A DNA stretch of 39,866 nt from Eubacteriales bacterium (lineage in GTDB: Bacteria; Bacillota; Clostridia; Oscillospirales; JAAYXM01), in NCBI GenBank assembly GCA_045629985.1, contig JAZQSI010000136.1:1-39866 (forward strand), read 5' to 3'. Shown piece after piece: positions 1 through 39,866 of the stretch. The first letter of the stretch is position 1, and each line of letters begins with the position of its first letter. The position numbers and the translations under genes were made by a program. The notes beneath the pieces were generated by a model, which did no database searches, was not told the DNA's origin, and was given only the letters and a program-made list of their open reading frames with translations.

Positions 1-273
1 TCCCTCGGGGAAAACCGTATCATCAGCCTCTTCTTCCGTTAAAACGTCTGCATTCGTCAAATATGCCAACACAACTGCAAATCTGATAGGATAACTCTCT
101 TTGAGGCTCCTTAGTTCACGCTTCACTATACTGTCAAAAGCTCCTTGACTGCCAACCAAAAACTCAGTAACACCTCTCCTCTCAATTAAATCTACCAAAA
201 TTCTTCGCAACTCCGCAGAAACTTCTTTTGGAGTATTCCTGTGGCCAAAAAAAGTACAAGTGATACATTTCAA
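1..273 (-). CDS. DUF1273/YpsA-like (SLOG-fold) protein, N-terminal part; the gene runs off the left edge
   Basis: The minus-strand frame is open down to position 1. It reads (M)KCITCTFFGHRNTPKEVSAELRRILVDLIERRGVTEFLVGSQGAFDSIVKRELRSLKESYPIRFAVVLAYL, which shows the C-x-F-x-GHR and VG-x-QG-x-FD pattern of this family. It is missing from the ORF track because no stop codon lies in the window. The start is ambiguous: TTG at 273 abuts the GGAGG, and the well-spaced ATG at 268 is out of frame. Confidence 0.6.
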   Translation of the reverse strand, partial: MKCITCTFFGHRNTPKEVSAELRRILVDLIERRGVTEFLVGSQGAFDSIVKRELRSLKESYPIRFAVVLAYLTNADVLTEEEADDTVFPEG

Positions 274-282
274 CCTCCTTCT

Positions 283-383
283 GTGGGATATATCGTATAT
301 TATAGCACACCCTTTTCAAAATTGCGATATATCCCACACGATTTATCGTAGATTTGGTTAAAATCTTATTAACGATATATCAC
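283..383. promoter_or_regulatory. Candidate operator set in the divergent intergenic region: perfect 13-bp inverted repeat plus a third half-site
   Basis: GTGGGATATATCG (283-295) and CGATATATCCCAC (325-337) are exact reverse complements. A third copy, CGATATATCAC (373-383), sits 13 nt before the XRE start codon. Confidence 0.45.
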
Positions 384-395
384 GAGGTGTTTTGA

Positions 396-638
396 GTGAA
401 TATAAAAGAGGCTGTAGAAAAGAGAATTATTGAGCTCTGTAATGAACGCAACATCGCGGTAAACACTCTTGCAAACCTTTCCGGTGTTTCTCCCTCTACT
501 GTTTACAGTATTCTCGGCGCAAAGAGCAAAAACCCCGGAGTTGTGTCAATAAAAAAGCTTTGTGACGGGATTGATATTACCGTGAGAGACTTTTTCGACA
601 GTGATTTGTTTGACGAACTTGAACAGGAAATTAAATAG
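396..638 (+). CDS. XRE-family helix-turn-helix transcriptional regulator (80 aa)
   Basis: GTG start preceded by GAGGTG. The sequence ...NIAVNTLANLSGVSPSTVYSIL... is a typical Cro/C1 HTH. Confidence 0.85.
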   Translation: MNIKEAVEKRIIELCNERNIAVNTLANLSGVSPSTVYSILGAKSKNPGVVSIKKLCDGIDITVRDFFDSDLFDELEQEIK

Positions 639-650
639 ATTGAAAAATAA

Positions 651-690
651 AAAACAGACCTTGCTTTTGCAAGGTGTGTTTTTTTATTTT
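651..690. terminator. Bidirectional intrinsic terminator between convergent genes
   Basis: Hairpin ACCTTGC-TTTT-GCAAGGT (658-675) flanked by an A-run on the left and a T-run on the right. Confidence 0.6.
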
Positions 691-1376
691 CTGCCTTCAA
701 AAAACGAACGGAATGCAAACGCATCTCGGAACTCAAAGATTTTGGAGAAGAGCCTTGAGAAAAGGCTTATTACATAACCGTTGAGACACGCTGTCAGAAT
801 TGTTCCCCATCTGACTCCGACGAAGTTTCCGAAACCGAAAAACACGAAGCTCATAATGATTCCCAAAAGACAGCTTGAAAGGTCATATCCAATCTTGAAC
901 CTATGTATATCGACACCGAAATGCCCCGAAAGCTCTTTTACCAAAAGCTCATATGCCTCGGGCGAAATGTAAGTGCTGAACATAAGAGATACGCCTGCCG
1001 TTGCAAATATAAGCCCTGCTGCATACCAGATAGCTCTCTGCCAGAAGAAATCCACCGGCAAAAAACTCGAAATAAGCATAAACCCGTCCAATATAAGGCT
1101 ATACAGAACCGCTGTCGCAAAAGAAAAAAGAAAACCTACTTTAAATCTCCTTATGACAAGAGCTGTAAGTATAATGAGAAATCCCTGGAAACAATACTCC
1201 GCCATACCGAATGTAAAAAAGCTCCAGTAAGGATTAAGCCACTCGTATAAGATGTATGCAGGCGCAACAATCATCGAAACGCCAAAATCCGCCGCCACCA
1301 TAAGAACTGTACCAAATGCAATGGCACAAATTCCTATGAGATAGGCAAGCTCTGTATAGAATACTCTTTTTTTCAT
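684..1376 (-). CDS. Multi-pass integral membrane protein of unknown function (possibly YczE/DUF6198-like)
   Basis: 230-aa ORF, hydrophobic throughout with about 6 predicted TM segments. It is the last gene of a three-gene minus-strand unit. The family assignment rests on memory only. Confidence 0.6.
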   Translation of the reverse strand: MKKRVFYTELAYLIGICAIAFGTVLMVAADFGVSMIVAPAYILYEWLNPYWSFFTFGMAEYCFQGFLIILTALVIRRFKVGFLFSFATAVLYSLILDGFMLISSFLPVDFFWQRAIWYAAGLIFATAGVSLMFSTYISPEAYELLVKELSGHFGVDIHRFKIGYDLSSCLLGIIMSFVFFGFGNFVGVRWGTILTACLNGYVISLFSRLFSKIFEFRDAFAFRSFFEGRK

Positions 1377-1409
1377 TCATTTACCTCCGGTAAACAGAAA
1401 ATGGTCGTT

Positions 1410-2291
1410 CTATGTGCTGACGCTATAACTTTTTTCAGTAAGTCTTTCAGAGAGTTCCTCAAAGGTTACGAATTCATACCCTGCCTTTTTGAGCATCGAG
1501 ATTATTTTCTCGATGCGCTTTTTATATCCCTCAATACCGTATTTGAGATAGAAGCGGTCATATGACTTAAGCCCACGTATCCTCGGGATTTCCTGACGTG
1601 TCAGTTCAAACGGGTGCAGATAGAAGACATAATAATCATTTTTGCCGAGATACATCTTTATGAGCGTCTTCACAAATGTCCAGTTGCTGATGCGGACGTA
1701 TCCTCCGCCCGAAATCGAAAACCTCTTTCCGAAGACCTTTCCCTTTGAAAGACCAAACTCGAAAAAGCCGTCATTATGGAATAGGTTTCGGGAAATTCTG
1801 TTAAAGTCTTTCATATCAAGTTCTACGGTATGACGTGCCTTTGAAAAATTGAGGCGGCTAGAATCGTACCTGAATCCAAGCTCTTTTAAGATATCAAGCC
1901 GTGCATTGTCAAGGCTGAAAAACGGTGCACGAAAACCCTCAACGTCTGTTTTGAAAATCTCCTCAAGCAATTTCTTTGCGCGGCCTACTTCTGCTCTGAA
2001 TATTTCTTTCTTTACGTCCATCGGCGCAACATGCGTATGTCCGTGAAGAGCAAGGCGGTGGCCGTTTTCAAGATTTTTCTTAAGGCGGTCGGCAATTTGC
2101 GGAGCTAGCGTACCAACTGTGAAAAGAGTGCTTTTGATATTATGTTTATCAAGAATTTTCATATATTCGTCGAAGCCGTCAAGAAGGTCAACATCAACCT
2201 TGCTTTCAGATTTCGCAACACATTCCGTATCGCTGAACGCTTCGACATCCATAGTGAAAACTGCATACTTTTTTCTACTCATACCCATCAC
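1410..2291 (-). CDS. Polysaccharide deacetylase (CE4) family protein, DUF3473-type
   Basis: FTMDVEAFSD near the N-terminus, LFTVG, and the metal-binding-like LALHGHTH motif. 293 aa. Confidence 0.8.
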   Translation of the reverse strand: MMGMSRKKYAVFTMDVEAFSDTECVAKSESKVDVDLLDGFDEYMKILDKHNIKSTLFTVGTLAPQIADRLKKNLENGHRLALHGHTHVAPMDVKKEIFRAEVGRAKKLLEEIFKTDVEGFRAPFFSLDNARLDILKELGFRYDSSRLNFSKARHTVELDMKDFNRISRNLFHNDGFFEFGLSKGKVFGKRFSISGGGYVRISNWTFVKTLIKMYLGKNDYYVFYLHPFELTRQEIPRIRGLKSYDRFYLKYGIEGYKKRIEKIISMLKKAGYEFVTFEELSERLTEKSYSVST

Positions 2292-2305
2292 CCACGCAGA
2301 CTTCT

Positions 2306-3316
2306 TTATCTTTTGAAAAACTCTATGATTTCTCTGTCGTATTTCTCGGTGTTGTTTATTCTCAGATGCGAATGCCCGCCCTTGTCAAACCATACAAGCT
2401 TTTTATCTTTTGCGCTGCAACGGTCAAAAAGCTTCTGCGACTTTTCAGGGAGCGAGAAAACGTCTTTTTCACCATAGAGAAAGAGAACGCGTGCATCGGG
2501 TTTTATTTTAGTTATTGCAGATATCGGTTTGTCCTTATAAACATTTGTTCCCGTATGTCGATTTATATGAAGCATAACAAGGTCAAGCACCGGAAAAAGC
2601 GGGCGTTTATTGTATATCATATGCTGTTTGAACGTTTCTCGGAACGATACGAAGCAGCCTTCGGTTACAAATCCACACACATAATCGGGGCAGGATTTAT
2701 CCGTCATTGCAAAAATGCCTGCGGCAGTGCCTATGCAGATACCGTGGTACCACACCTCACGGTTAGAGAAGCGCTCGTGCATAAGCTTTGACCACGCGAT
2801 AACGTCTCTCGATTCTTTCACGCCGATGGTGTTGTACTTTCCACTACTTTTTCCGTGACAGCGGGTGTCGATAACAAGAACGTTGAACCCTGCTTCTTTA
2901 TACGGCGATGCGAAATAGTAAGAATACTTGAGACATTCGCATCTGCCAGGAAGAATGATAACGCATCTGTCTGCACCGAAATCAAAGTACTCGCCAAAGA
3001 GCGAGAAGCCGTCGTTTTCAATCTCGACTTCGGTTACCTTATCCCGATACTTTTCTGCCCATTCAATACCCGCATTCCACATTGCAAGCTGCTCTTCATT
3101 ATCTGGTGCGGAGCAGATGTGCCCCCATTTCTCCGGCGTTTCTCTCACAAGCTGTGAAAAATATACTATTTTTGAAATCGGATATGTGTAAACAAACATG
3201 AAAACGAGACCTCCGAGAAGAAGCCCTGCCAATATATAAATCCAAATCATACCAGATTGTATCCCCTTTCCCCATAAAACCTTTGATATTATAACACATT
3301 TTTCTGCAAATTTCAT
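2306..3316 (-). CDS. Membrane-anchored alpha/beta hydrolase with a G-x-C-x-G nucleophile elbow
   Basis: N-terminal TM segment (IWIYILAGLLLGGLVFMFVY), then an alpha/beta-hydrolase core: ILPGR...DTRCHGKSSG...HGICIGTAAG...GEKD...GGHSH. It is paralogous to the 8971-9936 gene. An alternative start lies at ATG 3250. Confidence 0.8.
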   Translation of the reverse strand: MKFAEKCVIISKVLWGKGIQSGMIWIYILAGLLLGGLVFMFVYTYPISKIVYFSQLVRETPEKWGHICSAPDNEEQLAMWNAGIEWAEKYRDKVTEVEIENDGFSLFGEYFDFGADRCVIILPGRCECLKYSYYFASPYKEAGFNVLVIDTRCHGKSSGKYNTIGVKESRDVIAWSKLMHERFSNREVWYHGICIGTAAGIFAMTDKSCPDYVCGFVTEGCFVSFRETFKQHMIYNKRPLFPVLDLVMLHINRHTGTNVYKDKPISAITKIKPDARVLFLYGEKDVFSLPEKSQKLFDRCSAKDKKLVWFDKGGHSHLRINNTEKYDREIIEFFKR

Positions 3317-3341
3317 CCTTTTATCGAAAAAAATAAATTTG

Positions 3342-3370
3342 TTGAAAATAGTCGCTTTTTATGATATTAT
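3342..3370 (+). promoter_or_regulatory. Putative sigma-A promoter of the fakB-fakB-fakA-plsX operon
   Basis: TTGAAA (3342-3347), 17 nt spacer, TATTAT (3365-3370), about 36 nt upstream of the ATG at 3407. Confidence 0.45.
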
Positions 3371-3406
3371 TAGTGTGTATTATTGTATAGTATCTAGGGG
3401 GATTTT

Positions 3407-4348
3407 ATGGCTGATTTTGTTATTATTCCGGACACCTCGTGCGACCTCGTGCGAGAGCTCCGCGAACGTTTTGGAATTGACGACTATATAAAAGGACTTG
3501 TCTATTTTCCCGACGGTCATGCCGAATATTCCGATATTGACTGGGAGCGTCACGATCCTGAAGAGTTTTTTGAGTCTATGTCCAGCAAAAAGATGATATA
3601 TAAGTCTGCCGCGTGTCCTACCGGCGAGATAATTGATACATTCGAGAGGCATCTTTCAAACGGAAAGGATATTCTTTGCCTTACACTCTCTTCTGCACTT
3701 TCGGGAACATACTCCACCTGCGAGCTTGTTAAGAACGATGTTCTCCCGAAATATCCGGAGCGCAAGATTATCTGCATCGACTCTCTGCGCTATTCTATGC
3801 CGCTCTCAATGCTTGCAATAGAAGCCGCAAAGAAGCGTGAAGAGGGATTTTCTCTTGAAGAAACCGCAGAGTATATAGAAGCGAACAAACACCGTGTGCA
3901 CCAGATTGGTCCAATGGATGATTTGTTCTTCCTCTGCCGCACCGGCAGAATTTCAAACTTCAAGGCGTTTTTCGGCAATCTCGTCGGAATCAATCCGATG
4001 GCTGATTTCAACCGCATAGGGCTTTCCGAAGTTCTCGGCAAGTTCAAAGGTAAAGCAAATGCACTTGATGCCGTGATAAAATACATGAAGGAAATCATAA
4101 TTGAGCCTGAGAAACAGATAATCTTTGTTTCTCACTCAAACCGCCGTGCTGTTGCAGAAAAACTCCGTGATATGATTATAAAAGAATTTAACCCACGTGA
4201 GGTCATCATCAGCCATATAGGTATGTCCTGTGGCTGTTCCGTAGGCCCCGGTCTTTGTGCGGCTTACTGGTGGGGCACGGAAATCAGCGATGGGCTTGTC
4301 AAAGAAAAGGCTATAATGGAAAATATTATTAAAAGTCAAAAGAAATAG
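3407..4348 (+). CDS. DegV-family fatty-acid-binding protein (FakB-like), copy 1
   Basis: N-terminal IIPDTSCDL and the family-wide layout. RBS GGGGGA precedes the start. 313 aa. Confidence 0.9.
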   Translation: MADFVIIPDTSCDLVRELRERFGIDDYIKGLVYFPDGHAEYSDIDWERHDPEEFFESMSSKKMIYKSAACPTGEIIDTFERHLSNGKDILCLTLSSALSGTYSTCELVKNDVLPKYPERKIICIDSLRYSMPLSMLAIEAAKKREEGFSLEETAEYIEANKHRVHQIGPMDDLFFLCRTGRISNFKAFFGNLVGINPMADFNRIGLSEVLGKFKGKANALDAVIKYMKEIIIEPEKQIIFVSHSNRRAVAEKLRDMIIKEFNPREVIISHIGMSCGCSVGPGLCAAYWWGTEISDGLVKEKAIMENIIKSQKK

Positions 4349-4358
4349 GAGACGGGAC

Positions 4359-5246
4359 ATGAAAGAATTTGTAATTTTCGGCGACTCTACCTGTGACTTA
4401 AACACTTCTCTTCGTGAGAAATATGACATAAAATATATAGCAATGAACTTCTCTGTTGATGATACCGAAGACATTGCTTCTCTTGATTGGGACAGTGCGC
4501 GAACAAAAGAGCATTACGACCTTATGCGTAACGGCAAGCGTATCTTTACCACGCAGGTTCCTAAAACTTCATTCTACGAATCATTCAAGAAAGTCCTTGA
4601 CGAAGGCAAGGCTGTTCTCTATATTTCTTGTTCTTCAGCTCTTTCAGCATCCGTAAACACTGCACGTGTCGTTGCCGAAGAGTTGAAATCAGAATATGCT
4701 GATGCTGAGATTTACTGCGTCGATTCTCTCATAAGCTCCCTCGGTCAAGGGTATCTTCTCATCCAGGCATCTATCAAAAGAGCCGAAGGTCTCTCTGCGG
4801 AAGAGTGTGCAAAGTACATCGAAAGCATCCGCCTTAAGGTAAACCAGTTCGGCACTGTCGATTCTATGGAATATCTCCGCCGTGCGGGTCGCATCAAGGC
4901 TTCAAAGGCATTTTTTGGCAATCTCTTCGGTGTAAAACCGATTATTATCTCCGACATTAAGGGTCAGAACTATGCCTGCAAGAAGGTCAAGGGCGCGGCA
5001 AACGCCCGCGCAACAATTGCAGACCTTGCAATTGAAGCTGCAGACGGGGTGTATGACACTCTCATGATTTCTCATGCTGACTGTGAGGAGAGCGCAATCC
5101 TTCTTCGCGATGAAATCTTAAAGCGCGCAGAATTTCGTGAAGTCATCTTTGGTTACATTGGTCCGATAGTCGGTGCATCCGTCGGTCCCGGCACCGTTAT
5201 CGCATATACGTTTGGCAAAGAAGTTACTATTGAGGGGAATGAATAA
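4359..5246 (+). CDS. DegV-family fatty-acid-binding protein (FakB-like), copy 2
   Basis: IFGDSTCDL N-terminus and ...GPGTVIAY at the C-terminus. It starts 10 nt after copy 1. 295 aa. Confidence 0.9.
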   Translation: MKEFVIFGDSTCDLNTSLREKYDIKYIAMNFSVDDTEDIASLDWDSARTKEHYDLMRNGKRIFTTQVPKTSFYESFKKVLDEGKAVLYISCSSALSASVNTARVVAEELKSEYADAEIYCVDSLISSLGQGYLLIQASIKRAEGLSAEECAKYIESIRLKVNQFGTVDSMEYLRRAGRIKASKAFFGNLFGVKPIIISDIKGQNYACKKVKGAANARATIADLAIEAADGVYDTLMISHADCEESAILLRDEILKRAEFREVIFGYIGPIVGASVGPGTVIAYTFGKEVTIEGNE

Positions 5247-5249
5247 GCC

Positions 5250-6899
5250 ATGCAGCAGTATATAGACGGCAAGGTTTTGAATTACATATTTACCGTCGGC
5301 TATCGCAACCTCAAGCGGAGAATGGACTTTATAAACGATCTCAACGTCTTCCCCGTCCCCGATGGCGATACCGGTACAAATATGGTGCACACCTTTGGCG
5401 GTGGCCTTGCTTCCGTAACTGTACAGAAAAATATCGGCAACTATATGAAGGAGCTTTCCCGCGCCGTTCTTCTCAGCGCGCGCGGAAATTCAGGAGTTAT
5501 TTTCTCCCAGTTTTTCCACGGCCTCTGCCGCGGCTTTGAAGAAAAAGAAAGCATTTCTTTTTCCGATATGGCACGTGCTTTTGAGTATGCACGCGAAGAT
5601 GCCTATAAATCGATTATGACTCCCACCGAGGGTACGATTCTCACCGTAATCCGCGAATCGGCAGAGTTTCTTCAGGAAAACGCTGATAAATATACTGATT
5701 TTAAATCCGGCCTCGCGGATCTCATCTCATGTATGAACGCCTCTCTTGCGAAAACACCTGAACTTCTCCCTGTTCTCAAGGAAGCGGGCGTTGTTGACAG
5801 CGGTGGCGCAGGCCTTGTTTGCTTTTTTGAAGGTATGCACACCTATTTCTGCGGCACTACGCTTGAAGACATTGAAGATAACGACTTTACTCCGAAGACG
5901 GTAAACACTTCCGATTTCGGTCCCGACAGCGTTATGGAGTATGGCTACTGCACAGAATTTATCCTCCAGCTTATGAACGCAAAGACTGATATTGCCTCTT
6001 TCTCTACCGATGAGTTTGTAAAACCGCTTAATGCGCTCGGCGACTCTATCGTTGCAGTTGCATCAGACAGCATCGTGAAGATTCATATCCACACATTTGA
6101 ACCCGAAAAGGTTCTTGAATATGCAAGACGTTTCGGCGAATTTGTCACGCTCAAGATTGAGAATATGTCAGTCCAGCACAGTGAGATACAGTCAAATACT
6201 TCAGCAAACGCAAGGGCAGAAGAGAAAGAGAAAGTAAAATACGCTATCGTTGCGGTTGCATCCGGCGAAGGTATCGTTGACTATTTCTACAACATCGGCG
6301 CAAACGCTGTTATCGACGGTGGCCAGACAAACAACCCGTCAGTCTCCGACTTTCTCGCCGCATTCGACCGTTTTGAAGCAGAGCACATCGTCGTGCTCCC
6401 GAACAACTCTAACATCATCCTCACCGCAAATCAGGCGGCGGAGATATATAAAGAAGCTTCCGTTCACGTTATCCCGACAAAGTCCATAACGGAAGGCTAC
6501 AGCGCTCTTTCCATGATGAATCTCTGGTGTGATACAGTGGATGAGCTTATCGAAGATATGAGTTCCGGTCTTTCAAATGTCACCTCGGCATACGTCACAA
6601 CCGCTACGCGTACTACCAATATGAACGGTGTCGATATTGAAAAAGACAACTATATAGGACTCCGTGGCAAGGAGATTCTCCTCTGCAATTCTGACAGATT
6701 CTACACGGTAACAAACCTTATAAAAGCAATTATGGAAGAGGACGAAAAAGCAGTTGCAATCTTCTTCTGCGGCAAGTCTGTTTCCGAAGAAGAAACGGAC
6801 GCACTCCGAGCCTTTATGGAAAACGAGTATCCCCTTGTTGACTTTGGCTTTGTTGACGGCAAGCAGGATGTTTATGACTACATCATTTCTTTGGAATAA
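5250..6899 (+). CDS. fakA: DAK2-domain protein YloV/FakA (fatty acid kinase ATP-binding subunit)
   Basis: DhaL/DAK2 signature FPVPDGDTGTNM. The 549-aa two-domain layout is typical of YloV/FakA. It starts 3 nt after the second DegV gene. Confidence 0.9.
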   Translation: MQQYIDGKVLNYIFTVGYRNLKRRMDFINDLNVFPVPDGDTGTNMVHTFGGGLASVTVQKNIGNYMKELSRAVLLSARGNSGVIFSQFFHGLCRGFEEKESISFSDMARAFEYAREDAYKSIMTPTEGTILTVIRESAEFLQENADKYTDFKSGLADLISCMNASLAKTPELLPVLKEAGVVDSGGAGLVCFFEGMHTYFCGTTLEDIEDNDFTPKTVNTSDFGPDSVMEYGYCTEFILQLMNAKTDIASFSTDEFVKPLNALGDSIVAVASDSIVKIHIHTFEPEKVLEYARRFGEFVTLKIENMSVQHSEIQSNTSANARAEEKEKVKYAIVAVASGEGIVDYFYNIGANAVIDGGQTNNPSVSDFLAAFDRFEAEHIVVLPNNSNIILTANQAAEIYKEASVHVIPTKSITEGYSALSMMNLWCDTVDELIEDMSSGLSNVTSAYVTTATRTTNMNGVDIEKDNYIGLRGKEILLCNSDRFYTVTNLIKAIMEEDEKAVAIFFCGKSVSEEETDALRAFMENEYPLVDFGFVDGKQDVYDYIISLE

Positions 6900-6910
6900 G
6901 GTGTCTTTCT

Positions 6911-7891
6911 ATGAAGAAAATCGTTATTGATATATATGGTGCAGATGCAGGCCCTGAAGTAGTTCTGCGCGGTGCCGCACGGGCAATCGGCGAATGTGGC
7001 ATATTCCCGGTTTTCGTAGGAGAAAAGCTTCTTGTTGACCGCGAAATGGCAGCAAAAGGGATTTTCCCTGAACAATACGAGGTCATTGATACCTGTGATT
7101 ATATCACGAATGATGAACCTCCCACTTGCATCTTCGGAGGTCGCGACAACTCTTCTGCCGCGCTTGCATTCGGCAGACTTAAGACAGACGATGACTGCAT
7201 TGCGATGATTTCCGCAGGGAGCACGGGCGCTCTTCTCGTCGGCTCTATCTGCCGCCTGGGTCTTATTCCGCCAATTAAATTCCCGTCGCTTTGCAGTGCT
7301 CTTCCGTGCGCAGGAGAAAAGCTTCTCTGCCTTGTTGACTGTGGTGCAATTATTGACTGCACAGCAAACGATCTTGTTCGTTTTGCAGTAATGGGAAACG
7401 TTCTTTCAAAATGCCATTGCGGAGTTGAAAATCCCCGTGTCGGGCTTATGTCCGTCGGCCGCGAGGATTCAAAGGGCAACGCCCTTACGCTTGAAGCTTT
7501 TAAGAAACTCTCTGAGCTTGATATTAACTTTATCGGCAACCTTGAGGGCAGCGATATGGTCTCCGGCTATGCTGACGTTATCGTTACCGACGGTTTTTCC
7601 GGAAACCTTCTCCTTAAGAGCACTGAAGCCGCAGGAAAAAAAGCTATGCAGATAGTCAACGACCTCGGTATTGACAATCCCGAGCTTGCAGGCAAAATCA
7701 GCGCAAAACTCTTTGAAACATTTGATTTTAATTCACGCGGCGGTGCAACATTCCTCGGCACGAAGAAAACCGTTGTAAAGATGCACGGTTTTGCAAATGA
7801 GGACACAACTTTTGCCTGCATTATGCAGATACTTCGACTTGAAAAGTCAGGCTTCTCGCAGAAAATTGCAGAAGCACTTAAAAATTTATAA
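6911..7891 (+). CDS. plsX: Phosphate acyltransferase PlsX
   Basis: Blocks ISAGSTGAL, PRVGLMSVGREDSKGN, INFIGNLEG, VIVTDGFSGN and VKMHG align, from memory, with B. subtilis PlsX. Confidence 0.9.
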   Translation: MKKIVIDIYGADAGPEVVLRGAARAIGECGIFPVFVGEKLLVDREMAAKGIFPEQYEVIDTCDYITNDEPPTCIFGGRDNSSAALAFGRLKTDDDCIAMISAGSTGALLVGSICRLGLIPPIKFPSLCSALPCAGEKLLCLVDCGAIIDCTANDLVRFAVMGNVLSKCHCGVENPRVGLMSVGREDSKGNALTLEAFKKLSELDINFIGNLEGSDMVSGYADVIVTDGFSGNLLLKSTEAAGKKAMQIVNDLGIDNPELAGKISAKLFETFDFNSRGGATFLGTKKTVVKMHGFANEDTTFACIMQILRLEKSGFSQKIAEALKNL

Positions 7892-7896
7892 AGAAT

Positions 7897-7930
7897 AAAG
7901 ACAAACATTTATACATGTTTGTCTTTGTGT
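7897..7930. terminator. Bidirectional intrinsic terminator between plsX (+) and the GT2 gene (-)
   Basis: AAAGACAAACAT / ATGTTTGTCTTT 12-bp stem (7897-7926) with flanking A and T tracts. Confidence 0.6.
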
Positions 7931-7935
7931 TTGTT

Positions 7936-8958
7936 TTATTCTTTTGTAATCGAAGCTATAAATATCAGCTGATGCAGGAAATACCTGAGTGGCAGACAGA
8001 TAATGTAAACCATATTGAAGTTTAAAAAAAGCGGAATGCCCGGTATAAGCAGAACAACCAATACACACATCAGTGTATATACGAAATAGTATATTACCGC
8101 ATATCCTATCGTTGTAAGATACTCAATTGAAGCTTCCTTTTTGAAAACGACATATCTGTTGAAGATAATGCACATTAAAAGCGATATTGCACCTATGGAA
8201 GGCACTACAACCGGTATGTAATGAGGCTCTGTTAAAAACGATGCAATAAGCAACAGTATTTCTGCCGCAATAAACGAGAAGACCGTTCCTCTCGCGAGCG
8301 AGAAAAGACTTTTGTATATCCTTACCGTGTCCGCAACAGGACTAAAATGGCTTGATTCGTTATTTCCAATGTAAATCGCATCAATTGGAAGCGTTGTTAT
8401 CTTGAGCCCTTTCTTTGCGGCATAATAGAGCACGTTCATCTCATAATCATAGTTATTCTTTTCAACCTCTATGAGCCAGTCAAGATTGCTTCTCGCAAAT
8501 CCGCGAAGCCCCGACTGATTATCGGAAAGGTAACGGTTTGTGAGCAGTGTGTATATAACTTTTGAAAAATCATTGCCAATCCTTGAACGGAGCGGTATCT
8601 TTCCCTTTCGCTCGCGCACACTCAAAACAAACTTATTTCCACGGTGCAAGAGTTCTCGGATGCGGACAGCGTCTTTCGGAAGGTGCTGACCGTCGGCATC
8701 GCAGGTTATGAAGTTCTCGCATTCGGGAAGATTGTCCCTTATATAGCGCATACCCGCCTTGAGCGCAGCTCCCTTGCCGCAGTTCTTCGGGAGTGTCACA
8801 ATATCTGCAAGGTTGCGTACGGAATCAAAAATCCCCTTGAACTTCTCCCCGCTTCCGTCATCAACAACTACAATCTTGAATTCATTCTCCCAAAGCTCAC
8901 GCACAAGCGATACGAGCTTTTCGTCCGGCTCATACGCCGGTATCAGAATCACGTCCAT
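7936..8958 (-). CDS. Family 2 glycosyltransferase with a C-terminal 4-TM (GtrA-like) membrane domain
   Basis: IPAYEP...VVVDDGSG...CDADGQH GT-A motifs, followed by about 110 hydrophobic residues that contain an NRYVVFK motif. Confidence 0.8.
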   Translation of the reverse strand: MDVILIPAYEPDEKLVSLVRELWENEFKIVVVDDGSGEKFKGIFDSVRNLADIVTLPKNCGKGAALKAGMRYIRDNLPECENFITCDADGQHLPKDAVRIRELLHRGNKFVLSVRERKGKIPLRSRIGNDFSKVIYTLLTNRYLSDNQSGLRGFARSNLDWLIEVEKNNYDYEMNVLYYAAKKGLKITTLPIDAIYIGNNESSHFSPVADTVRIYKSLFSLARGTVFSFIAAEILLLIASFLTEPHYIPVVVPSIGAISLLMCIIFNRYVVFKKEASIEYLTTIGYAVIYYFVYTLMCVLVVLLIPGIPLFLNFNMVYIICLPLRYFLHQLIFIASITKE

Positions 8959-8970
8959 TGAAAACCCTCT

Positions 8971-9936
8971 TTATTTCCCCATTTTTCTATCCAGAAAATC
9001 ATTTATTATCTCAATAAGTTCATCGTCCGCCGTGCCGTCGTCATCAAACAGAAGATTTGTATGGCCTGCGTTGTCGGGATGCGACCGCATTATGAACTCA
9101 ACATTATCGCCCGTTAAGTTCTCTCTGTGAGATATAATCGAAAACTTATCTACAGGTATCAGATCGTCATCCTCACCGTGTATCAGAAGCACGGGCGTAT
9201 CTGTTTTTGCAATCGCCTTATCCGCGCGGAGATTTACCGTCTCGCTTCCGAAAAGCATCGTCTGGTACAGCCAGAGGAAGCCGTAATTTACATATGCAAG
9301 CGGTCCTATCTTTGATACCGACGCGCTCATTATTCCGTCCATCGCGCTGTTCACTCCGCTTACCGATACAACGGCTGAAATGTCGTAATCGTACGCAAGC
9401 GCACAACACGCGGCATACCCACCGCGCGAATGCCCGAGAAGAACAATGTCCTTATGCGAAAAATTATCCTTGCTTTTAAGATAATCAAGCGTTGCCCTTA
9501 TATCACAGAGTTCCTGCGGGAATCCTATACTTGAATCCCCCTCGGACTTACAGCAGCCCGTTGAGTCAAACGCGAACACCGACCACCCGCACAAAAGCAA
9601 CTCGTGTATCTGCCAGATGTAGCTATCCGAGCACGCATTGTACCCGGGAACGATTACAATAAGCGAGTCTTTCGCATTTTCGCCGCGGCACTTATACAAA
9701 TATCCGGAGAGCATATTTTCTCCCGACGGGTATGTCACCGTTTCGCGGAATGCAACAGTTTCCGAAAGCCCCTCGGGATATTCCGACAAAGTGCAGTCAT
9801 AGCGCACGAAAATACTGTCATATATGATTTTTGTAGCAAGAAGAGATACCGTAAAAAAACATAAAATTGTTATAATAATGGCTATCAATACCCTTTTCAG
9901 TTTAGGTTTTTTAGAAAGTACCATTATTATCACCAC
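8971..9936 (-). CDS. Membrane-anchored alpha/beta hydrolase (Ser nucleophile GHSRGG)
   Basis: N-terminal TM segment, then VIVPGY...FDSTGCCKSEG...LLGHSRGG...HGEDDD...AGH. The start is either GTG 9936 or ATG 9924, the latter with a GGTGA RBS. Confidence 0.8.
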   Translation of the reverse strand: MVIIMVLSKKPKLKRVLIAIIITILCFFTVSLLATKIIYDSIFVRYDCTLSEYPEGLSETVAFRETVTYPSGENMLSGYLYKCRGENAKDSLIVIVPGYNACSDSYIWQIHELLLCGWSVFAFDSTGCCKSEGDSSIGFPQELCDIRATLDYLKSKDNFSHKDIVLLGHSRGGYAACCALAYDYDISAVVSVSGVNSAMDGIMSASVSKIGPLAYVNYGFLWLYQTMLFGSETVNLRADKAIAKTDTPVLLIHGEDDDLIPVDKFSIISHRENLTGDNVEFIMRSHPDNAGHTNLLFDDDGTADDELIEIINDFLDRKMGK

Positions 9937-9969
9937 TTTATATAATTTTTAACCAAAGGAGCGCTTGAG

Positions 9970-10944
9970 ATGAAGTTCGTTCCAACTTACAAGCTTGATA
10001 TTATCCCTGACGCTGAATTTAACACACGCATTTCCGATGTGGAAAAGAAGCTTGCTGAATGCAGAACTACGGGAAACTTCAACGCTTTTGACAACACAAA
10101 AATATATTATGAGTTCTTCTTAAGCGAGGGAAACCGCGCTTCAATCGTTATTGTTCACGGTCTAAGCGAGTTTACGAAAAAGTTTTATGAATTCATCTAC
10201 TATATGCTCAATCAGGGCTATAACCTGTTTGTTTACGACCAACGCTGTCATGGTCTTTCCGGAAGGCTTACCAACCACCGCGACCTTCTGCACGTTGACC
10301 GCTTCGATGATTACGTACGCGATCTCAACCAGTTCATGGACGAAGTCGTAGCTCCAAAGACGGACAAGCCCATCTATCTGTATGCCCATTCCATGGGTTG
10401 TGCGGTTGCCGCGCTGTATCTCGCACGATACCGCGAAAAAATAAAAAAAGCCATTCTTTCCGCACCGATGTTCATGCCCGTTGTGGATATGGTGCCTCAG
10501 CAGGTTGCTCGCCACGGCCTCGCCGTCGCAAAGGCTATCCTCGGCAAAAAAAGAAAGTTCTCCCTGACAAAAGAATTCAATCCCGATGTGTCCTACAGAG
10601 CAAGCCACGGCACAAGCCGTGTACGCTTTGAATATAATATGAACCTGCGCCGTGAAAATCCTTTCTACCAGTCAACTCCCATGAGCCTCGGCTGGGTATA
10701 TAACTCCCTGACCGTCGGAGGCGAGATTTTCAAGCGCAAGATTATTGACAATATCAACGCAAAGATTCTCATAATCTCTGCAGAAAACGACACAATGGTC
10801 GAAAACGAGCCCCAGCATCTGTTCGCAAAGCGATGCAAAAATTGCGAGCTCTTTGAAATAAAAGGCGAAACCCACGCACTGCTCGCAAGCAACGAGAAAA
10901 CGCTTGGTGAGATGATGCAACGCATCCTCTCTTTCTATGATTAA
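9970..10944 (+). CDS. Alpha/beta hydrolase, lysophospholipase/monoacylglycerol-lipase-like
   Basis: VIVHGLSEF...YDQRCHGLSG...LYAHSMGC...ENDTMV...GETHAL. RBS AAAGGAG precedes the start. 324 aa. Confidence 0.85.
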   Translation: MKFVPTYKLDIIPDAEFNTRISDVEKKLAECRTTGNFNAFDNTKIYYEFFLSEGNRASIVIVHGLSEFTKKFYEFIYYMLNQGYNLFVYDQRCHGLSGRLTNHRDLLHVDRFDDYVRDLNQFMDEVVAPKTDKPIYLYAHSMGCAVAALYLARYREKIKKAILSAPMFMPVVDMVPQQVARHGLAVAKAILGKKRKFSLTKEFNPDVSYRASHGTSRVRFEYNMNLRRENPFYQSTPMSLGWVYNSLTVGGEIFKRKIIDNINAKILIISAENDTMVENEPQHLFAKRCKNCELFEIKGETHALLASNEKTLGEMMQRILSFYD

Positions 10945-11561
10945 TCTTGATTTTCTTTTTCGGCGATTCGCTTCGCCTCATCTGCGGCGGCATGAATCAA
11001 CGCCACAAGCGCTCTGAACACTCTCACGGTTATTACCGTTTCGAATTCGGCTGAGCCTTTTTCCTTTGAATAATCGCAGACGATGTTTATCTCCTCGCCC
11101 TTCTCGCAAACTTTCATATTGGAATGCACAAGCCCTATAATCGGCCACACAATTGCGTGGCAAGCTCCATAGCCTATCGCAGTTTTTGCCGCGTCGTTTT
11201 CGGCGCATACGATATTGAGCTTTAAAACCTTGACCTTGCAATGCGAAAGCAACTGCAAAAGTCTTTTCAGGAGCGATATTATAAGAGAGAGACTTTCGCT
11301 TATTGTTGAAGATAAGCCGCCGGACTTTATGCTGTCTGCAAGTTTATCTTTTTCAACACGTGAAAGTCCCGAAGTTTCTTTAAGCATCTTTACAACGGGG
11401 TTTGAAGGGTCGGGATTTTCGCCGTATGTTTTCCCCAGAAACTTATATCTGAAAATAAGCTCCCCCGTCGGGTCAGTTTTCAGAATAACATCCACAGGGA
11501 GCATCAGTATAACGGCAATAAGAAGTATTATAAACGCTGCTATACCTGCAAGAATCCACAT
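10941..11561 (-). CDS. N-terminally anchored protein, DUF2953-like
   Basis: One TM segment (ILAGIAAFIILLIAVILML) followed by LPVDVILKTD...FRYKFLGKTYG. The family call is from memory and of low certainty. Last gene of the lipid operon. Confidence 0.6.
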   Translation of the reverse strand: MWILAGIAAFIILLIAVILMLPVDVILKTDPTGELIFRYKFLGKTYGENPDPSNPVVKMLKETSGLSRVEKDKLADSIKSGGLSSTISESLSLIISLLKRLLQLLSHCKVKVLKLNIVCAENDAAKTAIGYGACHAIVWPIIGLVHSNMKVCEKGEEINIVCDYSKEKGSAEFETVITVRVFRALVALIHAAADEAKRIAEKENQD

Positions 11562-11580
11562 TCCTTTTCACCCCCTGGTT

Positions 11581-11988
11581 TTATTTTCTGCCGAGTTTTT
11601 TTCGGATTTTTTCGCGAACCTCATCCAAAAACGCTGAGCTGCTTTCTCCAAAAGCACAGCTATTTACAAAGTGCTCACAGTTGTTGTGAAGAATATCATA
11701 TCCGCTCTCGCCGATTCGCTCGCGAGCGCATCTGATAATCTCCTCACGTGAGCGCATTTTTTTTGCTTCTTCCCGGCTCGGATGTGCCACCTCAACATCT
11801 CCTCCCGCGAGGAATGTGTAGATGTCAGACGTGAGAACGTGAATCTCATTTGCAGGTCTTCCCGGGTCATCAGGAAGACCGAACTGAATAACCTCATCCT
11901 CGCTTACAAAAACGCCGTAGTGGCAATAGAAGCTCACCTTTGTTCGCACTATGTCGCCACGTTTCGGCGACACGCTTCTCCACTCCAT
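11581..11988 (-). CDS. LRAT/PLAAT (H-rev107, NlpC/P60 superfamily) domain protein, 135 aa
   Basis: Conserved His in CHYGVFV and the signature NNCEHF, which holds the catalytic Cys. Its start overlaps the upstream stop by 1 nt (TGATG). Confidence 0.8.
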   Translation of the reverse strand: MEWRSVSPKRGDIVRTKVSFYCHYGVFVSEDEVIQFGLPDDPGRPANEIHVLTSDIYTFLAGGDVEVAHPSREEAKKMRSREEIIRCARERIGESGYDILHNNCEHFVNSCAFGESSSAFLDEVREKIRKKLGRK

Positions 11989-12227
11989 CAGCCGACCTTC
12001 TTCTCAATTGTGCGAATGACATCGCCGACGGTCCTGATCTCAAGAAAATCGTCATTACAGAACTTTATGTCAAACTCATCCTCAAGCGCCATCGCCATGT
12101 ACAGAAGGCCAACGGAATTTATGCCGATATCTTCCCTGAGGGAAGATTCTGGTGTTATCCCATCAACATTTATATCACCGTCAAAAACAGCTGTGCAGAC
12201 TTCAACAAGTCTTTCAAAAATGTCCAT
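11988..12227 (-). CDS. Stand-alone acyl/peptidyl carrier protein (79 aa)
   Basis: Four-helix carrier pattern with the phosphopantetheine-site motif DIGINSVGLL (Ser38). It starts 2 nt after the upstream stop. Confidence 0.8.
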   Translation of the reverse strand: MDIFERLVEVCTAVFDGDINVDGITPESSLREDIGINSVGLLYMAMALEDEFDIKFCNDDFLEIRTVGDVIRTIEKKVG

Positions 12228-12229
12228 CT

Positions 12230-13513
12230 TTATTTCTCCAATGCGTTTTCATCATTACCCGCCGCCTTGCATCTTTTAAGTTCTGAGACAAGCGCGTCGG
12301 TAATGTTTTTTATATCGGCAAAACTCGGAACTTTCCTCGTACTGTAATCGGCAGGATTAACGGGATTTCCGATTATAACCGTCTGCCTCTCATACCAACG
12401 TTTCCTTCCGACAATGTGCATCGGAACAATCGGCACACCTGCACGTATTGCCATAAGGACAGCTCCTGATTTTATATCATTTACGTCATTGTCCTTTTGT
12501 ATTCCGCCCTGCGGGAAGACAGTAAGAAGATACCCCTCGCGAAGCTTTGTAATCGCTCGGTCTATTCCTTCAACATCCGCGGCATTACGATCAATCCTTA
12601 TCGCGCCGACACCCTTGAGAAAAAATGACCGAACACGTCCGCCCATAACGATTTCAGCAACCAGATAGTGCATTCGTCTGTACCAGAACGTGAGCCCCGC
12701 TATGAACGGGTCGAGAAAAGACGTATGGTTTGCCGCAATAATTGCGCCACCTTTTATTTTCACTTTGTATTTTTCACCTTCGGGCGTAAGTCTCTTGATT
12801 CGCAATACCGGCATAAGGGCCGACATAACAAACCTCGACATATCCATAGGCAATCGACGGATGTCAAAAAGCCTGTGTTGCTGTTTTCTGCAAATAAGCT
12901 CTTTCTCAAGCGAGTAAACCTTATCGTGCAAAATATCCGTAAGATATTTCAGCTGTTCTTCTGTAGATATGCCGTCCTTCATATAATCCGTAAGGTGAAA
13001 CGGCTCACCCACGCACACGCCCGTGCGTTTGAATATACCGTATCTTCCGTCTGTATATACGGGAACAATCGGCGCATCGCAATTCATCGCAATGAACGCC
13101 GTGCTCGTCGTAAACGGGAAAGGTTTTCCTCCGACAGGAAGACGTGCTTCGGGAAAAACTCCCACGGTCCCGCCGGCATCAAGAATCTCGAGTGCTTCGC
13201 TGACAAAGGAAAAATCCCGGTCATCACGGTTTACTCTCACACCGCCGAGGGAATTCAAGAGAAACGAAAAGAACTTTCCCTTATTATAAAGCACCTCTGC
13301 CATAAGAAAACGCACTGTGCGGAAAGGAAAAACCAGAAGATACAGAACGAAATCAAGAAGCGATTTATGATTTGAAACTATGATGCACGATTTCGGCAAT
13401 CTTCTTTTTGCCCTGAACACACGAGGCTTAAAAAACAGCCACGCGGGCAAACCTCCTGTTATCCTCGCGAAAGCGAGGAACAGGTCAATAAACCATTTTT
13501 TCTTCATAATCAA
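12230..13513 (-). CDS. Tandem double PlsC/LPLAT-type acyltransferase (two complete acyltransferase domains)
   Basis: Domain 1: NHKSLLD, GGVRVNR, FPEARL, PIVPV. Domain 2: NHTSFLD, GAIRIDR, FPQGG, PIVPM. TTG start at 13513 overlaps the upstream stop; an alternative ATG lies at 13507. Confidence 0.85.
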   Translation of the reverse strand: MIMKKKWFIDLFLAFARITGGLPAWLFFKPRVFRAKRRLPKSCIIVSNHKSLLDFVLYLLVFPFRTVRFLMAEVLYNKGKFFSFLLNSLGGVRVNRDDRDFSFVSEALEILDAGGTVGVFPEARLPVGGKPFPFTTSTAFIAMNCDAPIVPVYTDGRYGIFKRTGVCVGEPFHLTDYMKDGISTEEQLKYLTDILHDKVYSLEKELICRKQQHRLFDIRRLPMDMSRFVMSALMPVLRIKRLTPEGEKYKVKIKGGAIIAANHTSFLDPFIAGLTFWYRRMHYLVAEIVMGGRVRSFFLKGVGAIRIDRNAADVEGIDRAITKLREGYLLTVFPQGGIQKDNDVNDIKSGAVLMAIRAGVPIVPMHIVGRKRWYERQTVIIGNPVNPADYSTRKVPSFADIKNITDALVSELKRCKAAGNDENALEK

Positions 13514-15420
13514 ATATGCTTTTCCAGATATTCGCAGATGTCGCGCACCGTATAACAGAACTTGTCATTCTGCTTATAGTCCGACACGGAAAATTTTTCC
13601 GACAGACGCGAGAGAATGGAAAAATACTGTATGCTCGTTGCACCGAGGTCGTAGAAAATGTGAGTATCGACTCCGATATCCTCGGCAGAAATTCCGAGAA
13701 TCTCCGCGATAACCACGCGCACGTCTCTCGCAAGGCGTGACTCACCGCCATCCTTTGCTTCGCCTTTCATATCCGCGAATGAAATAAGCTTAACTTCTCC
13801 GTTTTCAATTTTTCTTATAAGCTGTGCACGACTGACTTTTATAGCGGTCGGTGGGCACAGAGCATCGGTAGTGAAATAGAACTTCTTTATAGAAGTCGTA
13901 CGCGGAAGAGTGTCGTTTATTGCATAAACAGCCTCGCGAATGGCGCGAAGCTTCTCGTCTGAAACAAACTCGCTGACTTCTGCGACAAGCGAAAGCTCAT
14001 CGCCGTCCTCGCCGCGAAGCCCGAGCACTGATAATGCTTTTGCATCTTTGATGTCAAGCAGTTTCTCAATCATATCAGGGTTGATGTTCTCGCCGTTTTC
14101 ACCGAGCACGATATCGCTCTCGCGGCCGAGGATAAAGTAGTTCCCCTCACTCTCAACCATCTTGTCGCCCGTGTTAAACCATCCGTCAAAGACCTGTTCT
14201 TTCCCATTAACGAGTTTTCTTGTGCAGAGAGAACTTCCCCTTACGAGGAGAACTCCGTCATCGGAGATTTTGTACTCAACCGAGTCAAACGGGCGCCCAA
14301 TAGAATTCTCGCATCGATGCTTCATCTTTCTGCGAAGCTCAACGGAGGTAATTCCGATTTCGCTCATGCCGTATCCGTTGTATGTGTTGTACCCGATGCC
14401 GTTAAGAAGCTCGAGAGCGGAATCTTTCACATAGCTTCCGCCGTTTATACAGAACATAACCGACTCTCCGAAAATTTCTCTCGTGACCTTTCCCATAATC
14501 TTCTTTGAAAGTTCAGGCCCAAAACTCGGAAACATATTCTGCAAAAATGACGTAAGCTTCATTGCTTTTTGCAATTTTTCATATTCGCCCTTTTCGTTTG
14601 CGGTGGCAATAACGCTCTTTTCGATAGTGTGCCACAAAACAGGAACGGCGAAAATGTGCGTCACGTTATGCTTTCTGCAGGTTTTGAGTATTGTGTCTGC
14701 CGAATAGTTGCGCAAAAATACGATTGTCCGTGCAAAGAATGCAAACCAGAAATATACGGCAAAAAGACCAAATACATGGTAAAACGGCAGAAATGCAAGC
14801 TGTTTGAGTTCACCTTTGTAATGCTTTGCAATTCTCGGCTCAAGCTTAACTATAGTTTCGAAATTCATTATCTGCTCCGAAACCTCGGCACCCGTGTAGA
14901 AACACACTACTTCGTTCATAGAGGTTGCGGAAGAAGAAAATGCAATCTCGTTTTCAAAAACATCGCGCGGAGGAGCTCCTTCACCCACAAGCTCAGAAAC
15001 AGGTATACTCTCGGCATTAAGTTCAGACACGTCTTTACAGACAGTGTATTTTATGCCGAGAGTTTCAAAAATACCGTTTGAGAGCGAGGCCGGGTAGCGC
15101 AAATTCACAAGATACGGTCTATTTCCGCTCATGAGTATTGCCCAGAAAGCAACAATCCACTCGGGACTGTTGTCAAGCTCCAGCGCAATATACGCGTGAG
15201 TTGCGCCTACCTTTTCGTAAAGAGCCGCCGCCGCGCTTTTAATTCTGTTTTCCATCTCGCCGTAGGTTTGTTTTTTTACTCTGAAACCGTCACTCGTCTC
15301 ACAAAGCACGCTGTCTTTCCATGAAAACATGATTTCATAGATATCAGCAAATCGCTTTTCTGACTTCACCAGAGCATCGCGGTTTCTTTTTATAATCTTT
15401 CTGAGTTTTCCGTCCATCAC
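13510..15420 (-). CDS. ANL-superfamily adenylate-forming enzyme fused to a C-terminal carrier domain
   Basis: Motifs YNGYGMSE (A5), FNTGD (A7), GRESDIVLGENGENINP (A8) and LPRTTSIKK (A10 Lys) are present. The C-terminal carrier domain carries DLGATSIQ. The A3 P-loop position reads SSSATSMNE. Confidence 0.85.
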   Translation of the reverse strand: MMDGKLRKIIKRNRDALVKSEKRFADIYEIMFSWKDSVLCETSDGFRVKKQTYGEMENRIKSAAAALYEKVGATHAYIALELDNSPEWIVAFWAILMSGNRPYLVNLRYPASLSNGIFETLGIKYTVCKDVSELNAESIPVSELVGEGAPPRDVFENEIAFSSSATSMNEVVCFYTGAEVSEQIMNFETIVKLEPRIAKHYKGELKQLAFLPFYHVFGLFAVYFWFAFFARTIVFLRNYSADTILKTCRKHNVTHIFAVPVLWHTIEKSVIATANEKGEYEKLQKAMKLTSFLQNMFPSFGPELSKKIMGKVTREIFGESVMFCINGGSYVKDSALELLNGIGYNTYNGYGMSEIGITSVELRRKMKHRCENSIGRPFDSVEYKISDDGVLLVRGSSLCTRKLVNGKEQVFDGWFNTGDKMVESEGNYFILGRESDIVLGENGENINPDMIEKLLDIKDAKALSVLGLRGEDGDELSLVAEVSEFVSDEKLRAIREAVYAINDTLPRTTSIKKFYFTTDALCPPTAIKVSRAQLIRKIENGEVKLISFADMKGEAKDGGESRLARDVRVVIAEILGISAEDIGVDTHIFYDLGATSIQYFSILSRLSEKFSVSDYKQNDKFCYTVRDICEYLEKHI

Positions 15421-15445
15421 AAACCTCGCAAGAAAGTGTTATGTA

Positions 15446-15979
15446 TTAAAGATTGAAGATGAAGTTGAAGAATGCTATTGTGAGATAAAGTGCCGCAATA
15501 CCTGCACCGACAAGACCGAAAATTTTGCCAAGGCGGCTGAAGATAGCAAGTTTGCCGCCGTCATCATTCTTGCTTGAAAGGATGAAACCGACAACTGAAA
15601 GCGGTGCGGCAAAGAACAAGTATCCGATTGCCATTCCAAAAGCAAAATCTTCTCTGCGAAGGTTTGACATAATCTGGCAGAAGGCAATGAAGTGGCTGAG
15701 AAGACCTGTAGCGGACAATGCCATACCTACTATTTTTCCTACGAGATTAGAATTATCTCCAGATGCTGCTACCGGTTCTGCAGGGCTGTAAGCAGGAGCA
15801 GCGGGTTCTGCAACAGGAGCAGCGGGCTCTACAACAGGAGCAACGGGCTCTGCAACGGGCTCTGCAACGGGAGCAACAGGCTCCTCTACAGGCACTGCAT
15901 ACATCATCTTGGTACCGCAGTTACCGCAGAAGTTCATCGGTTCTTCTGATTTTGTGTTACAATTCGGACAAAAATACAT
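15446..15979 (-). CDS. Zinc-ribbon membrane protein with a Pro/Ala/Val/Glu-rich linker
   Basis: MYFCPNCNTK...FCGNCGTK zinc ribbon, an (EPVAPVA)n-like linker, then 3-4 TM segments. I chose the ATG at 15979 because GGAGGGGA lies 5 nt upstream; the track start at 16018 has no RBS. Confidence 0.75.
   Translation of the reverse strand: MYFCPNCNTKSEEPMNFCGNCGTKMMYAVPVEEPVAPVAEPVAEPVAPVVEPAAPVAEPAAPAYSPAEPVAASGDNSNLVGKIVGMALSATGLLSHFIAFCQIMSNLRREDFAFGMAIGYLFFAAPLSVVGFILSSKNDDGGKLAIFSRLGKIFGLVGAGIAALYLTIAFFNFIFNL
15775..15885. repeat. Imperfect in-frame tandem DNA repeats encoding the Pro/Ala-rich linker
   Basis: Reiterated GCAACAGGAGCAGCGGGCTCT / GCAACGGGCTCT units. Confidence 0.6.
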
Positions 15980-16009
15980 TAAAATCCCCTCCAAAATTAT
16001 TATAGAAAA

Positions 16010-16038
16010 ATTATACACTATTTCCTGTCATTTTTCAA
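16010..16038 (-). promoter_or_regulatory. Putative sigma-A promoter of the zinc-ribbon / ANL / LPLAT / ACP / LRAT operon
   Basis: On the minus strand, TTGAAA (16038-16033), 17 nt spacer, TATAAT (16015-16010), about 30 nt upstream of the ATG at 15979. Confidence 0.5.
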
Positions 16039-16118
16039 GCAATTTTTCACTCTCAAAGCCCCAAAAGCACAAGATCTTTGCTCTTATTTCACACCGCGAT
16101 GCATTAAACAAAAAAAGC

Positions 16119-16190
16119 TTCGAGCCCTTCCATATTTAAATACAAAAAAGACATCCGTTGGATGTCTTTTTTGGTCGGAGTGACAGGGCT
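16119..16190. repeat. Direct repeat copy 1: terminator hairpin plus the last 19 nt of tRNA-Pro (orphan 3' fragment)
   Basis: Identical to 16319-16391 except the hairpin loop (GTT versus TTTC). Positions 16172-16190 equal the tRNA 3' end, including the encoded CCA. Confidence 0.85.
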
Positions 16191-16270
16191 TCATATTGCT
16201 CCGCAATCTGCCAACCTCGGCGACCCAAATGCTTCGCATTTCGGTACCCGCCTTCGCTCCTCGCGCCAAG

Positions 16271-16293
16271 AAAACAGTCCCCCGGACTGTTTT
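16271..16293. terminator. Terminator-like hairpin inside the inter-repeat spacer
   Basis: AAAA-CAGTCC-CCC-GGACTG-TTTT. The structure is symmetric, so it could act on either strand. Confidence 0.4.
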
Positions 16294-16318
16294 CCTCTTT
16301 GTCGCGACCTTCTCAAGG

Positions 16319-16391
16319 TTCGAGCCCTTCCATATTTAAATACAAAAAAGACATCCTTTCGGATGTCTTTTTTGGTCGGAGTGACAGGGCT
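16319..16391. repeat. Direct repeat copy 2: covers the real tRNA-Pro 3' end and its terminator
   Basis: See copy 1. The repeat period is 200-201 bp. Confidence 0.85.
16344..16372 (-). terminator. Intrinsic terminator downstream of tRNA-Pro
   Basis: GACATCC-loop-GGATGTC stem flanked by A6 and T6 runs, directly after the encoded CCA. Confidence 0.6.
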
Positions 16392-16448
16392 CGAACCTGC
16401 GGCCTGATGGTCCCAAACCACCCGCGCTACCAGCTGCGCCACACCCCG
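16373..16448 (-). tRNA. tRNA-Pro (anticodon UGG), CCA encoded
   Basis: Manual cloverleaf: acceptor CGGGGTG/CACTCCG, D arm GCGC-AGCTGGTA-GCGC, anticodon arm GGTGG-TTTGGGA-CCATC with G37, T arm GCAGG-TTCGAGC-CCTGT, discriminator A, then CCA. Confidence 0.9.
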
Positions 16449-16471
16449 ATATTCATTTAAAACGCTCTATT

Positions 16472-16501
16472 ATTATAATATACGGCACACCGTTTTGTCA
16501 A
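16472..16501 (-). promoter_or_regulatory. Putative sigma-A promoter for tRNA-Pro
   Basis: On the minus strand, TTGACA (16501-16496), 18 nt spacer, TATAAT (16477-16472), about 20 nt upstream of the mature 5' end. Confidence 0.5.
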
Positions 16502-16508
16502 CTCAAAT

Positions 16509-16535
16509 ATCGGGAGTGGTTTTCCCACTCCCGAT
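16509..16535 (-). terminator. Hairpin terminator after the SLH-domain gene
   Basis: 11-bp stem ATCGGGAGTGG / CCACTCCCGAT. The downstream T-tract is weak. Confidence 0.5.
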
Positions 16536-16542
16536 AAGCTTT

Positions 16543-17676
16543 TTATCTTCCTAAAAATTCGTTTGCCGCATCTCCGTCAACCGCGCCGTTTGCAACAAGC
16601 TTTGAAAGAAGCGTCCTGTTGCTTCCCTTTACCTTTGCCGACATCGCAAGATAGGATATGTGCATAACGTGATCTCGGCGGAATTCACTTGAGTAAAGCT
16701 CTGACGCGGTACTCTGAGGGATAACCCCAAGCCTTACTGCATCGTCGATTGCCGATGCATATTTGAAATCTCCCGCTTCTTCACTATATCCAAGGCTTCT
16801 CAAAATAAACGTCATATACTGTATCGATGTTGTCATTTCGCTTCCGCCATAACGAGTGTTCGAAACGCCCTTTGTATATCCCATACGGTAGGCATATCCG
16901 ACATAGCGTTTTGCCCATGCATCAACATCCGTAAACGGATGATAATGCTCCGCCATAAGAGCGTTTTCCTCTTCACCGAGGAGACGAATAAGCATAGTTA
17001 TGCTCTCTGCACGCGTGTTTCCGCGGTAGAGCTCCATACCGTCCGCCGCGCCCCTTACAAGGCCAAGTTTTTTGAGCGCATACGCCTCGTCGGAATATTT
17101 CGGCTTGTATGAAGAAACAGAATAAACACCGTCTATCAATACATCTGCATCCTTCGTTATAATCTCGATGCTTCCGCCATTTTCCGGGAACATATACTTC
17201 GTATTGTTTCCAATGCCGCAGGGGGAGGATGCTTCAATGCCCTTGGTTATATTGATAACCTTTCCGGATGTGCATCTCACATATCCGGATTTGACTGTGA
17301 AGATCATGCCCTGTCTGCCGGAAATGACATCTCCCGATATGAACTTCTTCAATTTTGCCGAAGAGGTCGAATAAAGGTACTTTCCCTCGCTCTGCAGTGA
17401 ATCTAACACCTCGTCTGCAAGTGCATCGGCATAAATCTCGTCATTGTACGAAATCTTCACAGCGTCTGAGGCTTTTTCGATATATTTATTTTTAAAAGAC
17501 GTTACCGCACTGTCCACCCTTGTCTCAATCTCCGAAATCATACTGTCGAAAAATTTGACATCGACATAGGATTTCGAGACGAGCGGATCTGACGGTGTGC
17601 CCCCCGTTGCAGTTGCCGCGATAAGAAGAGACGCAACAAGCAGTATGGCAAGGGCCGTTATTTTCGCCTTCCTCAT
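16543..17676 (-). CDS. Secreted protein with C-terminal SLH-like (S-layer homology) repeats
   Basis: Signal peptide MRKAKITALAILLVASLLIAATA. C-terminal repeats are of the FTDV..WA..YV..A...G type, for example HPFTDVDAWAKRYVGYAYRMGYTKG. Confidence 0.7.
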   Translation of the reverse strand: MRKAKITALAILLVASLLIAATATGGTPSDPLVSKSYVDVKFFDSMISEIETRVDSAVTSFKNKYIEKASDAVKISYNDEIYADALADEVLDSLQSEGKYLYSTSSAKLKKFISGDVISGRQGMIFTVKSGYVRCTSGKVINITKGIEASSPCGIGNNTKYMFPENGGSIEIITKDADVLIDGVYSVSSYKPKYSDEAYALKKLGLVRGAADGMELYRGNTRAESITMLIRLLGEEENALMAEHYHPFTDVDAWAKRYVGYAYRMGYTKGVSNTRYGGSEMTTSIQYMTFILRSLGYSEEAGDFKYASAIDDAVRLGVIPQSTASELYSSEFRRDHVMHISYLAMSAKVKGSNRTLLSKLVANGAVDGDAANEFLGR

Positions 17677-17694
17677 AGAACTGTTCTCCTGAAA

Positions 17695-18321
17695 TTATTT
17701 TGAAATCTCGTAGCAGAGAGTCTTTAGGCTATCTGCAAAATGAACATTCTCCACAGCAACGCCCAGCTCTTCGAGAGACAGGTCGATATTGGTGAAGTTC
17801 CAAATTCCCGAAACGCCAAGCTCGGAAACTTTTTTTGCCATATCTTTTACATACGCCTTTGGAAGAGTGAGTACTGCAACGTCAAACGGAGACTCGTGGA
17901 AGAAGCTCTCAAGCTCTGCAATATCACGCACCTTGACATTCCCCACAGTTTCTCCTATTACATTGGCGCTCGCATCGAACGCGGCAACAAGCTCAAATCC
18001 GCAATTTACGAAGTTGAAGTTGTGCATAAGCGCACGACCGAGATTTCCCACGCCGATTATTGCGGCTGTATGCTTCTTGTCAATGCCGATTATTCCCGCA
18101 ATCTCCGCAAGAAGGCTCGAAACGTTATATCCGTAGCCCTGTTGGCCGAAACCGCCGAAGCATGAAAAATCCTGCCTTACCTGCGATGCAGTAAAACCGA
18201 GATTATTCGCAAGCACACTTGATGAAACCTTATCCACGCCTGCCTTCTCGAGCTCTCTCAAGCATCTGTGGTATTTCGGAAGTCTTCGTATTACGGAAGC
18301 CGAAATATATCTTTCGTGCAT
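17695..18321 (-). CDS. rex: Redox-sensing transcriptional repressor Rex
   Basis: RRLPKYHRCL...SSS.LA...G.TASQVRQDFSCFGGFGQQGYGYNV, plus the Rossmann motif IIGVGNLGRAL. Confidence 0.9.
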   Translation of the reverse strand: MHERYISASVIRRLPKYHRCLRELEKAGVDKVSSSVLANNLGFTASQVRQDFSCFGGFGQQGYGYNVSSLLAEIAGIIGIDKKHTAAIIGVGNLGRALMHNFNFVNCGFELVAAFDASANVIGETVGNVKVRDIAELESFFHESPFDVAVLTLPKAYVKDMAKKVSELGVSGIWNFTNIDLSLEELGVAVENVHFADSLKTLCYEISK

Positions 18322-18334
18322 TTAAAAACTCTCC

Positions 18335-19474
18335 TTAAAGCTTAGAAATTACGTAGTCTGCAAATTCTGCGCATGTTGCGCCGTCGCTTCTTCCCGTGAT
18401 GTGAAGTTTCTTTTCTTCGTACATACAAATATCAAGAGCATTTGCAAGCTTTACGGAAAGCTCAACTTCTCCGATATGCTCAAGAAGCATTACCGCCGCA
18501 CGGAGCATACTGCACGGATCGGCATATTTATCTCTTCCCTCTGCAACCATTCTCGGAGCAGAGCCATGGATTGCTTCAAACATAGCATAACGCTTACCTA
18601 CGTTTGCACTGCCTGCCGTTCCTACACCGCCCTGGAACTCTGCAGCTTCGTCAGTGAGGATGTCGCCGTAGAGGTTCGGGAGCACCATAACCTGGAAGTC
18701 GCGGCGGCGCTTTGTGTCAACGAGTTTTGCTGTCATGATATCTATGTACCAGTCATCAAATGCGATATCGGGATACTTTGCAGCAACTCTCTTGCAGGCA
18801 TCAAGGAACTTACCATCAGTTGTCTTGATGACGTTTGCCTTTGTAACTGCTGTTACGCGGCTCTTTCCCATCTTCTCTGCATATGAAAAAGCAAGCTCTG
18901 CGATTCTATCGCAGCCTTGAGTTGTAGCGACCGTAAAGTCAATTGCGAGATCGGGAGTAACGTTTACGCCCATGCTTCCGACAGCGTATCCGCCCTCGGT
19001 GTTCTCGCGGAAGAACATCCAGTCAATGCCCTCGCTCGGAACTTTTACGGGACGCATATTAGCGAAAAGGTCAAGTTCTTTTCTCATTGCAACGTTTGCA
19101 GACTCAATGTTCGGCCATGGATCGCCGGCACGCGGTGTAGTTGTCGGGCCCTTGAGGATAACATGGCAAGCCTTGAGTTCTTCAAGGACATCATCCGGAA
19201 TAGCCTTGTTTGCCGCTACGCGGTTTTCGATTGTGAGACCGTCAATAACACGAAACTCAATCTTTCCCGCATCCACCTTATCCTTGAGGAGCTGCTCAAG
19301 AACGCGGTGAGCCTGCTCAGTGATTGCAGGGCCGATTCCGTCACCGCCACAGACGCCGATGATAATTTTCGGGAGCGTCTTGTAGTCGATGAACTCATTC
19401 TCCTTCTTCATCGCCTCAACTCGCTTGAGCTGAAGTTCAATAATCTTTTCAAACTGCTTCATTGTGTTTTCCAT
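18335..19474 (-). CDS. Isocitrate/isopropylmalate dehydrogenase family protein (probably NAD(P)-dependent isocitrate dehydrogenase)
   Basis: GGDGIGPAI and NLYGDILTDEAAEFQGGVGTAGSANVG signatures. I chose the ATG at 19474 because AAAGGAGAG lies upstream. The track's longer N-terminus (to 19564) looks non-coding. Confidence 0.85.
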   Translation of the reverse strand: MENTMKQFEKIIELQLKRVEAMKKENEFIDYKTLPKIIIGVCGGDGIGPAITEQAHRVLEQLLKDKVDAGKIEFRVIDGLTIENRVAANKAIPDDVLEELKACHVILKGPTTTPRAGDPWPNIESANVAMRKELDLFANMRPVKVPSEGIDWMFFRENTEGGYAVGSMGVNVTPDLAIDFTVATTQGCDRIAELAFSYAEKMGKSRVTAVTKANVIKTTDGKFLDACKRVAAKYPDIAFDDWYIDIMTAKLVDTKRRRDFQVMVLPNLYGDILTDEAAEFQGGVGTAGSANVGKRYAMFEAIHGSAPRMVAEGRDKYADPCSMLRAAVMLLEHIGEVELSVKLANALDICMYEEKKLHITGRSDGATCAEFADYVISKL

Positions 19475-19496
19475 TGTAAATCTCTCCTTTTGAATA

Positions 19497-19525
19497 ATTT
19501 TAATATATCCGAGCTTCTTTGTCAA
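19497..19525 (-). promoter_or_regulatory. Putative sigma-A promoter of the icd-rex-SLH unit
   Basis: On the minus strand, TTGACA (19525-19520), 17 nt spacer, TAAAAT (19502-19497). The palindrome ACTTTT-CAGA-AAAAGT (19525-19540) abuts the -35. Confidence 0.55.
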
Positions 19526-19798
19526 CTTTTCAGAAAAAGTATAAAAGTGTTTTTTTCGTAACATTATTACAGTTCGTAATCACTCTTATCCATGATTTGC
19601 CAGGTGTCGAAAAAGCGCGTTTTCCGTGAAACTTTTCGTCACATTTCAGAGCGTTTTTCCACCTTCCAAACTTTTCCAAAAGCGTCTGAAAGCCATATAT
19701 ACTGCCATTAATTTGCTCCCCGAAAATTTGTGTCATGAGGTTTATTTTTAACCTTGTCAGTTTACGTAAAATTTTATGATAATTAGTTTTACAAACAG

Positions 19799-19828
19799 TT
19801 ATCCACATTTTCCACAAGTTTTTCCACA
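19799..19828 (+). promoter_or_regulatory. Three head-to-tail DnaA boxes
   Basis: TTATCCACA (19799-19807) is a perfect consensus box. TTTTCCACA occurs at 19808-19816 and again at 19820-19828. Weaker same-orientation boxes lie at 19586, 19655 and 19672. Confidence 0.6.
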
Positions 19829-19954
19829 AGGCTCAATCGCTTTGTTTTCAAGGGCTTCGCGGATTTTTTACATTTTTTGTTAACTCTCCAATCGCGATTT
19901 GCACAAATCTCTGCAACGGCTATTGAGTTTACATAATTCTGACAAATTTTGTTC

Positions 19955-20983
19955 TTAAAAATCGATTGGTAACGTTGCCTTGGCGTTTAAGTCGCTTTTT
20001 GCGACATTTCCGCGTAAAAACTCATAATATGCCTGAGATGCTATCATTGCACCATTGTCTCCACACAGGGACAGTGGTGGGAAGAACAGCTCAATTTCGG
20101 AACTTTTTGCCTCATTTTGGAGCCTTGCGCGGAGAAATGAATTCGCCGCAACTCCACCCGCTATCGCTATCTTTTTTCTTCCTGCTCGCTTCGCCGCCTC
20201 GAAAGTTCTGGGAACTAAAGCATCACATACAGCCTCGCAGAATGACGCCGCAAGAGATGCGCGGTCTATCTCCTCGCCCTTTTGCTCCGCCTTGTGAGCA
20301 AGGTTTATAACAGCTGTTTTGAGTCCGGAGAAAGACATATCAAGCTCCGCACCGTCAATATGTGCACGCGGAAGCTTATATTTATTCTTATCTCCGCGTT
20401 TAGCAAGCTCGTCTATCTTTGCGCCACCCGGATATCCCGCCCCGAGAACGCGGGCGCACTTGTCAAACGCCTCACCTGCCGCATCGTCACGCGTTGAGCC
20501 GAGGATTTTAAACTCGGTGTATGAAATTACATCCACTAAAAGCGTATGTCCGCCCGATACAACAAGAGCGAGAAACGGCGGCTCAAGTTCGGGAAACGCA
20601 AGGTAGTTTGCCGCGATATGCCCACGAATGTGGTGAACGGGTATAAGCGGTTTTCCAAGCGAAAACGCAAGAGCCTTTGCAAACCCGACACCAACAAGAA
20701 GAGCGCCTATAAGACCCGGTGCATATGTAACCGCAACGGCATCAATATCGTCCTTTGTAAGTCCTGCATCAGAGAAAGCCTTATCCGTAAGCGAGCTTAT
20801 GCACTCAATATGCTTTCTCGACGCAATTTCAGGGACAACACCGCCATAGAGCGCGTGCATATCTGCCTGCGAGAGAATTGCATTTGAAAGAATTTTTCTT
20901 CCGTCCTCCACGATGCTTACCGCGGTCTCATCACACGAACTTTCTATTGCAAGAATTTTCACGTCTTTATCCTTTCCGCACAA
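19955..20983 (-). CDS. tsaD: tRNA N6-adenosine threonylcarbamoyltransferase TsaD (Gcp/Kae1)
   Basis: KILAIESSCDETAVSIV...HHIRGHI...VSGGHT... The start is TTG 20983, or more likely GTG 20962. Confidence 0.9.
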   Translation of the reverse strand: MCGKDKDVKILAIESSCDETAVSIVEDGRKILSNAILSQADMHALYGGVVPEIASRKHIECISSLTDKAFSDAGLTKDDIDAVAVTYAPGLIGALLVGVGFAKALAFSLGKPLIPVHHIRGHIAANYLAFPELEPPFLALVVSGGHTLLVDVISYTEFKILGSTRDDAAGEAFDKCARVLGAGYPGGAKIDELAKRGDKNKYKLPRAHIDGAELDMSFSGLKTAVINLAHKAEQKGEEIDRASLAASFCEAVCDALVPRTFEAAKRAGRKKIAIAGGVAANSFLRARLQNEAKSSEIELFFPPLSLCGDNGAMIASQAYYEFLRGNVAKSDLNAKATLPIDF

Positions 20984-20989
20984 CCGAGG

Positions 20990-21436
20990 TTATGCCTTCT
21001 GTCTATCAATATAATATGTCATAAGTTCTGCCGCTTCTTCAGGGTCTCTGTAAAACCTCGGCCGTCTGCCGACTTTTTCAAATCCGAGCGACGAATAGAG
21101 TGCTATCGCACCCGTGTTTGACTCTCTTACCTCAAGTGTCCAGAACGAGAGCGAAAGCTCTCTCCCGCGCGCTATGAGCTCTTTAATAAGCGCACGTCCT
21201 ATACCGTGGCGGCGCATTTCAGGCGCAACCGCAACGTTTGTTATGTACCCCTCGGGGTGGCAGTAATACGAGCCGATATATCCGACAATCTTTCCCTCTT
21301 CCTCGGCGACGAGAAAAACGCTGTCACCCTGCATCGTCTCCGTTATCGCTTTTTCGCTCCACGGAACCGAAAAACATAGCTTTTCGAGCGCGGCGATATC
21401 TCCCGCGTGCCCAAGGTTTGCATCAACTATCTTCAT
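20990..21436 (-). CDS. rimI: Ribosomal-protein-alanine N-acetyltransferase RimI (GNAT)
   Basis: GNAT motif ITNVAVAPEMRRHGIGRALI. The ATG at 21436 lies 1 nt after the polA stop. The track's extension to 21643 overlaps polA and is rejected. Confidence 0.85.
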   Translation of the reverse strand: MKIVDANLGHAGDIAALEKLCFSVPWSEKAITETMQGDSVFLVAEEEGKIVGYIGSYYCHPEGYITNVAVAPEMRRHGIGRALIKELIARGRELSLSFWTLEVRESNTGAIALYSSLGFEKVGRRPRFYRDPEEAAELMTYYIDRQKA

Positions 21437-21437
21437 A

Positions 21438-24092
21438 TTACTTCTTTGCCTCATACCAGGTCTCACCAACACCTGCATCTGCACGGAGCGGAACAAGAAG
21501 CTCGCATGCCTTCTCCATTTCCTCCGTGAGGATTTTTGCCGCCGCCTCTGCATCTTTCTTCGATGCTTCAACAACAAGTTCGTCGTGCACCTGAAGCACG
21601 AGCTTTGCGTCAAGACCACTCTCCGCAAGGCTCTTCGCAACATTTATCATAGCTATCTTTATTATATCCGCCGCTGAACCCTGAATGGGGGCATTGAGCG
21701 CAACGCGTTCGCCAAACGAGCGGATGTTGAAGTTTTTGGAGCTTATTTCGGGGATATATCTACGTCTGCCGAACATCGTTGTAACAAAGCCGTCTTTCTT
21801 CGCCTTTTCAACGATATTCTTCATATATTCACGTACTCCCGAGAAGCGCTCAAGATACGCATCCATATATCTCTTCGCCTCGGCTCGCGTTACCCCGATG
21901 TCGCCGGCAAGCGAGAAATCTGATATTCCGTAAACGATGCCGAAGTTTACAGCCTTTGAAACTCTTCGCATCTCGGGCGTTACCTCTGACGCGGGAACAC
22001 CGAAAACATGGGATGCAGTTTCAGTATGAATATCCGCGCCTTCCGTAAACGCTCGGCACATCTCCGCATCATTTGTTATGTGGGCAAGCACTCGAAGCTC
22101 TATCTGCGAATAGTCCGCATCTATGAGCACGCAGTCGTCCGACGTCGGAACGAACATCTTTCTTACCTCACCGCCGGGCTCCGATCGAATCGGGATGTTC
22201 TGGAGATTCGGATCGGTTGAGCTTATTCTGCCCGTTGCCGTCACCATCTGCTGGTAGGTAGTATGAATCTTTCCGTCCGCATCTGAAATGAAGCGAAGGA
22301 GACCGTCAGCATAGGTAGATTTCAGCTTTGTATATTTTCTGTAGTCCAGAATCAGCGGTATGATTTCGTGTCGTGCCGCAAGCTTTTCAAGAACCTCGGC
22401 ATCTGTTGAATACCCTGTTTTGGTCTTTTTTATTGGCGGTATGCCAAGTTTTTCGAAAAGAACTTCTCCAAGCTGTTTCGGAGAAAGAATATTAAACTGC
22501 TCACCCGCAAGAGAATAAATCGCAGCCGAAAGGCGGTCAATCTCTTCGGATAGCTTGTCACCAAAGTCGCGGAGCTCTTTTGAATCTACTTTTATTCCCG
22601 TTTTTTCCATATCTTCAAGAACATCGGTAAACGGAGCTTCTATCTCAAAATAGAGCTTTTCCATACCCGTCTCCGCAAGCTTTGCTCTCATTTCCTTTTC
22701 CATCCCCGCAAGCGCTGTTGCGCAAGCAGCAAGAGCAGACAGGCCCTCGTCACTTCCCATAAGCGGAGAGAAATTTGAAACATCAGATGCGCGTTCAAAG
22801 TCTGCATCAAGATCGAGACCAAACATATGAGACACAGACACGAGGTCATATCTCTTCCTTGATGGGTCGAGAACATACGCCGCAAGCGCAGTATCGAAAA
22901 CTACGTTTTCGCACGCAATACCCTCGCCAAGAAGCTCACGTGCAAGAGCTTTCTTATCGTGGAGCGTCTTTACTGTCGCATCCGAGAAAAGGAACTTCAT
23001 AAAGTCAAGAAAAACATCCTCGCCGCAATCGGAGCGCGAGATTTTATATAACTTACCGTCACACACGACCGCCGCGCCCATAAAACCCTCCGCCGTAGCT
23101 ACGGCGCAAGCTTTCCCTGAAGATGCCCTTTTGAAGTTTTCCACTTCCTCAACGCTTTTTAAGGTAATTTCTTCGTATTTTTCAAGTGCTTCCGATGCTA
23201 CCTTCTCCCCTTTTTCGGGAAGCTTAAGCTCAAGTTTCGTTATATAGCTTTTAAACTCAAGGCGCGTAAAGAGCGCATAGAGCTTATCGTTGTCAACATC
23301 ACGTATTTTTGCCGCATCGGCCACAAAGTCAATCGGCGCCTCGGTTGAAATCGTACCGAGCCATTTTGAGAGATATGCAGACTCCTTGCCCTCAATCAAT
23401 TTTTTTCGCACTGAATCGCGGATGTCGGGAGAATCAATCTTCTCATAGATAGAATCAAGGTCTCCAAACTTTGATACGAGATCAGTCGCTGTCTTTTCTC
23501 CGATACCGGGTACACCGGGGATATTGTCGGAAGAGTCTCCCATAAGTGCTTTGAGGTCACGCATCTGTTCAGGTGGAAGACCATACTTCATAAGAAGTTC
23601 TGCTCCGTTATAGAGAGTTGTTAGTGTTTTTCCCATCTTTGACGAAACGAGAAGAACGCTTGTTCCGTCATTCTCAATAAGCTGGAAGCTGTCGCGATCT
23701 CCCGTTACGATGACGCACTCATCGCCCTTCTCCGCGCAGATGCGGCTCACGGTGCCGATAATATCGTCTGCCTCAAAGCCCTCACACTCAATGCGCATTA
23801 TGTTCATCGCATCAAGAACCTCTTTAAGCGGCTCCATCTGCTCGGCAAGCTCATCGGGCATGCCCTTTCGATTTGCCTTATAGCCTTCGTACTTCAGATG
23901 GCGAAAGGTTGGCTTTCGAAGGTCAAACGCAACGCATACGCCATCGGGGTTTACTTCGTCCAATATCTTAAAATAGATAGAGAGAAAGCCGTAAATTGCA
24001 TTAGTATTAAGCCCCTCTGCATTCGTAAGCGTACGGATGCCGTAAAAGGCGCGGTTTACTATGCTGTTGCCGTCTATTACCATTATTTTCAT
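21438..24092 (-). CDS. polA: DNA polymerase I
   Basis: The 5'-nuclease N-terminus MKIMVIDGNSIVNRAFYG and the polymerase motifs DYSQIELRVLAH and QVHDELV are present. The start is set at ATG 24092, with a GAGGGG RBS. Confidence 0.9.
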   Translation of the reverse strand: MKIMVIDGNSIVNRAFYGIRTLTNAEGLNTNAIYGFLSIYFKILDEVNPDGVCVAFDLRKPTFRHLKYEGYKANRKGMPDELAEQMEPLKEVLDAMNIMRIECEGFEADDIIGTVSRICAEKGDECVIVTGDRDSFQLIENDGTSVLLVSSKMGKTLTTLYNGAELLMKYGLPPEQMRDLKALMGDSSDNIPGVPGIGEKTATDLVSKFGDLDSIYEKIDSPDIRDSVRKKLIEGKESAYLSKWLGTISTEAPIDFVADAAKIRDVDNDKLYALFTRLEFKSYITKLELKLPEKGEKVASEALEKYEEITLKSVEEVENFKRASSGKACAVATAEGFMGAAVVCDGKLYKISRSDCGEDVFLDFMKFLFSDATVKTLHDKKALARELLGEGIACENVVFDTALAAYVLDPSRKRYDLVSVSHMFGLDLDADFERASDVSNFSPLMGSDEGLSALAACATALAGMEKEMRAKLAETGMEKLYFEIEAPFTDVLEDMEKTGIKVDSKELRDFGDKLSEEIDRLSAAIYSLAGEQFNILSPKQLGEVLFEKLGIPPIKKTKTGYSTDAEVLEKLAARHEIIPLILDYRKYTKLKSTYADGLLRFISDADGKIHTTYQQMVTATGRISSTDPNLQNIPIRSEPGGEVRKMFVPTSDDCVLIDADYSQIELRVLAHITNDAEMCRAFTEGADIHTETASHVFGVPASEVTPEMRRVSKAVNFGIVYGISDFSLAGDIGVTRAEAKRYMDAYLERFSGVREYMKNIVEKAKKDGFVTTMFGRRRYIPEISSKNFNIRSFGERVALNAPIQGSAADIIKIAMINVAKSLAESGLDAKLVLQVHDELVVEASKKDAEAAAKILTEEMEKACELLVPLRADAGVGETWYEAKK

Positions 24093-24121
24093 ACAGATTC
24101 CCCTCTGCTTATACCAAAGTC

Positions 24122-24144
24122 GGGCGGAGATACAGTCTCCGCCC
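24122..24144 (-). other. GC-rich stem-loop between cysS and polA
   Basis: GGGCGGAGA-TACAG-TCTCCGCCC, a perfect 9-bp stem. No U-tract follows on the minus strand. Confidence 0.4.
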
Positions 24145-24157
24145 TCCAATGTTCAAA

Positions 24158-25555
24158 TTAAGCCTTGTGCCATTTTACACCCTGCGGTGTGTCTTCAAGT
24201 ATTATGCCCATTCCCTGAAGCTCATCACGGATTCTGTCTGCCTCAGCAAAGTTTCTTTCCTTTCTTGCCGCCTGACGAGCTTCAATCATAGCCTCAATTT
24301 CAGCGTCAAGCGATGCTTCTTCCTTCTTCTCGATGATTCCGAGAACATCACAAAGCTCGCGTACACGAGAGAGGCATTCACTCGCAAGAGCCGCCTTTGC
24401 ATTATCCGCAAGAGCCGTGTTGACATCGCGGACGAGTTCGAAGATAGCCGCGATTGCATCTGCCGTGTTTATATCGTCATCCATTGCGGCGATGAACTTT
24501 TCTCTGTACTTGTCAAAGCCTGCGAGAAGCTTCTTTTCTTCATCCCCAAGAGCTGCCCCATCGCCGTTTTTAGCGATAAATTCCATATTACTCTCTGCAT
24601 TATGGAGACGTTCAAGTGCCGCCTTTGCCTGCATAAGAGACTCTTCGGAATAGTTAATCGGACTGCGGTAATGTGCCGAAAGCATAAAGAAGCGGATTGC
24701 TTCATATCCGTAAACTTTTGCCGCATCACGGACAGTGAAGAAGTTTCCGAGAGATTTCGACATCTTCTTGTTGTCGATGTTGAGGAATGCATTATGGAGC
24801 CAATAGTTTGCAAACGGGCAACCGTTTGCCGCCTCGCTCTGTGCGATTTCGTTTTCGTGGTGCGGGAAAGTGAGGTCAACACCGCCGCTGTGGATGTCTA
24901 TCGTCTTACCGAGGTAGCGGTTTGCCATCGCACTGCACTCAATATGCCAGCCGGGACGGCCATTGCCCCACGGTGACTCCCAGTACGGCTCACCCGGCTT
25001 TGCAGCTTTCCAGAGTGCAAAGTCAGTTGCATCTTCTTTCTTCTCGCCGACGGAGATTCTTGCACCTGCAACGAGGTCCTCAAGTGGCTGTTTTGAAAGC
25101 TTGCCGTATTCCTTGAACTTGAGAGCGCGGAAATAAACGTCGCCCTCCGACTCGTATGCAAAACCCTTATCAACAAGAGTTTTTACAATCTCAATGATAG
25201 CGTCAATATTTTCTGTTGCGCGCGGATGTACGGTTGCAGGATGAATTCCGAGACCCTTTGCATCAACAAAGTATTCCTCGATATACTTCTCTGCAACATC
25301 CTTGTAGGTAACACCCTCTTCATTTGCGCGGTTGATGACCTTATCGTCTATGTCCGTGAAGTTCTGAACAAACTTAACGTCAAGACCTCTGTATTCCATA
25401 TATCTGCGAAGAACGTCAAAAACGATAAAGGGGCGTGCATTTCCTATGTGGAAATAGTTATATACGGTAGGTCCGCATGAGTACATACGTACCTTTCCCT
25501 CTTCTATCGGTTTGAACTCTTCTTTCGTTCTCGTAAGTGAGTTAAAAAGTTTCAT
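24158..25555 (-). CDS. cysS: Cysteine--tRNA ligase
   Basis: [16 protein letters not shown] (HIGH motif), KMSKS and the WHIECS zinc site. The start is set at ATG 25555, with an AAAGGGA RBS. Confidence 0.9.
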
Positions 25556-25574
25556 ATGATTTTCCCTTTCAGTG

Positions 25575-26120
25575 TTATTTTGAAGCTTTGAGCACACCGC
25601 CAAAGCTCTTGAAATATTCGATTCCCGAAATAAGCGTAATTGCCGCAATGAGCCATACGACCACATCACCCGCTGTAAAATAAACAAGGCTTATTCCGCG
25701 AAGCGGAGTGAACAGGAAGATTATTCCTGCAATCTGCATAAATGTTTTGAGCTTGCCTGATTTCTGCGCGGCGATTACGATACCCTCGCCCATCGCAACG
25801 ATTCTAAGCGATGTAACTATGAGTTCACGCGCAATGATGATGAATGCAGGCACGCTCCCCATAACTCCCTTTTCGATAAGCACAAGCACTGCCGCAACGA
25901 CAAGAAGCTTATCAGCAAGAGGGTCAAGAAACTTTCCGAAAGTCGTTACCTGATTATATTTTCTCGCAATATAGCCGTCTATCCAGTCGGTAACACTTGC
26001 GAGGATAAAAATTCCGAGCGCTATGTATTCGCCGTAAGGGATTGCATTTACAAGTGCACATACTAAAAACAACGGGATGAGACAGATTCTTACTATTGAA
26101 ATTTTGTTAGCTGTGGTCAT
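25575..26120 (-). CDS. pgsA: CDP-diacylglycerol--glycerol-3-phosphate 3-phosphatidyltransferase
   Basis: CDP-alcohol phosphatidyltransferase motif [27 protein letters not shown]. 181 aa with multiple TM segments. Confidence 0.9.
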
Positions 26121-27454
26121 TGTTTTGTGACCTCCTTTATTTCTCCGAGAATGTCGCCATCAAGCTCCTCGGTAATCTCTACTTCAACAAATGTTCCGGG
26201 GCGGATTCCGCGTTTTCCGCTAAAGAAAACCTTTCCGTCAATTTCGGGAGAATCTGCAAAGCTTCTTCCGAAATAACACTCGCTGTATTTATCAAAACCC
26301 TCAGTGAGAACAGTCAGGATTTTTCCTATTCTGCCCTGGTTATATTCGTCCATAACTCTTGCCTGAAGCGCACCAACAAGCTCTGCCCGGTGTGCTTTTA
26401 CATCCTCATCCACCTGACCGTCAAGTGTAGCGGCACGGGTGTTCTCCTCACGCGAGTATGCAAACACTCCCGCACGTTCAATCTTTGCTTCTTTGAGGAA
26501 ATCACAGAGTTCTTCGAAATCCTCATCCGTCTCGCCCGGAAAACCTACGATAAGGCTCGTGCGGAGCACAACACCCGGGATTCTCTCGCGAAGCTTTTTG
26601 AACAGTGCTCGGATTTCATCTCCCGTGTCTTTTCTGTTCATCGCACGGAGAATGCGGTCGTTTATATGCTGAATTGGTATATCAAGATATTTTACTATCT
26701 TATCGTTTTTTGCGATAACATCGATAAGCTCATCGCTTATCTTGTCGGGATAGAGGTAGTGCACGCGTATCCAGGAAAGCTTCTCAATTTCGCAGAGTTT
26801 TGTAAGAAGCTCGGGGAGAAGGCTTTTTCCGCAAAGATCAATGCCATAACTTCCCGTGTCCTGAGCTACAACTATAAGCTCGCGCGCACCGCTTTCTGCA
26901 AGTGCCGCCGCCTCGTTTATCACCTCATCCATTTCACGGCTTCGAAGCTTGCCGCGAAGTCGTGGAATGACGCAGTATGAACAACAGTTAGAGCATCCTT
27001 CCGCAATTTTTATAAATGCAGTATATGGCGGTGTTGTAAGCACTCTTCCGCACTCAAGGGGAGCTTCATGGGGAGCTGCAAAGCTCTCCGCATACTCGCC
27101 ATTAAACACCTTTTTGCACACATCACAGATTTCAAGATAACTGCCGCAACCGACAAGAGCATCAATCTCCGGAAATTCTTCACGAAGCTCACTCTTTTTA
27201 AGCTCTGCAAGGCATCCCGTAACGATTACCTTTCCAACAGTGCCTTCACCTTTGAGTTCGATTGCTTCTCTTATGTACTCGTACGCTTCATCTCTTGCAT
27301 CACCGATGAAACCGCAAGTGTTTATAAGCACCGCATCAACATCGTTGAGCTCAACCGTCAGTTCATATCCCTCACTATCAAGAAGCGAGAGCATATGTTC
27401 GCAGTCAATCTGGTTTTTTGAACAACCGAGGGAAACTACGCCTATTTTTGCCAT
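26117..27454 (-). CDS. rimO: Ribosomal protein S12 methylthiotransferase RimO
   Basis: N-terminal LGCSKNQIDCE, the radical-SAM CSNCCSYC motif and a C-terminal TRAM domain. 445 aa. Confidence 0.9.
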   Translation of the reverse strand: MAKIGVVSLGCSKNQIDCEHMLSLLDSEGYELTVELNDVDAVLINTCGFIGDARDEAYEYIREAIELKGEGTVGKVIVTGCLAELKKSELREEFPEIDALVGCGSYLEICDVCKKVFNGEYAESFAAPHEAPLECGRVLTTPPYTAFIKIAEGCSNCCSYCVIPRLRGKLRSREMDEVINEAAALAESGARELIVVAQDTGSYGIDLCGKSLLPELLTKLCEIEKLSWIRVHYLYPDKISDELIDVIAKNDKIVKYLDIPIQHINDRILRAMNRKDTGDEIRALFKKLRERIPGVVLRTSLIVGFPGETDEDFEELCDFLKEAKIERAGVFAYSREENTRAATLDGQVDEDVKAHRAELVGALQARVMDEYNQGRIGKILTVLTEGFDKYSECYFGRSFADSPEIDGKVFFSGKRGIRPGTFVEVEITEELDGDILGEIKEVTKQ

Positions 27455-28056
27455 TAGTCAAAGTCCTCCGTTTCAAGAGCGGCCCGTATTTCATCATATT
27501 CGAAACCGCGGCGAATGAGAAATGCCACTATCTTTTTCTTCTTATCAGGGGTCAGCTCCTCACCGTGAAGTTTCTTTTCGATGAGGCCCCTTATCTCATC
27601 CGTAAAGTCAGGCAGCGACGCGGTCGCTTCTTCTGTCAGCTCCCGCGAGATCCCGCGGCGGTAAAGCTCATCTCTTATACGACGTTTTCCGTAACCTCGT
27701 GAGGTGTAGTACCTCACAAGTTCATCGGTATAAGCCTCATCATCGACAAAACCATGCTCGGAAAACCACGAAACCGCATCACGCGTATCCGTGTCCGAAA
27801 AGCCCTTGTCGCGAAGCTTCTTTGCAAGCTCACCTTCCGACATACTTCGTCTGGCAAGAGTTTTTGCCGCGCTTTTCTTTGCAAGAGTTTTTGAATATCT
27901 TGCAGAAAGCTCTTCGGCACGCTCCGCCGTAATCTCGTCGCCCACGCGAAGGTTCAGTGCATCATCAACGCAGGCGGAGATATACTCTCCGCACTCCGTT
28001 CTGATGACGAGTTTTTCCTTGTCGCGCCTGCCAACCTTTATGCTTTCAATTTTCAT
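27454..28056 (-). CDS. recX: Recombination regulator RecX
   Basis: 200-aa helical-repeat protein located directly after recA. Its composition is typical of RecX. Confidence 0.85.
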   Translation of the reverse strand: MKIESIKVGRRDKEKLVIRTECGEYISACVDDALNLRVGDEITAERAEELSARYSKTLAKKSAAKTLARRSMSEGELAKKLRDKGFSDTDTRDAVSWFSEHGFVDDEAYTDELVRYYTSRGYGKRRIRDELYRRGISRELTEEATASLPDFTDEIRGLIEKKLHGEELTPDKKKKIVAFLIRRGFEYDEIRAALETEDFD

Positions 28057-28066
28057 TCAAACTTTC

Positions 28067-29125
28067 TTATCCTTCGAAATCATCAGCATCAACGCTTACA
28101 CCCTTGCCTGCCGCAACTGTCGGCTTGCGCTCGGGGATCGCTGTGATTTCGTCATACTTTGCACGGACCTGTGCCTCAACATTCGCCGCAACGTCGGGGT
28201 TATCAATGAGGAACTGCTTTGCGCTGTCTCTGCCCTGACCGAGGCGTGTCTCGCCCATGTTGAACCATGAACCGCTCTTCTGGATAATGTCAAACTTTAC
28301 TGCGAGGTCGAGAATTTCGCCAACCTTTGAAATACCCTGGCCGTAGATGATGTCAAACTCACCCGACTTGAAAGGAGGAGAAACTTTGTTCTTTACAACC
28401 TTTGCACGGGTGCGGTTGCCGATAAACTCGGAACCATTCTTGAGCGTCTCAATTCTTCTGATATCAATTCGTACGCTTGAGTAGTACTTGAGCGCATGGC
28501 CGCCCGTTGTAACCTCGGGGTTACCGTACATAACGCCGACCTTCTCACGAAGCTGATTGATAAAGATTGCAACACAGTTTGCCTTTGAAATTGCACCTGC
28601 GAGTTTTCTCATCGCCTTTGACATAAGTCGTGCGTGAGCACCAACGAGTGCATCGCCCATCTCTCCCTCAATCTCCGCACGCGGAACAAGAGCCGCAACA
28701 GAGTCGATAACGATAATGTCGATAGCGTTTGAACGGACAAGTGCCTCTGCAATTTCGAGCGCATCCTCACCTGCATCAGGCTGGGATACGATGAGGCTGT
28801 CGATATCAACACCGAGAGCCTTCGCATATACGGGGTCGAGCGCATGCTCAACATCGACAAACGCTGCCTCGCCGCCGAGTTTCTGGGCTTCAGCTACTGC
28901 GTGAAGCGCGACGGTTGTCTTACCTGATGATTCAGGTCCGTACATCTCAATGATTCTTCCGCGCGGAAGTCCGCCGACACCGAGGGCGAGGTCGAGCGTG
29001 AGCGAACCTGTAGAAATACAGCTTACATTCATGCTTGACTTGTCACCGAGGCGAACAACCGTACCTTTTCCGAACTGTTTTTCAATCTGGCTTATTGCCG
29101 TTTCCAATGCTTTTTCTTTTTCCAT
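28067..29125 (-). CDS. recA: Recombinase RecA
   Basis: GPESSGKTT Walker A and full-length similarity to RecA. Confidence 0.95.
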
Positions 29126-29157
29126 ATCTTAATCACTCCCGTTAATTTTTCACTTTT

Positions 29158-30006
29158 TTATTTAATGCAGGATACAACCCTGTTTGCACCCGCTGTATCG
29201 CGTGATGTCTGAATAGACTTCATTCCATACTCTGCAAGAAGTTTCTCAAGTGCTGAACTTTGCCCTATGCCACACTCAAACGCAAGCACGCCTCCATCCT
29301 TGAGTGCCGAAAGCCAGTTGTCACAGATGGCGCGGTAAAAGTCAAGCCCGTCTTCTCCTCCTGCAAGAGCCGATGTCGGTTCAAATTCCCTTACCGATTT
29401 ATCAAGCTCAAGCATCTCCGCATCTGTGATATACGGCGGATTTGAAACAATAACATCAAAGCTTCCGATGTTCTGTGGCGGTTCCTTTGTCATATCAGCC
29501 GAAATACACGAAAGACGCGAGGAAAGCTTCTGGTTATAAACATTCTCCTTTGCGACAGCGAGCGCACCTTCTGATATATCGGCAAGCACCCCGCGCGAGC
29601 CTGTACGCATTGCACCAAGTGCTATACCTACACAGCCACTTCCGCAACCAATGTCTAAAAATCTGAATGCGCCGTCAGCTCGCCTGAGCACACAATCGAC
29701 AAGTGCCTCAGTGTCTGATCGCGGAATAAGAACATCAGGTGTAATCTTGAGCGTTATTCCGTAAAACTCCCATTCTCCAAGAATGTATGCAAGTGGCTCG
29801 CCAGAACAACGGCGGAGCGCGATGGTCGCCGCAGTTGTTGCAACATCTGCCGATGCGTGGAGATATTTGTCGCGGACAAATTCCTCGCGGCTCTTGCCCG
29901 TTACGAAGCGGATGATTTCAAAAGCCTCAAGCTCTGCCATATTTATTTTCTCGTGAGTAAGCTTACGCCTGACATCGAGATAAACATCATTGTATGTCGT
30001 AAACAT
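29158..30006 (-). CDS. prmC: Peptide chain release factor N5-glutamine methyltransferase PrmC/HemK
   Basis: DIGCGSGC SAM-binding motif and the NPPY catalytic motif (VSNPPY). Confidence 0.9.
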   Translation of the reverse strand: MFTTYNDVYLDVRRKLTHEKINMAELEAFEIIRFVTGKSREEFVRDKYLHASADVATTAATIALRRCSGEPLAYILGEWEFYGITLKITPDVLIPRSDTEALVDCVLRRADGAFRFLDIGCGSGCVGIALGAMRTGSRGVLADISEGALAVAKENVYNQKLSSRLSCISADMTKEPPQNIGSFDVIVSNPPYITDAEMLELDKSVREFEPTSALAGGEDGLDFYRAICDNWLSALKDGGVLAFECGIGQSSALEKLLAEYGMKSIQTSRDTAGANRVVSCIK

Positions 30007-30020
30007 TTTCTAACTGTCCT

Positions 30021-30962
30021 TTACCATTTATCGCTCTCGCTATCCTCCGGGATAACTGCCCTAAGCGCCGTAATTGCAACCTCTATCATACTGTCGTCCG
30101 GTTCAAAAGTCGTAAACTTCTGGAACCATACGCCCGGAGCGCGGAAAATGCGAGTGAACCAGTTGTCGTATCTTCCGAGAAGACGATTTACCTCATAGCT
30201 TATTCCCATAACAACCGGGAGAAGAACAAGGCGGAGTGCAAGTCTTATATACATATTCGACCAGCTTACAACCGAAAAAACGAGGATGCTTATAATCATT
30301 ACCGAAAAAAGAAAGCTTGTTCCGCAACGCGGGTGCTCTTTTGAGAACTTTCTGACGTTCTCTACTGTAAGTTCATCTCCTGCCTCGTAGCAGAAAATCG
30401 TCTTATGCTCTGCACCGTGGTATGCAAAAACTCTCTGCATATCTTTCATTCGAGATATTCCGAACATGTATGCAAGGAAAATGATTATTCTGAAAACTCC
30501 CTCAAGAATATTGCGGAGGAAATTCATTTCAACAACACCGTCAAGAAGTCCCGCAAGAATTGTCGGCAGGAAGATAAACAGGAGAAGCGACAGTCCTACT
30601 CCAAGCACCATGGCGATTCCCATAACAATTTTCTCAACTGCGCCGCTGCCGAGTTTGGACGATAGCCACTTTTCAAACTTTGACTCTTCCTCTTCTCCCT
30701 CCATCGCAATTGACGAGGAATATTCAAGCGCCGCAAAACCACGCCTGAGTGAATCGAAAAGTCCTACAACGCCGCGGACAAACGGAAATGAGAGAAATTT
30801 ATTCTTATCTGCAAGGCGAGCTTTCTCCTCTGTTTTCAGAACGATCTCGCCCTGAGGATTTCGCACGGCTAGCGCACCGCGTTCGGGACCGAGCATCATG
30901 ATTCCCTCAATCAGCGCCTGACCGCCTATTGTTGTCTTTTTGCAACATTTGTTATCGCTCAT
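30021..30962 (-). CDS. DUF1385 domain-containing membrane protein
   Basis: IGGQALIEGIMM N-terminal signature. It occupies the usual position upstream of prmC in Firmicutes. Confidence 0.85.
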   Translation of the reverse strand: MSDNKCCKKTTIGGQALIEGIMMLGPERGALAVRNPQGEIVLKTEEKARLADKNKFLSFPFVRGVVGLFDSLRRGFAALEYSSSIAMEGEEEESKFEKWLSSKLGSGAVEKIVMGIAMVLGVGLSLLLFIFLPTILAGLLDGVVEMNFLRNILEGVFRIIIFLAYMFGISRMKDMQRVFAYHGAEHKTIFCYEAGDELTVENVRKFSKEHPRCGTSFLFSVMIISILVFSVVSWSNMYIRLALRLVLLPVVMGISYEVNRLLGRYDNWFTRIFRAPGVWFQKFTTFEPDDSMIEVAITALRAVIPEDSESDKW

Positions 30963-30967
30963 ATACG

Positions 30968-32392
30968 CTACCTTTCTTCAATCTCCTTTATCGGAAGGTT
31001 GATTGTTATCGTTGTTCCCTCTCCGAGCGTACTCTCGATATCGAGAGTGCCGCCGTGGAGATTTATGATTTCGTCGCTGACAGCAAGGCCGATGCCGTTG
31101 CCGTGAGCTCTTGATTTTCCCTTATAGAACTTGACCTTAACATACGGCAAATCTTCTTCCGAGATGCCTTCGCCGTAATCGCGGATAACGAGCTTTGCAA
31201 ACTTTCCGTCACGGAAAAGGCTGATGTCGAGTTTTTTGTTTTCTCCACCATGTTTGATTGCGTTGTCGATGATATTGAAGAAAACCTGCTTCAATCGCTC
31301 GCAGTCACCATTTATGAATATATCATCTTCTTCGTCGTGAGAATAGTTCATTTCGACCTTTTCTCTGCGGAAAGTTTCAGCATACATGAAGAGAGTTTCC
31401 TCAAGTTCTGCTTTAATATCCACGGTATCAACATAAAGCGTAAATCTTCCGCTCTCCATTCTTGCGAAGTCGAGAAGCTCTTCAACCATTTTTGAAAGGC
31501 GACGTGTTTCCTTTAAGATTATCTCTACGCCTCGGCGTGTCTCCTCGGGATCTTCCGTGCCGACGGTTGTGAGCGTCTCTCCCCATCCAATGATTGCAGT
31601 AAGCGGGGTTCGGAGTTCGTGCGAAACTGAAGAAATAAACTCGTTCTTGATTTTGTCGGCACGTGCAATCTCTGCTGACATCTCATTTATCGAATCAACA
31701 AGCTCGCCTATCTCATCGTCATACTTTTTATCGATAACCGCACCATATCCTCCTCCTGCAATCTTGTTTGAAATATCAATAACCTCGCGGAGCGGAGAGA
31801 TGATTGAACGGAGAAACATTCTGTTGGATATGAACACTACAACAAGCATCAATATGCCGACAAATGTCCCGAGAAGAGATATGATAACGATTCTTCTGTC
31901 AACACGGCGCAAGCTGGTTACATATCGGATAACGCCTATGACATCGCTGTCGCCCGACACGAGCGGGCTTGAAACGCTCATAATTCTCTCGCCCGTCTGA
32001 GGGTCGCGTCCCATGTAAGTAGCAGTGGCATTTTTTGCGACAGCCTCCGAAATGTCAGGGCTCTGCGGCATCATCCCTGCAGGAAGTCCCGACGATGACA
32101 TAACGACACGTCCGTTTGCAAAGAGAATCTGGCGTTCAACATTGTCAAGACTTGCAGTCGGCGAAACCTGCCGTTTTGCATTTGCGTAGAAAGAATCAAC
32201 ACTGGAGGCAAGGTCAACACTGAAATACTGAGCGCTCATTTTGGCGCTGTTGGTAAGACTTGTACGGATATTCACGTAATAATAATTCATTACGGTTACC
32301 GAAAAGACAATTACGCAGACCGCAATCGTAAGCGCGACATAAAGAAGATTGTTTACCATCCAACGTCTGCGAAGTCCTGTTTTCTTCTGCAT
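30968..32392 (-). CDS. Two-component sensor histidine kinase (2 TM, HAMP, HisKA, HATPase_c)
   Basis: H-box SHELRTPLTAI, N-box NAIKH and G-boxes DYGEGI / GNGIGL. Confidence 0.9.
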   Translation of the reverse strand: MQKKTGLRRRWMVNNLLYVALTIAVCVIVFSVTVMNYYYVNIRTSLTNSAKMSAQYFSVDLASSVDSFYANAKRQVSPTASLDNVERQILFANGRVVMSSSGLPAGMMPQSPDISEAVAKNATATYMGRDPQTGERIMSVSSPLVSGDSDVIGVIRYVTSLRRVDRRIVIISLLGTFVGILMLVVVFISNRMFLRSIISPLREVIDISNKIAGGGYGAVIDKKYDDEIGELVDSINEMSAEIARADKIKNEFISSVSHELRTPLTAIIGWGETLTTVGTEDPEETRRGVEIILKETRRLSKMVEELLDFARMESGRFTLYVDTVDIKAELEETLFMYAETFRREKVEMNYSHDEEDDIFINGDCERLKQVFFNIIDNAIKHGGENKKLDISLFRDGKFAKLVIRDYGEGISEEDLPYVKVKFYKGKSRAHGNGIGLAVSDEIINLHGGTLDIESTLGEGTTITINLPIKEIEER

Positions 32393-32427
32393 TTACCTTT
32401 CCTCCTTTCAAGTTTTTTAGTATCAAT

Positions 32428-33126
32428 TTACGAATTCCACTTATATCCGAATCCCCAGACCGTCTGAATATATCCCGGAAGTGCAGGGTCATCTTCAATT
32501 TTTATCCTGAGACGTCTGATGTTTACGTCAACTATCTTGAGTTCTCCGTCATAGTCGCTTCCCCACACGGCATTGAGCATATCCTCGCGGGAAATTGCGC
32601 GGTCGGGGTTCTCGAGAAAATATCTCATTATCGTATATTCAACCTGAGTGAGACGGATTCTCTTTCCGTTTTTATCAAGAGTACGGTTTCTCGTATTGAG
32701 CTCAAACGGACCGCTTGTCAGCCGTGCGCTGTCCTCACCTATTACGCCGTCAAGTCTTCTGTAGAGCGCATCTATTCTCGCGATAAGCTCCGTCGGTGAA
32801 AAAGGCTTGGTGACGTAGTCATCAGCACCCGTCATAAGTCCCGTTACGCGGTCAACCTCCTGCGTGCGCGCCGTCAGCATTATTATTCCGATTTTCGAGC
32901 CTTTAGAGCGAATCCTGCGGCAGAGTTCAAAACCGTCAATACCCGGAAGCATAATATCAAAAAGGGCAACGCCTATACCCGGTTCTCTTGCAAGAATCTC
33001 AAGCGCATCTTCGCCGGAACCTGCCTCGCAGACCTCATAGCCCGCACGGGTAAGATTTATAACTATAAAACTTCTTATGCTGTCTTCATCCTCAACAACG
33101 AGTATCTTTTTCTTTGTGCTCACCAC
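32428..33126 (-). CDS. OmpR/PhoB-family response regulator
   Basis: Receiver domain (VVEDED...DIMLPGIDG...) plus a winged-helix domain ending in GFGYKW. Confidence 0.9.
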   Translation of the reverse strand: MVSTKKKILVVEDEDSIRSFIVINLTRAGYEVCEAGSGEDALEILAREPGIGVALFDIMLPGIDGFELCRRIRSKGSKIGIIMLTARTQEVDRVTGLMTGADDYVTKPFSPTELIARIDALYRRLDGVIGEDSARLTSGPFELNTRNRTLDKNGKRIRLTQVEYTIMRYFLENPDRAISREDMLNAVWGSDYDGELKIVDVNIRRLRIKIEDDPALPGYIQTVWGFGYKWNS

Positions 33127-33163
33127 AAAACCTCCTTCGGGCGCTGTATCCTTGGTGTATTTC

Positions 33164-34474
33164 TTACGCGAACAAAATCTCCGAAGCCCAGTCGCTCTTT
33201 CTGTTCTTGAAAGCTTCCTTTAAGAAAGCTTCGTCTATCGTTTCACCGAGATATCCGGTGCTTATTATCTCTGCTGCAAACGCCATATCTTCGCGCTCGG
33301 ATATAATTACGTTTCCTCCGTCTGCCGCAAGCGCCGAAGCATTGCTTCCTTTGCAGACGTAAATGTTGAACAGCGGTGCCTCAACATATGTTTCGGTATC
33401 GTCGTCTATCCCCTCGCGGGTGAAGAAGCTGATCTTTGCCCTGCGCGAATCCAGCACCTCGCGACGCGCAAACACCGTTTTGCCCCAGGAAGTCGGCATT
33501 GAAAGATACCAGTTCTCCGCAAAAGAGTGGTAAGTAAACGCCACATGCATCATAACGCCGTTGTTATCTATGCTTCTCCAGATATATGTTCTGTCGGTTG
33601 AGTATCCCTCATTCTTCTCCGTTTCCTGCGGAATTTCAATTCTTCCGTCGTTGTTGATATCCGCACAGAGCGCACGAACGCCGCATATGTCACCGTCAGG
33701 AAGAATATTAACATAGTTGCCATTTTCGAAGATGACCGTATCGGTGATGATTCCCTCTGCTGACTCGCGCTCAATGAATGCACCGTTAACCGACTCTGAA
33801 ACCTTACCGCTGAGGATTCGTATAACCTTGCCCTCGTGCTGCGACAATGCCACAGAAGCAACTTTTAAAATCTCTTCCGACTTTTCTGAATATATATCTG
33901 CATACGCCCTGCCGTCGCGCTTTGTAACCGCGAGGAGCTCGTTTGCACCGTCACCACTTATGTCGCTGACCGAAAACTCACCGGCCGAAATATCAAGCGT
34001 CTTTTCCATACCGTCAGTTGTGAGAGTGTGCGCCGTTATGGGATGATTCTCATCCTCTTCCGCGCCCCATTTTACTATGAGCTCATAGCCGTCGCCGCCG
34101 AGCATCTTGGAATATGAAACCGTATAGATATCCTTTTCTCTGCCCTCAATGACATCAAAAAGAGTAAACACCGAGTCTGTCTGTTCGAAGATGTATATAT
34201 AGGTTTTGTAACTGCCGAGAACATCGCGCAGGAAAACTATGCCCTCATCCTCTCCGTTGCCGTCAAGGTCAACAAGCTGAACGGGATAACGGTTAACTCC
34301 CGAGCGCGGCTCGGCAAATTCAAACCCGTCAAGACAGACCTGCGAAACGGTTTCAAGAAGCGCGCCCTGCGTTTCGGGCATTTCGGGCAGAGCAAAAATT
34401 CCCGACTGTGCGTTCCCGCCGCAACCCGAGAGAAAAAGAACCAATATCAGAGCTAATAAACAAACTTTTTTCAT
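33164..34474 (-). CDS. Lipoprotein with FG-GAP/VCBS-like DxDxDG repeats
   Basis: Lipobox LFLSGC, plus DLDGNGEDE, DISGDGANE and DINNDGRIE motifs. Confidence 0.75.
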   Translation of the reverse strand: MKKVCLLALILVLFLSGCGGNAQSGIFALPEMPETQGALLETVSQVCLDGFEFAEPRSGVNRYPVQLVDLDGNGEDEGIVFLRDVLGSYKTYIYIFEQTDSVFTLFDVIEGREKDIYTVSYSKMLGGDGYELIVKWGAEEDENHPITAHTLTTDGMEKTLDISAGEFSVSDISGDGANELLAVTKRDGRAYADIYSEKSEEILKVASVALSQHEGKVIRILSGKVSESVNGAFIERESAEGIITDTVIFENGNYVNILPDGDICGVRALCADINNDGRIEIPQETEKNEGYSTDRTYIWRSIDNNGVMMHVAFTYHSFAENWYLSMPTSWGKTVFARREVLDSRRAKISFFTREGIDDDTETYVEAPLFNIYVCKGSNASALAADGGNVIISEREDMAFAAEIISTGYLGETIDEAFLKEAFKNRKSDWASEILFA

Positions 34475-34527
34475 AGCGGAATCTCTCTGCCTCCTTCTTT
34501 AAAAATGCTTATACTTATTCAGTAATA

Positions 34528-34556
34528 ATTATATTACAAAACGCAGAAAAACACAA
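34528..34556 (-). promoter_or_regulatory. Putative promoter of the lipoprotein / two-component-system gene run
   Basis: On the minus strand, TTGTGT (34556-34551), 17 nt spacer, TATAAT (34533-34528). Confidence 0.4.
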
Positions 34557-34590
34557 TATAAAATAACGAAAAATTTCCGTGAAATAAAGC

Positions 34591-34618
34591 AAAAAACCGC
34601 AGATTTTCATCTGCGGTC
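34591..34618 (-). terminator. Intrinsic terminator after the DUF2974 gene
   Basis: ACCGCAGAT-TTTC-ATCTGCGGT stem followed by a T6 run on the minus strand. Confidence 0.65.
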
Positions 34619-34630
34619 AAAAATATTCTT

Positions 34631-35716
34631 TTATCGTTTCTGCAGTTGCTTATAAAGCGTGTTTTTCGCACTCCCTGCGAGTGAGCGAAATGCCTCAAAA
34701 ATAAGCTTTTTCGTCTCATTGTCAAGCCCTCTGAAAGTATTCAGTATTGAGAGCGCGTTTCCGAGTCGGTTCTCCGAAAGCTCCGTCACGGTTTCTGCAT
34801 TCGTGCCTGATACAATCTCGTATAGCGCATCAACGAGAAGCTCGCGCTTGTCAATCGGCATTTTGCGTATCCATTCTTTGAGCGTTATATCGAGAAAACG
34901 GCTTGCATCCGTAACTTTCTGGAGATACCTGAACTTATCCCGCTCAACTACCCACGAATATGTATCGTGTTGCAAAAGTCCCTGGTATGTGCTGTCAACA
35001 ATCGTGTACTCCTCCTCATGGAAAAGCAGAAGACCTATGACAGAAGACTTCGGAACGAATGTATCAACACGGCCGCGTATCGCGAGGAATTCAGGCGTTC
35101 CAAGCACGTTTTCGTCGAACCCCGGTCCGTCAAAATTCTGAACGCCCAGAATTCTCCCCTGCACCCTCGGTTTTGAGAACGCCGCGGCATACACCGCGAG
35201 ATTTCCTCCCTTTGAATGACCGCCGAGAATGATTTTTCCGTGCACTTTTCTTGCAACTTTTGCGACATACTCAGTCGCAAGCCTCTGTGCCGGCACTGGG
35301 AACGTGAAGCTCATATTGAAATCTTCTTTCCAACCGACCAGAGTATCGTCCGTACCGCGGAAAGCTATGTAATAAAGGTCGTGGGCGAGCTTTACCGTAA
35401 CAGCAGAAAACTGCGTTTCACTCTCCGTATCTATTGTGTCTTCATATCCGAAAACGGAAAGAGAAGCAAATCTGTCGCTTTGGAGAAATCCCTCTATCAC
35501 AAGCTTGTCGTCCTTATGGACAAGGTGACTCTCAAGCTCTTTGTGAGCGAGCATTTTTTCGCATGCCTCGGAAATTTTCATCGGGAACTTCCCCTCCGCA
35601 AGCTCAAACGGCGCATAAGCAAAGCGCGAAAGAAGCATCCCGTCAACCTCGTTGAACCCTGCAACGGAAAACGGAATATCTCCTCGCCACGCGAGATAAT
35701 CAAAACAATTTGCCAT
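34631..35716 (-). CDS. DUF2974 (Mbeg1-like) alpha/beta hydrolase / lipase-like protein
   Basis: MANCFDYLAWRGD N-terminus, FRGTDDTLVGWKEDF and GGHSKGGNLA. I chose the ATG at 35716 because AGGAGG lies upstream. Confidence 0.8.
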   Translation of the reverse strand: MANCFDYLAWRGDIPFSVAGFNEVDGMLLSRFAYAPFELAEGKFPMKISEACEKMLAHKELESHLVHKDDKLVIEGFLQSDRFASLSVFGYEDTIDTESETQFSAVTVKLAHDLYYIAFRGTDDTLVGWKEDFNMSFTFPVPAQRLATEYVAKVARKVHGKIILGGHSKGGNLAVYAAAFSKPRVQGRILGVQNFDGPGFDENVLGTPEFLAIRGRVDTFVPKSSVIGLLLFHEEEYTIVDSTYQGLLQHDTYSWVVERDKFRYLQKVTDASRFLDITLKEWIRKMPIDKRELLVDALYEIVSGTNAETVTELSENRLGNALSILNTFRGLDNETKKLIFEAFRSLAGSAKNTLYKQLQKR

Positions 35717-35739
35717 AGCGTGCACCTCCTGCATCAAGT

Positions 35740-36567
35740 CTATGCCCGAGGTCTCTTTTTATATACCACTATTCCAAACTCAACAGATAGCTCAAGTTTG
35801 TCAATATGCGAGAGTTTTTCCATATCCTCTTCGCTTGTGCGGTAAAAATACGGTGTCATAACGAACAGGTTTTTAACATCCTCGACTTTTTCAATCAGGA
35901 TGTTATACCGAAGCTCGTGTCTCGCCGCAATCTCAAAGCCTACCTCTTCCATATCCGTCTCGGGGTTTTCGTACGGCGTGTCATACACAAGCGACTTAAG
36001 TTCCCAAAGATGGCGTGCAAGCGGATATGCGCGGATTATTACACCGTCATCTTTGAGCACGCGTGAAAACTCCTCTGCAAAAAACGGGGCAAAGATGCTG
36101 ACAAAAACATCTGCACTTTCATTCGCCATTGGAAGCTTCGCCGCCGAAGCGACCGCGAAACGGCAGGTCTTATCGCGCCCTGCGGCAAGGTTTACGGCAT
36201 TTTTTGAAATGTCAATACCGACAACATCAACGCTCTTTCCCGCATTCTTCAAAGCTTCTGCTATATCAGAGGTGTATTTTCCCTCACCACAACCTGCATC
36301 AAGAATAACTCCACCGTCCTTGCAGTGCTCTGCCGCAAGGCTTGCAACGCACCTGGAAAGCTCATCATAAAACCCGCGTGCGAGAAAATTTGCGCGTGCG
36401 GAAACCATAGCCTTGTCATCGCCGTGAATCTTTCCTGAAGCTGAAGACAAAAGGAGATTTACATATCCCTTTTTTGATATGTCAAAGCTGTGAGCGTTCT
36501 CACAAAAATAAACCTTCTCCCGTTTCTCAAGCGGTTTCCCGCAAACGGGACAAACGAAAACAGACAT
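35740..36567 (-). CDS. RlmA-like 23S rRNA (guanine-N1)-methyltransferase
   Basis: N-terminal Zn-finger CPVCGKPL...FCENAHSFDISKKGYVNLL and the SAM motif LDAGCGEG. Confidence 0.8.
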   Translation of the reverse strand: MSVFVCPVCGKPLEKREKVYFCENAHSFDISKKGYVNLLLSSASGKIHGDDKAMVSARANFLARGFYDELSRCVASLAAEHCKDGGVILDAGCGEGKYTSDIAEALKNAGKSVDVVGIDISKNAVNLAAGRDKTCRFAVASAAKLPMANESADVFVSIFAPFFAEEFSRVLKDDGVIIRAYPLARHLWELKSLVYDTPYENPETDMEEVGFEIAARHELRYNILIEKVEDVKNLFVMTPYFYRTSEEDMEKLSHIDKLELSVEFGIVVYKKRPRA

Positions 36568-36569
36568 AA

Positions 36570-37367
36570 CTACTTCATAAAGAGCGTGCCGACGCTCTTG
36601 CCGCCGATGATGTCATATGCGGTTTCAATTTTCGTACCGTTTGTGATTACCATCGGGATGTCGTTTTCAAAGCACACCTCGGCGGCGTGAATCTTCGTGA
36701 CCATTCCACCCGTTCCGAGCTTTGTGCCTGCGCCGCCTGCAAGAGCTCGGATTTCGTCCGTAATCCCGTGCACACGGGGAATAATCTTTGCATTTTCATT
36801 CTCTCTCGGGTCGCAGTCGTAGAGACCGTCGATATCCGAGAAGATTATGAGAAGGTCTGCGTTTACAAGCGCCGCAACCTCTGCAGAAAGCGTGTCGTTA
36901 TCGCCGAAGAGGATTTCTTCAACGCCCGTGGTGTCGTTTTCGTTGACAACAGGGATAGCATCAACCTCAAAAAGTGCCTCGAAAGTATCCTCTACTTTCT
37001 GGCGACGTTCAGGCTCGACAATATCGCTCTTCGTGATAAGAATCTGTCCGACAACCTGTGAATAGTCGAGGAAGAACTTATCGTAAATATGCATAAGCTC
37101 GCACTGACCGACAGATGCCGCCGCCTGCTTATAGCGAAGCTCCTTGGGGCGCACCGTCATACCGAGTTTTGACATGCCGACGCCAATCGCGCCCGATGTA
37201 ACGAGCACGACGTCAATTCCCATATTCTTTATATCCGAAAGGACACGTGCGAGAAGCTCGAGATGGCGCAAATCAAGCCTTCCCGTATTCTCATGAGTGA
37301 GAGTGGACGTTCCTATCTTTATAACAACTCTTTTTATCTTGTCTGTCTGATACAATTCTTTCGCCAC
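36570..37367 (-). CDS. proB: Glutamate 5-kinase (short form without a PUA domain)
   Basis: VVIKIGTSTLT, VLVTSGAIG and PVVNENDT motifs. 265 aa. Confidence 0.9.
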   Translation of the reverse strand: MAKELYQTDKIKRVVIKIGTSTLTHENTGRLDLRHLELLARVLSDIKNMGIDVVLVTSGAIGVGMSKLGMTVRPKELRYKQAAASVGQCELMHIYDKFFLDYSQVVGQILITKSDIVEPERRQKVEDTFEALFEVDAIPVVNENDTTGVEEILFGDNDTLSAEVAALVNADLLIIFSDIDGLYDCDPRENENAKIIPRVHGITDEIRALAGGAGTKLGTGGMVTKIHAAEVCFENDIPMVITNGTKIETAYDIIGGKSVGTLFMK

Positions 37368-37369
37368 CT

Positions 37370-37822
37370 TTAAGCGTTAAAAGTACCTGCTTCAATTTCG
37401 CGGATCATGTCAACGCGAGCCGCGTGTCTTCCGCCCTCTGCCTCTGTGTCGAGGAAGATGTCAACGAGCTCAATCGCAATACCTTCACCGATAACGCGAG
37501 CGCCGAGGCAGAGAACATTTGCATCGTTGTGAAGACGTGTATAGCGAGCGGAGAAATGCTCGGAAACTACGGAAGCGCGAACGCCCTTCACCTTGTTTGC
37601 CGCAATGCTCATACCGATACCCGTACCGCAGACGAGGATACCAAAATCAGCATCTTTTTCAGAAACGCTCTTTGCTACCTTGTATGCAAATTCGGGATAA
37701 TGGCTTGACTCTGCGTTGTAAGCTCCAACGTCTGCGACCTCAAAGCCGCGGCCCTTAAGATGCTCGATGATTTTTGCCTTCATAGCGAAACCTGCGCTGT
37801 CTGCACCAATTACTACCTTCAT
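37370..37822 (-). CDS. rpiB: Ribose-5-phosphate isomerase B (RpiB/LacA/LacB family)
   Basis: MKVVIGADSAGF...LVCGTGIGMSIAANK... 150 aa. Confidence 0.9.
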   Translation of the reverse strand: MKVVIGADSAGFAMKAKIIEHLKGRGFEVADVGAYNAESSHYPEFAYKVAKSVSEKDADFGILVCGTGIGMSIAANKVKGVRASVVSEHFSARYTRLHNDANVLCLGARVIGEGIAIELVDIFLDTEAEGGRHAARVDMIREIEAGTFNA

Positions 37823-37824
37823 TT

Positions 37825-38511
37825 TTATTTACCTTCCTTTTCTATTCTTTCAAGTCTTTCTCTTTCTGCCTGTGGCAGTCTTATGTATTCGGGTGAAAGC
37901 GTTTTTGCCGATACCGTGTCGCGCTTGGCGGCAAGGAAAGCAACGCTTGATGCCCGTTGATACCTGATATTTTCGGGAGCTGCACGGAAACTCTCTCCCG
38001 CTTCTTTCATGAACACCTCTGTTCCGTCACCGCAGACGAGGATATTTTCTTTTTCCGAAAGCTCCTCAAGAAGCTCCGAAATCTTTATCGCGCGGTCGTC
38101 GCACAGTCGCGTGAGACATCCGTTCTCCGCCTTGAAGAGCGCGTTGTAAACCTGACCTGCGCGAGCATCCATAACGGCGCAGATTGTGCCGCCAATATGT
38201 GCAACACCACACGCCGCCGCCTCAAGCGTTGACACTCCGACGCACGGAATATCGCGGCTCCACGCAAGCCCCTTTACCGCCGCCATACCGATGCGAAGCC
38301 CAGTAAACGAACCGGGTCCCTCGGTAATCGCGATGCGATCAATATCATCCATCGCAAGTCCTGCAGTTTGGAGCAACCACTCAACCGACGGCATAATCGT
38401 AACGCTGTGGGTAAGGCCGCAGTTAAGAAACGCTTCCGCAAGGATTTTCCCATCCTCCGCAATGCAGACGGATGCCGCTTTTGCCGAAGACTCTATTGCA
38501 AGTATCTTCAT
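37825..38511 (-). CDS. tsaB: tRNA threonylcarbamoyladenosine biosynthesis protein TsaB
   Basis: MKILAIESS...GPGSFTGLRIG. Confidence 0.9.
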   Translation of the reverse strand: MKILAIESSAKAASVCIAEDGKILAEAFLNCGLTHSVTIMPSVEWLLQTAGLAMDDIDRIAITEGPGSFTGLRIGMAAVKGLAWSRDIPCVGVSTLEAAACGVAHIGGTICAVMDARAGQVYNALFKAENGCLTRLCDDRAIKISELLEELSEKENILVCGDGTEVFMKEAGESFRAAPENIRYQRASSVAFLAAKRDTVSAKTLSPEYIRLPQAERERLERIEKEGK

Positions 38512-38514
38512 ATT

Positions 38515-38931
38515 TTACGCCTCCGAAATCTCAATGCAGCGTGCATTCTCATCTTCTGCATCGCGGCTTATCTCAACAAAATGGGTAAATGAAACTTCAT
38601 CCTCTGCCCTCTCCGACCACTCGATAAAGCAGATTCCGCCGCGAGCAAGATAATCGTCAAACCCGATTTCAAAAAGCTCGTCTGCGCTACCGAGACGGTA
38701 AAGGTCAAAATGAAACATCGGAACTGCGGTTTCATACTCATTTACAATCGTATATGTAGGACTTGTTACTCTACCCGTCTCGCCAAGGCCGCGAGCCGCA
38801 CCGCGCACAAACGCAGTCTTTCCGACGCCCAGCCCTCCGCGCATGGCAACAACTGCCCCCGAAGATAGAGTTTTTGCAAAGTCTTCGCCGACTTTTTCGG
38901 TTTCATATTCGTTTTTGCAATAATATTTCAT
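38515..38931 (-). CDS. tsaE: tRNA threonylcarbamoyladenosine biosynthesis ATPase TsaE
   Basis: GGLGVGKT Walker A, SPTYT and HFDLYRL motifs. Confidence 0.9.
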   Translation of the reverse strand: MKYYCKNEYETEKVGEDFAKTLSSGAVVAMRGGLGVGKTAFVRGAARGLGETGRVTSPTYTIVNEYETAVPMFHFDLYRLGSADELFEIGFDDYLARGGICFIEWSERAEDEVSFTHFVEISRDAEDENARCIEISEA

Positions 38932-39007
38932 ATGCCACCGCCGTTTTCATTCTATCTATTTATTATACAATCATCCGCACCCTTTTTTCAAGTAATATCT
39001 TGAAATA

Positions 39008-39044
39008 TGTAAAAAATCAAACACCCGAGGTTTTACCCTCGGGC
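39008..39044 (-). terminator. Intrinsic terminator after the metallophosphoesterase gene
   Basis: CCCGAGG-loop-CCTCGGG stem followed on the minus strand by TGTTTGATTTTTT. Confidence 0.6.
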
Positions 39045-39076
39045 GTTCGGGTTGTGTTCTTCCTTTTTGTTTAAAA

Positions 39077-39754
39077 TCAGAGTTTTACAATTCTGTTGAA
39101 CACTGCTTCGAAACCATTCTCCATTTCTGCATCTTTATGATAATGTCCGAAAAACCACTTTTTGTATTGCAACTTGCTCTTCACCTCTTCGAGAAACTCG
39201 GTAAGATGATTTACTTCATATTCGGGCGCAAGCAAATTCTGCACAGATTCAGGAGCTGAATGAGTAATTACATAATCAACCACGTAATTGTTTTCGCGAA
39301 TTTTTTCCCTTGCATTACGATACTCCTCTTCGCTTGCAAGTTCTTCTGCCCACCAGTTTTTACCTTCAGTGCGATATTCCTTATCATGGGAACTTCCTCC
39401 ACCAAAGGCAAAAAACTTTTTTCCGGCAATGGTATAAACCTCTCCGCGCATCAAGTGATAAATGCCGTCATCAACCCTGTGAACGGTTCCGCCGCAAAAC
39501 TCCTCCTCAGGCAACGAATTGAGAGTTTGGAAATTTTCGTGATTTCCGTCAACAAAAAGTGTTGTGAAATTCCTTTGTTTGAGCCATTTTATCCAATACT
39601 TCTCCTCGTTGCTTCCATCCCACACACCGCCAAAATCTCCACAAATTATGACATAGTCCTCTTTTGTAAGAACCTTTTGTTCGGAAAATCTTTTAACCGA
39701 AAGTCTGGTTATGTCCTCTGTCGGAATATGCGTATCGCCCGTAATATATATCAT
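39077..39754 (-). CDS. Calcineurin-like metallophosphoesterase
   Basis: ITGDTHIP, CGDFGG and VDGNHEN metal-binding motifs. 225 aa. Confidence 0.8.
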   Translation of the reverse strand: MIYITGDTHIPTEDITRLSVKRFSEQKVLTKEDYVIICGDFGGVWDGSNEEKYWIKWLKQRNFTTLFVDGNHENFQTLNSLPEEEFCGGTVHRVDDGIYHLMRGEVYTIAGKKFFAFGGGSSHDKEYRTEGKNWWAEELASEEEYRNAREKIRENNYVVDYVITHSAPESVQNLLAPEYEVNHLTEFLEEVKSKLQYKKWFFGHYHKDAEMENGFEAVFNRIVKL

Positions 39755-39866
39755 TCAATCACCTTCTCCCCTATTTTACCACAGTGTAAACACAAGGGGG
39801 CGGTTCTATTGTGCTATGTTCCCTTGTGTTGAGTTGTTTTCTTTTTCATTCTACCACACACCGCAA

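Follow-up and report, generated by a model that had tools for sequence, protein, structure and literature searches.

In E. coli, lysophospholipids are re-acylated by the LplT/Aas system (PMC11416262), and in Chlamydia trachomatis the LPLAT CT775 and the acyl-ACP synthetase CT776 (AasC) are the products of adjacent separate genes (PMC5693948). Firmicutes take up exogenous fatty acids by a FakA/FakB-PlsX-PlsC route (PMC6509188, PMC10146087), and E. faecalis has a second ACP, AcpB, for PlsX and exogenous fatty acids (PMC6509188). Myxococcus xanthus ElbD is described as a FAR-ACS-ACP-AGPAT multidomain ether-lipid enzyme, and FAR-less ElbD-like proteins are described for anaerobes (PMC9131029, citing Lorenzen 2014). 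The locus described here may encode a split, carrier-tethered Aas-like module, coupled to Fak/PlsX, that would re-acylate glycerolipids with scavenged fatty acids; this is the reading that we favour, at somewhat better than an even chance.

The window, 39,866 nt of contig JAZQSI010000136.1, was analysed by reading of the DNA sequence and by comparative searches (Table 1). Six same-strand genes, g1 to g6, had been proposed as one operon in an earlier, sequence-only reading; all six were found as minus-strand ORFs at the coordinates listed, and the domain calls made for their products were correct by Pfam, with the zinc ribbon of g1 below the gathering score. The near-consensus promoter sequence is also present, the scan giving three sites of at least 11/12 in 9.5 kb, this one among them. 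A tRNA-Pro gene followed by two terminator hairpins lies just upstream of it. The start of g1 is most likely ATG 15979, after the ribosome-binding site GGAGGGG. The junctions agree with those described before: 25 nt between g1 and g2 (28 nt if g2 begins at ATG), TGA-tt-ATG between g2 and g3 (2 nt apart, or overlapping by 4 nt if the TTG start is used), 2 nt between g3 and g4, a TGATG overlap between g4 and g5 and 19 nt between g5 and g6. GC content is uniform across the region, which is native housekeeping chromosome flanked by recA, polA and pgsA.

Table 1. Features of the locus, numbered from the first nucleotide of the window
Feature	Position	Strand	Evidence
Predicted sigma-70-type promoter TTGAAA-17-TATAAT before g1	16010..16038	-	consensus scan 11/12
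g1, zinc ribbon + Pro-rich linker + 3-TM membrane protein, 177 aa	15446..15979	-	weak Pfam zinc-ribbon match E ~1e-4, below gathering score
g2, ANL adenylating enzyme fused to carrier domain, 635-636 aa, core gene	13510..15420 (15417 alternative)	-	PF00501 E 2.5e-31, PF00550 E 1.2e-8
g3, two PlsC/LPLAT acyltransferase domains, 425 aa, core gene	12230..13507	-	PF01553 twice, E 5e-40
g4, free acidic acyl carrier protein, 79 aa, pI 4.05, core gene	11988..12227	-	PF00550 E 1e-9
g5, LRAT/PLAAT-type cysteine acyl-enzyme, 135 aa, soluble, near-core	11581..11988	-	PF04970 E 1e-20, NCEHF present
g6, DUF2953 protein, N-terminal TM anchor, 206 aa	10941..11561	-	PF11167 E 8e-8
Lysophospholipase-L2-like alpha/beta hydrolase	9970..10944	+	Hydrolase_4 E 2e-42; NCBIfam PldB E 2e-42, below cut-off
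Membrane-anchored alpha/beta hydrolase, candidate lipase/esterase	8971..9936	-	Abhydrolase_1 + Hydrolase_4; one N-terminal TM helix
GT2 glycosyltransferase, C-terminal TM helices	7936..8958	-	PF00535; PpgS/AglJ-like
plsX	6911-7891	+	PF02504 E 4e-66
fakA	5250-6899	+	Dak2, FakA-like_M, FakA-like_C; TIGR03599 554 bits, above cut-off
fakB, second	4359-5246	+	DegV
fakB	3407-4348	+	DegV
Third alpha/beta hydrolase, membrane-anchored	2306..3316	-	Hydrolase_4; TM helix residues 24-42
Polysaccharide-deacetylase-family protein	1410..2291	-	PF01522 + DUF3473

In g2, motifs A5, A7 and A8 and the A10 Lys are conserved, but this lineage has a degenerate P-loop (SSSATSMNEV). The best fold matches of its AF2 model (pLDDT 78.5) were McyG A-PCP, at the top, MenE and AasS, at 15-19% identity; in sequence, MenE and 4-chlorobenzoate CoA ligase rank over fatty-acid enzymes. 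By sequence, the ANL domain is placed outside every characterised subfamily and, as these two ligases score higher, a non-fatty-acid substrate is possible. In some relatives, a carrier-less ANL enzyme directly before the ACP is of the canonical long-chain fatty-acid ligase type (FadD-like, 222 bits), which speaks for fatty acids as the substrate. The free carrier g4 matches NCBIfam ACP models, every one below its cut-off; it shares about 33% identity over helix II with E. coli AcpP, for which an approximate sequence was used, and is as acidic as AcpP. The earlier statement that the window holds no PPTase or fab genes agrees with our searches (tblastn in the case of the PPTase), and there is no lysolipid transporter in the window either.

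The two acyltransferase units of g3 comprise residues 1-~210 (paralogue a) and ~215-425 (paralogue b). Their HX4D motifs, H47/D52 and H261/D266, are both invariant among 19 homologues. The module of carrier-dependent acyl activation and transfer proposed previously, with two carriers and two LPLAT units, is present, and both LPLAT units are predicted from their motifs to be catalytically intact. The g3 profile matches T. maritima PlsC best (5KYM, E 2e-21), and Foldseek also ranked this structure first on the predicted fold. The nearest structural relatives include this LPAAT and several GPATs (8E4Y, 1IUQ, 1K30, 8IA1), and the glycolipid acylators PatA and LpxM were also among the fold matches. 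Both halves match Aas-type 'acyl-[ACP]--phospholipid O-acyltransferase' models (E 1e-11 to 1e-14, below cut-offs), and each half taken alone falls under the AGP_acyltrn cut-off. In 30 loci each half has a gene of its own, the two overlapping, and in 18 the halves are fused; in either arrangement they keep their order and their distinct motifs, VSNHKSLxDF and FPEGRLP in paralogue a and AANHTSFxDPF and FPQGGI in paralogue b. As FPQGGI has no basic residue after the EG position of motif III, the acceptor of paralogue b may not be a phosphate monoester.

The remaining enzyme, g5, aligns over its full length with the mammalian PLAAT/HRASLS and LRAT proteins (PF04970; 4DPZ, 4FA0, 7ZOM), and its catalytic His and the Cys of NCEHF fall on those of the PLAAT2/3 structures. 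Across 44 homologues the His, the Gln and NNCEHF are retained, and by analogy its chemistry is expected to proceed via an acyl-Cys thioester intermediate. It differs from the PLAATs in having Gln, not His, as the third triad residue and in lacking a C-terminal membrane anchor; it is also bacterial, shares an operon with carrier proteins and, in some relatives (L055-L059), is fused to an Sfp-type PPTase. A PPTase gene adjoins the LRAT gene in seven further instances among the loci. Fusion to, or adjacency with, a PPTase would link the LRAT-type enzyme to the carriers, and it would presumably act on acyl-carrier thioesters. Its donor or acceptor is likely to be an acyl-phosphopantetheine thioester, a role that, to our knowledge, has not been described for PLAATs. 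In NRPS/PKS systems an Sfp-type PPTase primes the carriers, and the type II thioesterase is a serine enzyme of the alpha/beta-hydrolase type. The present pairing is similar in joining a carrier-priming PPTase with a small hydrolase, for which the clearing of mis-acylated carriers is a possible task, but the candidate editing enzyme here is a papain-like LRAT-fold cysteine enzyme.

Related loci (59, from Oscillospirales, Lachnospiraceae and Erysipelotrichales; some counts were made on 55 loci or on 34 long loci) come mostly from related uncultured Clostridia, so that part of their synteny is inherited and, as evidence from MAGs, it is less than fully independent. The ANL-carrier, PlsC and ACP genes (the last located by tblastn) are adjacent in 57 of the 59, a strong co-occurrence of the kind that the earlier reading had asked to be checked, and an LRAT-type enzyme is encoded in 44. 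The conserved core is the ANL-carrier fusion, two PlsC-type acyltransferases, a free ACP and the LRAT-type enzyme. Its adjacency is kept from 30% to 90% identity through multiple rearrangements, and this conservation is far beyond chance. Two loci, L048 and L049, have one PlsC and the ACP only. In L082 the set is ANL-CP, 2xPlsC, ANL, ACP, LRAT and MFS.

The six genes proposed as one operon do not persist as a unit. DUF2953 proteins are encoded in only 14 of the 59 loci, in seven of which (L001, L003, L004, L006, L015, L023 and L050) an opposite-strand PPTase gene stands between the DUF2953 and LRAT genes; 1027 clusters make up this broad family, and its proteins all stand alone, at about 200 aa. 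Homologues of g1 occur in 28 of 55 loci, in one to three copies and at variable positions. Predicted TM helices span residues 83-101, 116-134 and 153-171 of g1 and residues 3-21 of g6. On comparative grounds, the zinc-ribbon and DUF2953 genes are best described as lineage-specific additions outside the conserved core.

Genes missed by the sequence-only reading fill positions 1410-10944 of the window, among them a fakB-fakB-fakA-plsX operon (3407..7891). The module had been described as self-contained and independent of fatty acid synthesis. It is neither self-contained nor isolated from fatty-acid metabolism, for its conserved neighbourhood contains FakA/FakB, PlsX and lipases/lysophospholipases: FakA was found within 10 kb of the core in 31 of the 34 long loci, and the corresponding figures are 27 for PlsX and 30 for alpha/beta hydrolases. 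Fak genes adjoin the ANL-CP/PlsC core in at least six gene orders. In L019, L022 and L026 the genes run co-directionally as FakB-FakA-PlsX-PPTase-ANLCP-2xPlsC-ACP with abutting or overlapping ORFs, and in the Erysipelotrichales loci the Fak/PlsX/lipase neighbourhood and the core appear to form one co-directional operon. The three alpha/beta hydrolases in the window form one homology cluster. The lysophospholipase-L2-like one, for which no TM helix was predicted, is convergent with g6 (4-nt overlap) and accompanies the cluster in relatives, where its position next to the gene for the candidate lipase/esterase is conserved. The GT2 gene occurs in 27 of the 34 long loci and the deacetylase gene in 13 of 55 loci (11 of the 34 long ones). 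Both are present in L081, a locus at 33% identity for which independent gene calls with precomputed Pfam gave abH, DegV, FakA, ACPS, AMP-binding, acyltransferase, LRAT, deacetylase, abH, GT2 and abH.

The absence of a gene-for-gene match to a characterised pathway, which had been claimed, was borne out: no cluster protein reached the NCBIfam equivalog cut-offs for Aas, PlsC or AcpP, or any other, and a literature search found no published description of the gene cluster. As in LplT/Aas and CT775/CT776, ANL-type activation, a carrier and a PlsC-family transferase would load exogenous fatty acids onto lysophospholipids without fatty acid synthesis, and some relatives (L056, L058, L082) have an MFS transporter, although this is of the MelB/GPH (MFS_2) type, unlike LplT. 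Domain order and partition depart from those of Aas: the ANL bears a dedicated carrier of its own beside the free ACP, and acyl transfer falls to two paralogues rather than one, either on separate polypeptides or joined to each other. The LRAT-type enzyme and the Sfp-type PPTase come in addition; the ANL is also unlike Aas in sequence, the NCBIfam Aas cut-offs being missed by far, and the hosts are Gram-positive-type Clostridia, unlike those of LplT/Aas and the chlamydial pair. FakB, FakB, FakA and PlsX beside the cluster, apparently in the same operon in some relatives, recall the Firmicute Fak route, and AcpB is a precedent for a second, atypical ACP, whereas the known route has no ANL, carrier fusion, paired PlsC or LRAT and g4 was not identified as an AcpB orthologue. 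ElbD is similar in that a fatty acid is loaded by an adenylating domain onto a carrier domain in cis, which is coupled to a PlsC/AGPAT-type acyltransferase; the cluster differs in having no reductase domain or elbA/B/C/E genes, two acyltransferases on separate polypeptides, and a context of Fak/PlsX and lipases, not ether-lipid genes.

In the mechanism that we propose, the hydrolases would free fatty acids from dietary or host lipids, and these would be activated by two routes. In one, the ANL enzyme would adenylate the fatty acid and store it, thioester-bound, on the carrier domain to which the enzyme is fused; in the other, FakAB would form the acyl-phosphate and PlsX would pass the acyl group to the free ACP, which in some relatives may instead be loaded by the FadD-like ligase. 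Each of the two acyltransferase paralogues would take its acyl chain from a carrier and transfer it in ester linkage to a glycerolipid acceptor, most likely a 1-acyl/2-acyl lysophospholipid, or glycerol-3-phosphate and then lysophosphatidic acid, so that diacyl membrane lipids are rebuilt. For the LRAT-type enzyme, which would act via its Cys on the acyl-carrier thioester, two roles are conceivable: editing, in which it would clear mis-loaded carriers as a thioesterase, or the shuttling of acyl chains between the carriers and lipids. The module would then be a counterpart of Aas/LplT re-acylation joined to the Firmicute Fak/PlsX route. The 'unusual di-acylated lipid' suggested earlier is possible but not required, since ordinary (lyso)phospholipid re-acylation fits at least equally well.

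Other explanations were considered. The locus could be the core membrane-lipid pathway of an organism that uses exogenous fatty acids heavily, the PlsC paralogues being its main G3P acyltransferase (in place of PlsY/PlsB) and LPA acyltransferase, g4 the ACP partner of PlsX and ANL-CP a second entry point. This overlaps our preferred explanation, differing mainly in acceptor and essentiality, and it is consistent with the position of plsX behind fakA rather than in a fab operon, the lack of a further ACP or PlsC gene in the window, the native chromosomal setting, the span of g3 relatives from LPAAT to GPATs, the acidity of g4 and the single co-directional block in Erysipelotrichales. It nevertheless seems unlikely, as g4 is under every AcpP/ACP equivalog cut-off, each PlsC half is below that for AGP_acyltrn and the single PlsC of L048 and L049 implies that the pair is dispensable in some lineages. 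The idea of unrelated genes brought together by chance or inherited synteny can appeal to the relatedness of the sampled Clostridia, but it has almost no probability left: adjacency spans Oscillospirales, Lachnospiraceae and Erysipelotrichales/Bacilli despite rearrangements, start and stop codons overlap, and fusions (PlsC-PlsC, LRAT-PPTase, ANL-CP) occur. The fusions and rearrangements effectively refute it.

A pathway to a special lipid rather than bulk repair is close to what was first suggested: sugar or head-group acylation of a glycolipid with the GT2 and deacetylase, or a product of the N-/O-acyl amino lipid, acyl-phosphatidylglycerol or N-acyl-PE type, with the LRAT-type enzyme possibly an N-acyltransferase. 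The carriers, PPTase and uncharacterised ANL clade recall specialised-lipid systems, namely ElbD (PMC9131029) and the ACP/acyl-ACP-synthetase pair of sphingolipid synthesis (PMC9386255). The atypical motif III of paralogue b, the PatA and LpxM fold matches and the accompaniment by GT2 and deacetylase, as far as L081, also fit. Mammalian PLAATs, moreover, make N-acyl-PE. We consider it unlikely all the same, because FakAB/PlsX and lipases are a stronger and more widespread linkage than GT2/deacetylase, the operon itself has no head-group-building enzymes and the best sequence and fold matches are PlsC and Aas-type O-acyltransferases. The GT2 resembles a polyprenyl-phosphate sugar synthase and, being always tail-to-tail with plsX, may simply be syntenic. 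Far less probable is a Dlt-like or NRPS-like system in which an activated amino acid or an aryl acid would end up on a polymer of the membrane or wall. The g2 matches to aryl-acid ligases and to the McyG A-PCP didomain hint at this, as does a carrier of DltC length (79 aa) beside an adenylating enzyme, but the aryl- and amino-acid enzymes matched are all as distant as 15-19% identity, MBOAT (DltB), DltD and condensation domains are absent from every locus, the transferases are of PlsC type and the context is one of fatty-acid salvage, with fatty-acid kinase, PlsX, FadD-like ligase and lipases. A DltA-type enzyme is lacking too, and the Dlt analogy drawn earlier fails.

The GT2 and deacetylase that travel with the cluster are outside what the re-acylation model explains. 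On that model, the gene set of these gut Clostridia would be an uncharacterised variant of known salvage systems, in which the LRAT-type enzyme is unexpected.

The sequence-only reading described six minus-strand open reading frames (g1 to g6); Pfam searches recovered all six with the domains it had assigned, and the gene junctions were the same when read again from the sequence. The promoter proposed for them, TTGAAA-17-TATAAT at 16038-16010, is among three sites scoring at least 11/12 within 9.5 kb. The start of g1 is more likely to be the ATG at 15979, preceded by a putative GGAGGGG ribosome-binding site, and g2 and g3 start at ATGs in the database gene calls (635 and 425 aa). Hydropathy analysis found no transmembrane (TM) helices in g2, g4 or g5.

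Upstream of the g1 promoter, two terminator hairpins lie behind tRNA-Pro, and an Rfam search found no riboswitch or leader before the operon. A direct repeat of about 77 nt, its copies spaced 200 nt apart, is also present. It consists of the last 18 nt of tRNA-Pro(UGG), the terminator hairpin of this gene and 45 nt downstream, and its second copy sits just upstream of the g1 promoter. Nothing lies between the copies. The repeat resembles the scar of an att-type site or a tandem duplication of small size. A mobile-island origin was considered and rejected: the GC content is uniform, the flanks are housekeeping genes and the duplicate of the tRNA-Pro 3' end encloses only 200 nt.

Features discussed in the text (positions in the window, or in a related locus where its handle, L, is given)
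Feature	Position	Strand	Evidence or remark
DUF6198 protein	684-1376		230 aa
Deacetylase	1410-2291		PF01522 + DUF3473
Alpha/beta hydrolase	2306-3316		single N-terminal TM anchor
FakB	3407-4348		DegV-type
FakB	4359-5246		DegV-type
FakA	5250-6899		TIGR03599 554 bits (cut-off 396); Dak2, FakA_M, FakA_C
PlsX	6911-7891		PF02504 223.8 bits (cut-off 29.1)
GT2	7936-8958		C-terminal TM helices; PpgS/AglJ-like
Alpha/beta hydrolase	8971-9936		single N-terminal TM anchor
Alpha/beta hydrolase, lysophospholipase-L2-like (PldB-like)	9970-10944		E 2e-42; without TM helix
g6 DUF2953 protein	10941-11561	-	DUF2953 E 8e-8 (Pfam); single N-terminal anchor (hydropathy)
g5 LRAT-type enzyme	11581-11988	-	LRAT E 1e-20 (Pfam)
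g4 carrier	11988-12227	-	PP-binding E 1e-9 (Pfam)
g3 double acyltransferase	12230-13507	-	two PF01553 stretches, E 5e-40 (Pfam)
g2 ANL enzyme with fused carrier	13510-15420	-	AMP-binding E 2.5e-31; PP-binding E 1.2e-8 (Pfam)
g1 zinc-ribbon membrane protein	15446-15979	-	weak zinc-ribbon Pfam matches; three TM helices (hydropathy)
Direct repeat, both copies	16115-16391		
tRNA-Pro(UGG)	16373-16448	-	last 18 nt belong to the repeat
HisKA/HATPase sensor kinase and OmpR-type response regulator	30968-33126		
436-aa ORF	33164-34474		
Mbeg1-like protein	34631-35737		PF11187, E 9e-82
PlsC paralogue + ACP	L048:9736-10616		Lachnospiraceae
PlsC paralogue + ACP	L049:6140-6945		Lachnospiraceae
LRAT-PPTase fusion	L055:12977-13825		
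LRAT-PPTase fusion	L056:10426-11430		
LRAT-PPTase fusion	L058:5393-6385		
LRAT-PPTase fusion	L059:12233-13267		
MFS_2 transporter	L056:5474-7381		
MFS_2 transporter	L058:441-2354		
MFS_2 transporter	L082:7668-9035		

An alignment of g3 homologues (A1) was scanned against one genome per species, and the gene content of the resulting loci was mapped by tblastn and ORF clustering. The scan gave 59 loci with two-domain relatives (31-70% identity); the remaining 21 scanned loci were generic single-domain PlsC genes. The 59 loci come from Acutalibacteraceae, Oscillospiraceae, other Eubacteriales, Lachnospiraceae, Erysipelotrichaceae/Faecalibacillus and Bacilli MAGs and, judging from record titles, mostly from animal gut samples. 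In 57 of the 59, the gene for the ANL adenylating enzyme with its fused carrier domain (ANL-CP, g2 in the window) immediately precedes the acyltransferase gene(s); a small ACP gene immediately follows them, also in 57. An LRAT gene was found in 44, several of the absences being contig ends. DUF2953 occurs in only 14 of the 59, all close relatives, and the zinc-ribbon membrane protein in 28 of 55, in one to three copies at varying positions. The six-gene operon is thus not the conserved unit. From these counts and the fixed order of the acyltransferases, that unit is ANL-CP, PlsC-a, PlsC-b (the two halves of g3 or the corresponding paralogues), ACP and usually LRAT.

The order in locus L082, which has independent gene calls with precomputed Pfam matches, is ANL-CP, two PlsC, ANL, ACP, LRAT and MFS. 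The ANL-CP family is large: of the candidates that were scored, relatives at E <= 1e-10 form 2046 clusters at 90% identity. The source records give the proteins generic names ('AMP-binding protein', '1-acyl-sn-glycerol-3-phosphate acyltransferase', 'lecithin retinol acyltransferase family protein'). Two Lachnospiraceae loci (L048 and L049) hold one PlsC paralogue and an ACP without an ANL gene, beside an rlmD-like methyltransferase, in what looks like a reduced version of the module. A fab-operon setting was rejected for the L048 pair, whose neighbours are unrelated housekeeping genes.

The score of g3 against PF01553 (136.7 bits, cut-off 23), over two stretches, places it in the LPLAT/PlsC family. 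In 30 loci its halves are encoded separately, the stop codon of one gene abutting or overlapping the start codon of the next; in 18 they are fused. Their order is constant and their motifs are paralogue-specific: VSNHKSLxDF and FPEGRLP in PlsC-a, AANHTSFxDPF and FPQGGI in PlsC-b. Each g3 domain carries both HX4D and motif III, and in the homologue alignment the HX4D residues (N46-H47...D52 and N260-H261...D266) and P119 and F331-P332-G334 of motif III are invariant. The only PDB match of a g3 profile was Thermotoga maritima PlsC (5KYM, E 2e-21), which was also the best Foldseek match of the AF2 model (pLDDT 82), followed by GPATs, PatA and LpxM. In the PlsC equivalog models (TIGR00530/PRK15018) neither half alone (51.5 and 65.4 bits) reached the cut-off of 102.95; only both domains summed did so (113.7 bits). 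Each half also matches models of Aas-type 'acyl-[ACP]--phospholipid O-acyltransferase', in every case below the cut-off. Against the Aas models PRK08043/PRK08633, g3 scored 51.7 bits (cut-off 886) and 92.9 bits (cut-off 1221).

Membership of g2 in the ANL superfamily is clear from PF00501 (109.3 bits, cut-off 29.9). Its AF2 model (pLDDT 78.5) gave 637 Foldseek matches in the PDB at E <= 0.001, the best 50 of which are all ANL or adenylation-domain structures; the fold matches, at 15-19% identity, include the McyG A-PCP didomain, MenE, AasS and FadD13. By sequence and by profile, PDB matches were weak (E 1e-12 to 1e-16, MenE and 4-chlorobenzoate ligase), and the Aas models PRK08043 and PRK08633 were not among the best 25 NCBIfam matches. 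Motifs A7 (NGYGMSEIG) and A8 (WFNTGD...GRESD) and the A10 Lys (AIKVSR) are conserved. Where the canonical A3 P-loop reads [ST][SG]G[ST][TS]GxPK, g2 has the degenerate SSSATSMNEV (residues ~162-171), without Gly or Lys. The 26 close homologues show no variation in this loop; in distant ANL-CP orthologues it is nearer to the canonical one (ATSGTTGRPR in L082). The g2 proteins form an outlying ANL clade. Attempts to assign a substrate or subfamily by phmmer, PDB profile, and AF2 with Foldseek gave generic ANL matches only. In L056 and L082 an extra ANL without a carrier domain is encoded immediately before ACP. That of L056 is of the canonical long-chain fatty-acid ligase type (222 bits), and the L082 enzyme, which can be aligned with it, contains a canonical P-loop.

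Both g4 (38.9 bits) and the C terminus of g2 (35.5 bits) pass the PF00550 threshold and have a Ser at the start of helix II, the predicted attachment sites being the Ser in GINSVG and the invariant S596 in LGATSIQ. With a pI of 4.05, g4 equals AcpP in acidity, and it falls below every ACP equivalog cut-off.

The LRAT-type protein g5 is a member of the LRAT/PLAAT family (PF04970, 74.7 bits, cut-off 24.3). In a full-length alignment with PLAAT2 and PLAAT3, the catalytic His and the Cys of NCEHF match in position (cHYGVF opposite aHWAIYV and NCEHF opposite NCEHF against 4DPZ/4FA0). Its His, its Gln and the NNCEHF motif are shared by 44 homologues. The triad of PLAAT1-5 and LRAT is Cys-His-His (PMC10318531). 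Whereas these enzymes have a second His and a C-terminal membrane anchor, g5 has a conserved Gln (VIQFG) and no predicted TM segment.

In relatives, a 180-200-aa gene encodes an Sfp-type PPTase (PF01648 and PF22624); it either immediately precedes ANL-CP or separates LRAT from DUF2953. Loci L055-L059 encode LRAT and a complete Sfp-type PPTase as one fusion protein (282-344 aa), and in the L056 fusion both PF04970 and PF01648 were confirmed. A tblastn search of the window for a hidden PPTase, with 21 PPTase sequences from relatives, gave nothing better than E 0.1, in agreement with the sequence-only reading. As relatives have the gene between LRAT and DUF2953 and the window does not, the 19-nt g5-g6 junction looks like the result of PPTase gene loss, and it is because of this apparent loss that g6 seems to be an operon member. 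Family membership of g6 is supported by PF11167 (32.8 bits, cut-off 22). A search of 1.8 billion proteins gave 1027 related DUF2953 clusters at 50% identity; as a route to function it returned only stand-alone proteins of ~200 aa, and the literature found merely lists the domain.

ORF clustering showed five more recurrent gene clusters near the core in most loci, a context that had been missed from the sequence alone. In the window the neighbourhood includes members of the FakA, FakB and PlsX families. Both DegV proteins are above the TIGR00762 cut-off (190 and 197 bits against 99.7), and PlsX is below that of TIGR00182 (218 against 243 bits). The three alpha/beta hydrolases are paralogues, and the two with TM anchors, from their sequences, may be surface-exposed lipases or esterases supplying fatty acids. 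Over the 34 loci of at least 16 kb, FakA is a neighbour in 31, an alpha/beta hydrolase in 30, FakB in 29, and PlsX and GT2 in 27 each. L019, L022 and L026 have FakB, FakA, PlsX, PPTase, ANL-CP, two PlsC and ACP as co-directional, abutting ORFs. In the more distant L081 (33% identity), independent gene calls with precomputed Pfam matches give alpha/beta hydrolase, DegV, FakA, ACPS, AMP-binding, acyltransferase, LRAT, deacetylase, alpha/beta hydrolase, GT2 and alpha/beta hydrolase.

The GT2 and deacetylase genes move with Fak/PlsX and ANL-CP/PlsC through many rearrangements, including that in L081; we take the pair to be reminiscent of ArnC/ArnD (polyprenyl-phosphate aminosugar). A DUF6198 protein is encoded at the edge of the lipid neighbourhood. 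Distant from the cluster is an Mbeg1-like protein, of a family that we take to be predicted lipase-like hydrolases, and a 436-aa ORF without a Pfam match at E <= 1e-5 adjoins the sensor kinase and response regulator genes.

Some variant clusters (L056, L058 and L082) contain an added MFS_2 (MelB/GPH-type) transporter. MFS_2 is also the Pfam family of the eukaryotic lysolipid symporter Mfsd2a, and by this analogy a lysolipid or fatty-acid importer is possible. No lysophospholipid flippase (LplT, MFS) was found in the window, and the MFS_2 proteins of relatives are not of the LplT type. The core, with its intact catalytic motifs and its gene fusions, is linked to Fak/PlsX and lipases, and also to PPTase, MFS transporters and a FadD-like ligase.

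Acyl-carrier-dependent lipid salvage and re-acylation is a kind of process already known; what is new is the LRAT-type enzyme and its link to a PPTase. Functional analogues of the cluster are LplT/Aas, which re-acylates lysophospholipids (PMC11416262), Chlamydia CT775/CT776 (PMC5693948), the AcpB-PlsX arrangement of E. faecalis (PMC6509188) and the ACS-ACP-AGPAT logic of ElbD (PMC9131029). In Aas the acyltransferase (N-terminal) and ANL (C-terminal) share one polypeptide, whereas here they are separate genes, ANL-CP preceding the acyltransferases. By score, the cluster lies outside the Aas, PlsC and AcpP equivalog families. Full-text literature searches returned no description of the cluster, nor of any bacterial relative of LRAT with a link to carrier proteins. 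Because Fak/PlsX and lipase genes adjoin the operon, its general role is much less mysterious than the statement that it fits no pathway implied.

On balance we favour, by a little, a two-stream, carrier-dependent model in which scavenged fatty acids are used by the module to re-acylate glycerolipids. The fused carrier would receive one acyl stream from its ANL enzyme, and the free ACP the other, from FakAB and PlsX or, in relatives, from the FadD-like ligase. With these donors the paired PlsC proteins would acylate two positions or two classes of acceptor. As argued from its fusion to a carrier-priming enzyme, the LRAT enzyme would work on acyl-carrier thioesters, either in editing, for which a type II thioesterase is an analogue, or in acyl shuttling. 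A closely related housekeeping reading, in which the genes are the cell's own GPAT, LPAAT and ACP, seems unlikely. Rather improbable, too, is a pathway dedicated to a special lipid, in which the GT2 and deacetylase that accompany the cluster might have a part.

The Dlt analogy drawn in the sequence-only reading was abandoned because MBOAT and DltD are absent everywhere examined: no DltB (MBOAT), DltD or DltA-type D-Ala ligase was found in the window or the 59 related loci. Little weight is given to Dlt-like or chance explanations. By rough estimate, the positions less than 10 kb from any one point make up well under 1% of a few-megabase genome in which a single-copy gene could lie, and the adjacency of core and neighbourhood is kept through at least six different gene orders. 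A more far-reaching version of the salvage model, which we regard as quite doubtful, makes the LRAT enzyme a phospholipid:carrier-protein transacylase in a private-carrier Lands-type cycle and the locus a FASII/PlsY-independent membrane-lipid assembly line. The enzyme would lift acyl chains from membrane or scavenged phospholipids to the carrier phosphopantetheine thiol, or the reverse, without ATP, and the paired PlsC paralogues would re-esterify them, in a bacterial Lands-type remodelling on private carriers. Fak/PlsX, ANL-CP, the two PlsC and ACP could form a complete assembly line in fatty-acid-synthesis-poor gut Clostridia.

In Firmicutes, use of exogenous fatty acids has been described via FakAB/PlsX, and salvage by an acyl-ACP synthetase with an LPLAT (Aas-type) for Gram-negatives, Chlamydia and cyanobacteria. 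The present results suggest that both routes operate in parallel, with private carriers, in many uncultured Clostridia and Erysipelotrichales of the gut and rumen. To our knowledge, phosphopantetheinyl carriers are not a known substrate class of the LRAT/PLAAT family; if the two-stream model is true, it would for the first time place a bacterial LRAT/PLAAT homologue in a functional context, one tied to such carriers. It would also bear on how far bacteria with the cluster could bypass fatty-acid-synthesis inhibitors, on how these gut and rumen bacteria build membranes from dietary or host lipids, and on which host lipids the organisms bearing the cluster consume.
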